A stretch of DNA of 41,136 bases, taken from positions 1 through 41,136 of the forward strand of contig CAZOWT010000003.1 in the NCBI GenBank assembly GCA_964583345.1. The letters run 5' to 3'. Below are positions 1 to 41,136 of the stretch, piece by piece. The notes beneath the pieces are model-generated. The model made no database searches. It saw only the letters and a list, made by a program, of their open reading frames with translations, and was not told the DNA's origin. How positions within the stretch are numbered: the stretch's first letter is position 1; each line of letters begins with the position of its first letter. Made by a program: the position numbers and the translations under genes. This stretch comes from an uncultured Clostridia bacterium (GTDB lineage: Bacteria > Acidobacteriota > Aminicenantia > UBA2199).

Positions 1-889
1 TCTGGGGTACTTTGAACCCGGCCAGCGGGCGAATATTGTTCTCTTTGATCAGGGTAATGGTGTCTCCGATTTTAACTTCGGATATATTCTTGATGCTGCC
101 GATGATGTATCCGACTTCGCCGGCAGACAGTTCTTTCTGCGCAAGGGCTTTGGGAGTAAACACGCCCAGTTCGTTGATTTCGTAGTAAGCATTGTTGGAC
201 AGGAATTTTATTCTTTCCCCGGTTTTCAATACGCCATCCATGATTCTGACCAGAATGATTACCCCCCGGTAGGCGTCAAACCAGGAATCGAATATAAGCG
301 CCCGCAGCGGTTTCTGCGGGTCTCCGCCCGGATGGGGGATGCGGTCGATGATGGCGGGTATGATCTGATCGATACCCTGGCCGGTTTTGGCGCTAACCAG
401 CAGGGCTTCCTCTCTGCCGATGCCGATGATGTTTTCCATTTGATTGAGGGACTTCTCAAGCTCGTTATTGGGCAGGTCAATTTTATTCATCACCGGAATG
501 ATGACCAGATCATTCTCCATGGCCAGGTAGGTATTGGCCACGGTCTGGGCTTCCACCCCCTGGGTGGAATCGATGACCAGCAAAACCCCTTCGCAGGCTG
601 CCAGCGAGCGGGAGACCTCGTAATTGAAATCAATATGGCCCGGGGTATCAATCAGATTCAGGATATATGGTTGGCCGTCGTGAACATGATTTAACCTGAC
701 AAAATGGGATTTGATGGTGATACCCCGTTCACGTTCCAGATCCATGGAATCCAGCACCTGGTCGTGCATTTCCCTCTCGGAAACGGCATGGGTGATCTCC
801 AACAGGCGGTCGGACAGGGTGGTTTTTCCGTGATCAATATGGGCGATAATGGAAAAATTTCGGATCAGGGCAGGGTTAGGGAGGGCCAT
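1..889 (-). CDS. lepA: Elongation factor 4 (LepA), N-terminal part; the gene runs off the left edge
   Basis: Absent from the ORF track because it is open at the window edge. Manual reverse translation from the ATG at 887-889 gives [31 protein letters not shown]...[15 protein letters not shown]...[25 protein letters not shown]...NKIDLP...[13 protein letters not shown]. This shows the GTPase G1-G4 motifs and the LepA-type [14 protein letters not shown] signature. Confidence 0.9.
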
Positions 890-932
890 GTTCAAACCAT
901 TGGGGATATGCGGGAATAAGATTGAGGGACGT

Positions 933-2003
933 TCATTTTTTCACTCCCTTGGCCGCATACACAGGCGGGGCGAAAAGTATCCGGTTGAGCTTGTCGACAT
1001 TGGAATTAAAGGTCCGGGCCAGGGAATTTTCCGGTTCGATTTCTTCCAGCTTTTCGCCGGTCAGTTCGTCGAAAAACAGGATTTCAACCTCTGAAAATCC
1101 GCTGGTTTCCAGCAGAAACCTCAGGTATTCCGGATGAATCGGTTTCTGGTGGGTGATATCCAGGAAAAATATGCGGCTGAGGGCGAATACCGACAGGGGA
1201 TTAATGGTCTCCAGAATAATGGGACTGCCGGGCTTCAGTACCCGGTAACATTCCCGGACCAGTTGTTTGAGATAATCGCTGTGAACATGTTCGATGACTT
1301 GGGCGGAGAATATTCCGCCGCTCGATTCCTTTTCCCGTTTGAGCAGGAAGCGGAGAATGTCATCCTTAAGACAGTCCAAGCCCTTCTGTCTGGCCAAGCC
1401 GAGCATGGATTCGGATTGGTCTATTCCCCGGGCCGATTTCCCTGCCTTTTTCAGCAGATCCAGAAACTCTCCCCGGCCGCATCCCAGATCAAGGATGTCA
1501 TCCGCATGGGAAAAAAAATGGATATACCGGCTCAGGGTTTCACTGACTTTGGATTCGTCTCCCCGGAAGCGGTGTTCGAAATCCGAATACTGGAAAACCG
1601 AAAGGCGATCCTTTATCTCATCCAAGCGTTCCCGCATTTCCGGTTTTACCCCGGCCTGCAATGAGTCGGTAATCTGCTGAAGCGATGCTTCCAGGTCGGA
1701 GAACTGAGTCAGCAGGTGCCTGATATGGGAATATTCGGCTTCGAGTTTTTCGATCTTCCACTGCAGTGATTGAAAAACCAGGTTGGCATGATTGTTGGAC
1801 AGTGCATCCCATTCCCGGTCCTGAACGGTCATCCATTCGTCAAGAGCGTGGCCGAGTTCTTCCAGGAGCTCGCGAATTTCAGATTTTTTTTTTTTCAGAC
1901 GGGTTTGCTTTTGAAGATAAGACCCGATTTTTTCAAGGGCCCGGTGAAATGCCTGCTGATTTTCTTTTCTCCGGGCGGTTAACTCTTCAATTATTCTTTT
2001 CAT
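933..2003 (-). CDS. Class I SAM-dependent methyltransferase with an N-terminal coiled-coil region
   Basis: 356-aa ORF. It has the SAM-binding motif [15 protein letters not shown] followed by [10 protein letters not shown]. The N-terminal ~150 aa are charged and heptad-like. The start overlaps the tatA 3' end by 17 nt. Confidence 0.75.
1884..1895. repeat. T12 (A12 on the coding strand) homopolymer inside the methyltransferase CDS, encoding KKKK
   Basis: Direct count: 7 T at 1884-1890 plus 5 T at 1891-1895. Confidence 0.9.
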
Positions 2004-2187
2004 CGGTTGAATCTGTGTTCACATCCTTTTTCTTTTCGGTTTCTTTTTCCTTGGATATGGCTTTCTTGAAGTTGCGAATTCCTTCCCCCAGGCCTTTTCC
2101 CAGTTCCGGGAGTTTTTTCCCACCGAACAGCAGGGCAATGACCACCAGGATGAGTAATATTTCCCAAATTCCGAGGTTTCCGAACAT
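1987..2187 (-). CDS. tatA: Twin-arginine translocase subunit TatA/E
   Basis: 66 aa: MFGNLGIWEILLILVVIALLFGGKKLPELGKGLGEGIRNFKKA. This is the canonical TatA single TM helix, FGG hinge and amphipathic helix. A GGAG RBS lies upstream. Confidence 0.85.
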   Translation of the reverse strand: MFGNLGIWEILLILVVIALLFGGKKLPELGKGLGEGIRNFKKAISKEKETEKKKDVNTDSTDEKNN

Positions 2188-2256
2188 ATTTGACTCCTTA
2201 ACCCCTTTAACCTTGCCATGGGTTATCGCGCAAACCGGAAGGGGTATCGATGGTTC

Positions 2257-2285
2257 ATTTTAATGCTTTCTGCCAAAACTGTCAA
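2257..2285 (-). promoter_or_regulatory. Sigma-70-type promoter for tatA: TTGACA-N17-TAAAAT
   Basis: The minus strand reads cTTGACAgttttggcagaaagcatTAAAATgaacc. The -35 is at 2285-2280 and the -10 at 2262-2257, with an exact 17-nt spacer. An AAGGAG RBS and the ATG at 2187 follow downstream. Confidence 0.45.
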
Positions 2286-2342
2286 GATAGCGGTGTTTAT
2301 CCCCGGTTTTCGGGGGAGGAGGGCCCGGAATGCCGCCGGTAT

Positions 2343-2984
2343 TCAGAGCAGGCTGGATACGGAATCTTCAATCCGGAAATATTCCTTGAAAGAGTCGAAG
2401 CTCCGGCGGGTGATTTCGTCAATATCCGGATCAGCCGGGTGGAAAAAAAGGATTTGCAGGATGCGGGAAGTGGTGTCCTCCACACTGGAGCGCAGGGAAT
2501 CGGCAGACGGATTCCCGAAGGCACCGTCATGGTCCTTTACCACGATTTTCCCCTCCATATTCAGCACATCCTTCCGGATACCCTGGAACCGGTCATCCGG
2601 TTGTCCGGTCTCAATTCGGATATCCCCGGTTATTTTATCCATATCATACAGGCCGAAGCATACCTGATACTTCAGGGACAGCAGGTTGGTCAGGTTGACA
2701 AAGGGATTCACCTCTGGGAAGTCATCCCGGTTTTTCAGCCGCCTCCAAAGGGCTTCGGACGAAGGCCTGGATTTGGTGGGGTCGATACGGAATTGCCGGT
2801 ATAATTTTCTGGAAAATTCGAATCCGGGAGGCAATTCTTTCAGATGGTTTTGCCGGATGAGGGGCAATTCTTTTTCAATGAAATCGTTCAGCCTGGAAAT
2901 ATCGATAATTTTGATGCCCAGGTAACGGTTAATCCCCAGCGAAACTTTATGGCTGAGGAGATTGGACACCTCAGGGAGATTCAT
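2343..2984 (-). CDS. B3/B4 (PheRS beta-like tRNA-binding) domain protein
   Basis: 213 aa. The pattern FRIDPTKSRPSSEAL...NPFVNLTNLLSLKYQVCFGLYDMDKITGDIRIE...GAFGNPSADSLRSSV resembles the stand-alone B3/B4 domain family. Called from recalled family features, not from a search. Confidence 0.65.
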   Translation of the reverse strand: MNLPEVSNLLSHKVSLGINRYLGIKIIDISRLNDFIEKELPLIRQNHLKELPPGFEFSRKLYRQFRIDPTKSRPSSEALWRRLKNRDDFPEVNPFVNLTNLLSLKYQVCFGLYDMDKITGDIRIETGQPDDRFQGIRKDVLNMEGKIVVKDHDGAFGNPSADSLRSSVEDTTSRILQILFFHPADPDIDEITRRSFDSFKEYFRIEDSVSSLL

Positions 2985-4108
2985 GACTGGACAGGACGCC
3001 GGAGATTATAATTTCGCTTTATCCAGTTCCGGTACTCACCGCTCACGATGCCCTGGATCCAATCTTCATGACGGAGGTACCATTGAACGGTTTCTTTTAG
3101 TCCGGAATCAAAAGACATGCCGGGTTTCCATCCCAGGTTTCTCCTGATTTTACCGGCATTGATGGCATAACGTCTGTCATGCCCCGGCCGGTCCGGGACA
3201 TGTGTGATCAGTTCCCGGTAGCTGGAGATTTTTAATTTCAGCAGTTTCAAGTGAAGGTTTTTATCGACCGGGTAGAATTTATCCATAACATCACATATCT
3301 TTTCAACTACCCTGATGTTGGTCTGCTCACAGTTTCCGCCGATGGTGTAGGTTTCCCCGGGTTTCCCCCGGGTAATGATCAGCCAGACGGCCGCACAATG
3401 ATCCCCGACGTAGAGCCAGTCCCGGCTATGTTGTCCGTCGCCATAAACCGGCAGCGGTTTACCTTTCCAGGCATTGATGATCATCAGGGGAATCAGTTTT
3501 TCCGGGAACTGAAAGGGGCCGTAATTGTTGCTGCAGTTGGATAGGGTGACCGGAATGGCATAGGTATGGTGATAAGCCCGAACCAGGTGGTCGGAAGATG
3601 CTTTCGAGGCCGAGTAGGGGCTTCTGGGGTCATAGGGGGTATTTTCGCTGAAGGTTCCGGTCTTGCCCAGGCTGCCGAATACCTCATCGGTGCTGATGTG
3701 GTGGAATAGAAAATTGGTTTTCCTGCCCCAGAATCTTCTGGCGGTTTCCAGCAGGTTGAACGTTCCCATGATATTGGTGTTGACGAAATCCGCCGGTCCG
3801 AATATGGATCTGTCCACATGGGATTCGGCGGCAAAATGGACCACGGTATCGATATGGTAGGTCTTGAAAATTTCCTCCAGGGTATTGAAATCGCCCACAT
3901 CCGCCTTTTTGAAAATGTAGCGTTTTCCCTCATGCTGTTCGACGATATCGGAGAGATTATCCGGGTTTCCGGCATAGGTCAGGTTATCGAGATTAATTAT
4001 CTTCCCCCGGAAATCGGTGTTTTGGAATACATGGCGGATAAAATTGCTGCCAATAAAACCGCATCCTCCGGTAACCAGCATGTTTTTTATTTTTCGATTT
4101 TTTATCAT
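2981..4108 (-). CDS. rfbB: dTDP-glucose 4,6-dehydratase
   Basis: 375 aa. It has the Rossmann motif [12 protein letters not shown], catalytic [10 protein letters not shown] (YxxxK) and DEVFGSL. The real start may be the Met of MLVTGG at 4081. Confidence 0.9.
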
Positions 4109-5031
4109 TTTCCTGAAACCGGTTGGGGTAGATCCGGGTCGAGAATATTCATGAGATAGCGGCCATATTCATTCCGCTTCATGGACTCGGCCAGTTTTCT
4201 CAATTGTCCGCTGTCAATCCACAGGTTCTGGTAGGCGATTTCTTCGATGCAGGCTATTTTCAGGCCCTGGCGTTCCTCTATGGTCTTGATAAAGACCGAT
4301 GCATCGATCAGGGACTGGTGGGTACCGGTATCCAGCCAGGCATAACCGCGGCCCAGAAGTTCCACCTTCAGGGTTCTGTTTTCGAGATATTGGTTGTTGA
4401 TATCGGTTATTTCCAGTTCTCCCCTGTCGGACGGTTTCAGGTTTCTGGCATATTCAATCACCCGGTTGTCATAAAAATAAAGCCCGACTACCGCCCAGTT
4501 CGATCGGGGACGGGAGGGTTTTTCCTGGATGGATATGGCCAGGTTGTTTTCGTCGAATTCAACCACCCCGTAGCGTTCCGGATCGCTGACATTGTAACCG
4601 AAAATGGTGGCTCCTTTTTTTTGTCCGGCAGCCCTTTGCATCAGGTTATTCAACCCGTGCCCGTAAAAAATGTTGTCTCCCAGAATCAGGCAGACCTGAT
4701 CATTGCCGATAAACGGTTCGCCGATGATGAATGCCTCGGCAATACCTTTCGGGCTGGATTGTTCGGCATATTCCAGGGAAATGCCCAACTGGGCTCCGTT
4801 TCCGAAAAGTTTCTTGAATGCCGGGAGGTCATCGGGCGTGGAAATAACCAGTATGTCCCGGATGCCGGCCAGCATCAGGACTGATAGCGGGTAATAAATC
4901 ATGGGCTTGTTATATACCGGGAGCAGCTGCTTGCAAACCGGTTTTGTCAGCGGATATAGCCGGGTTCCATGGCCGCCGGCCAGGATAATCCCTTTCATAT
5001 TATTGTTTCTCTCCAATTCATTTTCGCTCAC
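4105..5031 (-). CDS. rfbA: Glucose-1-phosphate thymidylyltransferase
   Basis: 308 aa with [38 protein letters not shown] and RGELEITD. The longest ORF begins with a GTG overlapping the glmS stop. The canonical N-terminus MKGIILAGG would start at 4998. Confidence 0.9.
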
Positions 5032-6854
5032 TCCACGGTAACCGATTTGGCCAGATTCCGGGGCTTATCGATATCGCATCCCTTTTCCTTGGCGATATAA
5101 TAAGCAAAGAGCTGCAGGGGGATGATGTTGAGGATGGGCTGGAGTATGGGCAGTGTTTGGGGGACAAATATCACGTCATCGGAAATTTTAACCACGGTTT
5201 CGGCTCCCTCATTGGTGATACTCAGAATTTTCCCGTTTCTGGCCCTGATTTCCTGGATGTTGTTGATCATCTTGTCGTAGGTGGCATCCCTGGGAACGAT
5301 GGCCACAGTGGGAAAATCCTCGTCAATCAGGGATATCGGACCGTGTTTCATCTCACCGGCCGGATATCCCTCGGCGTGGACATAGGATATCTCTTTAAGT
5401 TTCAGAGCCCCTTCCATGGCGGTGGGATAGTTGTAGAGCCGGCCGATATACAGAAAATTCTGGTAATGCGCATATTTTGAGGCGATTTTTTTAATTTGGT
5501 TGGCTTTTTTCAGTATGTCCTTGGCCTGGTCCGGGAGTTTTTTAAGGGCGATCAGCAGTTCGCTCCCCTCATTGTAGGAAACGGTCTGGTAGCGTCCGAT
5601 CAGTACGGCAATCAGGGTCAGAATGACCAGCTGGGAGGTATATATTTTGGTCGAGGCCACTCCGACCTCGGGGCCGGCATGGTTGTAAACTCCGGCATCG
5701 GTGATCTGGGCGATAGAGGTTCCGACAGCGTTCACAATGCCCAGAAGCAGGGCGCCTTTTCTTTTAGCTTCTTTGATGGCGGCCAGGGTATCTGCGGTTT
5801 CGCCGGACTGGGAAATGGCCAGTACGGCCACGTTTTCATTGAGTTTCAGGCGGCGGTACCTGAATTCCGATGCCAGTTCGGTCTCAACATCCAGTTCGGT
5901 CAGGGTTTCGAAGATATAGCGCCCCAGCAGCCCGGCATAATAGCTGGTGCCGCAGCTCACGATAACCAGTTTTTTTATATTTTTCAGCCGGTCCAGAACC
6001 GGTTCCAGTCCTCCCAGTTTCGATACCCCCTCATTGGTGATGATCCTCCCCCGGAAAGCGTTCTTGATGGTTTCGGGTTGTTCGAAGATTTCCTTGAGCA
6101 TGTAGTGTTCGAAACCTTTCTTATCCAGTTCGTAGTCAGCTTCCTCCAGAATCTCGATCTTTTTCTCCAGAATCTGATTCTTCATATTCTTGATGTAGTA
6201 ATGGTCGGAGTTCAACACCGCGATTTCATCGTCGCTGAGATAGACCATTTTATGGGTATAGGGGGAGATGGCATTGGAATCTGATGCGGCAAAATACTCG
6301 TTATCGCCTATGCCTATGATAATCGGGCTTCCCCGCCGGACAATGATGATTTGGTGATCGAAATCGGCGTGAATGACGGCAATGCCAAATGTTCCGACCA
6401 GCCTTTCGACCGATTTGAGCACCGCAGTTTCCAGATCGCCATCCAGGTTTTCTTCGATCAGGTGGGCCACCACTTCGGTATCGGTCTGGGATTTGAAAAC
6501 ATGCCCCTTTTTCTTCAGTTCATCTTTGAGCTCCTGGTAGTTTTCAATGATGCCGTTATGAATAAGGCTTATTTTTCCCGTGCAATCCGACTGGGGATGG
6601 GCATTGATTTCAGAGGGTTTCCCATGGGTAGCCCAGCGGGTATGGGCGATGCCGAATGTTGAATTCAGTTTTACGCCGGCGGTTTTTTGTTCCAGCTTGG
6701 ATACCTTGCCCACGGTTTTAATGGTGACCATCTTGTGGTTGTCCACGGTCGATAGCCCGGCAGAATCATAGCCCCGGTATTCCAGGCGTTTCAATCCTTC
6801 TATCAGGATCGGGGCGGCTTGTTTACGGCCGCAATAACTGATTATTCCGCACAT
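5028..6854 (-). CDS. glmS: Glutamine--fructose-6-phosphate aminotransferase (isomerising)
   Basis: 608 aa. It has the N-terminal nucleophile MCGI, the SIS motif SQSGETADT and the C-terminal KSVTVE. Confidence 0.95.
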
Positions 6855-6867
6855 GCTGACCTCTCTT

Positions 6868-8241
6868 TTAAAAATGGGTTAACTGGGACTTGCCCAGCGG
6901 GAAAACGTTGAAGCCGATATCGAATAATTGGTTGTGGTCAAGGATATTTCTGCCGTCAAATAGGAAAGCCGGTTTTTTCATGGAAGCGAATATCTTCTTA
7001 TAATCGAGTTTCGAGTAGGATTCCCACTCGGTGAGGATGGCAATGGCATGGGCATTCTCAGCTGCCCGGTAGGGATCGCTTTCGAAACCGATCCGGTCAA
7101 GCCCGGCCAAATCATGACGGGCATTATCCAGGGCCTGGGGGTCGGTGATGGCAATGATGGCCCGTTCTTCGGCCAGCTTTTTGGCCACAAAAATGGCCGG
7201 AGATTCGCGGGTATCGCCGGTATTGGCCTTGAAGGCAAAACCGAAAATGGCGATTTTCTTGTCGGCGACGGTATTAAACATCTCAGTGATTATTCTTTTG
7301 ACGAACCGGCTTTTCTGGTATTCGTTCATCCAGACCACCTTCTCCCAGTAATCGGCCACCTCATTCAATCCGTACTTGCGGGCGATATAAACCAGGTTGA
7401 GAATATCTTTTTTGAAGCAGGAACCGCCGAATCCGATGCTGGCGTTCAGGAACTTTCTGCCGATCCGGGAGTCGCTGCCAACGGCATAGGAGATTTCCCC
7501 GATGTTGGCATCGGTTTTTTCGCACAGGGCGGAGATGGAATTTATTGAAGAAATACGCTGGGCCAGAAAGGCGTTGGCCACCAGTTTCGACAGTTCAGAT
7601 GACCAGAGATTGGAGGTAATGATTTTTTTTTCGGGAACCCAGTGGGCATAGATATTGATGATTTCTTGGGCCGCCTTTTTCCCTTCAATGGTCTGGTGGA
7701 AACCGACGAGCACCCGGTCCGGCTCCAGAAGATCTTTCACGGCAGAACCCTCGGACAGGAATTCCGGATTGGAGACGACCTCGAATTTGATATTCCGCTT
7801 GTTGGATGTCAGGATTCGTTCCATGGCTTCGGCGGTTCTCACCGGCAGGGTGCTTTTTTCCACGATAATTTTGTCGTTCTGTGCGGAATGGGTTATCTGC
7901 AGGGCGGTTTTTTCCCAGTATTGCAGGTCGGAAGCCATGCCGGCTCCTTCGCCGAACGACTTGGTCGGTGTATTGACCGATACGAAGATAATATCCGCTT
8001 CGCGGATGCCCTTTTCGGTATCGGTGGAAAAAAACAGGTTTTTCCCCCGAATTTTTTCAACGATCTCTTTCAGGCCGGGTTCGAATATCGGCAGGGTATC
8101 GGAATTCCACTGCCGGATTCTTTCCGGGTTGATGTCAACCACGTCCACCCGGTATTCCGGGCATTTAAGCGCCATGACCGCCATGGTAGGTCCGCCCACA
8201 TAGCCGGCGCCGATACACAGTATCCTTTTTTTATATGCCAT
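6868..8241 (-). CDS. ugd: UDP-glucose 6-dehydrogenase
   Basis: 457 aa with ILCIGAGYVGGPT (NAD binding), the catalytic-Cys motif GFGGSCFKKD and NPEFLSEG. Confidence 0.9.
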   Translation of the reverse strand: MAYKKRILCIGAGYVGGPTMAVMALKCPEYRVDVVDINPERIRQWNSDTLPIFEPGLKEIVEKIRGKNLFFSTDTEKGIREADIIFVSVNTPTKSFGEGAGMASDLQYWEKTALQITHSAQNDKIIVEKSTLPVRTAEAMERILTSNKRNIKFEVVSNPEFLSEGSAVKDLLEPDRVLVGFHQTIEGKKAAQEIINIYAHWVPEKKIITSNLWSSELSKLVANAFLAQRISSINSISALCEKTDANIGEISYAVGSDSRIGRKFLNASIGFGGSCFKKDILNLVYIARKYGLNEVADYWEKVVWMNEYQKSRFVKRIITEMFNTVADKKIAIFGFAFKANTGDTRESPAIFVAKKLAEERAIIAITDPQALDNARHDLAGLDRIGFESDPYRAAENAHAIAILTEWESYSKLDYKKIFASMKKPAFLFDGRNILDHNQLFDIGFNVFPLGKSQLTHF

Positions 8242-8359
8242 TGAAACTCCGCATGAGCTGAATGCAAAAATATTTTAGATCATTATATCACATTAATTTT
8301 AAAAAAATCAGCCGGTTTGATAAAATCTCCGGGTTCGGGAATTTATATTCATTTTCTGA

Positions 8360-8388
8360 TTGTAAGCGCCTAAAAAATTTTGTATAAT
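8360..8388 (+). promoter_or_regulatory. Sigma-70-type promoter TTGTAA-N17-TATAAT, ending 5 nt before the ATG at 8394 (possible leaderless mRNA)
   Basis: -35 ttgtaa at 8360-8365, a 17-nt spacer, and -10 tataat at 8383-8388. There is no Shine-Dalgarno sequence between the -10 and the ATG. Confidence 0.4.
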
Positions 8389-8393
8389 ATCCG

Positions 8394-8759
8394 ATGATAA
8401 AACCATACCTTATATTCTTCTTTTCCTGGCTATTTCCCGGTGGCGGACATTTTATCCAGAAGAAAATCCTCAAGGGGGTGGTGTTTTCCATCGGGATTTT
8501 GCTACTGCTGGCCCTGGGCCTGGTGATGCAGGGAAAATTTTTCGGACTCAAGCCTTTCCATCCGTTGTGGCTGCTGGGATTTCTCGGGGATCTGGGCAAC
8601 GGGATTTTTTATGTGATCATCCAACTGGTCGGGCTGGGGAAAGGAACCATCGAGTCAGTGACCTTCCACTACGGCACCACCTACATGGTCAGCGCCGGTC
8701 TGCTGAATTATCTGGTGGCGCTGAACGCTTTTGATATCGCCAGGGGGAAACGGAAATGA
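8394..8759 (+). CDS. Small integral membrane protein (3-4 predicted TM helices), function unknown
   Basis: 121 aa. The N-terminal FSWLFPGGGHFIQKKILKG is a motif common in small membrane proteins. The sequence is hydrophobic throughout. Confidence 0.6.
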   Translation: MIKPYLIFFFSWLFPGGGHFIQKKILKGVVFSIGILLLLALGLVMQGKFFGLKPFHPLWLLGFLGDLGNGIFYVIIQLVGLGKGTIESVTFHYGTTYMVSAGLLNYLVALNAFDIARGKRK

Positions 8760-8929
8760 TTTTTAGAAGTCACTTCATCTCCATGATTATTTTTTCGTTG
8801 ATCGTTTCTGTGGTAATGGCATTTATTAAATTCGATGATAAAAAAGCAATCCTGAAATACGGGCTGAAATTATTTTTATATATGACTGTCGGGGTAATTG
8901 CTTTCAGCTGGTTCATGCATTTTCTGTGA
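8756..8929 (+). CDS. Small membrane protein (57 aa), not in the ORF track
   Basis: Manual translation gives MIFRSHFISMIIFSLIVSVVMAFIKFDDKKAILKYGLKLFLYMTVGVIAFSWFMHFL, with two hydrophobic helices. Its ATG overlaps the upstream stop as ATGA (8756-8759), suggesting translational coupling. Confidence 0.4.
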   Translation: MIFRSHFISMIIFSLIVSVVMAFIKFDDKKAILKYGLKLFLYMTVGVIAFSWFMHFL

Positions 8930-8975
8930 TATTCCCGCCGGATTGGAGTCCGGCTGACCTTCCCGCTGTTCTGCA

Positions 8976-9404
8976 ATGATTGTGTTTAACCGGAATTCGG
9001 AAAATTCAGCCGTAATCCGGGTTTCCCGGATGGCCTGGTACCGGTTCCCTCCGCTGGTTGTTTACGGGCTGATATGCTATCTGTCTTCGAAACCGGTTTC
9101 TGATTTTCCATCGGGGATTCCGGATATCATTCCCCATGTTGTGGAATTCTTTCTGTTGTCCTATTTTTTTCTCAGAATGTTCCGAAATCCGTTACGCCGC
9201 CGCCAGATGGTTTTCAGTTTCTTTTTCCTGTTGATGCTGGCATTTCTGGATGAAATTCATCAGCTGTTCGTCCCTACCCGGGTTTTTTCCCTTGTGGATC
9301 TGGCCTATGATCTGTTGGGGATCGTTAGCGGAATGCTGTTTGCCGTTCGGCTAAAAAACATAGCCGAAACCACCCAGAAGCGAAATGCCTCCCAGGTTCA
9401 CTGA
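8976..9404 (+). CDS. VanZ-like family membrane protein
   Basis: 142 aa with FLDEIHQLFVPTRVFSLVDLAYDLLGIVSG, matching the VanZ-like DE-x-H-Q...R...D signature. Multiple TM segments. Confidence 0.7.
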   Translation: MIVFNRNSENSAVIRVSRMAWYRFPPLVVYGLICYLSSKPVSDFPSGIPDIIPHVVEFFLLSYFFLRMFRNPLRRRQMVFSFFFLLMLAFLDEIHQLFVPTRVFSLVDLAYDLLGIVSGMLFAVRLKNIAETTQKRNASQVH

Positions 9405-9941
9405 GGTGTCTTCCGGCCTGATGCTCAGGGAGACATACTTGAGCTTCAGGTCAAAGAACAGATTTTTGACAAAAAAGTACCGGAAACCGCCTTCGGCAAA
9501 AATGCCGATACCACTCTTGCTGACGGTTCCGATTGGATTTTCTTCGTTGATGAAATAAACGCCCAGACCGGCTCCCAGGTATCCCAGGAACGGGTGGTTG
9601 CCGAACAGGAATCGGCCGCCGGCTTCAGCCGGAATGATGCGCAGTGTGGTTTCTTCCTTGGTGATGGTCAACTCGCCCTTGGCCTGCAGGTATTCGCCGT
9701 GCACAAACACCTCGAAATTCTTGTTAAACCGGAACCCCGCATCCAGGAAAAAGAGCAGGTTGGCAAAACCGTAAACATCCTCTTCGTCTCCCAAAAAATT
9801 GCGGGCACCGGCGCCCAGAGCCACTGAAAATGTGCTGTCGAATTTCAGGGCCTTGGTTTTCTTTTTAACCACGGTCGGGGCGGCCTGAATCAGGCTTATT
9901 CCCATTAAGAAAATCAGCAAAAATGCGATTCTTTTCATCAT
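9351..9941 (-). CDS. Outer-membrane beta-barrel protein (OmpW/porin-like small barrel)
   Basis: 196 aa. It has the signal peptide MMKRIAFLLIFLMGISLIQA, alternating amphipathic beta-strands, and a C-terminal GGFGYVF ending in an aromatic residue, as is typical of OMPs. Confidence 0.7.
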   Translation of the reverse strand: MMKRIAFLLIFLMGISLIQAAPTVVKKKTKALKFDSTFSVALGAGARNFLGDEEDVYGFANLLFFLDAGFRFNKNFEVFVHGEYLQAKGELTITKEETTLRIIPAEAGGRFLFGNHPFLGYLGAGLGVYFINEENPIGTVSKSGIGIFAEGGFRYFFVKNLFFDLKLKYVSLSIRPEDTSVNLGGISLLGGFGYVF

Positions 9942-10002
9942 GCCTCCATTGGTTTGGTCTGGTTATCCTTGTGACACAAACGGTTTTGTAGGGTATTTTT
10001 CA

Positions 10003-11547
10003 TTATAATTTGATATATTCAAACAACTCATTGGTTTTCAGGGACATCATATCCGACGTCTGGATGTGCAGTTGAAAATACCCCCGGTATTTTTCCGGGA
10101 GGTTGAGGGAGATGGTTATGGATTTTTTGGTTGATTTCAGGGTGTTTTCGGTCCGGTAAACGGTATTGTGGCTGTTATCGATCAGTTCGATTTTCACCCG
10201 CATGACCCCGGCATTCTGGTTTTCCACCTTGCCGATTTTAAATTCCGAAATGGTGAAACTGATTTTGTTTCCCTGCCGTGAAAAATCGGAAATATTGATT
10301 TTCGGTTCCTTGAGGTAATCCATCAGGTTCTGGATTTCACTCTGGAAAAATCTGTTTTTATAATAGATTTTGGTGTCCGGGCGCGTGGTTTCGACCCTGA
10401 TGTTCTTATCTTCCAGTTTTCCGTTAAATTCGAAAATTATATCATAATAAAAATCCTGGTGTTTGCGGATAGCATCGATGCCGTCGGCCAGGCTGGTGGT
10501 ATCCAGCGCCACCCCTCCGGTTTTTTCCGACAAGTCTCTCAGGATGCCTTCGTAATCCGGAGACTGGCCGTCCGGGTTGGAAACATCGGTTCGCATGCTC
10601 CGGAACAGGATGGTGTTGTACCCGATATTGGCTCCCAGCAACAGGTTGAGCAGGATGTCCTGCGGGAAACTGTCCGAAATCAGCATGGATTTCTCCAGGG
10701 TTTGCAGGCCACTGGATATGGATGAGGCGGCGGCTTGGTCATCTGCCGAGGAAGCCGATGACAGGAAATTACGGATGGCATCGGCTGCTTTCTTGAATTG
10801 ATCCTGGGCTGGCATGATTTCCCGCTGCTGAAAGTTAATCAACCATTTTTCCCCGTTCTGCCTGGCCAGCATCAGGGCCACCTGGGAATACTGACGCATA
10901 TCCGGAATCAGGAATTTTGACTTGAAATTGTTCCATTCCCGGTTGTAGTCGCCCAGGAATTGCATGATGATCTGGGTACCCAGGTCAGTGGTCATGCCGG
11001 CGTTTGCAGAACCCGAGGTGATGCTGCCCCCGCGGTTGACCTTGCGGATTTCCCTCAGCAGGTTCTCGCGGGAGGAGATTTTGTTTTTCTTGTACTCCAG
11101 GCTATCTTTTTTGACAATTTCCCGGATATCGTTTTTGATCTTTGCCGGGTCATTAGGATTGGTGATGCTGTATATTTTTAGGGGTGTGATAATGGTCAGG
11201 GTGTCATTGGGCATCAGAATGGAATCGACAAAGGCATCGATGCCGTCGTTTATCTGCTGGCCGGTTTCGGTAAGGTTGAAAGCCAGTACGAAATGCCGCT
11301 GGTCGCCGGACCGGTCAATCTGTTTCCTCTTGCCGAACAGATCCCGGATGTCCCGGCGCTCCTCATTGATATAGAGATGGAAATCATCCTTTTTCAGTCC
11401 GGTCTCCAGTCCGTTTGGCGACATGACCCGGACCGGCAGTTTCAGCAGTATGGCCTCATCGGCCAGCAAGAAAAGATTTGCGAAAAAGAGCAGCAGTGCC
11501 CCAAGGACCATCGATTTTTTCATGCCAATCCTCCTGTCCGGCTCCAA
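10003..11547 (-). CDS. Secreted hypothetical protein; the N-terminal region resembles the Acidobacteria-type VWFA-related domain but lacks a DxSxS MIDAS
   Basis: 514 aa. A signal or anchor MKKSMVLGALLLFFANLFLLA is followed by LKLPVRVMSPNGLETGLKKDDFHLYINEERRDI...HFVLAFNLTE, where VWA proteins would have DxSxS. Assigned from recalled family architecture only. Confidence 0.5.
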   Translation of the reverse strand: MEPDRRIGMKKSMVLGALLLFFANLFLLADEAILLKLPVRVMSPNGLETGLKKDDFHLYINEERRDIRDLFGKRKQIDRSGDQRHFVLAFNLTETGQQINDGIDAFVDSILMPNDTLTIITPLKIYSITNPNDPAKIKNDIREIVKKDSLEYKKNKISSRENLLREIRKVNRGGSITSGSANAGMTTDLGTQIIMQFLGDYNREWNNFKSKFLIPDMRQYSQVALMLARQNGEKWLINFQQREIMPAQDQFKKAADAIRNFLSSASSADDQAAASSISSGLQTLEKSMLISDSFPQDILLNLLLGANIGYNTILFRSMRTDVSNPDGQSPDYEGILRDLSEKTGGVALDTTSLADGIDAIRKHQDFYYDIIFEFNGKLEDKNIRVETTRPDTKIYYKNRFFQSEIQNLMDYLKEPKINISDFSRQGNKISFTISEFKIGKVENQNAGVMRVKIELIDNSHNTVYRTENTLKSTKKSITISLNLPEKYRGYFQLHIQTSDMMSLKTNELFEYIKL

Positions 11548-11703
11548 AATCCAGGATGTCCGAATGATAAGGTAAAAATTATATCAGATTCAATTATAAA
11601 ATTGAAGAAAAAAATAAAAAGGATTTTTTACATTTTAAAATAAATAGTTTTTAATTGACAAAAGTAAGCTCCTGTATTATTTATATGGTAATGGGAGGTT
11701 AAC

Positions 11704-12054
11704 GTGAAGAAAACACTGATCTTATTTATATTTTTTTTGATGCTGGGGGGGAGTGGTCTTATTTACAGCGAATCATCCCAAGACTATGGGCAGCTGATCA
11801 TCGGAAAATGGAAAGTTGAAGACAGCAAAGTGGATTTGATTACCGAATTTACCAATGATTATGAGGTGATTGCCAATGGAGAGGTGGCCGGAACCTACAA
11901 GTTCTTAGAGGACAAACCGGTCATGATGATTAAATATGAAAACGTTACCATAACCTATCACATACAGTTCGATGATGACAACACCTTGGTCCGGACGCCT
12001 GTGAGCAGCAGCGGGAAAAAGGGAAACCCGGAGGTCTTAAAGAGAACCGTTTAA
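11704..12054 (+). CDS. Small secreted protein, function unknown
   Basis: 116 aa with a GTG start preceded by a GGGAGG RBS (11693-11698). Signal peptide KKTLILFIFFLMLGGSGLIYS. Confidence 0.6.
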   Translation: MKKTLILFIFFLMLGGSGLIYSESSQDYGQLIIGKWKVEDSKVDLITEFTNDYEVIANGEVAGTYKFLEDKPVMMIKYENVTITYHIQFDDDNTLVRTPVSSSGKKGNPEVLKRTV

Positions 12055-12269
12055 ATTCTCCCCGGTAAATTGGCAAAAGCCGGTTTTTTTGTCAGGGAGA
12101 GGATGTTACGGAAAGGTTATATTTGTATATATTTTACCCATTTTATTCCGAAAAAATTTATCTAACGGTTTTTCAAATCCATATTCTGAAGTTTTAAGAC
12201 TGTTTACATTTCAATTTGGCTGATAATCCGGATGGGCCCGGACCTCAATTTGCCTGAAAAACCGGTGAT

Positions 12270-12285
12270 TGGTATTGAAATTGCT
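12270..12285 (+). promoter_or_regulatory. Sigma-54 (-24/-12) promoter candidate: TGGTAT-N5-TTGCT
   Basis: TGGTATTGAAATTGCT matches TGGCAC-N5-TTGCW, with GG and GC at the exact consensus spacing. It lies 29 nt upstream of the first pilin ATG (12314), and GGAG at 12303-12306 serves as RBS. Confidence 0.5.
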
Positions 12286-12313
12286 ATGATTTAGAAAGAA
12301 ACGGAGTTTTTCT

Positions 12314-12811
12314 ATGAAAAATAACAGTGGTTATACATTTATTGAAGTGATTATTGCTCTCGGCATACTGGCGTTGATGATTGTGCTGAGCCTGAGCGTG
12401 GGAAGGAGTGTTGCCCAGAAGTCTTCCATCACCAGTGTGGTCAACCAGTTCATGGCGGATTTTAATTATGCCAAGCAGCTGGCTTCTCTGGAAAACCGGT
12501 ACGTGACCGTCATATTCAACGCCGATGGCTGTTCTTACCAGATCAGAACTCAGAATACGGTGGGTGACCTGGGGAACTGGACCGTGGCCAAAACCGTGGA
12601 ACCGCTGGAAGGAAAAGAATGTTTCGATGGCAGTGCCGTTCAAAATTTTGCCGTCAATTCCCTCGGGGAGGTGTTTCATTTTCCCATAGCCAGCTCCATG
12701 CCGGCTCCGGTCACCCTTACCTTCTATGTTAAATATACTCCCCAGGGGGTAATCGATTATCAGAAAAATGTGCAGATCTATCCTTACGGAGGCATTCATG
12801 CTGAAAAATAA
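12314..12811 (+). CDS. Type IV pilus minor pilin / pseudopilin, FimT/GspH-like
   Basis: 165 aa. It has the prepilin motif MKNNSG/YTFIEVIIALGILALMIV (Gly-1, Glu+5), followed by a GspH-like region VVNQFMADFNYAKQLA. Confidence 0.8.
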   Translation: MKNNSGYTFIEVIIALGILALMIVLSLSVGRSVAQKSSITSVVNQFMADFNYAKQLASLENRYVTVIFNADGCSYQIRTQNTVGDLGNWTVAKTVEPLEGKECFDGSAVQNFAVNSLGEVFHFPIASSMPAPVTLTFYVKYTPQGVIDYQKNVQIYPYGGIHAEK

Positions 12812-13205
12812 CCAGGGCTTTACCTTTATCGAGGCACTGGTATCGGTAGCGATTATCGGTTTTGTCATCATTTCGATTTTAAACGGGTTTACCTACCAGC
12901 AGCTGAGCACCAAAAATATTTCCTCCAAGAACCTGGCGATTTCCCTGGCCGAAACCCGGCTGGAGGAATTTCTGAAATTTCCGGGATCTGAACTCACGGA
13001 CGGGACCAGCATTGATTTTATTGTCCAGGGGGTCAATTCCCTGAACTTCTATACCAGTGACCCGAACCAGCCCAAACAATTGAGAAGGACTACCGTTATT
13101 TCCTCGGTGGGCAATCTCAAGTCCATAGCCGTGGTGGTGGAATACGGTAAAACCGGAAATACGTACCCCTTCCGGGTTTCACTGTCCACCCGGAGAGGAG
13201 GTTAA
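12798..13205 (+). CDS. Type IV pilus minor pilin, PilV-like
   Basis: The start is moved to ATG 12798, which has a GGAGG RBS 6 nt upstream. This gives MLKNNQG/FTFIEALVSVAIIGFVII, a prepilin cleavage/methylation motif. The longest ORF starts at 12768. Confidence 0.75.
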   Translation: MLKNNQGFTFIEALVSVAIIGFVIISILNGFTYQQLSTKNISSKNLAISLAETRLEEFLKFPGSELTDGTSIDFIVQGVNSLNFYTSDPNQPKQLRRTTVISSVGNLKSIAVVVEYGKTGNTYPFRVSLSTRRGG

Positions 13206-13217
13206 TCGGGAGCACCC

Positions 13218-14345
13218 ATGAAAAAACAAAATGGATTCTCTATCATCGAGTTGTTGATCGTCGCCACCCTGCTGCTGATCGTGCTGGGGTCGGTTTATTT
13301 CATGATCATTCATTACCGGGAGGTCTCGGAAACCGAACTGTCGCGAATTAAACTTCAGCAGGAATCCCGGTTCATGCTTTCGTCGTTTGCTTCGGAATTG
13401 AAGAGCGCCGGGGCGGTGCTGACCCTGGCCAACACCGGATCGTTTCTCAGCGCCTTGCCCTATTTCAATGGAATATATCCGCTGAACAACACCAATTTTC
13501 CCGACGGCATCATCGTGGCCATCGGAAATCCGGATGTGGTCACCACCCTGACCCAGAGTTATAATCCTTCTTCGGGAAACATCATCCCCGTGGAAAGTAC
13601 AGTGGATATCTATGGAAATCCGCTCTGGGCGGCCGGTGATAAAGGCATCATCATCGGGCCCAGTATTGATCCCGCCGATCCTTCCAAAACCATCGGCTAC
13701 TATGTTTTTGCCGTGGACGATAGCTCACCGCCCACAGCCAACACCATCACCATGAGAACCGAAGCGGTTTATTATTCCAGGTTGCTGTCAACGACCCACT
13801 ACACCGATGTGGAAGACGGTTCGCATACCGACGTGGGGAACAATGTCGCTTATCCGATTAATTCGCCGGTGATTAAACTCTCCGATTTCAGCATTTATCT
13901 GGTCAAAGAGATATTTGATGCCGATTTACACCGGAACATTCGTCAGCTTATCCGGGTTTCGGATGCGAAAAACCAGGCCGATGTACTGGCAGACACCACC
14001 ACGGCTGTGGTGAGCGTAATCTCCGAAAATATCTGGGACATGCAGATTTCCTACGCTGCCTATCCGAGTTTCCCGGTCGCTACCCCGAAAAACCAGTACT
14101 TTGCCGGCGGAAGTTCCTCCACCATATTGACAAATTTACTGCTGGATATCCGCAGCAAATACTTAAAAGAAATTAGCATCGACATCGTGGCTCTGACCGA
14201 TGAGTTCGGGGGGAAGGGCGAGCGGACCCTGTCGGTGCCGGTCATCGGCGACCGCGCCTCCTCCTACAACCTGCCTGAGGGTAAGTTCGGTTATAGAATT
14301 TATAAAATTTCAATAGAGCCGAGAAATTTTAACATCGTGATTTAG
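13218..14345 (+). CDS. Type IV pilus minor pilin, PilW-like
   Basis: 375 aa with the prepilin motif MKKQNG/FSIIELLIVATLLLIVLG. Size and operon position are typical of PilW. Confidence 0.7.
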   Translation: MKKQNGFSIIELLIVATLLLIVLGSVYFMIIHYREVSETELSRIKLQQESRFMLSSFASELKSAGAVLTLANTGSFLSALPYFNGIYPLNNTNFPDGIIVAIGNPDVVTTLTQSYNPSSGNIIPVESTVDIYGNPLWAAGDKGIIIGPSIDPADPSKTIGYYVFAVDDSSPPTANTITMRTEAVYYSRLLSTTHYTDVEDGSHTDVGNNVAYPINSPVIKLSDFSIYLVKEIFDADLHRNIRQLIRVSDAKNQADVLADTTTAVVSVISENIWDMQISYAAYPSFPVATPKNQYFAGGSSSTILTNLLLDIRSKYLKEISIDIVALTDEFGGKGERTLSVPVIGDRASSYNLPEGKFGYRIYKISIEPRNFNIVI

Positions 14346-14354
14346 GAGTGAATA

Positions 14355-14831
14355 ATGAAGAAAAACGGGAGTATCATGATACTGACCATCATAGCGGTGT
14401 TAATCCTGTCGCTGCTGGTGTCCGGTTTGTTGACCGTGGGAACCACCGAGATTCATACCACCCAGAACTATCTGATGAGCAAAACTTCATATTATTTTGC
14501 CGTCCAGGGCATGGAAATGGTCATCGAATCGGTACGCAATACCGAGAGCCCGGCCGATATCGCGGTTCAGGAAACCCAGACCGAGGGCGGTGTGACCCAG
14601 AAGAAGTATATCACCGGCACGGTGCTGGACCTGCAGAGCGGGACACCCCAAAACATCGAAATATTCCAGGGGTTTGCGCCTCCGCCGATTCCCAACATGT
14701 CCCTGGGAACCGAGACCGGCATGGTTCCGGTGGTCTGGAGGATTCCCATCACCGCGGAAATCATCCAGAACCGGAGGAAAGCCTATACTGAGCTGCAGAC
14801 TGGGGTATATACATTGATGAAGGAATATTAG
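14355..14831 (+). CDS. PilX-like pilus assembly protein
   Basis: 158 aa. MKKNGSIMILTIIAVLILSLLVSGLLTVG...YYFAVQGMEMV resembles the PilX N-terminal domain. An AGGAG RBS precedes it, and it sits between the PilW-like and PilY1-like genes. Confidence 0.65.
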   Translation: MKKNGSIMILTIIAVLILSLLVSGLLTVGTTEIHTTQNYLMSKTSYYFAVQGMEMVIESVRNTESPADIAVQETQTEGGVTQKKYITGTVLDLQSGTPQNIEIFQGFAPPPIPNMSLGTETGMVPVVWRIPITAEIIQNRRKAYTELQTGVYTLMKEY

Positions 14832-14853
14832 ATCGGGGAAGGAGAGTGAGAAA

Positions 14854-17800
14854 ATGAAAAAAAAATTAATTTCGAGCGCCGTTATAATTATGTTGTTCCT
14901 GCTGTCATCTCCGGATTTGACACCGGATGACCGGGAAATCTTCAGCGCGTCGGTTCCGCCTTATGTCCTTTTTATACTGGACAATTCCGGTTCGATGGCG
15001 GGAAATGATTTTTTTGTAGCCAATATCGACAGCGACCCGGACAAGGTGGCCGGTTTTCAAACCTACACCACCTCAACCGGCAGGACCTATACCTACACCA
15101 CCACCGAAGAGGTCGGGGAGGATATTTGCGGTTGGGTGTGGAACAGCAGGCGGAGGAGATGGGAATATCAATGTGTTCCTGGTGAGCCCACCGGGGATTA
15201 CTATGCCACCCGGATGGAAGCGTTGAAAAGAGCGACCACTGAGCTGCTGGACCAGACCCGGGACACCATCAAATTGGGAGCCGCTCATTTTTTCTTCAGC
15301 GGATCCAATTCATCAGAAGCCCACGGGGCCCGGATATTCGCTCCGGTGCAGGATTATTCATCCGGTGATGCCACCCGGGATGCGGCATTCAATGCCCTGA
15401 CCGATTATATCAATAATACGTTGTCTGCAGATGCCTACACCCCGCTGTCCGAGAGTATGGATACGGCCTACGGCTATTTTTCCAACCTGATCTCTTCCAG
15501 CGATGGCAACCGCTGGACGGATATACATGGACATACCCGGATACCGGTTGGCAGCACCCCGCCTCCCCAGTATACCTGTCAGCGGACCTTCATCGTGCTG
15601 ATTACCGACGGAGAACCCACGGCCGATGACGCCAACTGGGGGTATCCGAATCCCTATACCGGCCTTGCCATGAACAATTATTCGTCATGCTTGCCCAACG
15701 TGGCCAAGTATCTTTACGAACATCCGGTTTACCCGGCCACCGATGGCATCGTGACCTATACCGTGGGCATGAGAATGAACAGTGCCGGACAAACCCTGCT
15801 GCAGACCACTTCTGACAATGCCCACGGCCACGGTGATCATTTCCCCGGGGATGACTATTACCAGTTGATTACCAACCTGCAGACAGTTTTGTCCGATATC
15901 GACCAGCGAAACTATGCCTTTACCCAGTACACCTCGCCCAAGAAAATCGCCACCGCCGATGACGAATTCAATGTGTCCTACAGCGGTTATTTTTTCAGCA
16001 ACGCGGACACGGTTCCTATCTGGGCCGGGCACTTGAAATGCAATGACATCGTTCCCTACGGGTCCACCTATATCTTCCACGAGTGCTGGGATGCGGCCGA
16101 TGTCATCACCGCCCAGGGGGAAGCCAACCGCAGTATTTCCACCATCAAAACCGCTACCAACAACCATACCTTAAGTAATATCAATTTTGTCAATACCAAC
16201 AGCCTGTCCCTGATGAAGGCCCTCAACGCCGACACCCAGGCCCAGGCGGTTGATATCATCAATTACATCAGGGGTTCAGTCCGGCCGGATGTTCCGTCCG
16301 CGGATCTGTTCCTGCTGGCCGATATATTCCACTCCACCGTCACCTACATGGGACAGCCCCTGCTCTGGAAATCCTTCTACAACCCGCCCGAATGCGACCC
16401 GGTCAATGCCACCACCGACAGCGACTGCTACCAGAAATTCTACGCGGATAACCAGAGCCGGCAGAAGGTCATATTTGTCGGCACCAATGACGGGGTGATT
16501 CATACCGTCAATGCCAGCCGAGATTCGGCCGATGGCGGCAGGGAAATATCCGGATTCATTCCGGATGAAGTCCTGCCCTTGTTGAAGCGGATCGCCGTCA
16601 ACCGGTATTACACCTATACGGCAGACGGCCTGATGACCGTGAATGATATCTATACCGGCACCACCGACCACTGGAGATCGATCCTGGCTTTTGGCCTCCG
16701 GGAAGGGGGAAAAGCCTACTATTGCCGGGATGTGACCAACCCCCTGAGCCAGACCCACAAATGGAAATTCCCGGCCTATGTGGCTTCGGGAACCGTTGGT
16801 TCCATCAGCACCAATGATTACACCTTATCCAGTATCAGCGGAACCTTTGCCGTGGACCAGTATATAGTCAATGAAAAACGCACGGCAACCGCCAGAATTT
16901 TATCACTCCCGGATACCAATAAAATCCGGTTGACTGATCTCAGCGGGACGATTTCAGTGGGCGATAAACTATTGGCGTTGCCCTGGTATTCGAAGTATAT
17001 CGGCAATACCTGGGGAAAACCCATAATCGGCCGAATCAAATATAAGAAAGGAAGCACCGGAAACCTGCAGGACAGGTGGGTGGCCATCCTGACCGGCGGT
17101 TTCGGAGAGGGAAGCAATTATGAGGGCAAGGCCATTTTTATAGTCGATGCCTGGACCGGGAATCTGATCTGGTGGCTGGGTTATGCCTCTTCGGACAGCA
17201 TCGATAATGACAAGTACCTGAAAAATGACAGCAACCTGAACTATGCCATCCCCCAGAGTGTGACGGCGGTTGACAAGGACAACAACACCTACCTGGATTC
17301 CATTTATTTCGGCAACCTGGGCGGGAACCTGTTCAAGCTGGACATATCCGATCCCCTGACCTCGACCTGGATACCTAAAATATTGTTCCGGGAAAACAAC
17401 ACCGACCAGCCGATTTACATGTCACCGTCAGTCTCCTATGACCAGTGTTACCAGCTCTGGGTTCACTTCGGCACCGGAAACCGAAACCATCCCCAGGACG
17501 GGCCGGCCGGCCGTTTCATCGGTATCCGGGATGACAGCACCGTTCCGTCGACCGGATGTGTCAGGGGCACGAATTTGCAGCAGTTGTCCTGGACCATGAA
17601 TACCATGGGCGATACCACCATTACCGGCGCCAACGGCTGGTATTTTAATTTCCCCGATGCCGACGAGATTCTTTTTGATCCCGATCCCATCGTCATTCCC
17701 AACAACACCTTGCCCTACCTTTATTTCAATACCTATCAACCGCAATCGGTGGTGGTGGGCGGCGATCCCTGCGGCAGCGGCGGCAACATGACATTTTATA

Positions 17801-18003
17801 AAATCGCCCTGCACTCCTGCGGGGATACGGTTTCCGGAACCCGGGAATCGGCCAGAATATCCGGGGGCGGATTGATTACCGGCAGCAAGTACCTGATGTA
17901 TGTCGGAACCGGTGAAACCGGTTCTCTGGAAATCAAGCGGTTTGAAACCTATACCATCCCCTATCCGGGTGGAATTATTTACTGGAAGGAGACCAAGCGA
18001 TAA
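14854..18003 (+). CDS. pilY1: PilY1/PilC-like type IV pilus tip adhesin with an N-terminal vWA domain
   Basis: 1049 aa with a signal peptide. vWA MIDAS VLFILDNSGSMAG and FIVLITDGEPT are present. The C-terminal half has beta-propeller-type segments (VIFVGTNDGVIHTV, GGNLFKLD) like the PilY1/PilC C-terminal domain. Confidence 0.85.
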   Translation: MKKKLISSAVIIMLFLLSSPDLTPDDREIFSASVPPYVLFILDNSGSMAGNDFFVANIDSDPDKVAGFQTYTTSTGRTYTYTTTEEVGEDICGWVWNSRRRRWEYQCVPGEPTGDYYATRMEALKRATTELLDQTRDTIKLGAAHFFFSGSNSSEAHGARIFAPVQDYSSGDATRDAAFNALTDYINNTLSADAYTPLSESMDTAYGYFSNLISSSDGNRWTDIHGHTRIPVGSTPPPQYTCQRTFIVLITDGEPTADDANWGYPNPYTGLAMNNYSSCLPNVAKYLYEHPVYPATDGIVTYTVGMRMNSAGQTLLQTTSDNAHGHGDHFPGDDYYQLITNLQTVLSDIDQRNYAFTQYTSPKKIATADDEFNVSYSGYFFSNADTVPIWAGHLKCNDIVPYGSTYIFHECWDAADVITAQGEANRSISTIKTATNNHTLSNINFVNTNSLSLMKALNADTQAQAVDIINYIRGSVRPDVPSADLFLLADIFHSTVTYMGQPLLWKSFYNPPECDPVNATTDSDCYQKFYADNQSRQKVIFVGTNDGVIHTVNASRDSADGGREISGFIPDEVLPLLKRIAVNRYYTYTADGLMTVNDIYTGTTDHWRSILAFGLREGGKAYYCRDVTNPLSQTHKWKFPAYVASGTVGSISTNDYTLSSISGTFAVDQYIVNEKRTATARILSLPDTNKIRLTDLSGTISVGDKLLALPWYSKYIGNTWGKPIIGRIKYKKGSTGNLQDRWVAILTGGFGEGSNYEGKAIFIVDAWTGNLIWWLGYASSDSIDNDKYLKNDSNLNYAIPQSVTAVDKDNNTYLDSIYFGNLGGNLFKLDISDPLTSTWIPKILFRENNTDQPIYMSPSVSYDQCYQLWVHFGTGNRNHPQDGPAGRFIGIRDDSTVPSTGCVRGTNLQQLSWTMNTMGDTTITGANGWYFNFPDADEILFDPDPIVIPNNTLPYLYFNTYQPQSVVVGGDPCGSGGNMTFYKIALHSCGDTVSGTRESARISGGGLITGSKYLMYVGTGETGSLEIKRFETYTIPYPGGIIYWKETKR

Positions 18004-18764
18004 TGATGAGAAGCCTGGTCATTCCGGTTATCATTCTCTCGATGGTCTGGGGCGCGGTTTCCTGCGGGAAGGATAATTCGGCCGATGCGGTGGTGAAAAA
18101 AGCTCCGGGAGCCATTGCCAGTATCCGCCAGGCCGACCGGAACCAACCGTCCCGCCAACCGGAGAAACCGCCGGCAGCAAAAATGAATCTGCGGTTTGAC
18201 AGCATCGAAATCACTCCCCCGAATCCGACCACAACCTCTGACCTCACCGCTCGGACAAATATTTCCCCGGTCGGGGAAAATAATCTCGAATTCCAGTATG
18301 CTTTCTGGGTCAACGCGGAGAAGATCAAGGATGGCCCCGAAAACCGGTTGGGCGCCGACCAATTCAAGAAAGGCGACTACGTTTATGTCGATGTGATTGC
18401 CCAGAAGAAAGGAAAGGAAATTTTTCGGAGGCGTTCGGAAATGACCCGAATATTAAATACCTCACCGGAAATCAAAGGCATTGAGTTTCCCGACATCCGG
18501 GGCCCGGGAGTTTACCAAATCAGAGTCAATGCCCGGGATGCGGACAATGATCAACTGGCGTATTCTTTAGAAGGGGATAAAATCCCCGAAGGGATTAGCA
18601 TCGATCCGGACACCGGAATCATAACCTGTGAATTCAACGAAAATCCTCCGGAAAAGGTAAAGTTTTTTGTGGTGGTATCGGATAATGACCAGGGGCAAAT
18701 CAAGCAGGAAGTCAGCCTCTCTTTTCATAACCCGAAAAAAAAGGAGCATTCTGAGAATTTATAA
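18003..18764 (+). CDS. Lipoprotein with a cadherin-like/Ig-like domain, translationally coupled to pilY1
   Basis: 253 aa. The lipobox is in MMRSLVIPVIILSMVWGAVSCGKD. The C-terminal RVNARDADNDQLAYSLEGDKIPEGISIDPDTGIITC is typical of dystroglycan/cadherin-like Ig domains. The ATG overlaps the pilY1 TAA (TAATG at 18001-18005). Confidence 0.6.
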   Translation: MMRSLVIPVIILSMVWGAVSCGKDNSADAVVKKAPGAIASIRQADRNQPSRQPEKPPAAKMNLRFDSIEITPPNPTTTSDLTARTNISPVGENNLEFQYAFWVNAEKIKDGPENRLGADQFKKGDYVYVDVIAQKKGKEIFRRRSEMTRILNTSPEIKGIEFPDIRGPGVYQIRVNARDADNDQLAYSLEGDKIPEGISIDPDTGIITCEFNENPPEKVKFFVVVSDNDQGQIKQEVSLSFHNPKKKEHSENL

Positions 18765-18884
18765 ATGATTTTTTAAACGGATTTTGACGATGTGTTGACA
18801 TCCGTCTCGAAGATATGCCTCCATTTCCTGATCCGTAATAGCTTTGGATCCGGTCTTCTCCGGAATCAATTTTATTTCATCCCT

Positions 18885-18913
18885 TTGAAATTTAACGGTT
18901 AACGGGTTATAAT
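18885..18913 (+). promoter_or_regulatory. Sigma-70-type promoter TTGAAA-N17-TATAAT upstream of ftsY
   Basis: ttgaaa at 18885-18890, an exact 17-nt spacer, and tataat at 18908-18913. The ftsY ATG at 18927 is only 13 nt after the -10, and no SD is visible. Confidence 0.5.
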
Positions 18914-18926
18914 ATCCGGGATCGAC

Positions 18927-19820
18927 ATGTTTAATATATCGCTGAAAAAGAAAATCACCCGTATATTCGGTTCCCGGAAAAACCGGGAAGAAATCTTTGC
19001 TGACCTGGAGGAACTGCTCATTCTCTCGGATATCTCGGCCGAACGGTCGGATCGGATATTATCCCGGGTCAGGAAAACCGCCGGGGCCGGTTTTGAAAAG
19101 GATGAATTTTTATCGGTTCTAAAGGAAGAATTGCTGGCCATATTTTCCGTGGCCGGCGATAGCGGAAACAACGGATCATCATGTTTGGTTCATCTTCCCG
19201 ACGAAAAGAATGTCATCATGATGGTGGGGGTGAACGGCAGCGGAAAAACCACCACCGCGGCCAAGCTGGCTGTCTATTTCCGAAACCGAGGAAAAAAGGT
19301 TCTCCTGTGCGCCGCCGATACCTTCCGGGCAGCCGGTGGTTCTCAACTGTCTTTATGGGGAGAGCGGCTGGGCATTCCGGTGGTCGGCGGGGACCGGGGT
19401 GCTGATCCGGGATCGGTGGTCTACAACAGCCTGAATTCCCTGAAAAACAGGGATTATAACCTGCTGATCGTGGATACCGCCGGCCGGGTGCAAACCAAAG
19501 ACAACCTGATGAAGGAACTGGAGAAAATCATCAAAATTATCAGCGGTTTTTTCCCCTCCCAGCCGGTTGAAATTTTCCTGGTGGTGGATGCCACCATGGG
19601 GCAGAATACCCTGGATCAGGCACGCAAATTCAAGGAATTCTCGGAAATTTCCGGTATAATCCTGGCTAAGACCGACGGGTCGGCCAAAGGCGGAACCGTC
19701 ATCAATATCGTTGATGAGATGAAAATCCCGGTCAAATTCATCGGCACCGGCGAAAAAGAAACGGATCTGGCTGAATTTTCTCAAAAGGCGTTTATCGGGT
19801 CCCTGCTGGAGGAAGAATAG
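18927..19820 (+). CDS. ftsY: Signal recognition particle receptor FtsY (short form, NG domains only)
   Basis: 297 aa with GVNGSGKTTTAAKLA (G1), DTAGR (G3) and AKTDGSAKGG (G4/closing loop). Confidence 0.9.
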   Translation: MFNISLKKKITRIFGSRKNREEIFADLEELLILSDISAERSDRILSRVRKTAGAGFEKDEFLSVLKEELLAIFSVAGDSGNNGSSCLVHLPDEKNVIMMVGVNGSGKTTTAAKLAVYFRNRGKKVLLCAADTFRAAGGSQLSLWGERLGIPVVGGDRGADPGSVVYNSLNSLKNRDYNLLIVDTAGRVQTKDNLMKELEKIIKIISGFFPSQPVEIFLVVDATMGQNTLDQARKFKEFSEISGIILAKTDGSAKGGTVINIVDEMKIPVKFIGTGEKETDLAEFSQKAFIGSLLEEE

Positions 19821-19821
19821 G

Positions 19822-20922
19822 ATGGTGGAATTTTCTTCCCCGGACATTTGCTGGATGAAGACCGCCATTGAATTGGGAAAAAAGGGAATCGGTTATACCG
19901 AGCCCAATCCCATGGTGGGTGCGGTGGTGGTCAAAAACGGAAAGGTGCTGTCCAGCGGTTTTCACCGGCACTTTGGCGCTGAACATGCCGAAGCCATGGC
20001 CCTGAACCGAGTGGAGGAAACGCACGCCACCCTTTATGTTCCGCTGGAGCCCTGTTGCCATCTGGGGAAAACTCCCCCCTGCACCGATTTGATCATTAAG
20101 AAGAAAATCCGCCGGGTGGTGATTGCGCTTCAGGATCCCAATCCGCTGGTCAACGGTCAGGGTATTCGCCGGCTGGAACAAAATCGGATTCGGGTTGACC
20201 GGGGGTGCCTGGCCTCTTTATATTCGCGGTTGAACCGGCATTATCTGGGATACATGACCCGGAAAAGGCCGTATGTGACCCTGAAAGCCGGGGTCTCGCT
20301 GGATGGGAAACTAACCGATAAATTCCGAAAATCACGCTGGATAACCGGGGATAAATTCAGGCAAATATCGCGCAGTTTCCGGGGCGAGTTCTCAGCCATT
20401 CTCACCGGGGACCTGACCGTGGGGGACGACAATCCCGCTCTGACAATAAACGAAAACGAGTGGCCGGATAAAAAACTCTGGCGGGTCGTTCTGGATACCC
20501 ACAACCGGCTGGATTCAAAAAAACAGATTTTCCGGGAGCAGAGCCGTTTTCCCCTCATCCTGTTCAGTTCAGAAAGGGCCAAAGACAGGGCCACCAAGAC
20601 CGATCACCACCATTTTGTTCCCGCTTTTGGGGATGAGCTTGACCTGAAAACGGTTCTGGATATCCTTTTCCTTAACGGGATTGCCTCGGTGCTGGTGGAA
20701 GGCGGCGGACGAATGATCAACTCCTTTTTAAAAAATCGGCTGGCGGATGAAATAATCCTGTTTACGGCCCATAAATTGATCGGTGGGACCGGGTCGGTGC
20801 AATTGTTTGCTTCCGGAGCCGGACTTTCGGAACCAATCACCCTGGTTGACCCTGAAATCCTGGATTTTGAATCCGGAATGATTGTCCGTGGTTCGGTCCT
20901 GGACACCGGGGGGGGTGAATAA
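19822..20922 (+). CDS. ribD: Bifunctional riboflavin biosynthesis protein RibD (pyrimidine deaminase / uracil reductase)
   Basis: 366 aa with the deaminase zinc motifs HAEAMAL and EPCCHLGKTPPC, and the reductase half TLKAGVSLDGK...VEGGG. It starts 1 nt after the ftsY stop. Confidence 0.9.
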   Translation: MVEFSSPDICWMKTAIELGKKGIGYTEPNPMVGAVVVKNGKVLSSGFHRHFGAEHAEAMALNRVEETHATLYVPLEPCCHLGKTPPCTDLIIKKKIRRVVIALQDPNPLVNGQGIRRLEQNRIRVDRGCLASLYSRLNRHYLGYMTRKRPYVTLKAGVSLDGKLTDKFRKSRWITGDKFRQISRSFRGEFSAILTGDLTVGDDNPALTINENEWPDKKLWRVVLDTHNRLDSKKQIFREQSRFPLILFSSERAKDRATKTDHHHFVPAFGDELDLKTVLDILFLNGIASVLVEGGGRMINSFLKNRLADEIILFTAHKLIGGTGSVQLFASGAGLSEPITLVDPEILDFESGMIVRGSVLDTGGGE

Positions 20923-20923
20923 A

Positions 20924-21505
20924 ATGTTTACCGGCATCATTCAGGCTCAGGGCAGCCTGGTTTCCCTGAAAAAGAAAATCTTCCCCGAAATGGTGGTTGA
21001 GTTCATCTTGCCGGAGAAAGTTGCCATCGGGGATTCGGTGGCGGTTAACGGGGCCTGCCTCACCGTGGTGAAAATGGAAAATTCCCGCTTCAGCTTCGAT
21101 CTCAGCCGGGAGACGCTGAACATATCCAACTTCAATGACCTGCCCAGGGGCAGCCTGCTAAACATCGAATTGCCTCTTACCCTGACTGCCTTTCTCAGCG
21201 GACATCTGGTCAGCGGACACCTGGATGGGACGGTCCGGACGCGCTCGATCAACCGCAGCGCCGAACGGTCCACATTTGTTTTTACCTTCACCCGAAAAGA
21301 GTGGAGGCGTTTTCTGGTTTTCAAGGGCTCGGTGGCATTGAATGGCATCAGCCTGACGGTTTCCGAAATAGGGGACTCTTCTTTTTCGGTCGAGGTCATT
21401 CCCCATACCCTGGAAACCACCAACCTGAAATTTTTAAAAATCGGGGACCGGGTGAACCTGGAACTTGATTTAATCGGCAAATACATATATAATCAAAAAT
21501 GCTGA
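20924..21505 (+). CDS. ribE: Riboflavin synthase (alpha chain)
   Basis: The start is moved to ATG 20924, giving the canonical MFTGIIQAQG N-terminus one nt after the ribD stop. Two lumazine-binding repeats are present (GDSVAVNGACLTV and GSVALNGISLTV). Confidence 0.85.
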   Translation: MFTGIIQAQGSLVSLKKKIFPEMVVEFILPEKVAIGDSVAVNGACLTVVKMENSRFSFDLSRETLNISNFNDLPRGSLLNIELPLTLTAFLSGHLVSGHLDGTVRTRSINRSAERSTFVFTFTRKEWRRFLVFKGSVALNGISLTVSEIGDSSFSVEVIPHTLETTNLKFLKIGDRVNLELDLIGKYIYNQKC

Positions 21506-21531
21506 AAAAAATCTGAGAGATTGATAAAATA

Positions 21532-22746
21532 ATGAAAAATTCACATTTAATTTCTGTTCCGGAAGCCGTTTCGCTTCTGAAAGCAGGGAAGATGATCATC
21601 ATTGTTGATGATGAAGACCGGGAGAACGAAGGCGACCTGGCCATTGCCTCTGAGAAAATCACCCCGGAGGCCATTAATTTCATGGCCAAGCACGCCCGGG
21701 GGCTGATCTGTATTTCCCTGACCGAAAGCCGTAGCGATGAGCTGCAGCTTCCCCTGATGGTGGACAAAAATACCTCCCATTTTGAAACACCGTTCACGGT
21801 TTCCGTGGACGCCAGAAACAATATCACCACCGGTATTTCCGCCTTTGACCGGGCCGAAACCATCCGCTGCCTGATCAATGAGAAAACCAGGCCTGAAGAT
21901 CTGGTAAAACCGGGCCATGTTTTTCCCCTGAGGGCGAAAAAAGGGGGGGTGCTGGTCCGGGCCGGACAGACCGAAGGCTCGCTGGATCTGGCTCGAATTG
22001 CCGGTTTGTATCCATCAGGTGTCATCTGCGAAATCATGAAGGAAGACGGAACCATGGCCAGGATGCCTGACCTGATCGAATTCAATGAACTGTTCGGAAT
22101 CCCCATCATCACGGTTGAGGAGATCATCAAGTACCGGATTCAAAAGGAAATGCTGGTCGAAGAGATCAGCGAGGCCAACCTGCCAACCCGTTGGGGAACC
22201 TTCAAAATCAAGGTTTTTCAGGACCAGATTAACGGCGAAACCCATGTGGCCCTGGTAAAGGGAGAAATAAACGGGGACAAGCCGGTGCTGGTGCGGGTTC
22301 ATTCCCAGTGCCTGACCGGAGATGCCTTCGGCTCCTTGAAATGCGATTGCGGCAGCCAGCTTGCCCGGGCCATGTCCATGATTGAAGAAGAAAAACACGG
22401 GGTCTTGCTTTACCTGATCAATCAGGAGGGCCGGGGAATCGGCCTGCCGGGGAAGATCAAGGCTTATAAACTTCAGGAACACGGCCTGGATACGGTGGAG
22501 GCCAACTTGAAACTGGGATTCGAAGCCGACCAGCGTGACTATGGCATCGGTGCCCAGATTCTGAGGAGTTTGGGTGTCAAGAAAATCAGGTTAATCACCA
22601 ACAACCCCACCAAGTACATTGGCCTTTCCGGCTATGGAATGGAAATCGTTGACCGGGTGCCTCTGGAAATCGAACCGGGTGAAGAGAATTTCCATTATAT
22701 GAAAACCAAAAAGGAAAAGATGGGCCATCTGCTGAAAAAAATATAA
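21532..22746 (+). CDS. ribBA: Bifunctional 3,4-dihydroxy-2-butanone-4-phosphate synthase / GTP cyclohydrolase II
   Basis: 404 aa with the DHBPS motif [12 protein letters not shown] and the GCHII zinc motif [15 protein letters not shown]. Confidence 0.9.
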
Positions 22747-23501
22747 TGGATATTGCGGTTGAGACTTTCCTGGAACTGGGCCCCGCCAAGCAGATCGAAT
22801 CCCTGAAGGAGGGAGAATTATCCAGCTTACCCCGGGACCAGATGATTATTTTTCTCAAAGGCGCTCTGGAAGCCGGGCTTTCTTCAAAAACCACCGCCTG
22901 TGCGTTGAAAATACTCAGAGAACTGAAATACCGGGACCAGTTTTATTTTCGCAAATTTTTATACCATGCCGACAGTTCGGTGGCCAATGCCGCCCGCAAG
23001 GCCATCAGTGAAGCCATTGAGCAGAAAGACAGCGGCATCATGCGCATCACCGAAATGCTGAAAAAAGAAAAAGGGCCAAGCCGGATGGAGTATCTCGACT
23101 CCATTCTCGAGGAAAAAATTGATTTCAGCACTGAAATACTGATTTCACTGCTCAACCTGGATGATTCCAACATCCGCCAGAGATTGGTCAGGGAAATCAA
23201 CCGGGATTATCATATCGATGAACCCCGTCTGGTGGAAGCCATTAAAGGGGCAGTCTGGTTTGTCCGGGCATCGATCGTTAAAATCCTGAGCAACCGGGAG
23301 AGCGAATTTCTTCCGGAAGTCATCGATTACCTGATGAACGACAAGAATGTCGAGGTTAAACTGAGTATGATAGAGGCACTTGGCCGGTTTGACCCCGGGC
23401 ATGCCCGGGCATATCTGGTGCGGCTTACCCACGATCCCCTGGTCTGGGTGAAGAAACAGGCTGAAAAAGCGCTGGCAAATTTGGAAAGAAATCCGGAATA
23501 G
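22746..23501 (+). CDS. HEAT-repeat protein
   Basis: 251 aa of helical repeats, e.g. DKNVEVKLSMIEALGRF...LTHDPLVWVKKQAEKAL. The ATG overlaps the ribBA TAA (TAATG). Confidence 0.6.
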   Translation: MDIAVETFLELGPAKQIESLKEGELSSLPRDQMIIFLKGALEAGLSSKTTACALKILRELKYRDQFYFRKFLYHADSSVANAARKAISEAIEQKDSGIMRITEMLKKEKGPSRMEYLDSILEEKIDFSTEILISLLNLDDSNIRQRLVREINRDYHIDEPRLVEAIKGAVWFVRASIVKILSNRESEFLPEVIDYLMNDKNVEVKLSMIEALGRFDPGHARAYLVRLTHDPLVWVKKQAEKALANLERNPE

Positions 23502-23597
23502 GCCTGGCGCCGGTCAGAATACCCCTCCATTTTTTTTAAAAACTAAAATGCTTTTGTTTACAACGCCTGAATCGAATCATTGGTTTTGAGGGGGGAA

Positions 23598-24875
23598 TTA
23601 TTCGATCTTCAGCAGAAAGTAATTCTTTTTTCCCTTCTGGATAAGGATGTATTTACCGTTCAGCAGGGCTTCGGGTCCCACCGTCAGTTTGTCATCCTGG
23701 ACCCGTTTTTTATTGATGCTGACCCCGCCGCTCCGGATCATCCGCCTGACCTCACTCTTGGAGGGAAACACCCGGGTTTCAATGGCCAGCAGGTCCACGA
23801 TATTGATGCCTTTTTTGATTGCCTGACGTGTTACTGTTTCCAGGGGAACACCCTCGAATACCGATAGAAAATCCATTTCTGACAATCGGTCAAGGGCCTC
23901 AGTGGTGCCGTTTCCGAATAGGATTTCCGCGGCGGCCTCGGCGATGTCCACCTCGCGGGATGAATGCACACGGGCGGTCAAATCTCTGGCCAGCGCTTTC
24001 TGGAGAATCCGTTGATGCGGCGCCCGGCTGTGTTGCCGGTCCAGTTCAGCGATTTCCTCCTGGGAAAAAAGGGTAAAGAGTTTCATGTAGTCGACGGCAT
24101 CCTCATCCGGACAGTTCAGCCAGTACTGGTAGAATTTATAGGGAGATGTCATGTCTGCCGACAGCCAGATGTTTTCGCCTTCCGATTTTCCGAATTTGCT
24201 GCCATCCGAGCGGGTGATCAGGGGACAGGTCAGGGCATAGGCTTCACCGGATGCTTTTCGGCGGATGAGTTCCGTTCCGGCGGTTATGTTCCCCCACTGG
24301 TCGGAACCGCCCATCTGCAGGATGCAGTTTTTATGTTCGTACAGCCAGTAGAAATCGTACGCCTGCAGGAGCTGGTAAGAGAATTCGGTAAACGATATTC
24401 CCTTCTCCAGGCGCTGCCTGACCGACTCCTTGGCCAGCATATAATTGATGGTCAGGTGTTTGCCGACATCACGCAGGAAGGGAAGAAATTCAATTCCCTT
24501 GAACCAGTCATAGTTGTTGACCACCTCGGCTGAATTTTTTCCCCGGTCAAAATCGAGAAATTTCTCCAGTTGGGCCCGGATTAATCTCTGGTTATGCCGG
24601 ATTTCTTCGATCGGCAACAGGGGACGCTCCTCTGATCGTCCCGAGGGATCGCCTACCATTCCGGTGGCACCGCCGATGAGGACAATGGGTTTGTGACCCG
24701 CCAGTTGAAAGTGGACCTGCATCATGATGGGGGCCAGGCTGCCGATGTGCAGCGAGGGGGCAGTGGGATCATAGCCCACATAACCGGTGGCCATAGCCTG
24801 ATGCAGTCTTTCTTCGGTTCCGGGCATGATATCATGGATCATGCCCCGCCACTTGAGTTCGGTAATGAAATTCAT
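23598..24875 (-). CDS. tyrS: Tyrosine--tRNA ligase
   Basis: 425 aa with the HIGH-type motif SLHIGSL, the KMSKS-type motif KFGKSEG, and a C-terminal S4-like domain. Confidence 0.95.
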   Translation of the reverse strand: MNFITELKWRGMIHDIMPGTEERLHQAMATGYVGYDPTAPSLHIGSLAPIMMQVHFQLAGHKPIVLIGGATGMVGDPSGRSEERPLLPIEEIRHNQRLIRAQLEKFLDFDRGKNSAEVVNNYDWFKGIEFLPFLRDVGKHLTINYMLAKESVRQRLEKGISFTEFSYQLLQAYDFYWLYEHKNCILQMGGSDQWGNITAGTELIRRKASGEAYALTCPLITRSDGSKFGKSEGENIWLSADMTSPYKFYQYWLNCPDEDAVDYMKLFTLFSQEEIAELDRQHSRAPHQRILQKALARDLTARVHSSREVDIAEAAAEILFGNGTTEALDRLSEMDFLSVFEGVPLETVTRQAIKKGINIVDLLAIETRVFPSKSEVRRMIRSGGVSINKKRVQDDKLTVGPEALLNGKYILIQKGKKNYFLLKIE

Positions 24876-25417
24876 CGGATAATCTCTTGCCCCAGTTTTA
24901 TGGCTTTCAGGTTCAAATCGATTGCATCTGCCGGCGCCCAGTTCTTGATGTATTCGACCATGTTCTCATAGCCGATGACTCCGGTCAGATGCTGGGTCAG
25001 CGATACGGTGACCACCGAGGTCAGGACAATATTGCCCAGCTGTTTTTTGGTTTCGAAAATGATGGGAATCCGGTAGAGTTTCCAGTTCCGGGTATTCCCG
25101 ACTTCTCGGATATGATGGCTGTCGATAATCACAATGGCATCATCCTTCAGCCTCTCCTTGTACAGGTCAAAGGGTTTTTGCTGGGTGCAGACAAAAAAAT
25201 CAATGGCCGTAGCCTGGGGGAAAATGATCTTTTTATCCGAGATGATGATGTCCACTTTGGTCGGTCCGCCCCTGACGCTGGCCGTGTAGGTGGGGCTTTC
25301 GACCGCATATTTGTTCTCTTTGGTGACCGCGATGTTAACCAGCAGGGCTCCGGCAGTGATTAATCCCTCGCCGCCGACCGCCCCATACCGGATCTCAAAC
25401 CTGCCCATTTCTTTCAT
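24872..25417 (-). CDS. 2-oxoacid:ferredoxin oxidoreductase, gamma subunit
   Basis: 181 aa with GAVGGEGLITAGALL, typical of OFOR gamma subunits. It overlaps both neighbours by 4 nt. Confidence 0.85.
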   Translation of the reverse strand: MKEMGRFEIRYGAVGGEGLITAGALLVNIAVTKENKYAVESPTYTASVRGGPTKVDIIISDKKIIFPQATAIDFFVCTQQKPFDLYKERLKDDAIVIIDSHHIREVGNTRNWKLYRIPIIFETKKQLGNIVLTSVVTVSLTQHLTGVIGYENMVEYIKNWAPADAIDLNLKAIKLGQEIIR

Positions 25418-26244
25418 TCTCCTTTCATCCGGTCCTGGATGGTGGGGATAATATGTTTGTAATACAACTCGGTGTATTCCAGCCTTTCTTTTTCCTCGAC
25501 GAATATTCCCACCGGGAACTTCCCTTTCTTTTCTTCGGCGGATAATTTTTCATACCGCGACCGGCTGATGGTCTGGTCGGCGATCCAGCGGGTCATGGCA
25601 ATGGGATTTTTCATGTTGTTTTTCCGGCCTAGATTGATATGACAGTTGCTGATAACCTCAACCACTGAAAATCCCTTATGCTGAAAAGATTTTTTTATCA
25701 CCTGCCTGAGGGGGACCATCCGGTTCACGGTCTCCCGGGCGACGAAAGAGACTTTCGAAGCGATCAGGAGGTCAACGGAATCAAAATTGGGTTCGATGTT
25801 TCCGTAGGGGGTGGTTTCGGTGATAAACTTCTGGGGAGTGAGGGGAGAAACCTGTCCCCCGGTCATGCCGTAAATTCCGTTGTTGATCATGATCATTTTG
25901 ATTCCAATGTTTCGCCGGGCAGCATGAATCAGGTGGTTCCCGCCAATAGCCAGTGCGTCACCGTCTCCGGATATGACCACCACGGTTTTTTCAGGACGGG
26001 CCAGTTTAATGCCGGTGGCAAAGGTTAATGCCCGCCCATGGGTGGTGTGCAGGGTGTTGGTGTTGAAAAAAGTAGGCAGCCTTCCCGAACACCCGATGCC
26101 AGCAATGACCACGATATCTTCGGGTGGGATTTTGAGATCGGAAAAAGCCATGGCAATGGATTTGAGGATAATCCCGTCCCCGCATCCGGGGCACCAGGGA
26201 GTCGGGAATGTCCGGTATCTGATGTATTTTTCGTAGTCTCTCAT
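25414..26244 (-). CDS. 2-oxoacid:ferredoxin oxidoreductase, beta (TPP-binding) subunit
   Basis: 276 aa with WCPGCGDG, GIGCSGR, and the TPP motif ISGDGDALAIGGNHLIHAARRN. Confidence 0.9.
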   Translation of the reverse strand: MRDYEKYIRYRTFPTPWCPGCGDGIILKSIAMAFSDLKIPPEDIVVIAGIGCSGRLPTFFNTNTLHTTHGRALTFATGIKLARPEKTVVVISGDGDALAIGGNHLIHAARRNIGIKMIMINNGIYGMTGGQVSPLTPQKFITETTPYGNIEPNFDSVDLLIASKVSFVARETVNRMVPLRQVIKKSFQHKGFSVVEVISNCHINLGRKNNMKNPIAMTRWIADQTISRSRYEKLSAEEKKGKFPVGIFVEEKERLEYTELYYKHIIPTIQDRMKGE

Positions 26245-27368
26245 TTTTTAAACCACTTGATGGCTTCCAGAACCTCTGTTGGCGTAAAAGGTACCCCGTT
26301 TGCCCGAAGCAGGGCTTTGTGCTGGACATCATCGGGTGCAGCCCGTTCGATTTCGTACATGGTCTGCCCCATATTCAGTTCCACGGTCAGTACTTTTTTG
26401 ATTTTCTTGAATTTTTCTCTGAGAATCTGCTTGGGAAATGGCCATATGGTGATGGCCTGGAACAGGCCTGCCTTGATTCCCTCTTTCCTGGCCATTTCGA
26501 CTGCTGCCAGTGAAGAACGGGCGGAAATACCGAAACTGAATATCATGATTTCGGCGTCATCCAGGTTGTATGCCTTATAGGTAATGATTTCATCCAGGAA
26601 ATGATATATTTTTTGCATCCTCAAGGTCTGCATTTTGTCCACGATTTTGGGCTCGGTTGTCGGCCAGCCGTGCTTGTCATGTTCCAGGCTGTCTATATGG
26701 ATGGGGTACTTCTTGAAAAAATCGACGCGGGGGGGATTCTGGCCGATTTCCCGGTCATAGATGTTCAGATCCTCGATTTTTTTGGTTTGTTCCCAGTAAA
26801 TGGAAATATCCTTTTTCTCCGGCAGTTCGACATCCTCCCGGGCCTTGGCGATAACTTCGTCAAGCAGGATGATAACCGGATTCCAGAACTTTTCCGACAG
26901 GTTGAAAGCCCGGATGGTTTCGGAAAAGATTTCCTCGGCAAAAGCCGGATAAACCGCGATGATGGGATGGTCGCCGTGCGTTCCCCAGCGGGCCTGCATG
27001 ATATCTGACTGCGAGGGCTTGGTGGGCATTCCGGTTGAGGGCCCTCCCCGCATGACATTCACGATGACCAGCGGAATTTCGGCCATCACCGCCATGCCCA
27101 GTTGTTCCTGCATCAATGAAAATCCGGGGCCGCTGGTGGCGGTCATGGCTTTCTTGCCGGCCAGTGATGCCCCGATACAGGCGCCCAGCGAGGCAATTTC
27201 ATCTTCCATCTGGATGAAATCAAAACCGAGTTTGGGAAGTTCGATGGACATGAACTGGGCAATCTCTGAAGAGGGGGTGATCGGGTAGCCGGCAAAAAAA
27301 TCGCAGCCGGCGGCAATGGCTGCCCTGGCCACAATGATATTGCCCTGGAGAATTTGTCTCTTTTTCAT
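26241..27368 (-). CDS. 2-oxoacid:ferredoxin oxidoreductase, alpha subunit
   Basis: 375 aa with LQGNIIVARAAIAAGCDFFAGYPITPSSEI, the characteristic OFOR alpha N-terminus. Confidence 0.9.
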   Translation of the reverse strand: MKKRQILQGNIIVARAAIAAGCDFFAGYPITPSSEIAQFMSIELPKLGFDFIQMEDEIASLGACIGASLAGKKAMTATSGPGFSLMQEQLGMAVMAEIPLVIVNVMRGGPSTGMPTKPSQSDIMQARWGTHGDHPIIAVYPAFAEEIFSETIRAFNLSEKFWNPVIILLDEVIAKAREDVELPEKKDISIYWEQTKKIEDLNIYDREIGQNPPRVDFFKKYPIHIDSLEHDKHGWPTTEPKIVDKMQTLRMQKIYHFLDEIITYKAYNLDDAEIMIFSFGISARSSLAAVEMARKEGIKAGLFQAITIWPFPKQILREKFKKIKKVLTVELNMGQTMYEIERAAPDDVQHKALLRANGVPFTPTEVLEAIKWFKK

Positions 27369-27659
27369 TTAATCTGTTTTTTCCTCGTAGTTGACAAAAA
27401 TAGCAAAATCCGGACATCGCATTTCACACATCTGGCAGCCGATACAGTAATTCGGGGCATCGATCCGGGCTGATGTGCCGTATTTGCTTTCATGGTTGTC
27501 TTCCAGCATCAGTGTGCCGGTCGGGCAGATGTCCACGCAAAGTCCGCATCCCTTGCAATATACACGCATCAGGGTGATCTGGTTTTTTTTTGTCGAGGGT
27601 TTTTTGGTGTTTCTCCGTGCCAGTGCTTCCTGGTTTAACTCGATTTCAAATTTCTCCAT
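27369..27659 (-). CDS. 2-oxoacid:ferredoxin oxidoreductase, delta subunit (2x[4Fe-4S] ferredoxin)
   Basis: 96 aa with two CxxCxxCxxxCP motifs (CKGCGLCVDICP and CIGCQMCEMRCP). The delta-alpha-beta-gamma order resembles OorDABC-type 2-oxoglutarate enzymes, but substrate cannot be assigned from sequence alone. Confidence 0.85.
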   Translation of the reverse strand: MEKFEIELNQEALARRNTKKPSTKKNQITLMRVYCKGCGLCVDICPTGTLMLEDNHESKYGTSARIDAPNYCIGCQMCEMRCPDFAIFVNYEEKTD

Positions 27660-27682
27660 GGATCACCTTGTTCTGATTTGAG

Positions 27683-27691
27683 ATTTTATCA
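27683..27691 (-). promoter_or_regulatory. Extended -10 promoter element TGaTAAAAT upstream of the OFOR operon
   Basis: The minus strand reads gTGATAAAATctcaaatcagaacAAGGTGAtccATG. The -10 lies 23 nt from the ATG at 27659, with an AGGTGA RBS in between. No good -35 was seen. Confidence 0.35.
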
Positions 27692-27759
27692 CAAAAACCG
27701 GCACAAAAAAACGAGTTTGGGGCTTTTTTTTTATTTTTGGCCGGCTCAAATACCTTGGT

Positions 27760-28647
27760 TCAACCTGGAAAGGTGGCGTATTTGATCGCGTTCTTGCCCT
27801 CACGCTTGACCTGGAACATCAGGCTATCGGCCACTTTTATCAATTCATCGGCAGATGCCGAAACCTCCGAGCAGATCAATACCCCGATGCTGAATGTGAC
27901 CTCACATCGGTACCTTTGCATTTCTTCCAGAAGTCCTTTTTGAAGTTTTGAAAGTGTGACCGGGGCTGATTCCCGGTTGGTTTCGGGCAGCAGCAATACG
28001 AATTCATCACCGCCGAGCCTGGCCACCACATCCGTTTTTCGCAGGTTGTTTCTGGCGTAATCAACCACGACACTGAGAACCCGGTCACCGCTTTGGTGGC
28101 CGAACCGGTCGTTGATGCTTTTAAAATTATCCAGGTCAATATAGGCCAGGGAAAAAGGGCGTTTATAGCGTTTGGAACGGTCGATTTCCATCTGAAGCAA
28201 TTCAAAGAAAAACCGGGAATTGATGGCGCCGGTTAAAAAATCGGTACGGGCGAGTTCTTTTTCGTTATCCATGGCTTTTTTCAGTTCTGACAACAGCAGG
28301 GTGATGATAACGAAAAAAGACAGCCTGATCAAGACATTCCAGATGGGGATGAGGGGATGTGAGTATGATTGCCCGGAGATAATATCCACTCCCTGCCAGA
28401 CCAGGGTGCTGACAAAGGAGGCGATGATCCCGGGTGCCCGGCCGATCAGCCAGGTGATCAATGCAATGGGGATGATATAAAAAACCGAAAATCCGAATTC
28501 GAATCCGCTCAGGAAATCCAGTATGCCGACTCCGGCAATGAGGGAAAATCCGAGTAATATTTTAAATGGTCGACTTTTTTTTTCCAAATAGGTTAGTAAA
28601 TTCACGGTCTCCAGTTTATCACTTTTAAGATTATGTGATGACTCCAT
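27760..28647 (-). CDS. Membrane-anchored diguanylate cyclase (GGDEF domain)
   Basis: 295 aa. The N-terminal ~130 aa form about 4 TM helices. The GGDEF domain carries the active site RLGGDEFVLLL and an RxxD I-site (RKTD) five residues upstream. Confidence 0.85.
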   Translation of the reverse strand: MESSHNLKSDKLETVNLLTYLEKKSRPFKILLGFSLIAGVGILDFLSGFEFGFSVFYIIPIALITWLIGRAPGIIASFVSTLVWQGVDIISGQSYSHPLIPIWNVLIRLSFFVIITLLLSELKKAMDNEKELARTDFLTGAINSRFFFELLQMEIDRSKRYKRPFSLAYIDLDNFKSINDRFGHQSGDRVLSVVVDYARNNLRKTDVVARLGGDEFVLLLPETNRESAPVTLSKLQKGLLEEMQRYRCEVTFSIGVLICSEVSASADELIKVADSLMFQVKREGKNAIKYATFPG

Positions 28648-28753
28648 TTAATCAAAAAAAACCAATCAAGTCAACAACCGGGGATGGCTATTATCGTTAT
28701 TGCTCAATTGGAAATTTTAGAATAAAATAAGTACTATAGAATAGAGGTGAGCC

Positions 28754-29449
28754 ATGGCCAAACATATCGGAATTGTCGCCTGCAGTGCCGAGGGGGCTGC
28801 GCTCTGTTACCGCACCATTTGCTCGGAAGCTCCGGCTCTAATGGGCGAACACAGGCATCCGGAGATTTCCATGCATACCCACCCTCTCTCCGAATACATG
28901 GTACATATCCGGGCCGGCAACTGGAAGGGGGTGGCAGATCTGATGATTTCTTCGGCAGAGAAACTGGCCGGCATGGGAGCTGATTTTGCCATTTGCCCGG
29001 ACAACACCATTCATCAGGCCTTTGAGCTGGTAACAGCTGAATCCACGATTCCCTGGTTGCATATCGCCCATGCCGTGGCCAGGGAGGCCCGCACCCGGGG
29101 ATTTAAAAACCTGGCCATTACCGGCACAACCTACCTGATGACCGGTCCGGTGTATCCGGATGTACTGGATAATTACGGTATTGGCTGGCAAATACCGGAG
29201 AAAGATGACCGGGAAAAGATTGATACGATTATTTTCAAAGAATTGGTAAACGGGATATTTGCAGAAAAATCAAGGTTGTTTTTCAATTCAGTCATTCAGG
29301 AGCTTAAGAGCCGGGGGTGCGATGCCGTGGTGCTGGGATGTACCGAGATCCCTCTGCTGGTTGATCCTGCCGACTGTCCACTGCCCGCGCTGGATTCCAC
29401 TCGCCTGCTGGCCAGGCTGGCCTTGGAAGAAGCGATTGGGGATGGCTGA
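28754..29449 (+). CDS. Aspartate/glutamate racemase family protein
   Basis: 231 aa. It has IGIVACSAEGAALCY at the N-terminus and VVLGCTEIPLL, the two conserved Cys-containing motifs of the Asp/Glu/hydantoin racemase family. A GAGGTG RBS precedes it. Confidence 0.75.
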   Translation: MAKHIGIVACSAEGAALCYRTICSEAPALMGEHRHPEISMHTHPLSEYMVHIRAGNWKGVADLMISSAEKLAGMGADFAICPDNTIHQAFELVTAESTIPWLHIAHAVAREARTRGFKNLAITGTTYLMTGPVYPDVLDNYGIGWQIPEKDDREKIDTIIFKELVNGIFAEKSRLFFNSVIQELKSRGCDAVVLGCTEIPLLVDPADCPLPALDSTRLLARLALEEAIGDG

Positions 29450-29589
29450 GCCTGTATTTTCCAAATCCAAAAAGGAGGAGGTTGCCAGAGGAAAGTTAAA
29501 TTTCTCCATTTTTTCATATATTTTTTGAATTGGTTATAAATAAAACAGAAGAGCGGCAATAAAAATGTCAAAATGGTAAGTCCTGTCCC

Positions 29590-30435
29590 TTAGTTTTTCT
29601 TTTTCAGGCGGGCAATTACATCCTCGATCAAATACCGGGGGGTGGAAGCGCCTGAAGCGATAAAAATACGGCTGTCCGGGGGTAATTCGATTTCATCCAC
29701 CTGTTCCGGCCGGTCAATCAGGTAAACACGGGACTTCCCGGACTGGGCCAGTTGATAGAGGTGGCGGGTATTGGCGCTGGTCTTTGAACCGATAATCAGT
29801 ATATATTCGAAAACCTGGCTGATTTGTTGAATTTCATCCTGCCGGTCAGTGGTGGGTTGACAGATGGTGTTGACAAATTTAACCTCCGGTACCAATTGCT
29901 TTAACCGGTCCAGAACCTTCAGGGTATTTTGGAGGATGAAGGTGGACTGGACCACCACCCCGATTTTTCGGATCCCCTCAAAGTGTTTTGCCGAAATCGC
30001 CTCTTTTGAATCCACCACCAGGGAACGCGAAACCTGGCCCTGGATTCCCCGCACCTCGTCATGGCCCCTTTTGCCGATAATGACCGGGAAGTATCCATCC
30101 GCCTCCAGCTCTCTGATCCGCCGGTGGATAACCTTGACCATGGGGCAGGTGGCGTCGATGCAGGGAATTTTTCTTTTTTCCAGAGCCGCCAGGATCTGCC
30201 GGGGCGCCCCGTGGCTCTGGATGATGACCGTCCCCCGGTTTTTGATTTCATTGACATCGGAAATAAATGTCAGCCCCCGGTTTTTCAGGTCTCTGATAAC
30301 ATGTTCGTTGTGGACGATTTCTCCCAGCATGTAAAAATTGTGCTCGGGTGATTGTTCCAGCAGCTTGTCAACCAACTGCAGGGTCCGCCGGACTCCCAGG
30401 CAATAACTCAAATGTTCTGATAAAATAATGTCCAT
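29590..30435 (-). CDS. ispH: 4-hydroxy-3-methylbut-2-enyl diphosphate reductase
   Basis: 281 aa with GEIVHNEHV, DATCPMVKVIH and NTICQPT. These carry the three cluster-ligating Cys of IspH/LytB. Confidence 0.9.
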   Translation of the reverse strand: MDIILSEHLSYCLGVRRTLQLVDKLLEQSPEHNFYMLGEIVHNEHVIRDLKNRGLTFISDVNEIKNRGTVIIQSHGAPRQILAALEKRKIPCIDATCPMVKVIHRRIRELEADGYFPVIIGKRGHDEVRGIQGQVSRSLVVDSKEAISAKHFEGIRKIGVVVQSTFILQNTLKVLDRLKQLVPEVKFVNTICQPTTDRQDEIQQISQVFEYILIIGSKTSANTRHLYQLAQSGKSRVYLIDRPEQVDEIELPPDSRIFIASGASTPRYLIEDVIARLKKKN

Positions 30436-30670
30436 GGATATCCCTCATCACGGGGTGTGTTCCTGCCGATTGTCACCATTTTCCGGTCCGGAAAAACCGG
30501 GCTGAAACGAGGCAACAGGTCCGGCGGGTTCATCATGGTTCGACTGCTTTCCAGCATATCAGAAAAAAATCCATTTGACAAACACTCCGGCCTGGGAAAT
30601 CAGGAAAACCGTGTTGATATCGGTTCAATAGGACTGACACACCGGGTATGCAATCCGGGTTTCCCTGGAT

Positions 30671-30699
30671 TTGACTTTGACGAATGGTTCTCATACAAT
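30671..30699 (+). promoter_or_regulatory. Sigma-70-type promoter TTGACT-N17-TACAAT for the AmmeMemoRadiSam operon
   Basis: ttgact at 30671-30676, a 17-nt spacer, and tacaat at 30694-30699. An AGGAAG RBS follows, then the ATG at 30718. Confidence 0.5.
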
Positions 30700-30717
30700 G
30701 GAATCAGGAAGTGAAAC

Positions 30718-32244
30718 ATGAAGTTGAAAAACGGCGTGTTTTTTTTTCTGGTTTTTTTTTTCTTTCTTTCCCTGATGTCGGAAGAGAAGGTGCGTGAATA
30801 CCTGAAAACCGGGGATTGGTATCCCTCCGGGAAATCCGAGCTATCTGATTTAATGAATCAACTTTTTTCCCGGGCGGAAAAGGTCGATATCCCCGGCAAT
30901 ATCGTGGGAATTGTTTCCCCTCATGCCGGTTTTGCCTATTCCGGCCTCTGCGCGGCCATGGCCTACCGGCAGCTGGAAGGAAATCCTCAAATCAGCAGGG
31001 TAATCATCCTGGGAACTTCCCACCATGCCGGTTTTTACGGGGCCTGTGTCTCCGATTTCACCCATCTGGCCACTCCGCTGGGAAAACTGGAGGTGGACAG
31101 GCAGGTGGTAGACAAACTGGCAGCAGAGAGACTCTTCCGCCTGGACAACCGGGTGATGCTCTATGAGCATTCCATCGAAAACCAGCTGCCCTTTATCCAG
31201 ACGGTTTTTAAAAACCGGGATATCCGGGTGGTTCCCATCCTGTTCGGTCAGCTGGACCATAAAGATTATCCGGTCATGGCCAGGATCATCGGTAACTTTA
31301 TCGATTCCGCGACCCTGGTGGTGGCCAGCAGTGATCTCGACCATTACGGACAAAACTTCGGTTATACCCCGTTCAGCCGCAATATCAAAGCGAATCTCAC
31401 TCGGCTGGATACCGGGATGATCGAGAATATTTCCCGCCTGGATATTGATGGGTATTTCCGGTACAAGGAAAAGACGGGTATCACCATGTGCGGTTTTGTG
31501 CCGGTAGGCGTGCTGCTGTATTTATACCCGGCCCGGGGCCATGGGGCCAGGCTAACGGATTACAGGAAATCCGGCGACCGAAACCAGGATTATTCTCTCA
31601 GTGTGAGCTATGCGTCTCTGGTCATATGGCAAAAGAAACCGGGTCACGGCGGCGGCGGCAACCGGGCGGGAGAAATCGGCCGGGAATCCGGCCTCTCCGC
31701 AACCGAAAAAAAAGATCTCCTGTCCATGGCCCGGGATACGCTCCGCCTTTTTTTCCAGCAGGCGGATGCCCGGGCGGTAATAGAAAAAAAATATCGAATA
31801 TCGGACAATTTGAAAAAGGAACTCGGGGTTTTTGTGACCCTGAAAAAGAACCAACAGCTCCGGGGATGTATCGGTTCGCTTATCGGCCGGAAACCGCTCT
31901 ACCTGGAGGTCATGGATGAGGCCATCAACGCCGCGGTGCGGGATCCCCGGTTTATCCCGGTCAAACAAGAGGAACTGCCCGGACTGAAAATTGAAATATC
32001 AGTGATGACCCCGCTGCAAAAAATTACGGATTATAAACGGATTCGCCTGGGAATTGACGGTGTGATTATTAAAAGCGGCTATTCCCAGGCGGTGTATCTG
32101 CCCCAAGTTGCCACTGAAACCGGCTGGAATCTGGATGAGTTCCTGAGCCATCTGTGCGAGAAAGCCGGCCTGGCATCCCGGGCATATCGGTCCCCGGATA
32201 CCGAATTCTATGTGTTTCAGGCCCAGGTATTCGGGGAAGACTGA
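30718..32244 (+). CDS. Fusion of AmmeMemoRadiSam system protein B (MEMO1 family) and protein A (AMMECR1 domain), with an N-terminal signal or anchor
   Basis: 508 aa. The hydrophobic N-terminus is MKLKNGVFFFLVFFFFLSLMS. The Memo part carries IVSPHAGFAYSG...GTSHH...SSDLDHYG. A Gly-rich linker KKPGHGGGGNRAG follows. The AMMECR1 part carries GVFVTLKKNQQLRGCIGS...DPRF. Confidence 0.85.
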   Translation: MKLKNGVFFFLVFFFFLSLMSEEKVREYLKTGDWYPSGKSELSDLMNQLFSRAEKVDIPGNIVGIVSPHAGFAYSGLCAAMAYRQLEGNPQISRVIILGTSHHAGFYGACVSDFTHLATPLGKLEVDRQVVDKLAAERLFRLDNRVMLYEHSIENQLPFIQTVFKNRDIRVVPILFGQLDHKDYPVMARIIGNFIDSATLVVASSDLDHYGQNFGYTPFSRNIKANLTRLDTGMIENISRLDIDGYFRYKEKTGITMCGFVPVGVLLYLYPARGHGARLTDYRKSGDRNQDYSLSVSYASLVIWQKKPGHGGGGNRAGEIGRESGLSATEKKDLLSMARDTLRLFFQQADARAVIEKKYRISDNLKKELGVFVTLKKNQQLRGCIGSLIGRKPLYLEVMDEAINAAVRDPRFIPVKQEELPGLKIEISVMTPLQKITDYKRIRLGIDGVIIKSGYSQAVYLPQVATETGWNLDEFLSHLCEKAGLASRAYRSPDTEFYVFQAQVFGED

Positions 32245-32256
32245 TATGTTTAGGCC

Positions 32257-33243
32257 ATGACCATCGATAGAAGGAAATTCGGAAAAACACTCCTGGCCTG
32301 CGCGGCCGGTACGGGAACCGGCCTGTTTTTCCCCACTGTGATGCCCGGGGCCGATTCAGGAAAGAGCCAGGTTTTGATTGCCCGTTCCCAGGCGTTGATC
32401 CGGGACAATCACGGCCACCTGCGCCGGGAAAAGGTTTTTGCGGTCGTCAACCGCTTGCTGATGCGTCTGACCGGCAATCATGACCCGGCAGCGGCCTGGA
32501 AATCGCTGTTCTCTCCCGGAGAAAAGGTGGGTGTCAAACTCAGCTGCCTGCCCGGTAAGCGCCTATCCTCCAGCCCGGGCTTGGTGATGGCCATTGCCGA
32601 CGGCCTGAAATCCGCCGGGATCCGGGAGCAGGATATTTTTATCTGGGATCGGACCGACCGGGAACTGATCGAGGCCGGATTTGATATTTCCCACCGGGGG
32701 ATTAATGTGTTAGGGACCGATAATATTCGCGGGGGAGGATACTCGGACCGGGTGGAAATATCGGGGAGTGTGGGCACCTGTTTCAGCCGGATTCTGGAAG
32801 CCATGGATGCGCTGATCAGCGTTCCGGTGCTCAAGGATCATGATATTGCCGGGGTTTCCATCGGCATGAAAAACTTTTTTGGGGCCATTCACAATCCCAA
32901 TAAATTCCACCAGAATGCCTGCGATCCCTATGTGGCGGATCTCTGTCGCCACCCGTTCATCAAAAACAGACTGAGGCTGATAGTCTGCGATGCGTCCCGG
33001 GTTCAGGTTCATAACGGGCCGGCTTTTTTCCCCGGATATGCCTGGGAGTATGGCGGCATACTGGTCAGCGCCGATCCGGTAGCCCTGGATTATACCGGCT
33101 GGCAGATTATCGAGAAGAGAAGAAAGGAACTGGGGCTGAAATCACTGCGGGAATCCGGCAGGGAACCCGCCTACATATTTACGGCTGGAAAACTTGGTTT
33201 GGGCCGGGCCAACGAAAAAGCCATACGGGTGGTTGAAATATGA
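32257..33243 (+). CDS. DUF362-domain protein with a twin-arginine signal
   Basis: 328 aa. MTIDRRKFGKTLLACAAGTGTG has a Tat-type RRxFxK motif plus an h-region. The remainder (VGVKLSC...VLKDHDIAGVSIGMKNFFG) resembles DUF362, called from recalled family features. Confidence 0.65.
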   Translation: MTIDRRKFGKTLLACAAGTGTGLFFPTVMPGADSGKSQVLIARSQALIRDNHGHLRREKVFAVVNRLLMRLTGNHDPAAAWKSLFSPGEKVGVKLSCLPGKRLSSSPGLVMAIADGLKSAGIREQDIFIWDRTDRELIEAGFDISHRGINVLGTDNIRGGGYSDRVEISGSVGTCFSRILEAMDALISVPVLKDHDIAGVSIGMKNFFGAIHNPNKFHQNACDPYVADLCRHPFIKNRLRLIVCDASRVQVHNGPAFFPGYAWEYGGILVSADPVALDYTGWQIIEKRRKELGLKSLRESGREPAYIFTAGKLGLGRANEKAIRVVEI

Positions 33244-34394
33244 AAAAATCCGTTGAACAAAACCAGATTTCCCGCAGGAAGTTTGTCAAGCAGGGTGTTC
33301 TGGCCGGATTCTGCTGTCCGCTGCTGCTGGCAAATTCCCGGTTGTTCGCCTTTGATTCCGGCAATATCGATACCGGCATCCGGCCTGAAAATGCCCGGGA
33401 AGCCCGTTATTATGAGAAAATCGCGGATAAAAAGATTATTTGCCGGCTCTGCCCGCATGAATGCCGGATTGCCGACCGGGAGCGGGGCGCCTGCGGGGTG
33501 CGGGAAAATCGGGGCGGCACCTATACCACCCTGGTTTACGGCAATCCCTGTTCGGTCCACGTGGACCCGATTGAGAAAAAACCCATGTTTCACTATTACC
33601 CGGCTACCCAGGCTTTTTCCATTGCCACTGCCGGCTGCAATTTTGTCTGCCGGTTCTGTCAAAACTGGGAAATTTCCCAGAAACGGCCGGAACAGATCAA
33701 ATCCATTAACCTTTTCCCGGCCGAGGTGATCCGGTCGGCAAAAAACAATGCCTGCCGCACCGTGGCCCACACCTACACCGAACCGGTGATTTTTTTTGAA
33801 TACATGCTGGATTGCTCCATCCAGGGGAAAAAGATGGGAATTCCGAATGTGATGATCTCCAATGGCTATATCCAGGAAAAACCCATGCGGGAACTCTGCC
33901 GGTATCTGGGGGCGGTCAAGGTCGATTTGAAGGCGTTTACGGAAAAATTTTACCAGGAGCAGTGCAGCGGAACCCTGAAGCCGGTGCTCGATACCCTGCA
34001 GGTCCTTAAGGATGAGGGCATATGGTTTGAAATCGTGGTGTTGATTATTCCCACGCTCAACGACAGTAGGAAGGAGATCGATGACATGACCCGCTGGATT
34101 GTCAAAGAATTGGGGCCGGACGTTCCCGTGCATTTTTCCCGCTATTACCCGACTTTCATGCTCAAGAATATCCCTCCCACTCCCCCGAGCCTGCTGGAGA
34201 TGGCCCATAAAATTGCCCGCGACAATGGCGTGCACTATGCCTATGTCGGCAACATCCTCTCGGATGCGGCCAACACCTATTGCCACAGCTGCGGTAAATT
34301 GCTCATCGAGCGTTTGGGTTTTTCCACCGATATCGTGGGGATGAAGGGCAATACCTGCAAACATTGCGGCCAGAAAATTCCCGGGGTTTTTTAG
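33240..34394 (+). CDS. AmmeMemoRadiSam system radical SAM enzyme (PflA-like) with an N-terminal twin-arginine signal-like extension
   Basis: 384 aa. The N-terminus ISRRKFVKQGVLAGFCCPLLLANSRLFA is a near-consensus Tat signal. It is followed by CRLCPHEC...GACGVREN and the radical SAM motif CNFVCRFCQNW. It overlaps the DUF362 gene by 4 nt. Confidence 0.85.
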   Translation: MKKSVEQNQISRRKFVKQGVLAGFCCPLLLANSRLFAFDSGNIDTGIRPENAREARYYEKIADKKIICRLCPHECRIADRERGACGVRENRGGTYTTLVYGNPCSVHVDPIEKKPMFHYYPATQAFSIATAGCNFVCRFCQNWEISQKRPEQIKSINLFPAEVIRSAKNNACRTVAHTYTEPVIFFEYMLDCSIQGKKMGIPNVMISNGYIQEKPMRELCRYLGAVKVDLKAFTEKFYQEQCSGTLKPVLDTLQVLKDEGIWFEIVVLIIPTLNDSRKEIDDMTRWIVKELGPDVPVHFSRYYPTFMLKNIPPTPPSLLEMAHKIARDNGVHYAYVGNILSDAANTYCHSCGKLLIERLGFSTDIVGMKGNTCKHCGQKIPGVF

Positions 34395-34915
34395 AAAAAT
34401 CTGGTTAGTTGTTTCCGAACGAATGCCCGAATGGCACGGTAATATCGCCGGCCGTTGATATAAATCAGATAAACCTGAAAAAAGGTTTTCGTCCGAATCG
34501 GCTGATGGAAACGATCCGGCAAAAAAAACGCTTGTCCGTCCCGTTCGACCCGGGTGACCACCCCGATGATGTTTTTATCGGTTATGACGGCATCGACGAC
34601 TTGCTGCCGGTCTGCCCTGATGACAAATGAATTCTTTTTGATTTTGGCCACCCGGTGCAGTACCAGCCTGTTGTTTGCCGGATGCCGGAATGCCACCACT
34701 TCCCCCGGAGAGGGCATTATTCCCTTCAGGGGAGATATCGTAATAAAGTCATTGTTCCGAATGGCGGGAGTCATGCTGCTGCCGGTGGCCCGGAAGCGGA
34801 AAGATGCGCCTTTGTCATGAACTGCCCGCATGAGTTCCATCAGTATCCTGCCGGATATGGACAGGGACTTTTCTTTGCTTTCGGGATTATGCATTCCAGG
34901 TTTGCTTCCGGTCAC
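34391..34915 (-). CDS. S24/S26-family (signal peptidase I / LexA-like) serine peptidase; candidate leader peptidase of the RiPP-like operon
   Basis: 174 aa with the Ser motif ATGSSMTPAI, GEVVAF, and the Lys motif VLHRVAKIK. There is no N-terminal TM helix. It overlaps the upstream radical SAM gene by 4 nt. Confidence 0.7.
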   Translation of the reverse strand: MTGSKPGMHNPESKEKSLSISGRILMELMRAVHDKGASFRFRATGSSMTPAIRNNDFITISPLKGIMPSPGEVVAFRHPANNRLVLHRVAKIKKNSFVIRADRQQVVDAVITDKNIIGVVTRVERDGQAFFLPDRFHQPIRTKTFFQVYLIYINGRRYYRAIRAFVRKQLTRFF

Positions 34916-36105
34916 AGGTATGGTTTTACCTTTAAAGATATTCCAGTTTTTTTTACTCTTTCCTTCCAGTTTTTAACCGTCCAGGCATTTTCCCCGGTTT
35001 CCAGCAGTCCAAGTAGGCGCGCCTGGGCATGGGCCACCCGGCAGAGGTATTCCACCGGGGTATCCAGGGTGCCGTGTTCTGACCAGGATTTTGCCGGGCA
35101 CTGTTCGCAGAGGTTCTTTAAAAAACAGCGGGCGCAGCGTTTCAGATAATCCGGATTTTCAGCCGTGATATTTTTTATCCGGCATCGGTTTTCTTGCAGG
35201 GCTGTTTTCAAATCCTGATGTTTTAAATCAATGAGCAGGTCGGGATGTCGAAGCAGCAGGCAGGGTTGAAGCATACCGTAGGCGTCGATACTGACCGTAT
35301 GACCGGCCCCGCAATCCAGCAATTTTTTCCCGGAAGGACCCAGGAATCGAAGGCAGAATTGCCTCATATCACGGTCAAACAGCTCCCGGTCTCGAGCCAT
35401 GAATGCAACAGCTTTTTCCGGTTTCGGCCGGAGGCGTTCGATGGCCCGGTTTTTTCGGTTTGAGTCATGCCGGGCCCGCAGGTCATACAGATAGGAATAA
35501 GAGGGGGACCGGTCCATTCCGGGCAGGGAGCCGGCCCAGGATTCGAATGCTTTGATTTCGCCCTGGTTTTGCGGCAGAAGGGCACCCTTGACCACAAAAG
35601 GTATGTGGTGTTTTAACAATAGATCAATTCCCTTTCTGAATTGTTCGAATGAACCGGGAATACGTGTAACTGCCTCGACCGATTTTTTCCGCATGCCGTA
35701 AACCGTGACTTCGATCTTTTCGAGCGGAGGGATAGCTAAAAAAAGCTTTGCCAGCGATTTGGTGATCAGGGTGGCATTGGTAAACAACCGGACCCTCATT
35801 CCCAGTCGCCGGGCGAACCGGTACAATTCGGGAAAATCCGCTCTCAGCAGGGGCTCACCCCCGGTAAAACGGACCGTTAGGGCGCCCAAAGAGGCCGCCT
35901 GTTTCAGTATGGCTTTCCATTCGTCGGCGGTCAGTTCCCGGGAACGGGCTTCCGGATCATCCGGCGGACGGTTGATGTAACAATGGATGCAATTTTGGTT
36001 GCAGCGCTCGGTTAGTTCGATATCCAGGGAAGGCAGTTGCGGGTGGCCTTTTTTCCACAGAGAACGGTATCCGGGATCCCTTTTTGAGTATCCATCAGCG
36101 GCCAT
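34912..36105 (-). CDS. Radical SAM/SPASM-domain peptide maturase (paralogue 3 of 3)
   Basis: 397 aa with CNQNCIHC (CxxxCxxC), GGEPLLR, and the SPASM-type motifs CGAGHTVSIDAYGMLQPC and CARCFLKNLCEQCPA. Confidence 0.85.
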   Translation of the reverse strand: MAADGYSKRDPGYRSLWKKGHPQLPSLDIELTERCNQNCIHCYINRPPDDPEARSRELTADEWKAILKQAASLGALTVRFTGGEPLLRADFPELYRFARRLGMRVRLFTNATLITKSLAKLFLAIPPLEKIEVTVYGMRKKSVEAVTRIPGSFEQFRKGIDLLLKHHIPFVVKGALLPQNQGEIKAFESWAGSLPGMDRSPSYSYLYDLRARHDSNRKNRAIERLRPKPEKAVAFMARDRELFDRDMRQFCLRFLGPSGKKLLDCGAGHTVSIDAYGMLQPCLLLRHPDLLIDLKHQDLKTALQENRCRIKNITAENPDYLKRCARCFLKNLCEQCPAKSWSEHGTLDTPVEYLCRVAHAQARLLGLLETGENAWTVKNWKERVKKTGISLKVKPYL

Positions 36106-36406
36106 GAACCCGGGTTACCATTTTTCGCTTTACAAATTCGTTAATCAGACCCATCACATCTTTCTGAATTTCGGATAATGGTGAATCATATTCGGTTTCC
36201 AAAAACTGAATGATTTCCTCCACGGTTTTTTTTCCATCCAATTGTCCCCAGATGGCTTTACCGGTTTCGTTCAGGGTGAACAGATCTTCTTCCATATCCC
36301 CGATTCCGCTGACCAGAGGGATAAGGATCAATTCACCTTCGATCTCTCGGAACACAATTTCTTCTGAGGGTTCGAAAATATCTTTTATGTGAATGGTTGG
36401 TTTCAT
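36095..36406 (-). CDS. PqqD-family peptide chaperone (RiPP recognition element)
   Basis: 103 aa. VFREIEGELILIPL...LFTLNETGKAIWGQLDGKKTVEEIIQFLETEYD is the typical PqqD/RRE pattern. A GGAG RBS lies 7 nt upstream. Confidence 0.8.
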   Translation of the reverse strand: MKPTIHIKDIFEPSEEIVFREIEGELILIPLVSGIGDMEEDLFTLNETGKAIWGQLDGKKTVEEIIQFLETEYDSPLSEIQKDVMGLINEFVKRKMVTRVHGR

Positions 36407-36436
36407 ATTATTTCTCCATGGATCGAATATTCAATT

Positions 36437-36679
36437 TCAACTGGTTGTCCACTGGCGGCAAATCTGATAACTGTTGTTGATAAAACAGGTGCCGAAATAC
36501 CCATCCGGGCCCTGGCCCACCTGGCCGGTTTTGCAGAAAAGTAGCACCTGTTCCTCGGGCGTTTTATTGGCCAGGCTGATTAACAGCGGTTTCTCCCACC
36601 TTTTCTTTTTTATCATGCTATTTTTTATCATATTACAAAAAGGGTATTTTGTCAATAAATCCTGAAATATTGCTTTCAT
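36437..36679 (-). CDS. Candidate RiPP precursor peptide P1 (longest ORF 80 aa; the paralogue-supported start at ATG 36616 gives 59 aa)
   Basis: MIKKKRWEKPLLISLANKTPEEQVLLFCKTGQVGQGPDGYFGTCFINNSYQICRQWTTS aligns residue-for-residue with P2 and more loosely with P3. It lies directly upstream of the PqqD gene. Confidence 0.6.
   Translation of the reverse strand: MKAIFQDLLTKYPFCNMIKNSMIKKKRWEKPLLISLANKTPEEQVLLFCKTGQVGQGPDGYFGTCFINNSYQICRQWTTS
36627..36655 (-). promoter_or_regulatory. Internal sigma-70-type promoter TTGACA-N17-TATGAT in front of P1
   Basis: The minus strand reads atttaTTGACAaaataccctttttgtaaTATGATaaaaaatagcATGata. The -35 (36655-36650) is perfect, the spacer is 17 nt, and the -10 (36632-36627) matches 5 of 6. 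The ATG at 36616 is 10 nt after the -10. Confidence 0.5.
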
Positions 36680-36717
36680 TCATCTTCTTTTCCTTTTCGG
36701 GTCCTGAAAAATCCGGA

Positions 36718-36894
36718 TTAACTCTGGGTCCATTGTTTGCAGGTCGTTCCCTGGGGAATCCGGCAGGTTCCGAAGAATCCCTCGGGTCCCTGTCCGGGTA
36801 TACCGGTCTTGCAAAATAGCAAAACATGTTCCTCGGGTTTTTTGATTTCCAGGATGATTAATCCGGGTTTTGTCCACTTTTTTTGCTTTTTCAT
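36718..36894 (-). CDS. Candidate RiPP precursor peptide P2 (58 aa), not in the ORF track
   Basis: Manual reverse translation gives MKKQKKWTKPGLIILEIKKPEEHVLLFCKTGIPGQGPEGFFGTCRIPQGTTCKQWTQS with a TAA stop at 36718-36720. The ATG overlaps the TGA of the upstream radical SAM gene (ATGA at 36891-36894). Confidence 0.6.
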   Translation of the reverse strand: MKKQKKWTKPGLIILEIKKPEEHVLLFCKTGIPGQGPEGFFGTCRIPQGTTCKQWTQS

Positions 36895-38018
36895 GGTTTC
36901 GGTCCGGTTTTATCCAGGTTTTTTGCCCGGGCATGGGCCACCCGGCAAAAATAGTCCACTTTGCGGTCCAGATTCCCGGTTTCCAGGTGGGCATGGGCCG
37001 GGCACCACAGGCACAGGTTGATGATAGGACAGATTTTGCATTCAAGTGTCATGGGGTTTTCTTCGGCTCTTGTTTCGACTACCCTGGGTGTGAACCGGTT
37101 CCAGGCTTCTTCCAGATTGCCATTTCGCCAGTCATACCGGAAATCCGGATGGTTGAGCGAGGAGCAGAGGCGAAACAATCCGTCACTGCCCATGACGAAA
37201 CTTCCGTTGCCCATGCCGCAAAGAAAGAGACGGTTATCGGTTTTTTCCTCTTTGTCGGTCCGGATATATGAATGAATATTATTCTCCAGTACCTTAAATC
37301 GCTCGGGATCCGAAGTTTCCAGTTTTACGATCTCTTCCGGTGTCAGCCGCTCTGCTTGAATGTCCCGGTTCCGGTCAGGATCGCGGTCGTATCTCAGGTG
37401 CAGGAAGGGATCAAAACGGTAGTAATCCTTTGTTTTCTGGCGGCAGAAGCCGGAGATTTTCGCAAACTCGTGGAAATTGCTTCTAAGCATCATGGCCTTC
37501 AAACGGATTTTAACCTCTCCGTTGGTCAGCAACTGTAGGCCCCGCATGAATGTTTTATATGAACCCGGTGTGCGGGTTACGGCTTCATAGGTTTCTTCAG
37601 TAACCCCGTAAACCGATACCTCAATGTCTCGGGGAGGGTAGCGCCTGAACAATTTGATATGTTCTCCGGTGATCAGGTTGGCGTTGGTAAATACGGATAC
37701 CAGCAGGCCTTTCTTCTTGAGCAACAGGTAAATATCGGGAAAGTCCCGGCGCAGCAGCGGTTCGCCTCCGGTCAGCAGGCACCAGCAGGCTCCCAGGGAA
37801 ACGGCCTCATCGGCCAGTCGGTTTATCTCGGAAATGGTCAGCTCTTTTTCCCGGGCTGTGTTGTCTCCGGCCGGCAGGTTGATGTAGCAATGCCGGCAGT
37901 TGTTGTTGCAGCGGGCGGTCAATTCAAGCTCGAAGGAAATCAGGGATCTACGGGATTTGATTTTGTCCCACAGGGCAAACTCGGGAAGGGCAATGGAGCT
38001 GATATATGATTTCTTCAT
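36891..38018 (-). CDS. Radical SAM/SPASM-domain peptide maturase (paralogue 2 of 3)
   Basis: 375 aa with CNNNCRHC, GGEPLLR, and the SPASM-type motifs CGMGNGSFVMGSDGLFRLC and CKICPIINLCLWCPA. The C-terminal YFCRVAHARA parallels YLCRVAHAQA in the 397-aa paralogue. Confidence 0.85.
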   Translation of the reverse strand: MKKSYISSIALPEFALWDKIKSRRSLISFELELTARCNNNCRHCYINLPAGDNTAREKELTISEINRLADEAVSLGACWCLLTGGEPLLRRDFPDIYLLLKKKGLLVSVFTNANLITGEHIKLFRRYPPRDIEVSVYGVTEETYEAVTRTPGSYKTFMRGLQLLTNGEVKIRLKAMMLRSNFHEFAKISGFCRQKTKDYYRFDPFLHLRYDRDPDRNRDIQAERLTPEEIVKLETSDPERFKVLENNIHSYIRTDKEEKTDNRLFLCGMGNGSFVMGSDGLFRLCSSLNHPDFRYDWRNGNLEEAWNRFTPRVVETRAEENPMTLECKICPIINLCLWCPAHAHLETGNLDRKVDYFCRVAHARAKNLDKTGPKP

Positions 38019-38794
38019 GGTTTCCTAAGCAATGCGCCGCCTTTCATCTGGCCATTCGTCTTTTCAATATGCACAATGTCCATCCCGCTTCTTTCAAGCT
38101 CTGATTTAAGGGCGTCTACCGAAACAAAGGTATGGATGAATTCCCCGTTCCTCCAGAGTATGTCACCGGTTTCATATTTCAGGTTTCCAAGTGTCAAGCC
38201 GGCAAACAACTTTTTGAAAATTTCCTTCCAGGCCGAAATATTTTTCTCGGTTTTCCACTGAAATTGCAGGAGGGCATAACCACCGGGCCGGAGCATGCTT
38301 TTCACCCTTTTCAGCATTTCAACCCGCCGTTTGCGGGTGGGGATGGCGGAATACAAATCCGGTGAAAACCAGATGATATCGAAGGAATCGGGGGGGAATT
38401 CGATTCGGGATAATTCCTGGACACTGACTTCAATATTCAGCCCCTGATCGATTAAGTTATGGCGGGCACTCTCTGCCATGGCCTCAACAAAATCAACGCC
38501 GTGAACCTCAAAATCCAGGCGGGCCAGGGGAAGCGCTTCCCGGCCCCCGCCAACGCCGATTATCAATATTCTTCCTCTTTTGAAAGGAATTTTTAGTATC
38601 AGTTTTTCCTCGATTTCATTGAAACCGGAAAACAAGAGATCTCTTCGGGTGAAGGATGCAATGCTGTCTGGTTTGGCATAGGTTTGGCGGCTGAATTTCA
38701 CCAGGTCATCCGGCCTCATCAGTACCACTGCCAGGGACTGGATGAACTTTCCCAGTGAAATGAACCGTTTTGCACATCGGATTCTAAGATTCAT
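38015..38794 (-). CDS. Class I SAM-dependent methyltransferase
   Basis: 259 aa with the motif I sequence ILIIGVGGGREALPLA, then FEVHGVDF and LRPGGYALL. It overlaps both neighbours by 4 nt. Confidence 0.8.
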   Translation of the reverse strand: MNLRIRCAKRFISLGKFIQSLAVVLMRPDDLVKFSRQTYAKPDSIASFTRRDLLFSGFNEIEEKLILKIPFKRGRILIIGVGGGREALPLARLDFEVHGVDFVEAMAESARHNLIDQGLNIEVSVQELSRIEFPPDSFDIIWFSPDLYSAIPTRKRRVEMLKRVKSMLRPGGYALLQFQWKTEKNISAWKEIFKKLFAGLTLGNLKYETGDILWRNGEFIHTFVSVDALKSELERSGMDIVHIEKTNGQMKGGALLRKP

Positions 38795-40779
38795 AGATGT
38801 CCTGCTGTCAATTTATTTAAAAGATCCTTAACCTCATTGCCCTTATTAAAATATAAAAAATAACAGGGGACTTCAATAACGATTTTTTCCAGCAGATCCA
38901 GGCTTTTCTGCCACCAATCCCCGGTGCCGAGGGGTTTGATTAAAAAAGACAGCAGTTTGCCGATGATGATCTGTTTATCTTGAATTTGTTCCAGCCGGTT
39001 ATCCGGGGATTTTTCCAGAAAAAGCATGGCTTTCAGAGGTGCAGATGAAGGTGAAACCTCAGGAATGTCCCCGTGGCTCCAGGTCCCATGAATTTTAAAT
39101 CCCTCCGGCCAGTTTCTGACAATATTCCGGTCATCACACAGAATTTCCGTTTCATCCTGAAGAATCCGGGTCAGGGTGGATTTCCCGGCCCCCGAATGAC
39201 CCATAAGAAGAAAGCCTGAACCCTGGTGAATGACACCGCTGGAGTGGAAATAACAACCTTCATGGTATGAAAGAACCTGAGCGATCAACATCTGGTCGGA
39301 AGGCATCAGGGATAACGATGTCACGTCTCCTTTGATAAAGTATTTTTTCTTGGTATCATCATTATAAAGCCGGTTGAAGCGGTAATCCCGGCTGAAGATC
39401 CCGACCTGGGGATAGGAGGTTCTCCGGCCTCCTGAACCGATACAGAAATAAACCCAGTTGTTTCGATGTTTGAAAATTTTCCAGGGTGGCTGGTGAAACA
39501 CCGGTTGTCCCATTTTATTCATTTGAAGGGGTGGATCGGAAAAAAAATGCTGGATGATGGTGTTGTTGTCTCCCGGACCGTCCACCTCAAACGCCTTGAA
39601 TTTGGGATGAAAGGTATTTTTCCGAATAGGCAGTTCCGATTCCAATTGAATGGTAATATTGGCAATTTCATAAAATCGCCGGTGATTCTTTTCCCAGCTT
39701 TTTTTTAATTTCTGTTTTTCCCGGGTGATATCGCAAAGATATTCGATTTTTTGATGATAATTACTGTGCTCCAGGTAGCGATATGCCGGGCAACTGGAAC
39801 AGCTATCGGCAATATCGCAGGAAAAGCAATCCCCGGTTTGAAGCGGCTGGAGGTTGAACTGGTTTTTCAGGGAAGGAATAAATGTATTCCAGATGGTCTC
39901 AAAGGAATTTTTTTTCAGACTTTTTCTGGTAGAGGAGTCCTTGGCAAAAGCACAGAAACTCAAATCACCATAGGGATCGACATGAAATTCCTGCCGGGTC
40001 CGAATGCAGGAAGCAAACACTCCGGTATCGGACATGTTTCCTTCCACATCAATCGATTCTTCACGATTTGCAGGGAGGTGTGAAAAGGGAGGACTAAAAT
40101 CAAGCTCAGCCGCCTGGGCAGGAAGGAGCCGCTGGCCTATAATTTCACGGTTCTTTTTCAAGTTATTTTCGGCAGACAGGTACAGCCAGGAGGCTCCGTA
40201 GCGCCAGGAGGGTGTCAGCGATTCTGCCAGCCGGACCATTTCTGAAAGGTGAATAATATTATCTTTCATGGGCACAATCTGCATTGTGAAATTGGTTCCG
40301 GCTTCTTTCAGGTAGGCGATTCCCTGCATCAGCAATTGAAAGGATCCAGGAGTCCGGGTGATATGGTCATGGGTTTTTTCATCGGCACCGTACAGGGCAA
40401 CCAGCTTGATTCCCTCTCTCTTCAAAAGCCGGGCAATCGAAGGGGTTATCAGGGTGCCATTGGTATTCAGTGTGTAACGATTGGTTTTTCTGGTTATATA
40501 ATCGAAAATTTCAGGAAAATCAGCTCTCAATAGCGGTTCACCTCCGGAAATGTACCACTGGCGGCAGCCCATTCTTCTGGCTTCATCCACCAGTTTTTTA
40601 ATTTCATCAATCTGGAGTTCAGCCTTTATTTTTTTCGAAGCCGGTGGTATTCTCACCCAGCAGTGGTGGCAGTTCAGGTTGCAGCGGTAGGTGAGGTCCA
40701 GCGATCCCTTTCGCGGGATGCGGAGAGAACTGCAGGGCCTGATAGTTGTAAGATAATCATTCATTTCAGCATTGATCAT
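38791..40779 (-). CDS. Radical SAM/SPASM-domain maturase (paralogue 1 of 3) fused to a C-terminal HPr-kinase-like P-loop domain
   Basis: 662 aa. The N-terminal half carries CNLNCHHC, GGEPLLR, CIRTRQEFHVDPYGDLSFC and CFSCDIADSCSSCPA. The C-terminal ~300 aa contain FHSSGVIHQGSGFLLMGHSGAGKSTLTRILQDETEILCDDRNIV, which mirrors the HprK catalytic core (H-G-V...G-x-G-V-L-I-x-G-x-S-G-x-G-K-S...D-D). Confidence 0.8.
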   Translation of the reverse strand: MINAEMNDYLTTIRPCSSLRIPRKGSLDLTYRCNLNCHHCWVRIPPASKKIKAELQIDEIKKLVDEARRMGCRQWYISGGEPLLRADFPEIFDYITRKTNRYTLNTNGTLITPSIARLLKREGIKLVALYGADEKTHDHITRTPGSFQLLMQGIAYLKEAGTNFTMQIVPMKDNIIHLSEMVRLAESLTPSWRYGASWLYLSAENNLKKNREIIGQRLLPAQAAELDFSPPFSHLPANREESIDVEGNMSDTGVFASCIRTRQEFHVDPYGDLSFCAFAKDSSTRKSLKKNSFETIWNTFIPSLKNQFNLQPLQTGDCFSCDIADSCSSCPAYRYLEHSNYHQKIEYLCDITREKQKLKKSWEKNHRRFYEIANITIQLESELPIRKNTFHPKFKAFEVDGPGDNNTIIQHFFSDPPLQMNKMGQPVFHQPPWKIFKHRNNWVYFCIGSGGRRTSYPQVGIFSRDYRFNRLYNDDTKKKYFIKGDVTSLSLMPSDQMLIAQVLSYHEGCYFHSSGVIHQGSGFLLMGHSGAGKSTLTRILQDETEILCDDRNIVRNWPEGFKIHGTWSHGDIPEVSPSSAPLKAMLFLEKSPDNRLEQIQDKQIIIGKLLSFLIKPLGTGDWWQKSLDLLEKIVIEVPCYFLYFNKGNEVKDLLNKLTAGHL

Positions 40780-40841
40780 ATTTCAATTTTAAATCCTTTT
40801 CACCCGCCGATTTTCAAAAACCTGCCTGAAAAAATATTCGC

Positions 40842-41072
40842 TCATGAAGTATTATTCTGCGCCTGACAGGCGGCGTGGCATGCGCTCGACTGCCTACATT
40901 GATTGAAGGCCGAGTTCGGACCTGTAAAATTTTGGGTTTTACAATTCAGCGTCAGCACCTCGTCGGGATTGCTCCGGCATAATATTACCAGCTGGGGCCT
41001 TTCCCAGAACTTTTTCTTGTCATATTTTTTTGCTGTATCCATTTTTTTCATTTCTTTTTCAGTTTCCTTCAT
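40842..41072 (-). CDS. Candidate RiPP precursor peptide P3 (76 aa from the first ATG; the start is uncertain, with alternative Met codons at residues 8 and 11)
   Basis: MKETEKEMKKMDTAKKYDKKKFWERPQLVILCRSNPDEVLTLNCKTQNFTGPNSAFNQCRQSSACHAACQAQNNTS shares W-x-[KR]-P-x-L, P-[DE]-E-x-L, CKT, GP, spaced Cys and the C-terminal TS with P1 and P2. It is the first gene of the operon. Confidence 0.55.
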   Translation of the reverse strand: MKETEKEMKKMDTAKKYDKKKFWERPQLVILCRSNPDEVLTLNCKTQNFTGPNSAFNQCRQSSACHAACQAQNNTS

Positions 41073-41099
41073 GAATAATAAAAACCATTTTAGTTATAT

Positions 41100-41108
41100 A
41101 TTATATCA
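41100..41108 (-). promoter_or_regulatory. Extended -10 element TGaTATAAT upstream of P3 (weak call in AT-rich DNA at the window edge)
   Basis: The minus strand reads attaTGATATAATatataac. TATAAT is at 41105-41100 and TG at 41108-41107. The -35 region is poor and partly outside the window. Confidence 0.3.
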
Positions 41109-41136
41109 TAATTTTTACTCCGGAATCTGTTTACCT

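Follow-up and report, generated by a model that had tools for sequence, protein, structure and literature searches.

A nine-gene operon with three radical SAM/SPASM enzymes and an LPP-type kinase, recognition element and peptidase

The closest characterised system to the operon described here is the family of linear polyphosphorylated peptides (LPP), known from the lppA-K-B-S-D-N cluster of Paenibacillus alginolyticus (Popov et al., Nat Commun 2026; PMC13381572). LPP clusters encode an HprK-like kinase, a discrete RiPP recognition element (RRE) and a SpI-like peptidase. The RRE binds a [Y/W]xxP leader, the kinase acts on Ser3 in the core rather than on the C-terminus, and the peptidase requires the RRE and cleaves unphosphorylated precursor poorly (PMC13381572). 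In paeninodin-type lasso peptide systems (PadeK, ThcoK, SyanK, PsmK), tailoring kinases with a His-Lys-Asp-Asp set reported as catalytic act on the precursor by phosphorylating its conserved C-terminal Ser (PMC9266682). A third related system, SynChlorMet (SCM), is defined only in silico, by the NCBIfam models TIGR04248-TIGR04251 (ScmC, ScmD, ScmE, ScmF) and Pfam PF27840, and no mention of SynChlorMet or ScmC was found in the literature searched.

We analysed a stretch of 41,136 nucleotides (the window) from an uncultured Clostridia bacterium. Nine co-directional ORFs occupy its minus strand from 41072 to 34391:

40842-41072, minus strand: precursor peptide P3 (ORF list)
38791-40779, minus strand: 662-aa radical SAM (rSAM)/SPASM-ScmC fusion protein (ORF list)
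39685-40779, minus strand: radical SAM/SPASM domain of the fusion, approximately aa 1-365 (Pfam Radical_SAM and SPASM)
38791-39684, minus strand: ScmC-type P-loop kinase domain of the fusion, approximately aa 366-662 (ScmC model and fold)
38015-38794, minus strand: class-I SAM-dependent methyltransferase, 259 aa (Methyltransf_25/11/12/31 matches)
36891-38018, minus strand: second radical SAM/SPASM enzyme, 375 aa, orthologous group RS2 (domains and alignment)
36718-36894, minus strand: precursor peptide P2, 58 aa (ORF list and alignment)
36437-36679, minus strand: precursor peptide P1, listed as 80 aa (ORF list and alignment)
36095-36406, minus strand: discrete PqqD-family RRE, 103 aa (Pfam PqqD)
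34912-36105, minus strand: third radical SAM/SPASM enzyme, 397 aa, orthologous group RS3 (domains and alignment)
34391-34915, minus strand: SipW/archaeal-type signal-peptidase-I-like serine peptidase of the S24/S26 type, 174 aa (Peptidase_S24)

The ORF list reproduces every coordinate of the initial annotation, which had described tightly packed genes with five overlaps (38791-94, 38015-18, 36891-94, 36095-105 and 34912-15). Four syntenic loci preserve both gene content and gene order: one is near-identical (L038), one is diverged at 71% identity (L001) and two at approximately 50% (L002 and L102). Given this conservation, the ORFs are real genes and not chance.

The view that these genes form one RiPP-type pathway fits their content: three paralogous peptides, three rSAM/SPASM enzymes, one of them fused to a kinase domain, a discrete PqqD-type RRE, a class-I methyltransferase and a serine leader peptidase. 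We estimate a probability of about 0.72 that the nine genes together form a full operon for the biosynthesis of heavily modified peptides of ribosomal origin, in which RRE guidance, Cys cross-linking, Ser phosphorylation at or near the C-terminus, methylation and leader removal are combined. The operon itself contains no exporter or immunity gene, and its chromosomal neighbours are housekeeping genes.

The three small peptides are paralogues, as first proposed. P1 and P2 are 62% identical, each is approximately 40% identical to P3, and P2 matches P3 with a BLASTP E-value of 7e-10. When aligned, all three keep a W, a P, three Cys and the terminal Ser. P3 is of the canonical family type, with a W-E-R-P-Q-L leader, a DEVLTLN-CK junction, four core Cys (CK...C...CxxxC) and Ser as its last residue. 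It has alternative starts at 41051 and 41042, and in all four syntenic loci an orthologue immediately precedes the fusion gene. P2 and P1 are three-Cys variants that end in QWTQS and QWTTS, respectively, and the ATG of P2 shares bases with the stop codon of the rSAM gene that precedes it. The P1 ORF is a real gene, but its listed length of 80 aa is probably too long. Its true start is probably the ATG at 36631 or 36616, giving 64 or 59 aa, because only a short Lys-rich stretch precedes the W in its homologues and because a promoter-like TTGACA-17-TATGAT (36655-36627) lies inside the long ORF. P2 was found in L038 and not in L001, L002 or L102, and both P1 and P2 are missing from L001; they are an addition in the window's lineage.

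A profile of the peptides retrieved 3,148 representative clusters from a large library. We compared 159 of the library representatives and 81 distinct peptides from fetched loci, 78 of which were long enough for spacing. The family combines a lasso/LPP-type W/YxxPxL leader, in which W/Y and P are invariant, with an (E)E-x-VL-x-x-CK junction at fixed spacing: the first core Cys is at +20 or +21 from the W/Y in 73/78 locus peptides and at +21 in 143/159 representatives, and the CK is present in 148/159. The number of core Cys is three or four in the locus peptides and four in 145/159 representatives. Ser is the C-terminal residue of 74/81 locus peptides and of 136/159 representatives (Thr in a further 9). 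Outside the conserved Cys, CK and Ser positions, the core is hypervariable. None of the three peptides matches an NCBIfam or Pfam model. The earlier impression that they resemble no known precursor family is nonetheless contradicted by their [W/Y]xxPx[L] RRE-binding leader, which is that of lasso and LPP precursors, and by a C-terminal Ser typical of the substrates of HprK-like lasso kinases.

The putative partner of this leader is the 103-aa PqqD protein (Pfam PqqD, 57 bits), which is kept in all related loci. It would bind the W-x-x-P-x-L leader of P3, P1 and P2 and present the precursors to the enzymes. Among NCBIfam models its best match is true PqqD (40.6 bits, cut-off 46), followed by lasso PqqD, ScmD and GeoRSP PqqD, all below cut-off.

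All three large paralogues contain a Radical_SAM domain. As the initial annotation had noted, they share GGEPLLR, a Cx2Cx5Cx2C SPASM motif and a Y-[LF]-C tail; our alignment shows an invariant CX3CX2C and all seven SPASM cysteines (C258, C276, C318, C321, C327, C330 and C349). In the fusion (Radical_SAM 86 bits, plus SPASM), CX3CX2C corresponds to C33/C37/C40, and these and its seven SPASM cysteines are invariant or nearly so among 30 homologues. A Foldseek search with the full-length fusion model matched MoaA, SkfB, SuiB, PqqE and anSME.

The three enzymes belong to ancient orthologous groups. Identity is 42-65% within a group across phyla (50-65% for RS2, 51-63% for RS3), exceeding the 25-39% between paralogues (28-39% for RS2), which indicates non-redundant roles. 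All three lineages persist in loci whose number of peptides ranges from one to ten or more, and P1 and P2 are specific to one lineage, so the proposal of three enzymes for three substrates does not hold. Instead, each enzyme would perform a different radical step on the core. A strict rule of one enzyme per Cys is also disfavoured, since Acidobacteriota-type relatives have three conserved Cys and a single rSAM enzyme, closest to RS2.

The rSAM chemistry most probably produces cross-links of the thioether type from the three or four conserved Cys. Thioether formation is a default guess, because these enzymes have no close characterised relative: their best model matches (AhbD, NirJ, MftC, ScmE/F, StsB and PapB) are all far below cut-off, with the StsB, AlbA and PapB models scoring 45-84 bits against cut-offs of 340-850. 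Like the sactipeptide and ranthipeptide maturases (AlbA, SkfB, CteB, PapB, StsB), they are seven-Cys SPASM enzymes associated with short, leader-bearing Cys peptides, and SkfB and SuiB are among the structural neighbours of the fusion. Several maturases in one cluster are known from RumMC1/2 and from TrnC/D of thuricin CD. In contrast to those systems, the RRE here is a separate protein rather than an N-terminal rSAM domain, the Cys spacing of the family (CK...C...CxxC...S) is neither a sactipeptide hairpin nor a CxxxX ranthipeptide repeat, and a kinase, a methyltransferase and a SpI-like peptidase are added.

A different product can also be considered, namely a redox cofactor or small metabolite in the manner of PQQ or mycofactocin, for which a PqqD chaperone and SPASM enzymes would act on C-terminal residues of a small peptide, the peptidase would set free a small product and most of the peptide would be discarded. 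The preference of the discrete PqqD protein for the true PqqD model is in line with this, as are the W-T-K-P leader, which we take to resemble PqqA, the conserved C-terminal Ser, the operon's lack of an exporter and its housekeeping surroundings. In addition, the rSAM half of the fusion aligns over residues 27-335 with the mycofactocin maturase MftC (102 bits, cut-off 265), the only long, near-full-length NCBIfam alignment listed besides AlbA, and MftC acts on a conserved C-terminal residue. However, three or four Cys are conserved over the whole core, many sister loci have a dedicated ABC exporter, and no cofactor-using dehydrogenase or downstream cofactor gene is conserved nearby. Moreover, L043, L044 and L047 each carry 4 to 10 or more divergent peptide copies, which, with the hypervariable cores, is the pattern of a diversifying natural product and not of a cofactor. 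We therefore regard a cofactor as very unlikely and continue with the reading of a modified peptide.

The designation of the C-terminal half of the fusion as a kinase is upheld by the ScmC model and by fold, although its sequence has no significant match to Hpr_kinase_C (E 0.058; 0.058-0.08 to HprK), and it is thus only distantly related in sequence to proven kinases. The best NCBIfam match is ScmC (E 4e-8), followed by HprK_rel_B. In the AlphaFold model (pLDDT 89), the domain has a P-loop HprK/PEPCK fold; the top 50 Foldseek matches in the PDB are, with one exception, PEPCK and HprK/P (E 6.5e-7 to 5e-4). It has a GHSGAGKST Walker A motif and LCDDR, and H147, K168, D184 and D185, the equivalents of the His-Lys-Asp-Asp reported as catalytic in lasso kinases, are invariant.

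With ScmC as its top match, ScmE and ScmF among the top rSAM matches and Pfam PF27840 annotated on an identical protein (P0001) and on homologues, the cluster could be a member or divergent copy of SynChlorMet, or of GeoRSP or HPr-rel, and hence already known. SCM also combines, in one cassette, an HprK-like ScmC, a PqqD-like protein and multiple SPASM enzymes. Yet the scores fall short of each of the four equivalog cut-offs by a factor of three to four (ScmC 32.8 bits against 125, ScmD 27.8 against 100, ScmE 91 and ScmF 92.7, both against 400), and they are also well below the cut-offs of GeoRSP (rSAM 49.8 against 400, PqqD 22 against 100) and HPr-rel (HprK_rel_A 12.8 and HprK_rel_B 27.5, both against 200). 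Ten further ScmC-like proteins from related loci are also below cut-off, and proteins of L086 that are nearer to ScmE/F (152 and 214 bits) form a different branch. The SCM definition has two rSAM enzymes rather than three, has no kinase fusion, and includes no peptide, peptidase or methyltransferase; the window's peptides match no NCBIfam or Pfam model. Since no score comes near the curated cut-off, membership is improbable and the cluster is better seen as a relative of SynChlorMet. The suspected link to such in-silico systems survives in that form, with SynChlorMet rather than GeoRSP as the nearest.

The kinase domain would phosphorylate a Ser, most probably the near-universal C-terminal one. 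This residue is also strongly conserved in paeninodin-type precursors, where it is the site of (poly)phosphorylation, and those systems likewise have a discrete PqqD-type RRE that binds a WxxP leader, conserve His-Lys-Asp-Asp in their HprK-like kinase and may include an NTP-transferase-like enzyme. They differ in having a lasso cyclase (Asn-synthetase-like C protein) and a B2 cysteine protease; here, leader removal would fall to a serine peptidase and topology would come from rSAM cross-links, not a threaded macrolactam. Counting against the terminal Ser as the site are the approximately 9-14% of the family that end otherwise (approximately 86-91% have it), the four Methanoregula peptides, which lack it although the kinase domain is present, and the LPP kinase with its Ser3 target.

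Alternatively, the ScmC domain might not phosphorylate the final product at all, and might activate Ser for rSAM-coupled chemistry, such as C-terminal processing or the formation of dehydroalanine by loss of the phosphate with subsequent addition of Cys, or might be an ATP-driven scaffold only. Fusion to one specific rSAM lineage is kept in hundreds of homologues, suggesting coupled action on neighbouring sites, and the last Cys pair is only 4-7 residues from the terminal Ser; class III/IV lanthipeptide synthetases phosphorylate and then eliminate (PMC4289311). Against this, no lyase domain was detected in any of the nine proteins, paeninodin-type and LPP systems keep phosphate or polyphosphate on the peptide, and sister loci retain an NTP_transf_5 enzyme, which in pseudomycoidin decorates phospho-Ser. 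The fusion is also not obligatory, given that L013, L014 and L051-L055 have stand-alone ScmC proteins. We consider such a role of the domain unlikely and favour phosphorylation of the product.

The 174-aa peptidase best matches sigpep_I_arch (E 7.5e-10) and then the NiSOD maturation protease. G45, M48, P50, H87, R88 and D102 do not vary among 30 homologues, 97% of which have S47, and this conserved Ser/His/Asp points to the LppS-like type and not the LexA Ser/Lys type. It is a predicted RRE-dependent leader peptidase, which would cut off the leader with the aid of the PqqD protein. The initial annotation placed phosphorylation simply after cross-linking; because of the LPP precedent, phosphorylation probably precedes and promotes leader removal. 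In the pathway that we infer, including its chemical steps, their order, the modification sites and the function of the product, the methyltransferase would add a tailoring methyl group to the peptide. Among related loci, this gene is found only in the window and L038, L001, L002/3 and L102, so it marks one sub-clade and is not a family-wide component. It co-occurs with peptides ending in C-x-A-C-Q-[AS]-[QE]-N-x-x-S in 4/4 independent lineages, and a homologous domain is fused to a SpI-like peptidase in L075.

The relationship to LPP extends beyond the HprK-like kinase, the discrete PqqD-type RRE and the SipW/archaeal-type SpI-like Ser/His/Asp peptidase. Both families have a [Y/W]xxPx[L/V] RRE-binding leader motif, and in both a cluster encodes one to several precursors whose N-terminus is conserved while the C-terminal part varies. 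The LPP NTP_transf_5 nucleotidyltransferase and MsbA-like exporter also occur in the sister three-rSAM loci L005, L007, L044 and L048; the window's clade lacks both and has the methyltransferase instead. Locus L035 (Peribacillus) has the published LPP K-B-S-D-N order, and its kinase, RRE and peptidase show weak yet detectable homology to those of the window. On the other hand, the window adds three rSAM/SPASM enzymes, one of them kinase-fused, and in its family the cores are short, rich in Cys and end in a conserved Ser, whereas LPP is linear. The YxxPxVLxHQxIxFETxxS motif of LPP is missing, with ...(P)EE-x-VL-x-x-CK in its place, and the hosts, which for LPP are Bacillota, are here anaerobes and archaea.

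The description of the cluster as a candidate undescribed RiPP class is accurate in that no curated family claims it and our literature search found no paper describing it, but the kinase-RRE-peptidase trio is already the LPP core. Homologues of the fusion protein number more than 1,700 and come from Thermodesulfobacteriota, Omnitrophota, Chloroflexota and Methanoregula, among other groups, and the gene set recurs, in the same or a shuffled order, on Desulfobacterota-like, Omnitrophota, Leptolinea, Syntrophaceae, Desulfobulbaceae, Actinomycetes and Methanoregula contigs. The cluster is one member of a very large, unnamed family, and its operon joins three putative rSAM cross-linking enzymes to an LPP-type kinase, chaperone and signal-peptidase-like protease.

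All nine minus-strand open reading frames (ORFs) of the operon at 34391-41072 were recovered in a mechanical ORF list with the boundaries that the initial annotation had assigned, and their coordinates give five short gene overlaps (38791-94, 38015-18, 36891-94, 36095-105 and 34912-15). Pfam and NCBIfam scans found a Radical_SAM domain in the 662-, 375- and 397-amino-acid (aa) proteins (below: the fusion, RS2 and RS3), and PqqD in the 103-aa protein; the 259-aa protein carries a class-I methyltransferase domain and the 174-aa protein a Peptidase_S24 domain. The earlier description of the operon was accurate, and its Cys motifs were also reproduced. A near-identical metagenomic copy of the locus (L038) reaches past the end of the window. 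Since only EamA and ATP-sulfurylase genes, transcribed divergently, lie upstream of the precursor peptide gene P3 in this copy, P3 is the first gene of the operon, and the window contains the operon (~6.7 kb) in full.

The rest of the window consists of housekeeping genes, and we found no additional paralogues of the cluster genes elsewhere in it, nor any tRNA or Rfam features. A promoter and terminator scan of the window was uninformative apart from one strong promoter-like site within the long, 80-aa ORF of the precursor peptide P1. This sigma-70-like site (36627-36655, minus strand; TTGACA-17-TATGAT, 11/12) is the best match of the region and is located just upstream of in-frame ATGs at 36631 and 36616. 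Its position argues for a shorter P1, and it is possibly an internal promoter that would boost P1 and the downstream genes. Features of the window outside the operon are the following.

30718-34394, plus strand: AmmeMemoRadiSam-type trio, downstream of the cluster and convergent to it
13218-18003, plus strand: type IV pilus minor-pilin/PilY1-like block
10003-11547, minus strand: 514-aa ORF with a TTG start, between sugar-nucleotide genes and the pilin block

The trio encodes a 508-aa fusion of Memo and AMMECR1, a DUF362 protein whose N-terminus is twin-arginine-like, and a radical SAM enzyme of 384 aa, and it adjoins the cluster in L038 and in a 71%-identical locus (L001) too. Because the trio is missing from other loci, its adjacency probably reflects synteny, not function. 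The pilus block encodes two proteins: the first, of 375 aa, has an N-terminal methylation motif, and the second, of 1,049 aa, weakly matches the PilY1 beta-propeller. For the 514-aa ORF, Pfam gave no match at E <=1e-5.

In an alignment of the three radical SAM paralogues, the sequence GGEPLLR, the CX3CX2C radical SAM motif (C33/C37/C40, fusion numbering) and seven SPASM Cys (C258, C276, C318, C321, C327, C330 and C349) are invariant. All three proteins therefore have the CX3CX2C motif and the seven-Cys pattern for two auxiliary Fe-S clusters that define the Radical_SAM/SPASM subfamily, and they score 74-86 bits against Pfam Radical_SAM. The ten Cys are all kept in 28 of 30 fusion homologues. 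Two fusion homologues from the methyltransferase-containing clade, P0016 (10001-11959 of the more diverged syntenic locus L002) and P0022, are without C318, C321, C327 and C349; their radical SAM motif and kinase domain are retained. The sequences suggest that one auxiliary Fe-S cluster was lost in this sub-lineage.

Identity within each of the three radical SAM lineages is 42-65% across phyla, which exceeds the 25-39% identity to the paralogues. Therefore, the triplication is old and the three enzymes are non-redundant. No close characterized relative of these enzymes was found in the NCBIfam and Pfam scans, and the models of StsB, AlbA and PapB, which are sacti- and ranthipeptide synthases, gave scores far under their cut-offs. 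The structural neighbours of the full-length fusion model are generic SPASM/twitch proteins only, and do not discriminate between reaction types.

The C-terminal 297 residues of the fusion form the kinase half, whose sequence matches are weak: 32.8 bits (E 4e-8) to the NCBIfam model of ScmC, the kinase of the SynChlorMet (SCM) cassette, with a cut-off of 125; 27.5 bits to HprK-related kinase B; and E 0.058 for Pfam Hpr_kinase_C. PF27840 ("ScmC") is a precomputed Pfam annotation on P0001, a database protein 100% identical to the fusion, and on all of the best 120 of 1,732 fusion homologues. The domain thus belongs to the Pfam ScmC family by a precomputed record that carries no score. An AlphaFold model of the kinase domain, made from 20 homologues, had a pLDDT of 89. 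Among the 52 Foldseek matches to the PDB at E <=1e-3, the 50 listed (E 6.5e-7 to 5e-4) are, all but one, PEP carboxykinase (PEPCK) or HprK/P, two enzymes that have a common fold. In a PDB-sequence profile search, matches under E 0.5 to proteins other than radical SAM enzymes were to HprK only, bar one unrelated weak match (E 0.08).

The sequences GHSGAGKST (Walker A) and LCDDR are invariant in kinase-domain homologues, as are His147, Lys168 and Asp184-Asp185 (domain numbering). The domain thereby combines the fold, the Walker A pattern GxxGxGKS/T and the following DD that characterize P-loop kinases of the HprK/PEPCK fold. Its His, Lys and paired Asp residues match the His-Lys-Asp-Asp set reported to be catalytic in lasso-peptide-tailoring kinases (PMC9266682). 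Given the fold matches and this invariant set, the designation as a kinase is supported at the level of fold and motif.

The W, the P, three Cys and the terminal Ser are invariant in an alignment of the precursor peptides P1, P2 and P3, and P2 matches P3 with E = 7e-10. P3 has the four Cys of the canonical type. P1 and P2, variants with three Cys, are present only in the lineage of the window and are missing from L001, L002 and a further diverged syntenic locus, L102. We gathered 81 distinct family peptides from fetched loci. When 1.84 billion proteins were searched with a profile built on the window peptides and database matches, 3,148 representative clusters were found (E <=1e-3). In this family, the N-terminus is rich in Lys, the motif [W/Y]-x-x-P-x-[L] is invariant, and the junction has the form (R)-P-E-E-x-V-L-x-x-C-K. 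Of the 78 locus peptides with sufficient length for this analysis, 73 have the first core Cys 20-21 residues after the W/Y; 143 of 159 representatives have it at +21. Each peptide has three or four conserved Cys (four in 145/159 representatives), and cores are hypervariable apart from the conserved positions. Up to E 10, the peptides have no Pfam or NCBIfam match, save a faint lasso-leader match of one relative.

Ser is the C-terminal residue in 74 of the 81 locus peptides and in 136 of the 159 representatives, another nine of which end in Thr. The site phosphorylated by lasso kinases of the paeninodin type is a C-terminal Ser that is strongly conserved in the precursors (PMC9266682), and by analogy the conserved terminal Ser fits such a phosphorylation site. 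Family precursors from Methanoregula/Methanomicrobiales are without the terminal Ser (L009:10438-11930, P0122, P0124-P0127, P0130 and P0132). They end in ...KSME, ...KWDR, ...APTD or ...ITMF, carry a Ser or Thr among their final two to four residues, and occur with a fused kinase domain.

The fusion protein has 1,732 matches at E up to 1e-10. The best 120 of these are full-length, have ~50% identity, come from metagenome-assembled genomes (MAGs) of Thermodesulfobacteriota, Omnitrophota and Pseudomonadota, and are annotated just as "radical SAM protein". More generally, family members are annotated only with this term or as "hypothetical protein". A genome scan with the single fusion sequence gave no match, but profile-guided scans yielded 34 genomic and 60 metagenomic loci, whose ORFs were classified by BLAST against the window proteins. 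The set of the fusion, RS2, RS3, PqqD, the S24 peptidase and peptides recurs, often in shuffled order, in Leptolinea, Syntrophaceae, Desulfobulbaceae, Deferrimicrobium, Omnitrophota, one Actinomycetes MAG and the archaeon Methanoregula. Loci of another type (L013) have a stand-alone ScmC and two radical SAM enzymes. One three-enzyme cluster (L044), which has an ABC exporter and an NTP_transf_5 gene, adjoins a gene for a 750-aa fusion of a GT4 glycosyltransferase and a radical SAM domain (L044:9-2261, plus strand).

A large group in Acidobacteriota has one radical SAM enzyme, PqqD, ScmC and an S24-like region that opens a giant DUF11-repeat protein. The gene order in this group (L015-L025, L031 and L062-L084; for example L022:9351-16334) is PqqD, radical SAM, a peptide ending in ...GS, and ScmC. 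The S24-like region starts an ORF of ~2,100-2,400 aa, the rest of which consists of ten or more DUF11 repeats and CARDB. This ORF may be a real fusion, or neighbouring genes may have been merged by the ORF caller.

Peptide genes interspersed among enzyme genes are common in the family, with four each in the loci L043 and L044. In a metagenomic locus, L047 (9066-14000, plus strand), at least ten divergent precursor genes occur among the fusion, RS3, PqqD, S24 and RS2 genes, in a strongly diversifying, multi-substrate cluster. The initial interpretation was largely right, but it read too much into the symmetry of three enzymes and three peptides, and it missed the link to lasso peptides and to the linear polyphosphorylated peptides (LPP) discussed below. 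One radical SAM enzyme per peptide is rejected as a firm rule, given that three-enzyme loci hold from one to ten or more peptides. One enzyme per Cys is likewise rejected, as the Acidobacteriota relatives have three Cys with one enzyme.

The best NCBIfam match of the S24 peptidase is archaeal signal peptidase I. In an alignment of 30 family members, no variation occurs at G45, M48, P50, H87, R88 or D102, and 97% of the sequences have S47. A LexA-type (Ser/Lys) peptidase was rejected because His87-Arg88 and Asp102 are invariant. The methyltransferase was seen only in the window and L038, L001, L002/L003 and L102, which are exactly the loci without NTP_transf_5 and an exporter. The peptide upstream in these loci ends in C-x-A-C-Q-[AS]-[QE]-N-x-x-S. 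We infer that the methyltransferase is a clade-specific tailoring enzyme that acts near the leader-cleavage step or at the C-terminal tail. The methyl group may go to the new N-terminus, to the C-terminal carboxylate or to the phosphate. It appears to take the place of a nucleotidyltransferase tailoring step.

A relative with a single radical SAM enzyme encodes a 382-aa fusion of an N-terminal SpI/SipW-like peptidase and a class-I methyltransferase (L075:3494-4642, plus strand). The peptidase part of this protein scores 47 bits against sigpep_I_arch, its methyltransferase domain is homologous to that of the window, and its architecture recalls the logic of the bifunctional prepilin peptidase/N-methyltransferase. 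In L002 (15855-18612) and L003 (6434-9191), both on the plus strand, the S24 gene is followed by co-directional genes for an HD-domain protein, a 154-aa protein and a GT1 glycosyltransferase, which may be extra tailoring genes. LPP clusters, too, are embedded in polysaccharide loci.

No curated family cut-off was reached by any of the nine proteins in the NCBIfam and Pfam scans. The initial annotation had raised a relationship to the GeoRSP and HPr-rel systems. Membership of these or of SCM is rejected, since every curated cut-off is missed by a wide margin. The SCM scores are 32.8 versus 125 bits for ScmC, 27.8 versus 100 for ScmD, 91.0 versus 400 for ScmE and 92.7 versus 400 for ScmF; SCM membership also fails for ten more ScmC-like proteins and three from other loci. 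For GeoRSP, the radical SAM model (TIGR04303) gives 49.8 and 45.9 versus 400 bits and the PqqD model (TIGR04302) 22.1 versus 100, and the HprK_rel_A and HprK_rel_B models give 12.8 and 27.5 versus 200 bits. The cluster is also not a lasso peptide cluster: Asn-synthetase-like C and transglutaminase-like B2 domains occur in none of the nine proteins, and the lasso-like features are the leader motif and the RRE only. The one paper found to mention HPr kinase and radical SAM (PMC4289311) deals solely with lasso clusters. A RiPP cluster combining radical SAM and HprK/ScmC was not found described in the literature searched, which comprised papers readable without a subscription.

The LPP clusters (Popov et al., Nat Commun 2026, PMC13381572) resemble the operon most closely among characterized systems in that an HprK-like kinase, a discrete RRE and an SpI-like (Ser/His/Asp) leader peptidase occur in one cluster, the window peptidase being of the same type as that of LPP. 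The LPP leader contains the motif YxxPxVL, Ser3 of the core is polyphosphorylated by the kinase, and the peptidase requires the RRE and cleaves unphosphorylated precursor poorly (PMC13381572). The full LPP leader consensus, YxxPxVLxHQxIxFETxxS, shares [W/Y]xxPx[L] alone with the window family, whose leaders continue differently (...R-P-E-E-A-V-L-x-x-C-K). LPP clusters also have the NTP transferase LppN and the MsbA-like exporter LppD, and make a linear product without any cyclizing or cross-linking enzyme, whereas the window operon has three radical SAM/SPASM enzymes, a class that goes unmentioned in the LPP paper (PMC13381572). No NTP_transf_5 or ABC homologue was found in the window, L001, L002, L038 or L102.

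Two kinds of locus connect the systems. L035, from Peribacillus kribbensis, has the published LPP order K-B-S-D-N, and homology of its kinase, RRE and peptidase to those of the window can be detected, though it is weak. The three-enzyme sister loci L005, L007, L044 and L048 carry NTP_transf_5 and an ABC exporter, and therefore hold the full LPP gene set plus three SPASM enzymes. The parts of the window cluster, their folds and their co-inheritance are established, as is the homology between its recognition/kinase/peptidase module and loci that follow the gene order published for LPP.

A pathway can be proposed in which PqqD would bind the WxxPxL leader and the three SPASM enzymes would each install a different modification. 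These are most likely Cys-derived cross-links, because Cys are the sole conserved core positions amid varying residues, as in sacti- and ranthipeptides; a thioether of this type (Cys S to the alpha- or beta/gamma-carbon) is a candidate linkage only. The fused kinase would phosphorylate the terminal Ser, an activity predicted from the terminal-Ser counts, and the methyltransferase would tailor the peptide. Finally, the SpI-like peptidase, aided by the RRE, would remove the leader, probably with a preference for the modified precursor; candidate cleavage sites are directly after the PEE or the VL of the ...PEE-x-VL-x-x-CK junction. The candidate phosphosite is C-terminal as in paeninodin-type systems, but in LPP it is Ser3, near the N-terminus of the core. 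Against this model are the Methanoregula peptides without a terminal Ser, the single radical SAM enzyme of Acidobacteriota relatives with three-Cys peptides, and the absence of an exporter gene from the window operon.

The peptide could alternatively be the source of a cofactor, following the logic of PQQ or mycofactocin. This is disfavoured, because the cores are hypervariable and multi-copy, and because sister loci have exporters. In another alternative to the proposed pathway, phosphorylation would serve activation, for elimination or coupled radical chemistry, which is possible at low probability.

All component types are known: the RiPP pathway is RRE-dependent, the maturases are SPASM enzymes, the peptide kinase is HprK-like and the leader peptidase is SpI-like. 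The recognition/kinase/peptidase module is already characterized in LPP. As far as we can tell, what is new is the three-SPASM combination, the kinase-radical SAM fusion, the methyltransferase clade and a precursor family that is very large and unnamed. The combination is not rare, with >1,700 fusion homologues and >3,000 precursor sequence clusters in many anaerobic bacterial phyla and Methanoregula. For experimentalists, the operon compactly provides three natural substrates, three non-redundant SPASM enzymes, a natural kinase-radical SAM fusion and a methyltransferase.

The cluster joins three separate lines of research, on radical SAM-cross-linked peptides, phosphorylated lasso peptides and LPP (2026). 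This suggests a superfamily built from modules, where a single unit for recognition, phosphorylation and cleavage is joined to different scaffold-forming enzymes, which may be a lasso cyclase, none, or one to three radical SAM enzymes. We assign a probability of roughly 15% to the reading that the family is a third, very large branch of the "phospho-Ser plus RRE" RiPPs besides lasso peptides and LPP, in which topology would be created by three radical SAM/SPASM enzymes with the kinase fused to one of them. Its chemistry could possibly take the form of a cross-link that depends on or consumes phospho-Ser or, in the methyltransferase clade, of a methylated phosphate or C-terminus. If true, either form would be a scaffold without RiPP precedent, from anaerobic bacteria and methanogenic archaea.

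Follow-up and report, generated by a model that had tools for sequence, protein, structure and literature searches.

Three paralogous small peptides as putative precursors of a RiPP cluster combining radical SAM/SPASM enzymes with an HPr-kinase-like domain

We analysed a 41,136-nt stretch of an Aminicenantia contig (CAZOWT010000003.1; hereafter the window). Three short open reading frames on its minus strand, P1, P2 and P3, are supported by their sequences as RiPP precursor peptides with a conserved leader. They are likely to be the substrates of a cluster that comprises a discrete PqqD-type RRE, three radical SAM (rSAM)/SPASM maturases, a ScmC-type, HPr-kinase-like domain and a signal-peptidase-like protease, and would be matured by it in the stepwise manner proposed below.

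The precursor family and its conserved leader

The three precursor genes are as follows:

36437..36616, minus strand: P1, 59 aa (MIKKKRWEKPLL...CKTG...C...CRQWTTS), recognised as an ORF, by paralogy and by the family HMM (E 2.4e-21)
36718..36894, minus strand: P2, 58 aa, recognised as an ORF, by paralogy and by the family HMM
40842..41072, minus strand: P3, 76 aa from the first ATG, recognised as an ORF, by paralogy and by the family HMM

BLASTP aligned P1 with P2 at 61% identity (E 1e-23) and P1 with P3 at E 3e-10, confirming that the peptides are encoded by paralogous minus-strand ORFs and form one family, as the initial annotation had held. This similarity, together with the 1509-cluster family described below, led us to reject the possibility of chance ORFs. 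An HMM built from the three peptides found no match beyond P1–P3 among the 962 six-frame ORFs of the window. Alternative starts exist for P1 (upstream ATG at 36631 or 36679) and P3 (ATG at 41051 or 41042), and the start codon of P2 shares bases with the stop of the rSAM gene that precedes it (36891; ATGA), which suggests translational coupling. A promoter-like TTGACA-17-TATGAT element was observed just upstream of P1 (36655-36627, minus strand). P3 lies beyond the interval covered by the initial annotation (36437-36894), and a version of it with one core substitution is present on 11 JGI contigs.

The family extends far beyond the window. When 1.84 billion representative proteins were searched with a profile, at least 1509 clusters (50% identity) matched at E ≤ 1e-3; of the best 150 of these 1509 matches, nearly all were 54–76 aa long. 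The size of the result depended on the method, as a word-indexed homolog search with the three-peptide alignment found 4 clusters and the exhaustive profile search 1509. WxxPxL is found in P1–P3 and in 98–100% of the family members. No model in Pfam or NCBIfam covers the peptides, and every sampled member is annotated as 'hypothetical protein'. Judged from these searches, the precursor family is widespread, so far unnamed and missed by curated resources.

Conservation was quantified over 152–235 family members. The family-wide conserved block reads KKxWxKPxLIVLxRxxPEExVLxxCK, and its W, P, L, E, C and K are each 97–100% conserved. Within the family, conservation is highest in WxxPxL, which bears out the proposed W-x-[KR]-P-x-L motif (W 98%, P 100%, L 97%); one member, P0004, carries Y in place of the W. 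The proposed P-[ED]-E-x-[VL]-L element also held, in the form P-E-E-x-V-L (E 98%, L 96%). The C-K pair stands at a constant distance, 15 residues after the motif Leu. Within the supposedly invariant C-K-T, the C (100%) and K (97%) proved constant, but the T occurs in only 27%. Neither of two further features expected to be conserved was so across the family: GP reaches about 30% at its column, and the aromatic pair is weak. Leader positions reach 95–100%, but directly after C-K conservation drops abruptly to less than 1 bit. Because it runs through C-K before it collapses, the earlier placement of the leader/core boundary between VLL and CKT must be regarded as a guess.

The core is variable and Gly/Ser-rich and contains three or four Cys (four in 162 of 235 members) in the framework C-K-x~15-C-...-C-x2-3-C-x5-[S/T]. 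P1 has the spacing C-x16-C-x8-C-x5-S; P3 has the family-typical four Cys and ends in C-x6-S. In 199 of 235 members the C-terminus takes the form C-x5-[S/T]-COOH, with the last Cys exactly six residues before the end and variable residues between. The terminal residue is Ser or Thr in 150 of 152 members and in 103 of 111 ORFs of an independent set, where the exceptions are mostly fragments; about 12% of the peptides end in Thr instead of Ser. The terminal [TQ]-S proposed earlier thus stood for the last residue but not for the penultimate one, which is variable.

Cluster enzymes and related loci

The following genes accompany the precursors:

38791..40779, minus strand: fusion of an rSAM/SPASM maturase with a ScmC domain, 662 aa
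38015..38794, minus strand: class I SAM-dependent methyltransferase, 259 aa (Pfam Methyltransf_25, E 6e-16), accessory tailoring
36891..38018, minus strand: rSAM/SPASM maturase, 375 aa (CX3CX2C at residue 37, 7-Cys SPASM pattern)
36095..36406, minus strand: discrete PqqD-family RRE, 103 aa (Pfam PqqD, E 2.5e-15)
34912..36105, minus strand: rSAM/SPASM maturase, 397 aa (CX3CX2C, 7-Cys SPASM pattern)
34391..34915, minus strand: archaeal/ER-type signal-peptidase-I-like serine protease, 174 aa (Ser47/His87/Asp102), predicted leader peptidase

The RRE gene lies directly downstream of P1, as first noted, with a gap of 30 nt. Its product gave sub-threshold matches to the PqqD, lasso PqqD chaperone and ScmD families, and its nearest solved structures are PqqD, lasso TbiB1, 9x8z_B, 9x90_B and TfuB1; it is 58% identical to the RRE of a related minimal locus, L001. 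Discrete lasso-type RREs bind [Y/W]xxPx[L/V/I/F/A], and a crystal structure with a WxxPxL leader exists (PMC13381572). This motif definition, along with the Tyr of P0004, supports the initial equation of W-x-x-P-x-L with the Y-x-x-P-x-L of lasso leaders. By analogy, binding of the WxxPxL leader element by the discrete RRE is well supported. A single-sequence AF2 model of P0186, a PqqD-peptide read-through ORF and possible fusion, had a pLDDT of 36 and gave no usable docking.

The three rSAM enzymes are paralogous, and all carry CX3CX2C and the 7-Cys SPASM pattern. Their similarity to the sactipeptide/ranthipeptide maturases StsB, AlbA and PapB is sub-threshold, the best scores against curated maturase families (AlbA, StsB, PapB, SCIFF maturase) being 45–84 bits against cut-offs of 340–850; the mycofactocin maturase and PqqE were among the better NCBIfam matches. 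In the 662-aa fusion, residues ~28-350 form the maturase and residues ~367-662 an HPr-kinase-like P-loop domain (Pfam PF27840, 'ScmC') with GHSGAGKST...CDDR. A precomputed PF27840 match exists for the identical 662-aa protein on another contig (L007) and for all 120 homologs listed. Against curated models the domain scored far below cut-off (ScmC 32.6 vs 125; HprK_rel_B 27.9 vs 200), and its matches to HprK-related kinase B and HPr kinase (hpr-ser) were sub-threshold. Since a search of PDB sequences with the ScmC profile yielded marginal P-loop matches only (HPr kinases, E 0.045-0.29), a fold search was needed. With the AF2 model of the fusion entry (pLDDT 92), Foldseek found only PEP carboxykinases and HPr kinase/phosphorylases in the PDB at E ≤ 0.001, with modest TM-scores of 0.23-0.55. 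The Walker A and DD motifs of the domain are invariant and further His/Asp motifs are kept, which, together with the HprK/PEPCK fold, argues for catalysis.

The protease matched Pfam Peptidase_S24 (E 2.6e-7) and, below cut-off, NCBIfam sigpep_I_arch (E 7.5e-10). Its GxSMxP, HR and D boxes recur without change in 50 homologs, and signal peptidase I and SEC11C are the nearest solved structures. Its gene shares an operon with the PqqD gene and follows it after ~1.2 kb, with one rSAM gene between. The methyltransferase weakly matched a daptide RiPP methyltransferase family. The window contains no NTP_transf_5 homolog, and family scans of the cluster proteins revealed no exporter, ABC type included. 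An AmmeMemoRadiSam trio (30718-34394) was seen beside the cluster only in the window, in L007, which is nearly identical to it, and in the closely related L001; we rejected it as a cluster part, as this known stand-alone system lies on the opposite strand and its membership is unsupported. The initial annotation had missed the HPr-kinase-like domain, the signal-peptidase-I-like protease predicted to remove the leader and the constant C-x5-[S/T]-COOH end; the three together link the cluster to phosphorylated RiPPs, namely linear polyphosphorylated peptides (LPP) and paeninodin.

We compared 79 related genome loci, retrieved through the kinase (ScmC) domain only. In 63 of them the gene set recurs beside at least one family peptide, and one locus held 11. 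The PqqD RRE was likewise present in 63, the peptidase in 55, each rSAM paralog in 61–73 and the rSAM-ScmC fusion in 60; an NTP_transf_5-like nucleotidyltransferase gene occurred in 35 and the methyltransferase in only 12. The peptide ORFs shared the strand of the kinase in 107 of 111 cases, at a median distance of 1.5 kb. Seven apparently complete cassettes had no family peptide detected within 10 kb. The loci span many bacterial phyla and methanogens, and come mostly from Desulfobacterota, Omnitrophota, Planctomycetota, Aminicenantes and methanogens. In L001, the minimal relative, the cluster contains just a kinase, a precursor, an RRE and a peptidase; it has no SPASM enzyme, yet its peptide keeps all framework Cys, so that the framework may not depend on SPASM enzymes, or these act in trans. 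Polysaccharide genes often adjoin the related clusters (for example L013 and L015).

Proposed maturation and competing explanations

In the pathway that we propose, KKxWxKPxLIVLxRxxPEExVLxxCK would serve as the leader, as its conservation and analogy suggest, and WxxPxL would dock as a beta-strand into the discrete PqqD-type RRE. The RRE may then present the peptide to the three SPASM maturases, which would modify the variable core at its fixed Cys framework; the products are most likely Cys-derived thioether cross-links, and putative cross-linking by these enzymes is plausible. In a third step the ScmC domain would phosphorylate a hydroxyl residue, to judge from its fold, its motifs and the kinases PadeK, PsmK and LppK, and the only conserved residue that qualifies as the site is the near-invariant C-terminal Ser/Thr. 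The nucleotidyltransferase of 35 of the 79 loci may decorate the peptide further, with the methyltransferase as a presumed accessory enzyme in the window. Finally, by comparison with LppS, the Ser/His/Asp protease would remove the leader in an RRE-dependent manner, cutting either ~16 residues past the W (after PEE, by geometric analogy to LppA) or next to C-K.

Phosphorylation of the C-terminal Ser is predicted here from sequence, structural modelling and the analogy of lasso precursors, whose C-terminal Ser is a substrate of HprK-like kinases (PMC6993621). The prediction is weakened by LPP, where Ser3 of the core is phosphorylated instead of the C-terminus and where LppK did not accept Thr (PMC13381572), the terminal residue of about 12% of the peptides here.

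A product cross-linked purely by SPASM enzymes, sactipeptide- or ranthipeptide-like, would account for much of the same evidence. The terminal Ser/Thr would then be a recognition or acceptor residue, and ScmC would act as, say, a scaffold or nucleotide-binding regulator rather than a kinase. Among the enzymes of the loci, the three maturases are the most constant (61–73 of 79), and they show sub-threshold similarity to StsB, AlbA and PapB; the core is Cys-rich with fixed spacing, and the constant C-x5-[S/T] would suit a thioether that links the terminal residue to the last Cys. We consider this explanation unlikely, because the ScmC domain unites invariant Walker A, DD and His/Asp motifs with an HprK/PEPCK fold, because L001 has the kinase without a SPASM enzyme, and because a nucleotidyltransferase typical of phospho-peptide decoration occurs in 35 of the 79 loci.

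It is less probable still that the kinase serves to build a lanthionine-type C-terminal ring. Class III/IV lanthipeptide synthetases use a kinase step followed by a lyase. Phosphorylation of the Ser/Thr here would lead by elimination to dehydroalanine or dehydrobutyrine, to which the Cys six residues upstream would add to close a fixed 7-residue ring, leaving other links to the SPASM enzymes. Such a ring would agree with the fixed C-x5-[S/T]-COOH of 199 of 235 members and its variable intervening residues, with the acceptance of both Ser and Thr, as in lanthipeptides, with the usual fusion of kinase to maturase, and with the Cys and kinase of SPASM-free L001. The proposal rests purely on spacing, however; the cluster proteins include no homolog of a lyase or LanC-like cyclase, and the characterised HprK-like RiPP kinases leave a stable (poly)phosphate.

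The layout of PqqD, rSAM/SPASM enzymes and peptidase also resembles the PQQ and mycofactocin systems, in which case a small redox cofactor would be cut from the conserved C-terminal end, as from PqqA or MftA. The invariant C-terminal geometry, the mycofactocin maturase and PqqE matches, the broad spread in anaerobes including methanogens and the exporter-free cluster are all compatible with this. Against it, the cores are hypervariable and a locus often holds several divergent precursors (up to 11), features that point to diversifying natural products rather than a cofactor, and the cofactor family scores all fall far below their cut-offs; we give this origin very little credence.

A true lasso peptide cluster is rejected, with next to no probability left to it: the 'lasso-like' of the initial annotation fits the WxxPxL leader, the adjacent PqqD-type RRE and sub-threshold precursor matches (rhodolasso, 12 members, best E 0.015; PadeA family, 5 members, best E 0.0062), but not the rest of the cluster, where the leader peptidase is signal-peptidase-like instead of B2 and neither an Asn-synthetase-like cyclase nor a transglutaminase-type B2 peptidase was found among the cluster proteins and 20 further ORFs scanned in the 41-kb window.

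Characterised relatives and implications

The closest characterised systems are LPP and the paeninodin-type lasso peptides. LPP clusters combine an RRE that contacts [Y/W]xxPxL with an HprK-like kinase, an SpI-like peptidase and an NTP transferase (LppA/K/B/S/N/D of Paenibacillus alginolyticus; Nat Commun 2026, PMC13381572). Both LPP and the window cluster have a [Y/W]xxPx[L/V] leader and a signal-peptidase-I-like peptidase co-localised with a discrete RRE; among the related loci, 35 of 79 carry a nucleotidyltransferase, polysaccharide genes are frequent neighbours, and L001, with its kinase, precursor, RRE and peptidase, is similarly LPP-like. The window cluster differs in adding three SPASM maturases, one of them kinase-fused, and in lacking the MsbA exporter and the LppN-type NTP transferase of the LPP core cluster. 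The peptides differ as well: the family described here has a Cys-rich core with a fixed framework, its leader continues beyond WxxPxL as LIVLxRxxPEExVLxxCK rather than VLxHQxIxFET, and its conserved hydroxyl is the C-terminal Ser/Thr rather than core Ser3, with no conserved Ser/Thr near the leader end that could correspond to the LPP acceptor. LPP is known from Bacillota, whereas the related loci come mostly from Desulfobacterota, Omnitrophota, Planctomycetota, Aminicenantes and methanogens, and curated models detected no orthology between LPP and window proteins.

Paeninodin and pseudomycoidin (PadeK, PsmK; PMC6993621) share the WxxPxL leader, the discrete RRE and a nucleotidyltransferase as an optional extra tailoring enzyme. 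Their HprK-like kinase phosphorylates the C-terminal Ser of the precursor, and in the window an HprK-like domain is paired with Ser-ending precursors. They depend on a lasso cyclase and a B2 cysteine peptidase, whereas the window has SPASM enzymes and a signal-peptidase-like protease and would form no lariat knot.

The SynChlorMet (SCM) cassette resembles the cluster in its ScmC-type protein, its PqqD homolog, its PqqE-like rSAM/SPASM enzymes and its similar range of anaerobes, including Chlorobiaceae and methanogens. An SCM cassette proper was rejected, as all four equivalog cut-offs (NCBIfam TIGR04249, 04248, 04250 and 04251 for ScmC, ScmD, ScmE and ScmF) were missed, with scores of 32.6/125, 27.8/100, 91.0/400 and 92.7/400, respectively; the related loci L021, L057 and L082 missed them likewise. 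The window family adds a third rSAM enzyme, the signal-peptidase-like protease and an identifiable precursor family, whereas no precursor is known to have been identified for SCM. Sactipeptides and ranthipeptides share an RRE-dependent rSAM/SPASM maturase, a Cys-containing core and a conserved leader; here the RRE is separate, the maturases are three paralogs, and a kinase and a dedicated SpI-like peptidase are present.

Literature searches on SynChlorMet/Scm, on HprK with PqqD/RRE and radical SAM, and on the leader strings, rSAM-RiPP mapping work included, returned nothing relevant, and no product is described for a combination of rSAM enzymes, kinase, peptide-binding chaperone and signal-peptidase-like protease. 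We tentatively suggest a new RiPP class, somewhat short of an even chance in our estimate, of Cys-cross-linked peptides with a phosphorylated, often further decorated C-terminal Ser/Thr at C-x5 spacing, made by an LPP-type core with three recruited SPASM maturases. If this is true, the class would occur in at least 265 species-level genomes of more than ten phyla, methanogenic archaea included, and would give ScmC-type cassettes their first substrate model that can be tested. The first characterisation of SpI-like leader peptidases and HprK-like kinases outside lasso clusters dates from 2026 and concerns Bacillota only; with the peptide family, this machinery would reach into uncultured anaerobes and archaea, where it would be coupled to radical SAM chemistry. 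WxxPxL, the C-K pair, the Cys framework and the C-x5-Ser/Thr end yield precise hypotheses that could be tested cheaply by heterologous expression and mass spectrometry, and the precursor HMM would improve genome mining for such clusters. Three anonymous small ORFs thus become an entry point to a large RiPP family absent from curated resources.

Precursor ORFs and the surrounding gene cluster

We compared the three small minus-strand ORFs P1, P2 and P3, the candidate RiPP precursors. P1 and P2 share 61% identity (BLASTP, E 1e-23), P1 and P3 share 45% identity across 42 residues (E 3e-10), and an HMM of P1–P3 detected no further member among 962 six-frame ORFs of the window. These matches, together with the specificity of the HMM, indicate that the resemblance is genuine and far beyond chance; the alignment of P1–P3 in the initial annotation was correct. 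The cluster lies entirely on the minus strand and is listed below in gene order, followed by two other gene groups of the window.

Features of the cluster and of two other gene groups in the window
40842-41072, minus strand: P3, 76 aa counted from the first ATG, beyond the coordinates of the initial annotation
38791-40779, minus strand: 662-aa protein, radical SAM (rSAM) with a separate C-terminal domain of ~296 residues
38015-38794, minus strand: 259-aa SAM-dependent methyltransferase (MT)
36891-38018, minus strand: 375-aa rSAM protein
36718-36894, minus strand: P2, 58 aa
36437-36616, minus strand: P1, 59 aa (MIKKKRW...TTS), with further in-frame ATGs upstream at 36631 and up to 36679
36095-36406, minus strand: 103-aa PqqD-family protein (Pfam E 2.5e-15)
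34912-36105, minus strand: 397-aa rSAM protein
34391-34915, minus strand: 174-aa Peptidase_S24/signal-peptidase-I (SpI)-like protein
30718-34394, plus strand: AmmeMemoRadiSam trio (Memo/AMMECR1 fusion, DUF362 protein, and rSAM protein matching TIGR04337, E 7e-112)
2981-8241, minus strand: sugar-nucleotide run (NAD-dependent dehydratase/epimerase, nucleotidyl transferase, GlmS-like amidotransferase, UDP-glucose/GDP-mannose dehydrogenase)

The three rSAM proteins of the cluster are mutual paralogs (E 1e-35 to 1e-65), and each carries CX3CX2C and a seven-cysteine SPASM-type pattern. The peptides are physically linked with a PqqD-type RiPP recognition element (RRE), three SPASM enzymes, a domain of HprK fold and an SpI-like peptidase. 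P2 and the rSAM gene preceding it share an ATGA, in which the P2 start codon overlaps the rSAM stop. A sigma-70-like promoter site close to consensus (TTGACA-17-TATGAT, 11/12; 36655-36627, minus strand) ends 11 nt upstream of the P1 ATG (36616). Transcription from this site would yield an almost leaderless P1 mRNA and rule out starts at the earlier ATGs (36631 and 36679). On a near-identical contig, L007 (JGI 3300062771 Ga0599253_0000148), the peptide differences are confined to the variable cores (P2 I32L and P3 R60M).

The other genes of the window are ordinary chromosomal ones (sugar-nucleotide, pilus, FtsY, riboflavin, TyrRS, 2-oxoacid:ferredoxin oxidoreductase, GGDEF, IspH). The AmmeMemoRadiSam trio adjoins the cluster on the opposite strand and is placed identically in L007 and in the related locus L001; we treated it as conserved synteny outside the cluster, with which it may still be linked functionally. 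The sugar-nucleotide run is 26 kb from the cluster, and nothing ties the two together.

Leader and core of the peptide family

A word-indexed search returned only the window's own peptides and one relative, P0004 (MKKIKKEYKRPELIVL...), in which Y replaces the W of the motif. A profile search run exhaustively against 1.84 billion representative proteins identified 1509 proteins at E<=1e-3, with a length of nearly always 54-76 aa among the best 150 of them. The family is large and extends well past this window. All sampled database members are annotated as 'hypothetical protein', and 128 aligned family peptides matched no Pfam or NCBIfam family, the sub-threshold matches to lasso leaders being rhodolasso (12 members, best E 0.015) and the PadeA family of paeninodin (5 members, best E 0.0062).

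We then computed an information profile of 195 family sequences anchored on the motif. The results revealed a continuous conserved block, K-K-x-W-x-K-P-x-L-[IV]-[VI]-L-x-R-x-x-P-E-E-x-V-L-x-x-C-K (in order: W 98%, P 100%, L 97%, L 95%, R 81%, P 78%, E 82%, E 98%, V 82%, L 96%, C 100%, K 97%), after which conservation falls sharply to less than about 1 bit per position. The C-K cysteine lies exactly 15 residues past the motif Leu in 148/152 sequences. The leader motif of the initial annotation is thus conserved across homologs, and from its 'CKT' the C-K is retained while T reaches only 27%. Two further features listed there as conserved are weaker across the family, with G-P at about 30% in its column and aromatics ahead of the second Cys at about 15%.

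The core is variable and rich in Gly/Ser/Thr/Ala/Asn, yet has a fixed cysteine framework. Among 235 peptides, and counting the C-K cysteine, 162 contain four Cys and 52 contain three (P1 and P2 among these); the gap from first to second Cys is 14-16 residues in 166, and the last Cys pair is CxxC or CxxxC in 166. The peptides end in C-x5-[S/T]-COOH, exactly six residues past the last Cys, in 199/235; P1 (CRQWTTS) and P2 (CKQWTQS) obey this pattern, and P3 (CQAQNNTS) is one residue longer. Of the [TQ]-S terminus proposed initially, the last position held, with Ser in 131/152 and Thr in 19/152 sequences (150/152 together), and the penultimate residue proved variable. In an independent set retrieved through the enzymes, Ser/Thr was terminal in 103/111 ORFs, the others being mostly fragments or contig ends. 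At the level of sequence, the paralogy of the peptides, the family-wide conservation and the architecture of conserved leader and variable core are evident.

Several database members are composite. P0186 (203 aa) consists of a PqqD domain and a family peptide connected by a Lys/Glu-rich linker, the peptide possibly beginning at an internal GTG, and P0128 (180 aa) and P0133 (90 aa) each contain two leader-core units in tandem; these may be true fusions or read-through gene calls. A structure model of P0186, built without an alignment, reached pLDDT 36 and did not resolve leader-RRE docking.

Cluster enzymes and their association with the peptides

The putative kinase domain, i.e., the C-terminal domain of the 662-aa protein, carries a PF27840 'ScmC' annotation in an identical protein of a public contig; against NCBIfam it matches ScmC (E 5e-8) and HprK-related kinase B (E 1.2e-6), both below threshold. 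Its AlphaFold2 model was confident (pLDDT 92, pTM 0.88), and at E<=0.001 it matched only ATP-dependent PEP carboxykinases and HPr kinase/phosphorylases among solved structures (45 matches; probability 0.96-1.0, E 2e-7 to 1e-3, TM-score 0.21-0.55). These two enzyme groups share one common P-loop fold. G-H-S-x-x-G-K-x-T, D-D-R ~17 residues on and then H-G-T-W-S-H-G-D are invariant in 36 kinase homologs, a pattern that by its motifs corresponds to the HPr kinase Walker A and double-Asp arrangement; the double Asp matches the metal site mutated in PsmK (PMC6993621). In the peptidase, the G-x-S-M-x-P, H-R and D boxes are invariant across 50 homologs and constitute the Ser/His/Asp signature of archaeal/ER-type signal peptidase I. 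Its top NCBIfam match, though below cut-off, is to archaeal signal peptidase I (E 7.5e-10), and among solved structures it comes closest to signal peptidase I and SEC11C. The closest solved relatives of the PqqD protein, all marginal by sequence, are PqqD and the lasso RREs TbiB1, TfuB1, 9x8z and 9x90, the last two being entries of 2026.

The kinase domain has at least 666 homologs (44-57% identity among the matches listed, with PF27840 on every one listed). With one genome scanned for each GTDB species, 265 genomes encoded a relative, and 79 loci were kept, retrieved by the kinase domain independently of the peptides. They came from Omnitrophota, Planctomycetota, Desulfobacterota, Aminicenantes, Dehalococcoidia, Chlorobiaceae, Geobacter, Poribacteria, Victivallales and methanogenic archaea. 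At least one family peptide was present in 63/79 loci, a PqqD homolog in 63, the peptidase in 55, each of the three rSAM paralogs in 61-73 and MT in only 12; in 60 loci the kinase domain formed a fusion with an rSAM enzyme. Of the peptide ORFs, 107/111 shared the strand of the kinase domain, at a median distance of 1.5 kb. Of the 16 peptide-free loci, about nine are short contigs, and the remaining seven look complete (L021, L041, L048, L054, L057, L082, L090), with kinase, rSAM enzymes and PqqD and no family peptide detected in the 10-kb flanks. The precursor of these seven cassettes therefore either lies elsewhere or comes from a different family.

P3-like tails (C-x2-3-C-[QH]-[AS]) were found in 4/12 MT loci vs 1/51 others (Fisher p 0.004; L024, L036, L038, L081, L093 and others included), the pattern having been picked post hoc from the same data; that MT may be specific for P3-type cores is only a lead. 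An uncultured Dehalococcoidia MAG (L017:10971-18606, CAYVQT010000020.1) contains 11 family peptide ORFs whose leaders are closely similar and whose cores diverge, a combinatorial-library-like arrangement as in other multi-precursor RiPP loci.

Relation to phosphorylated RiPPs and proposed maturation

The cluster is not a lasso peptide system, as it has neither cyclase nor B2 peptidase; the term 'lasso-like' in the initial annotation applies to the leader motif and not to the whole system. Nor is it a SynChlorMet cassette by the NCBIfam definition, since four scores fall under cut-off (bits: ScmC 32.6/125, ScmD 27.8/100, ScmE 91/400, ScmF 92.7/400), and related loci fail too.

Linear polyphosphorylated peptides (LPP) were reported in Bacillota in 2026 (PMC13381572), and their RRE, SpI-like peptidase and [Y/W]xxPxL leader occur in the window cluster together with a putative HprK-like kinase. 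Given these enzyme types and this leader, the cluster therefore appears to contain an LPP-type core, although it differs from LPP in leader consensus, phosphosite position, exporter and taxa; LppK does not accept Thr (PMC13381572), whereas the window family has a terminal Thr in ~12% of peptides. A close relative supports the LPP-type core. Its cluster (L001:681-2689; also L002-L006; Logan runs SRR26074164 and others), flanked by EamA and AmmeMemoRadiSam as in the window, consists of exactly a stand-alone ScmC-like kinase (57% identity), one precursor with YxxPxL in place of WxxPxL, a PqqD RRE (58%) and an SpI-like peptidase (42%). No rSAM/SPASM gene is present there, but the full C-K...C...C-x5-S framework is retained in the peptide. 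The new element of the window cluster is the three SPASM maturases and the cysteine framework added to this core, a combination of which we found no account in the literature.

Discrete lasso RREs recognise [Y/W]xxPx[L/V/I/F/A], WxxPxL was seen in a crystal structure of paeninodin-type lasso leaders, and SpI-like peptidase cleavage needs the RRE (PMC13381572). By analogy, WxxPxL would bind the RRE, which would hand the precursor to the maturases and the peptidase; the initial reading, in which a lasso-type leader binds the RRE and precedes a Cys-containing core, stands as far as sequence evidence goes. The HprK-like kinases PadeK and PsmK phosphorylate the C-terminal Ser side chain of lasso precursors, after which a nucleotidyltransferase adds hexose (PMC6993621). 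The window precursors end in an invariant Ser, as in paeninodin, and the kinase domain would phosphorylate the terminal Ser/Thr, the only conserved hydroxyl residue of the family peptides. The SPASM enzymes, judged from enzyme class only, would cross-link the cysteines. The frequent maturase-kinase fusion and the fixed C-x5-[S/T] spacing suggest joint processing of the last Cys and the terminal Ser/Thr. The geometry of LppA, with Y at -16 and the cut after F-E-T (PMC13381572), would place leader cleavage after P-E-E, the core beginning x-V-L-x-x-C-K; the conservation profile would place the boundary at C-K instead.

NTP_transf_5-type genes at related loci parallel LppN/PsmN of phosphorylated RiPPs. 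Such a nucleotidyltransferase is present in 35/79 loci (L016-L094) and absent from the window; in these 35 and at L013:4600-5760 and L015:7045-7875 it lies beside the cluster, often with glycosyltransferase or polysaccharide genes. A subgroup of seven loci additionally contains a FAD_binding_3 protein and a DUF5838 protein.

P1–P3 thus belong to a very large, unannotated family of strikingly fixed C-terminal geometry, which is more interesting than the initial annotation stated, and the clusters of this family unite the kinase/RRE/signal-peptidase logic of LPP with radical SAM/SPASM chemistry.

Follow-up and report, generated by a model that had tools for sequence, protein, structure and literature searches.

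A short gene overlooked in a radical SAM operon probably encodes one of three paralogous RiPP precursors and belongs to a large unnamed peptide family

Introduction

Genes for small precursors frequently escape annotation or are called wrongly, and the locus described here, in which an out-of-frame ORF has been annotated on top of the candidate gene, raises the question of whether a short frame adjacent to radical SAM (rSAM) enzyme genes encodes a genuine RiPP precursor. The frame, P2, lies within a stretch of 41,136 nucleotides of the contig CAZOWT010000003.1, the whole of which was analyzed and is referred to below as the window. By itself, an open frame of 58 codons carries no significance, since the window contains dozens of spurious ORFs of this length. 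The original prediction held that P2 is a real precursor gene that had been missed, that the neighboring P1 is its paralog and that both are tied to radical SAM maturases. The evidence presented below supports this central reading: P2 is very probably a genuine translated RiPP precursor gene and, with its two paralogs, lies in a minus-strand operon that spans positions 34391..41072.

Results

P2 and the surrounding operon

The P2 frame begins with ATG, and its 58-aa translation is exactly that given in the original prediction. Being shorter than 60 aa, the peptide was omitted from the ORF track, which had a 60-aa cut-off. There is no upstream in-frame start for P2, and the stop-to-stop frame opens just 5 codons before the ATG. 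The reported overlap with the upstream gene was also confirmed: the ATG of P2 and the TGA of the gene encoding the 375-aa radical SAM enzyme (rSAM375) share four bases, ATGA (...AAACCATGAAAAAG), an arrangement from which translational coupling of P2 to rSAM375 may be inferred. Overlaps of 4 bases are found at four junctions of the operon (662-aa gene/methyltransferase, methyltransferase/rSAM375, rSAM375/P2 and rSAM397/peptidase), and the genes for PqqD and rSAM397 overlap by 11 bases. No Shine-Dalgarno sequence is recognizable for P2 and, likewise, none for the overlapping enzyme genes of the operon.

Table 1. Features of the operon and parts of the P2 peptide (coordinates in the window; residue numbers for parts of P2)
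Feature	Position	Strand	Description
Peptidase, S24/S26-type, Sec11/archaeal signal-peptidase-like	34391..34915	minus	PF00717, 30.8 bits (cut-off 23.3)
rSAM397, 397-aa radical SAM enzyme	34912..36105	minus	CNQNCIHC; SPASM-type Cys motif RCARCFLKNLCEQC
PqqD-family protein, presumed leader-binding RRE	36095..36406	minus	PF05402, 57.0 bits (cut-off 23.4)
P1, paralogous precursor	36437..36679	minus	80 aa from first ATG; profile E=3.3e-14
Promoter-like site	36627..36655	minus	TTGACA-17-TATGAT, 11/12 matches; consensus match only
P2, precursor peptide gene	36718..36894	minus	ATG start, 58 aa
P2 leader	residues about 1-27		MKKQKKWTKPGLIILEIKKPEEHVLLF
P2 CK motif	C28-K29
P2 core Cys	C44, C52		C52 followed by KQWTQ and C-terminal S58
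rSAM375, 375-aa radical SAM enzyme	36891..38018	minus	CNNNCRHC; SPASM-type Cys motif ECKICPIINLCLWC
SAM-dependent methyltransferase, accessory	38015..38794	minus	present in 6 of 80 related loci
662-aa fusion protein	38791..40779	minus	N-terminal radical SAM and C-terminal 307-aa ScmC-like domain
P3, third precursor paralog	40842..41072	minus	76 aa, C-terminal Ser; profile E=1.5e-15

P2 is thus encoded inside a cassette of three rSAM enzymes, a PqqD-family protein, a peptidase and an ScmC-like domain (Table 1). The motifs CX3CX2C and SPASM-type CX2CX5CX2C are readable in all three rSAM enzymes, the former as CNLNCHHC in the 662-aa protein; the Pfam SPASM model reached 18.5 bits (cut-off 21.5) with this protein and did not match rSAM375 or rSAM397. 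Relatives of rSAM375 in GTDB genomes number 208, at 54-62% identity. The peptidase contains GSSMTP and LHRV, and the variants of these motifs that are listed from related loci conform to GxSMxP and xHR[VIL]; the protein lacks an obvious N-terminal membrane anchor, scores 38.9 bits with TIGR02228, under the cut-off of 51.85, and is presumed to be the leader peptidase. No exporter is encoded inside the cluster, and a search of the window against Rfam at the gathering threshold returned nothing.

P1 is located directly upstream of the PqqD gene, the same position that is occupied by the single peptide gene of the syntenic relative L001. Its true start is probably Met22 (ATG at 36616), from which a 59-aa peptide colinear with P2 would be translated. 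A promoter-like site ends 10 nt before this codon; an analogous one in L001, TTGAAA-17-TATAAT, ends 6 nt before the peptide ATG (read by eye, and likewise a consensus match only). The third paralog, P3, which did not figure in the original finding on P2, has 4 core Cys and a fifth Cys in the leader, and its gene is upstream of the gene for the fusion of a radical SAM enzyme with a kinase-like domain.

Evidence that P2 is coding

The similarity of P2 to P1 had been put at roughly half of the residues, which is too low: over the last 59 aa of P1, 36 of 58 aa (62%) are identical, as are 110 of 174 nt. The codon-level alignment of P1 and P2 that was proposed as a check reveals a clear excess of synonymous differences, with pS/pN of 0.82/0.25; the values for P2 and the foreign relatives P0004, P0005 and P0007 are 0.74/0.24, 0.86/0.30 and 0.87/0.36, respectively. 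Across the comparisons of P2 with four relatives, synonymous sites are saturated (pS 0.74-0.95) while non-synonymous sites are constrained (pN 0.24-0.40), and therefore P2 is coding. The same pattern of low pN and high pS is seen in 10 of 10 pairwise comparisons among five genes of the subfamily. The differences between P2 and P1 fall at codon positions 1, 2 and 3 in 13, 17 and 34 cases (Fisher p about 2e-9). The frame also stays open in homologous loci, for example in P0004 (from L001), P0005 and P0007, and in the orthologous peptide gene of L001 both other forward-strand frames contain stops.

That P2 is more than a chance frame is borne out by a profile made from foreign-genome peptides only, against which P2 scores 52.9 bits (E=1.9e-15); these peptides come from other phyla and were first collected with a profile seeded by the window peptides. 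The foreign-peptide profile picks out three of the window's 1160 six-frame ORFs, namely P3, P2 and P1, the next best match having E=1.3. P2 is a coding gene and a member of the family described below, the core architecture of which is conserved and with which the cassette co-occurs.

A large family of peptides and its genomic context

An exhaustive HMMER profile search collected 1896 cluster representatives at E<=1e-3 (clusters at 50% identity). A word-indexed protein search started from P1, P2 and P3 gave just 4 proteins and so badly underestimates the family, the size of which became apparent only with the exhaustive profile search and six-frame scanning of rSAM-anchored loci. The members share the architecture KKxWxKPxLxVL..PEExVLxxCK, followed after 14-16 residues by a Cys, by a further Cys and by a last Cys-x5 that precedes a C-terminal Ser or Thr. 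Conservation is 97% for W, 98% for P, 97% for E, 98% for C and 93% for K. The gap from the Cys of the CK motif to the next Cys measures 14-16 residues in 135 of 184 peptides, and the chain ends exactly 6 residues after the last Cys in 155 of 184. The C-terminal residue is Ser or Thr in 149 of the 151 top representatives and in 68 of 72 peptides from GTDB loci, against a background of about 13%, figures that carry a slight bias toward Ser-ended peptides given that the member-collecting profile itself ended in Ser.

P2 fits this scheme throughout. The leader motif W-x2-P-x-L-x2-L and the subsequent PEE-x-VL-x2-CK are represented by W7, P10, L12, L15, P20-E21-E22, V24-L25 and C28-K29; the gap between C28 and C44 is 15 residues, and KQWTQS follows C52, in agreement with the core spacing of the family. 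With 3 Cys, P2 is in the second commonest class, the mode being 4.

The family is large, is unnamed in every source record checked (‘hypothetical protein’ or no name in 10 of 10 clusters looked up) and lacks a Pfam or NCBIfam model. Scans of P1, P2 and P3 against Pfam and NCBIfam identified no family, the Pfam match to DUF333 (E=0.048) being below threshold, and seven foreign family peptides had no match in NCBIfam. Literature searches on SynChlorMet, ScmC with radical SAM, HPr kinase with SPASM precursors and HprK with PqqD found nothing relevant.

The cassette is distributed among Omnitrophota, Thermodesulfobacteriota, Chloroflexota, Planctomycetota, NC10 and methanogenic archaea, and the closest peptide relative comes from a Desulfatiglandales MAG. 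The 80 related loci, drawn from many phyla, include 70 with PqqD, 63 with an rSAM397-like enzyme, 62 with the peptidase, 59 with the ScmC-like domain and 54 with the peptides, and the cassette genes mostly share one strand; some of these loci combine a stand-alone ScmC with two rSAMs. The contexts of P0005 and P0007, the two nearest relatives, are uninformative, one being a short contig and the other an orphan peptide. The position of a precursor downstream of its maturase had been called unusual, but in at least 17 of the 80 loci the orthologous rSAM gene is followed, at a distance of 12 to 345 nt from its stop, by a family peptide, so that this order is not unusual in the family; only the 4-base overlap is particular to the P2 locus.

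The kinase-like domain and the C-terminal serine

The ScmC-like domain occupies residues 356-662 of the 662-aa protein and carries ILCDDR and the Walker A motif GHSGAGKST, the latter at residues 527-535 with its Lys at position 533. A PDB sequence search with this domain gave generic P-loop matches only, and its fold was obtained from structure prediction and Foldseek: all 41 of the PDB matches at E<=1e-3 to the AF2 model (pLDDT 92) are PEPCK or HPr kinase/phosphorylase, and the domain as modeled has the HPr-kinase/PEPCK fold. Among sequence models, there are weak matches to ScmC, HprK-related kinase B (HprK_rel_B, 27.8 bits vs a cut-off of 200) and HPr kinase. The entry PF27840 (ScmC) is recorded for every listed homolog of the domain and for the 662-aa proteins of the same population on the JGI contigs L009, L010, L011, L013 and L014.

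Homologs of HPr kinase encoded in lasso peptide clusters transfer phosphate to the precursor's C-terminal Ser and make few other demands on its sequence (PMC8498205). By analogy with these enzymes, and given the co-occurrence of the domain with the peptides, the kinase-like domain may act on the C-terminal Ser of P2 and its relatives. Alternatively, P2 could be a real precursor in which the C-terminal Ser and the C-x5-S spacing serve radical SAM chemistry, either a reaction at the terminal residue like that of MftC or the formation of a thioether between a Cys and this residue, in which case the HPr-kinase-fold domain would be non-catalytic or an ATP-dependent peptide-binding or chaperone module. 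The substrate of the mycofactocin maturase is modified at its C-terminal residue, and residues 27-335 of the 662-aa protein align to positions 16-318 of the 339 of the model of this maturase, although at 102 bits the score is far under the threshold of 265 for MftC. The constant distance of six residues from the last Cys, which suggests a ring, is compatible with this alternative, as is the locus L090, in which Walker A is lost and the domain is still there. However, of the 60 foreign ScmC-like copies (L018-L097) in the alignment of this region, almost every one retains GHSxAGK[ST]T and, after it, ILCDDR, a degree of conservation that speaks for catalysis; in the five JGI copies from the same population, the kinase motif is identical to that of the window. 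Furthermore, L001 retains a Ser-terminated peptide together with PqqD, the peptidase and the ScmC-like protein and has no rSAM gene in the locus; either rSAM modification is dispensable there or the cluster is decaying. On balance, we regard a purely radical SAM role of the C-terminus as possible but improbable.

P2 as a decaying duplicate or an artefact

Another reading is that P2 arose by duplication of P1 and is now decaying and without function, its frame being still open by chance and transcribed with the operon without yielding a substrate. P2 lacks both a promoter and a Shine-Dalgarno sequence of its own, L001 makes do with a single peptide gene, and a JGI gene caller skipped P2 on L010. 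These observations have to be set against the divergence of P2 and P1: with synonymous sites saturated, a pseudogene so old would be expected to show a pN close to pS, together with stops or frameshifts, whereas pN is only 0.25. P2 also retains all the family-defining features (W7, P10, PEE, CK, the Cys spacing and the C-x5-S end), its N-terminus is closer to the family consensus MKKKKW than that of P1 in the 80-aa reading, and several precursor copies per locus are the norm in the family. A decaying duplicate is accordingly a very unlikely explanation. The JGI contigs L009-L017 derive from the same population (99.9% nt identity), which is carried by samples such as 3300062539, 3300062771 and 3300062816, and so are not independent evidence; a near-identical P2 (I32L) was called as a gene on L009.

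That the real gene is the out-of-frame 64-aa ORF 36633..36827 (-), with P2 an artefact, has a negligible probability, for although this ORF was annotated by the JGI pipeline on L010 (14246-14440), L009 and L011 carry the P2 call instead, the ORF covers the 3' end of P2, the intergenic spacer and the 5' end of P1, the corresponding frames of L001 carry stops, the family signal is absent from it and strong in the P2 frame (E=1.9e-15), and the 13, 17 and 34 differences by codon position suit the latter frame.

Discussion

A pathway for the maturation of P2, the best supported reading of which remains that of a genuine precursor, can be proposed from the gene content of the cassette. The PqqD-type protein would bind the leader of about 27 residues (KKWxKPxLxxL....PEExVL) and present the peptide to the enzymes, the three SPASM-type rSAM paralogs would act on the invariant C28, C44 and C52, and the likeliest products would be thioether cross-links of the sactipeptide or ranthipeptide type. 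The HPr-kinase-fold domain of the 662-aa rSAM protein, by the lasso kinase analogy, may target the nearly invariant C-terminal Ser/Thr that is exactly six residues past the last Cys, and the Sec11-like Ser/His peptidase would take off the leader. As to expression, P2 could be translated by re-initiation at the ATGA junction with the rSAM375 gene and P1 transcribed from its own promoter-like site. The hypervariable cores and the multiple copies per locus suggest that peptides of the P2 type are competition or signaling peptides rather than cofactors.

More speculatively, P2 and its approximately 1,900 relatives could form a new RiPP class, in which the kinase-fold domain phosphorylates the C-terminal Ser/Thr, this residue forms a ring with the Cys six positions upstream and the other two rSAMs cross-link the remaining Cys. 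The ring might arise by elimination and Michael addition, lanthionine-like in outcome and achieved without LanB, LanM or LanKC, or as a radical SAM thioether. To our knowledge, the combination of kinase and radical SAM chemistry on one scaffold has not been described so far, and we offer this proposal only tentatively, considering it rather doubtful as a whole.

The recognition of P2 has led to a family with a very regular architecture that comprises about 1,900 clusters when grouped at 50% identity, and the peptide profile provides candidate substrates for SPASM-type rSAMs and ScmC-type proteins that have no assigned function, so that the enzymology is directly testable by co-expression. Should the C-terminal Ser indeed be phosphorylated, tailoring by peptide kinases would extend beyond lasso peptides.

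Among known systems, the cassette resembles the SynChlorMet (SCM) cassette of Haft, which is represented in NCBIfam/TIGRFAMs by ScmC (TIGR04249), the PqqD-related ScmD (TIGR04248) and the radical SAM/SPASM proteins ScmE (TIGR04250) and ScmF (TIGR04251), and which, as far as we know, has been described solely bioinformatically. Both bring together several SPASM-type rSAMs with a PqqD-like protein and an HPr-kinase-like protein of the ScmC type, both have a scattered distribution that includes syntrophs, Chlorobi-type bacteria and methanogens, and the stand-alone ScmC with two rSAMs in some related loci is the SCM layout. Nevertheless, the curated cut-offs are all missed widely (32.7 bits vs 125 for ScmC, 27.8 vs 100 for ScmD, at best 91 vs 400 for ScmE and at best 92.7 vs 400 for ScmF), as they also are by the Chlorobiaceae homologs, and the window cluster therefore is not the curated SCM cassette itself. 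It differs further in having three rSAMs, one of them fused to ScmC, and a Sec11-like peptidase, and no curated model exists for its precursor.

Phosphorylated lasso peptides of the paeninodin type are made with an HPr-kinase homolog and a PqqD-like B1 protein from a precursor that ends in Ser. The window similarly encodes an HPr-kinase-fold protein, a match at the level of the fold only, and a PqqD-type RRE beside Ser-ended precursors. In contrast to the paeninodin clusters, no ORF of the cluster encodes a lasso cyclase (an asparagine-synthetase-like C protein) or a B2 protease domain, the PadeA model does not match the family peptides (E 0.3-0.6), the maturases are SPASM-type rSAMs, the core is Cys-rich and phosphorylation is a prediction.

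Sactipeptides and ranthipeptides are RiPPs with Cys-to-carbon thioethers installed by rSAM/SPASM enzymes that work with an RRE, such as AlbA, SkfB, StsB and PapB. The window system shares with them the leader-core precursor with several conserved Cys and the presumed RRE-dependent logic, and SkfB is among the nearest solved structures; rSAM CX3CX2C and SPASM-type CX2CX5CX2C motifs can be read in its enzymes, but the Pfam SPASM model stays under its cut-off in the 662-aa protein and does not match the other two. Scores with the AlbA, StsB and PapB models reach 45-84 bits compared to cut-offs of 340-850, and, unlike these systems, the window cluster pairs one peptide with three distinct rSAM paralogs and also has a stand-alone PqqD, a kinase-fold domain, a Sec11-like peptidase and an invariant C-x5-Ser terminus.

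Coding evidence for P2

P2, whose ATG overlaps the TGA of the radical SAM (rSAM) gene rSAM375 and which falls under the 60-aa ORF cut-off, was confirmed from the sequence (table). The length of this ORF is uninformative, as many spurious ORFs of similar size are present in the window. The codon-level comparison of P2 with its paralog P1, which the original prediction had proposed as a check, gave a clear outcome, with a saturated proportion of synonymous differences (pS 0.82) against a non-synonymous proportion (pN) of 0.25, 13/17/34 differences at codon positions 1/2/3, and Fisher p ~2e-9 on rounded Nei-Gojobori counts. The identity of P2 to the last 59 residues of P1, previously put at roughly half, is in fact 62% (36/58 aa; 110/174 nt). 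The same pattern was seen among five genes of the subfamily drawn from different sources, namely P2, P1, P0004 (from the syntenic relative L001), P0005 (contig L099) and P0007 (contig L098), all ten pairs of which gave pS of 0.74-0.95 and pN of 0.24-0.40, and the orthologous peptide gene of L001 is interrupted by stops in both other forward-strand frames. Furthermore, a profile of foreign-genome peptides only, compared with 1160 six-frame window ORFs of >=20 aa, matched exactly three of them, P3 (1.5e-15), P2 (1.9e-15) and P1 (3.3e-14), the best remaining ORF having E=1.3. These results show that P2 is a conserved coding gene and belongs to a large family of precursor-like peptides; by itself, it is an ordinary missed small gene.

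Features of the window discussed in the text
Feature	Coordinates	Strand	Description
P2	36718..36894	-	ATG start; 58 aa; MKKQKKWTKPGLIILEIKKPEEHVLLFCKTGIPGQGPEGFFGTCRIPQGTTCKQWTQS
P1	36437..36679	-	Paralog of P2; N-terminal extension 36616..36679
Promoter-like site	36627..36655	-	TTGACA-17-TATGAT, near consensus, within P1 extension
P3	40842..41072	-	76 aa; four core Cys and one leader Cys; ends NNTS; heads operon, upstream of rSAM-ScmC fusion gene
rSAM375	36891..38018	-	Radical SAM enzyme
rSAM397	34912..36105	-	Radical SAM enzyme
662-aa protein	38791..40779	-	rSAM with C-terminal ScmC-like domain
Methyltransferase	38015..38794	-	
PqqD	36095..36406	-	
Peptidase	34391..34915	-	
64-aa ORF	36633..36827	-	Out of frame; covers P2 3' end, spacer and P1 5' end
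AmmeMemoRadiSam-like set	30718..34394	+	Memo-AMMECR1 fusion, DUF362, 384-aa radical SAM

Three P2-bearing JGI contigs (L009, L010 and L011) share 99.9% identity with the window and come from the same population, so they are not independent evidence. Annotation of P2 on these contigs is uneven: it was called on L009 (P0002, I32L), called in truncated form on L011, and left uncalled on L010, where the JGI caller chose the out-of-frame 64-aa ORF (14246..14440), which appears to be a mis-annotation.

The start of P2 overlaps the rSAM375 stop by four bases (ATGA), and the same four-base overlap is found at the 662-aa gene/methyltransferase, methyltransferase/rSAM375 and rSAM397/peptidase junctions; thus, the linkage of P2 to the operon is of the same kind as that of the enzyme genes. 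A clear Shine-Dalgarno sequence was not found at the overlapping genes, P2 included, and is present at several stand-alone genes of the window. P2 might be translated by ribosomes that re-initiate at the ATGA overlap.

P1 is probably shorter than its 80-aa reading. Its sequence is colinear with P2 from Met22 onward, and the promoter-like site within the extension ends 10 nt before Met22; in L001 (1630..1675), a TTGAAA-17-TATAAT element ends 6 nt upstream of the ATG of the peptide gene. These sites in P1 and L001 suggest leaderless or nearly leaderless precursor mRNAs. The N-terminal extension of P3 is longer than that of P2.

The peptide family

A word-indexed search found only four relatives of P1, P2 and P3; when 1.84 billion cluster representatives were searched exhaustively with HMMER, 1896 matches were recovered at E<=1e-3, nearly all of 50-75 aa. 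The peptides match none of the NCBIfam and Pfam models, and the source records looked up for ten top representatives are labeled ‘hypothetical protein’ or nameless. The family is defined by the leader M-K-K-K-x-W-x-K-P-x-L-x-V-L-x-R-G-x-P-E-E-x-V-L-x-x-C-K (W 97%, P 98%, E 97%, C 98%, K 93%), followed by a gap of 14-16 residues between the CK Cys and the next Cys, and by one or two further Cys. Exactly six residues follow the last Cys in 155/184 peptides, and the C-terminal residue is Ser or Thr in 149/151 top representatives and 68/72 peptides from GTDB loci, against a background of ~13%. P2 displays every one of these features, with 15 residues between C28 and C44 and KQWTQS after C52, and forms with P1, P0004, P0005, P0006 and P0007 a subgroup that has three Cys and a W-T-x-S end.

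Some members (P0008, 180 aa; P0009, 90 aa; L050 7013..7321) contain two leader-like units per ORF; such ORFs may represent precursors fused in tandem, or two adjacent genes merged by read-through or mis-calling.

The associated gene cassette

Relatives of rSAM375 in GTDB genomes (208 at 54-62% identity) are scattered across Omnitrophota, Thermodesulfobacteriota, Chloroflexota, Planctomycetota, NC10, Methanothrix, Methanoregula, Methanolinea and others. The 80 loci retained from this search were scanned in six frames with the peptide profile, and 85 peptide matches were obtained in 54 of them. A PqqD-family protein is encoded in 70/80 loci, an rSAM397 homolog in 63, an S24/S26 peptidase in 62 and a ScmC-like domain in 59 (fused to a third rSAM in 49); methyltransferases are rare (6/80). 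The cassette genes and peptides nearly always share one strand, most commonly in the order peptide, rSAM-ScmC, rSAM397-like, PqqD, peptidase, rSAM375-like and optional extra peptides, which is rearranged in the window.

The location of P2 3' of its putative maturase gene had been considered unusual. This holds for the overlap itself, which is local to the window, but not for the placement: a family peptide lies 12-345 nt 3' of the rSAM375 ortholog in at least 17 loci (L030 +12, L081 +19, L034 +20, L097 +33), so that a downstream peptide is a recurrent feature of the family. With this correction and that of the P1 identity, and with translational coupling to rSAM375 regarded as putative, the earlier interpretation of P2 is supported overall.

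All three window rSAMs, as read from their translations, contain CX3CX2C and a SPASM-type CX2CX5CX2C motif; they score far below all curated maturase families, and among solved structures MoaA, BlsE and SkfB come closest (E 1e-8 to 2e-7). The peptidase motif variants listed for the related loci follow the same pattern, GxSMxP and xHR[VIL], which is how Ser and His are arranged in signal peptidases of the Sec11/archaeal type. Taken together, the peptide family is linked by genome context to three SPASM-motif rSAM paralogs, a PqqD protein, a Ser/His peptidase and an HPr-kinase-fold domain. The methyltransferase of the window weakly matches the model of daptide-type RiPP methyltransferases (31 bits; cut-off 175).

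The locus L001 681..2689 (Logan SRR26074164) is syntenic with window positions 34391..41072, the flanking rSAM gene having 78% nucleotide identity, and is flanked by the same EamA and AmmeMemoRadiSam genes. Within it are only PqqD, the peptidase, a single peptide gene (P0004) and a ScmC-like protein encoded on its own; the three peptide-modifying rSAM genes are absent, and P0004 retains three Cys and the C-terminal Ser. The AmmeMemoRadiSam-like set adjoining the cluster is syntenic in L001 and L010 and is probably unrelated to it.

The kinase-like domain

Matches to ScmC (32.7 bits), HprK-related kinase B (27.8) and HPr kinase (14.7), all below cut-off, were obtained with the last 307 residues of the 662-aa protein, and the precomputed Pfam record assigns PF27840 (ScmC) to the same-population 662-aa copies and all listed homologs of this domain. 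An AlphaFold2 model built from a 42-sequence alignment (mean pLDDT 92, pTM 0.89) gave 41 Foldseek matches in the PDB at E<=1e-3, all to ATP-dependent PEP carboxykinases or HPr kinase/phosphorylases; TM-scores, with normalisation on the HprK catalytic domain, were modest (~0.5). Nearly all 60 aligned foreign copies from the related loci (L018-L097) retain Walker A, GHSxAGK[ST]T, and the ILCDDR motif after it; in this region, the sequence of the window is matched exactly by five same-population JGI copies. Both Walker A (GSEADQTS for GHSEAGKST) and CDDR are lost in the copy of an uncultured Chlorobiaceae MAG (L090 4942..5868), and no family peptide was detected at this locus.

According to a review of lasso peptides, HPr-kinase homologs of lasso clusters phosphorylate the side chain of the precursor C-terminal Ser and recognise little else of the peptide (PMC8498205). 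By this analogy, phosphorylation of P2 Ser58 is the best available hypothesis, favoured by the joint occurrence of a near-invariant C-terminal Ser/Thr, a domain with the HPr-kinase fold and a partner of the PqqD type. Alternatively, the P2 C-terminus could be subject to rSAM chemistry, as nearly the whole rSAM domain of the 662-aa fusion can be aligned with the mycofactocin maturase model (102 bits; cut-off 265).

Proposed pathway and relation to known systems

In the favoured scheme, which includes Ser58 modification by the kinase-fold domain, PqqD would bind the leader, the rSAMs would cross-link C28, C44 and C52, most likely through thioethers by analogy with sactipeptides and ranthipeptides, and the peptidase would remove the leader. 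The product may be a competition or signalling peptide; hypervariable cores and the often several copies per locus argue against a cofactor role.

An incomplete literature search found no description of this peptide family or cassette. The interest of P2 is that it points to a large, unnamed, structurally stereotyped precursor family and to a conserved cassette, as yet without characterised members, that joins three rSAMs with a kinase-fold domain. The cassette would operate as a sactipeptide- or ranthipeptide-like pathway joined to a kinase of the paeninodin type. It cannot be assigned to either group: it has neither a lasso cyclase nor a B2 protease, and the curated maturase models do not recognise the window enzymes. 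The closest named system is SynChlorMet (NCBIfam; ScmC, PqqD-like ScmD, ScmE and ScmF), which resembles the cassette in its parts list and in its scattered occurrence in syntrophs, Chlorobi-type bacteria and methanogens. However, the window cassette falls far below all four curated cut-offs, as Chlorobiaceae homologs also do, and is therefore a sister of SynChlorMet rather than a member.

Follow-up and report, generated by a model that had tools for sequence, protein, structure and literature searches.

Among the closest described relatives of the system reported here are gene clusters for ribosomally synthesised, post-translationally modified peptides (RiPPs) that encode HprK-like kinases. 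PadeK, ThcoK and PsmK phosphorylate a C-terminal Ser, and a His-Lys-Asp-Asp motif is required in the HprK-like kinases of lasso peptides (PMC9266682). LppK phosphorylates Ser3 of the core, not the C-terminus, and rejects Thr; experiments have shown LppS to be a leader peptidase that depends on the RRE, and the set formed by an RRE, a signal-peptidase-like peptidase, an HprK-like kinase and an NTP transferase has been shown experimentally to make phosphorylated peptides (PMC13381572). A further relative, the SynChlorMet (SCM) cassette, exists as a computational definition only, and we found no paper on SCM in the literature searched. Here we describe a stretch of 41,136 nucleotides (contig CAZOWT010000003.1; hereafter the window) whose content is best explained as a complete RiPP cluster, one of an uncharacterised family that is akin to the in-silico SynChlorMet cassette. 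Its central feature is a single polypeptide that joins a radical SAM/SPASM maturase to a domain with the predicted fold of HprK-type kinases.

The cluster and its fusion protein

The fusion gene lies directly downstream of the gene for precursor P3 (Table 1), and the database name of its product is only "radical SAM protein". The radical SAM/SPASM identity originally assigned to the N-terminal half is borne out by the CNLNCHHC motif (residues 33-40), by the match to Pfam Radical_SAM (86 bits) and by the cysteines C258, C276, C318, C321, C327, C330 and C349, which make up the full seven-Cys auxiliary-cluster set of SPASM enzymes. Across 44 fusions, C33, C37, C40 and the SPASM cysteines vary little or not at all. 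The Pfam SPASM match itself is weak (18.5 bits vs a cut-off of 21.5), none of the curated cut-offs for radical SAM/SPASM maturase families is reached by this domain, and its nearest solved folds are SkfB, SuiB, PqqE and anSME. The separate C-terminal domain, predicted to span residues ~365-662, is confirmed as residues 367-662; the placing of its start near residue 365 is right, because stand-alone homologues of about 296-340 aa span 97-99% of this segment. The model of the full-length protein (pTM 0.78) has no disordered linker.

Table 1. Positions of the cluster genes and of the principal motifs within the window
Feature	Position	Strand	Basis
Fusion ORF, 662 aa (stop codon 38791-38793)	38791-40779	-	
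Radical SAM/SPASM maturase domain of fusion (residues 1-366)	39682..40779	-	Pfam Radical_SAM E=3e-24 and SPASM match
CxxxCxxC motif of fusion	40660-40683	-	
ScmC / HprK-like P-loop phosphotransferase domain, as predicted (residues 367-662)	38794..39681	-	PF27840, NCBIfam matches, AlphaFold/Foldseek
His512 (FHSSG), counterpart of conserved catalytic His of HprK-type kinases	39244..39246	-	invariant; aligns with His of Coxiella HprK 3tqf
Walker A / P-loop GHSGAGKST (residues 527-535, including K533)	39175..39201	-	coordinates computed; conserved in fusions
Asp549-Asp550 (LCDDR), counterpart of catalytic Asp-Asp of HprK-type kinases	39130..39135	-	invariant; aligns with LVCDD of 3tqf
Precursor P3, 76 aa, leader FWERPQLVIL...DEVLTLNCK, 4-Cys core ending ...CQAQNNTS	40842..41072	-	ORF and leader HMM
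Precursor P2, 58 aa, 3-Cys core ending CKQWTQS	36718..36894	-	ORF, leader HMM
Precursor P1, ORF of 80 aa, 3-Cys core ending CRQWTTS	36437..36679	-	ORF, leader HMM
Class I SAM-dependent methyltransferase, 259 aa	38015..38794	-	Pfam Methyltransf_25 E=6e-16
Core radical SAM/SPASM maturase B, 375 aa	36891..38018	-	orthologues of 51-84% identity in most loci, both architectures
Core radical SAM/SPASM maturase A, 397 aa	34912..36105	-	orthologues of 52-76% identity in nearly all loci
PqqD-family RiPP recognition element, 103 aa	36095..36406	-	Pfam PqqD E=2.5e-15; weak lasso PqqD and ScmD matches
S24/S26-type peptidase like archaeal signal peptidase I, 174 aa	34391..34915	-	Pfam Peptidase_S24 E=2.6e-7; NCBIfam sigpep_I_arch E=7.5e-10

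Among 80 related loci the PqqD protein recurs in 64, the S24 peptidase in 54 and NTP_transf_5 genes in 17. By analogy with LppS, the S24/S26 protein is the probable leader peptidase. The methyltransferase gene, which at its start overlaps the fusion gene's stop, has orthologues (40-48% identity) in only 12 of the 80 loci; it is an accessory tailoring gene, and nothing supports the specific role once suggested for it in modifying the C-terminus or the phosphate.

The original prediction knew of no described radical SAM/SPASM-HprK-like fusion. This still stands, as literature searches on ScmC, on SynChlorMet and on HprK with SPASM, radical SAM, RiPP or thioether found no paper describing one; the fusion is not rare. 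The fused architecture occurs in 53 of 79 genome loci, with stand-alone ScmC in 17; 1111 protein clusters match the fusion at E<=1e-50, and the 120 best full-length homologues all have lengths of 626-694 aa. The radical SAM-ScmC fusion (PF04055 and PF27840 in Pfam) is real and common, being the majority architecture of a large and phylogenetically broad family. The RiPP family as a whole spans bacteria and archaea, with at least 280 species-level genomes, mostly from uncultured anaerobic lineages and from archaea, and its fusion proteins form more than 1000 clusters.

Fold and catalytic residues of the ScmC domain

The AlphaFold2 model of residues 367-662 (pLDDT 92.3, pTM 0.89) was compared with the PDB by Foldseek, which returned 51 matches with E<=1e-3; the best 50 of these 51 are all ATP-dependent PEPCK or HprK/P, as expected from the HprK/P C-terminal core layout claimed for this region. 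The TM-scores are modest (0.25-0.5) and sequence identity to the HprK/P and PEPCK structures is 8-17%. The alignment with PEPCK extends over the entire model of 296 residues, N-terminal beta subdomain included, in about 290-400 columns. This beta-rich subdomain occupies residues 367-~490. The modest TM-scores and the weak similarity of the window's protein to HprK/P proper count against an HprK-type reading.

In profile searches the domain matches the NCBIfam models ScmC (E=4e-8) and HprK_rel_B (E=2e-6), and PF27840 (ScmC) is precomputed for the window's own protein, together with PF04055, and for all the listed homologues. The curated cut-offs of the HprK models that the prediction had named are not reached: the domain scores 13.4 bits vs 33.3 for Pfam Hpr_kinase_C (PF07475), 27.5 vs 200 for HprK_rel_B and 12.8 vs 200 for HprK_rel_A, and with TIGR00679 it attains 14.8 bits vs 240 (E=0.013). 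Across 36 family members, HprK_rel_B is matched by 36, ScmC (TIGR04249) by 35 with a best E-value of 2.4e-12, and the genuine HPr(Ser) kinase model TIGR00679 by 20 (E<=1e-3; best E=9e-8), which indicates homology to HPr(Ser) kinase rather than membership of that family. With the full-length protein as query, a family scan brought up only generic P-loop families (ABC_tran, RsgA, AAA_29) and did not find the kinase-like domain; the domain was detected when scanned alone at a permissive E-value. Likewise, a sequence search of the PDB with the single domain produced P-loop matches to ABC ATPases only, and a search with the family profile found HprK chains at E=0.035-0.29. As these sequence searches were marginal, the comparison of folds was needed.

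The motif string that had been quoted for the domain, FHSSGVIHQGSGFLLMGHSGAGKSTLTRILQDETEILCDDRNIV, corresponds to fusion residues 511-554, and the Walker A motif lies exactly where it had been placed. No variation is seen at H512, K533, D549 and D550 among 36 stand-alone or domain sequences or among the 44 fusions, and these residues match the His-Lys-Asp-Asp motif of the lasso-peptide kinases; the P-loop residues G527, H528, G532, K533, S534 and T535 are likewise invariant in the fusions. The domain family also has invariant motifs peculiar to itself, such as GTWSHGD and WW. Taken together, the predicted fold, the catalytic motifs and the family-wide profile matches identify the C-terminal domain as homologous to the HprK/P catalytic core.

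Precursor termini and the function of the ScmC domain

A W-x-K-P-x-L leader, which fits the lasso RRE motif [Y/W]xxPx[L/V/I], and a Ser or Thr end are common to about 190 precursors, found at about 130 loci. The endings ...WTTS, ...WTQS and ...NNTS reported for P1, P2 and P3 are all present. A C-terminal Ser/Thr is found in 101 of 107 leader-bearing peptides from related genome loci (naive binomial P ~8e-67, given a Ser plus Thr frequency of 0.18 in the rest of the cores) and in 92 of 99 precursors of an independent metagenome set, chosen by leader sequence alone with a 10-sequence leader alignment as query; peptides with other ends look truncated or spurious. The terminal Ser/Thr is a family-wide invariant, and not a coincidence of three peptides. 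The last Cys stands exactly six residues before it in 82 of 107 genome and 86 of 99 metagenome precursors, and the window's P3 deviates with a C-x6-S spacing. We found no complete cluster with this leader that lacks ScmC; the six loci of at least 9 kb without it are either cut off where the contig ends, or degenerate, or arrays of orphan precursors.

P1, P2 and P3 are not the equivalent substrates that they had been taken for. At fused loci the precursors have at least four Cys (70 of 75), and at stand-alone loci they have three (15 of 16). The window holds both types: P3 is a 4-Cys peptide as found with the fused radical SAM domain, and P1 and P2 are 3-Cys peptides as found with stand-alone ScmC. 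P1 probably begins at a Met inside its ORF, at 36631 or 36616. There is a promoter-like site inside the long P1 ORF; a promoter and terminator scan gave nothing above background.

These observations suggest a pathway which, taken as a whole, we hold to be somewhat favoured. We infer its thioether chemistry, phosphotransfer, acceptor residue, order of steps and leader cleavage as follows. P1-P3 would be bound through their lasso-like W-x-K-P-x-L leader by the PqqD-type recognition protein, and their Cys-rich cores would be cross-linked by the two conserved radical SAM/SPASM enzymes, with the third radical SAM/SPASM domain, fused to the HprK/PEPCK-fold ScmC domain, dealing with the additional Cys where a precursor, such as P3, has four. 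The ScmC domain would then use ATP to place a phosphate on the hydroxyl of the C-terminal Ser/Thr of all the precursors, as in paeninodin-type lasso peptides, and the signal-peptidase-like S24 protein would cut off the leader. By analogy with the characterised kinases, transfer of a phosphate to the C-terminal Ser/Thr appears to be the best-supported function of the ScmC domain. Two observations count against it: about 15% of the precursors end in Thr, which LppK, acting on Ser3, rejects; and a spacing as strict as C-x5-[S/T] is a hint that this last residue may have a part in ring chemistry and not be a mere phosphate carrier.

It is possible, if rather unlikely, that ScmC is an active kinase with another acceptor, either a different Ser/Thr of the core or a non-peptide molecule, the terminal Ser/Thr being instead the acceptor of a thioether made from Cys(-6) by a radical SAM enzyme, or a determinant by which a maturase or the peptidase recognises its substrate. 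The Ser3 target of LppK, the Ser/Thr-rich cores (18%) and a fixed spacing that suits a cross-link are in keeping with this; however, no other hydroxyl position among the last 12 core residues is conserved across the family, and the characterised RiPP HprK-like kinases whose precursors have a C-terminal Ser act on that Ser (PMC9266682).

The exact position of Cys(-6) and the acceptance of both Ser and Thr also raise the prospect, which we consider unlikely, of transient activation. ScmC would phosphorylate the terminal Ser/Thr, elimination would give dehydroalanine or dehydrobutyrine, and attack by Cys(-6) would close a C-terminal lanthionine-like ring, or hydrolysis of the terminal enamide would leave a C-terminal amide, so that the mature product carries no phosphate. 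Class III/IV lanthipeptide synthetases work in such a way, by phosphorylation followed by elimination. Against this, family scans found no lyase or cyclase homologue in the window's cluster, the spacing in P3 does not conform, and the NTP_transf_5 genes of related loci imply that the phosphate persists and receives further decoration, as in pseudomycoidin (PMC9266682). A more speculative proposal, likewise improbable, is that the covalent coupling of kinase-like and radical SAM/SPASM domains and the strictly spaced C-x5-[Ser/Thr]-COOH tail reflect a new two-step C-terminal chemistry, in which the terminal Ser/Thr must first be phosphorylated, for activation or positioning, before a ring can form with Cys(-6), by a radical or an elimination-addition route. 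If true, the C-terminal macrocycle would arise by a route distinct from the lanthipeptide, sactipeptide and ranthipeptide pathways.

We consider it very improbable that ScmC is no kinase at all and acts as an ATP-binding or non-catalytic docking or scaffold module that presents the precursor tail to the radical SAM active site. The tight, linker-free fusion and the beta-rich subdomain, to which no function is assigned, would fit such a role, but stand-alone and fused forms from many phyla all keep the His, the P-loop Lys/Ser/Thr, the Asp-Asp and an Arg without exception, and the very existence of stand-alone ScmC indicates that the domain works without covalent attachment. Finally, an artefactual fusion of adjacent genes by a lost stop codon, frameshift or mis-assembly, for which one could cite a related locus with the gene called in two pieces (126 and 505 aa), is refuted by the comparative data, namely the identical 662-aa protein on three independent contigs from three samples, the fused loci in many phyla and the uniformly full-length best homologues. 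In the one stand-alone locus compared, L001, the other two radical SAM proteins have orthologues and the fused one does not; ScmC is not encoded there downstream of an orthologous radical SAM gene, and simple read-through cannot explain the fusion. A 300-aa radical SAM protein of L001, considered as a conserved third maturase of stand-alone clusters, was rejected as idiosyncratic to that locus.

Three predictions follow from this work: that the acceptor is the terminal Ser/Thr, that the fused radical SAM domain serves the fourth Cys, and that C-x5-[S/T] is a functional unit. A large uncharacterised RiPP family is now defined together with its precursors; it would pair radical SAM cross-linking with HprK-type phosphorylation, chemistries not previously reported together, and would extend the module of HprK-like kinase, RRE and signal-peptidase-like protein beyond lasso peptides and Bacillota.

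Comparison with known systems

The PadeK, ThcoK, PsmK and LppK systems resemble the present one in encoding a PqqD-type RRE alongside the kinase-like domain. The [Y/W]xxPxL leader is common to them as well; the strictly conserved C-terminal Ser is shared with the lasso HprK-like systems, the NTP_transf_5 partner, here in a subset of loci, with HprK-like RiPP systems, and the signal-peptidase-like leader peptidase, here a predicted one, with the LPP clusters. Unlike lasso clusters, the present ones lack lasso cyclase and B2 protease genes. They differ from all four kinase systems in their Cys-rich peptides with two or three radical SAM/SPASM maturases, in the usual fusion of the kinase-like domain to a maturase, in accepting Thr at the terminus, in scoring far below the HprK_rel_A/B cut-offs, and in occurring mainly in uncultured anaerobes and archaea instead of Bacillota.

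With HprK/P and PEPCK the ScmC domain shares the predicted nucleotide-binding fold, the Walker A motif, the upstream His and the downstream Asp-Asp, while its genomic context is peptide maturation and not carbon catabolite control. In the CxxxCxxC motif, the full set of SPASM cysteines, the Cys-rich precursors and the separate PqqD RRE, the system recalls the sactipeptide/ranthipeptide-type maturases SkfB, AlbA and PapB, as well as SuiB and PqqE; the chains of SkfB, SuiB, PqqE and anSME cover only the N-terminal half of the fusion model and lack the C-terminal kinase-like domain.

The SynChlorMet cassette likewise combines a ScmC-like protein, a PqqD homologue and two PqqE-like radical SAM/SPASM proteins, and these parts recur in the related loci. 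ScmC (TIGR04249), ScmD (TIGR04248), ScmE (TIGR04250) and ScmF (TIGR04251) are the top or near-top NCBIfam matches of the proteins studied here. All four scores lie far below the curated cut-offs (32.8 vs 125, 27.8 vs 100, 91.0 vs 400 and 92.7 vs 400, respectively), which makes the present one a sister system and not the SynChlorMet cassette as defined. It differs from that cassette in the fusion of ScmC to a third radical SAM domain, in having identified precursors and in the S24 peptidase of its core.

Domain architecture of the fusion protein

We conclude that the C-terminal domain of the 662-aa fusion protein is truly, if distantly, homologous to the HprK/P catalytic core and keeps its catalytic set intact, as the original prediction had proposed; the homology is supported by the fold, by conserved catalytic residues and by profile matches over the family. 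Scans with the full protein draw generic P-loop families only for this domain. When it is scanned alone, the best NCBIfam match is ScmC of the 'SynChlorMet cassette' (TIGR04249; E=4e-8, 32.8 bits, cut-off 125), with HprK-related kinase B at E=1.6e-6 and HPr(Ser) kinase and Pfam Hpr_kinase_C giving marginal scores only. The domain falls short of the curated cut-offs for each of HprK/P, HprK_rel_A/B and NCBIfam ScmC. Among 36 family members the HprK_rel_B profile is matched by all 36, ScmC by 35, and the genuine HPr(Ser) kinase/phosphatase profile by 20 (best E=9e-8). Precomputed annotation assigns PF04055 (Radical_SAM) and PF27840 (named ScmC) to the window protein, and the domain is best described as a sister family inside Pfam ScmC.

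A confident AlphaFold2 model of the domain, built from the family alignment (pLDDT 92.3, pTM 0.89), gave 51 Foldseek matches in the PDB at E<=1e-3, and the best 50 of these are each an ATP-dependent PEP carboxykinase or HprK/P, in line with the structural similarity that had been anticipated. HprK/P is itself a member of the PEPCK-like fold superfamily. The residues H512, G527, K533, T535, D549, D550 and R551 are invariant across the family. In alignment with Coxiella HprK they fall on its His, P-loop and Asp-Asp, and they repeat the His-Lys-Asp-Asp motif that lasso-peptide kinases reportedly require (PMC9266682). The Walker A motif lies exactly where the original prediction had placed it, and the string quoted there corresponds to residues 511-554.

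Stand-alone homologues of ~296-340 aa span 97-99% of residues 367-662, and the boundary drawn near residue 365 for a separate C-terminal domain is therefore correct. In the full-length AlphaFold2 model (pLDDT 84.5, pTM 0.78) helix 346-366 continues straight into strand 367-372, and a disordered linker is absent. The N-terminal half matches Pfam Radical_SAM at E=3e-24, bears the rSAM motif CNLNCHHC at residues 33-40 and SPASM cysteines at 258, 276, 318, 321, 327, 330 and 349, and has SkfB, SuiB, PqqE and anSME as its closest solved folds. The fusion is not an assembly error, as the same 662-aa protein, identical in sequence, is present on three contigs from three different samples.

Distribution and genomic context

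With each GTDB species represented by one genome, the scan found relatives encoded in 280 genomes, spanning Omnitrophota, Thermodesulfobacteriota and other deltaproteobacterial lineages, Planctomycetota, Aminicenantes/Acidobacteriota, Victivallales, Dehalococcoidia and Chlorobiaceae, as well as the archaeal Methanomicrobiales and Methanotrichaceae. Of the 79 loci retained, 53 show the fused architecture as a single frame of about 645-715 aa with CxxxCxxC 30-45 residues from the N-terminus, 17 have ScmC as a stand-alone gene of about 300-350 aa, and the remainder are interrupted by contig ends. A search with the full-length protein recovered 1111 90%-identity clusters at E<=1e-50, the best 120 of which are all 626-694 aa, all combine PF04055 and PF27840, and are annotated at source only as 'radical SAM protein'. 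At 50% identity, the domain profile matches 425 representative clusters (E<=1e-30), and both architectures are among them. Our literature search found no publications on the rSAM/SPASM-ScmC architecture or the SynChlorMet cassette. Some loci contain two ScmC-domain genes, namely two fusions each in L006 and L013 and a fusion with a stand-alone gene in L076. In locus L003 (826-2784) gene calling splits the fusion gene into an rSAM fragment of 126 aa and a ScmC-containing protein of 505 aa, which is probably due to a frameshift or sequencing error of that contig.

Genes of the RiPP cluster and the Walker A motif of the fusion protein, in window positions
Feature	Positions	Strand	Details
P3	40842-41072	minus	precursor peptide
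rSAM/SPASM-ScmC fusion	38791-40779	minus	662 aa
Walker A GHSGAGKST	39175-39201	minus	residues 527-535
Methyltransferase	38015-38794	minus	
rSAM/SPASM	36891-38018	minus	375 aa
P2	36718-36894	minus	precursor peptide
P1	36437-36679	minus	precursor peptide
PqqD	36095-36406	minus	leader-recognition protein
rSAM/SPASM	34912-36105	minus	397 aa
S24 peptidase	34391-34915	minus	signal-peptidase-I-like

Several stop and start codons in the cluster overlap, which is consistent with one operon. Beyond P3 the longer source contig (L083) carries apparently unrelated genes on the opposite strand, and hence the cluster begins at P3. ATP-sulfurylase and EamA transporter genes lie at L083 7174-8361, just outside the window past P3, immediately upstream and on the opposite strand. 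The gene set is conserved: rSAM genes are present in 78-79 of 80 related loci, PqqD in 64, the S24 peptidase in 54, an NTP_transf_5 nucleotidyltransferase in 17 and an orthologue of the methyltransferase in 12, these frequencies being lower bounds because many loci are truncated. As the methyltransferase is accessory, the earlier suggestion that it modifies the C-terminus or the phosphate is unsupported. Close orthologues of the 375-aa and the 397-aa rSAM enzyme, at about 51-84% identity, are encoded by most fused and most stand-alone loci. L001, a stand-alone locus, lacks one for the fused rSAM domain.

In L001 (1-9900; Deltaproteobacteria MAG, GCA_016927065.1) the stand-alone ScmC cluster is directly downstream of NTP_transf_5 and capsule/polysaccharide genes (Wzz, Poly_export, glycosyltransferases), a placement resembling that reported for 'linear polyphosphorylated peptide' (LPP) clusters in Bacillota. 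Convergent with the window's cluster is an AmmeMemoRadiSam system (30718-34394, plus strand), comprising a Memo/AMMECR1 fusion (508 aa), a DUF362 protein (328 aa) and a radical SAM enzyme (TIGR04337, E=7e-112) whose gene overlaps the S24 peptidase gene by 4 nt at their 3' ends (34391-34394). This system occurs in only 3 of the 80 related loci and is therefore probably unrelated to the RiPP cluster. A 397-aa ORF antisense to its rSAM gene (33171-34364, minus strand) has a low-complexity translation without family support and is almost certainly a spurious shadow ORF.

Precursor peptides

The three predicted peptides ending in Ser are indeed encoded by small ORFs, with the ends WTTS, WTQS and NNTS. 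A leader HMM built from related loci and used to find precursors captures the motif K-K-x-W-x-K-P-x-L-x-V-L-x-R-x-x-P-E-E-x-V-L-x-x-C-K, which agrees with the lasso RRE recognition motif [Y/W]xxPx[L/V/I] (PMC13381572). In genome loci, 101 of 107 matches (64 loci) terminate in Ser (88) or Thr (13), and the other six are spurious or truncated; in metagenome contigs, selected by the leader alone, 92 of 99 do so (Ser 75, Thr 17), and the seven exceptions look truncated. Since Ser and Thr make up 18% of the remaining core residues, the naive binomial probabilities of these termini are about 1e-66 (genome) and 1e-58 (metagenome), which are not true probabilities because the sequences are related by descent. 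The last Cys is placed exactly six residues before the C-terminus (C-x5-[S/T]-COOH) in 82/107 genome and 86/99 metagenome matches; P1 and P2 conform, and P3 has C-x6-S.

The fused rSAM domain co-varies with a fourth Cys: precursors have three Cys in 15 of 16 stand-alone ScmC loci and four or more in 70 of 75 fusion loci, where the extra Cys creates a CxxC or CxxxC pair immediately ahead of the tail. Unusually, both precursor types occur in the window, with the 3-Cys P1 and P2 adjoining the two core maturases and the 4-Cys P3 adjoining the fusion gene. A sigma-70-like site matched at 11/12 positions lies inside the 80-aa P1 ORF (36627-36655, minus strand); this site and the family alignment point to an internal Met (36631 or 36616) as the start of P1, for a length of about 59-64 aa. 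Ten precursor genes stand beside a single fusion gene in L005 (Dehalococcoidia MAG, 10900-18700), an exceptionally wide range of substrates for a single set of enzymes. In the metagenome locus L163 (Ga0315291_10000789) seven genes at 5400-10200 encode precursors that share the family leader and end in C-x5-[S/T] tails; the locus looks like an orphan precursor array since rSAM, PqqD and ScmC genes are absent throughout its 15.5 kb.

Proposed pathway and relationship to known systems

In the proposed pathway PqqD would bind the precursor leader and the two core rSAM/SPASM enzymes would install cross-links at Cys residues, probably thioethers like those of sacti- and ranthipeptide SPASM maturases, with the fused rSAM domain installing the additional link of 4-Cys precursors. 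The ScmC domain would then use ATP to phosphorylate the terminal Ser/Thr in the manner of PadeK, ThcoK and PsmK, which phosphorylate the strictly conserved C-terminal Ser of their precursors (PMC9266682). NTP_transf_5, where present, may decorate the phosphate as in pseudomycoidin, and the S24 peptidase would remove the leader. The original prediction that the fusion protein phosphorylates the C-terminal Ser of the three peptides gains strength from the comparative data but stays a prediction; by analogy with the lasso-peptide kinases, we lean modestly towards phosphorylation of the terminal Ser/Thr by the ScmC domain. A complete cluster lacking ScmC, sought as a negative control for the terminal Ser/Thr, was not found among leader-bearing loci.

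It is conceivable, if unlikely, that the acceptor lies elsewhere, as with LppK and Ser3, and that the terminal residue is instead a cross-link acceptor; the last 12 core residues contain no other conserved hydroxyl position. We consider it distinctly unlikely that phosphorylation activates the terminal residue transiently, ahead of elimination or of ring closure with Cys(-6), a Cys that the fixed spacing of most precursors does provide. That a domain with an intact catalytic set is a non-catalytic docking module appears highly improbable.

In the LPP clusters described in 2026, experiments showed phosphorylation of the precursor by LppK and RRE-dependent removal of the leader by the LppS peptidase (PMC13381572). 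The LPP core of an RRE, a signal-peptidase-like peptidase, an HprK-like kinase and an optional NTP transferase is the same set as in the window family. The working mode of the window family may be likened to that of the HprK-like kinases found in lasso and LPP RiPP systems, but membership by curated sequence thresholds fails; likewise, the SynChlorMet cassette, defined in silico, has a similar parts list but its curated thresholds are not reached. Two things are new in the present family: a kinase-like module is paired with radical SAM/SPASM cross-linking, in most cases through covalent fusion, and the precursors, with their invariant C-x5-[S/T] terminus, are identified.
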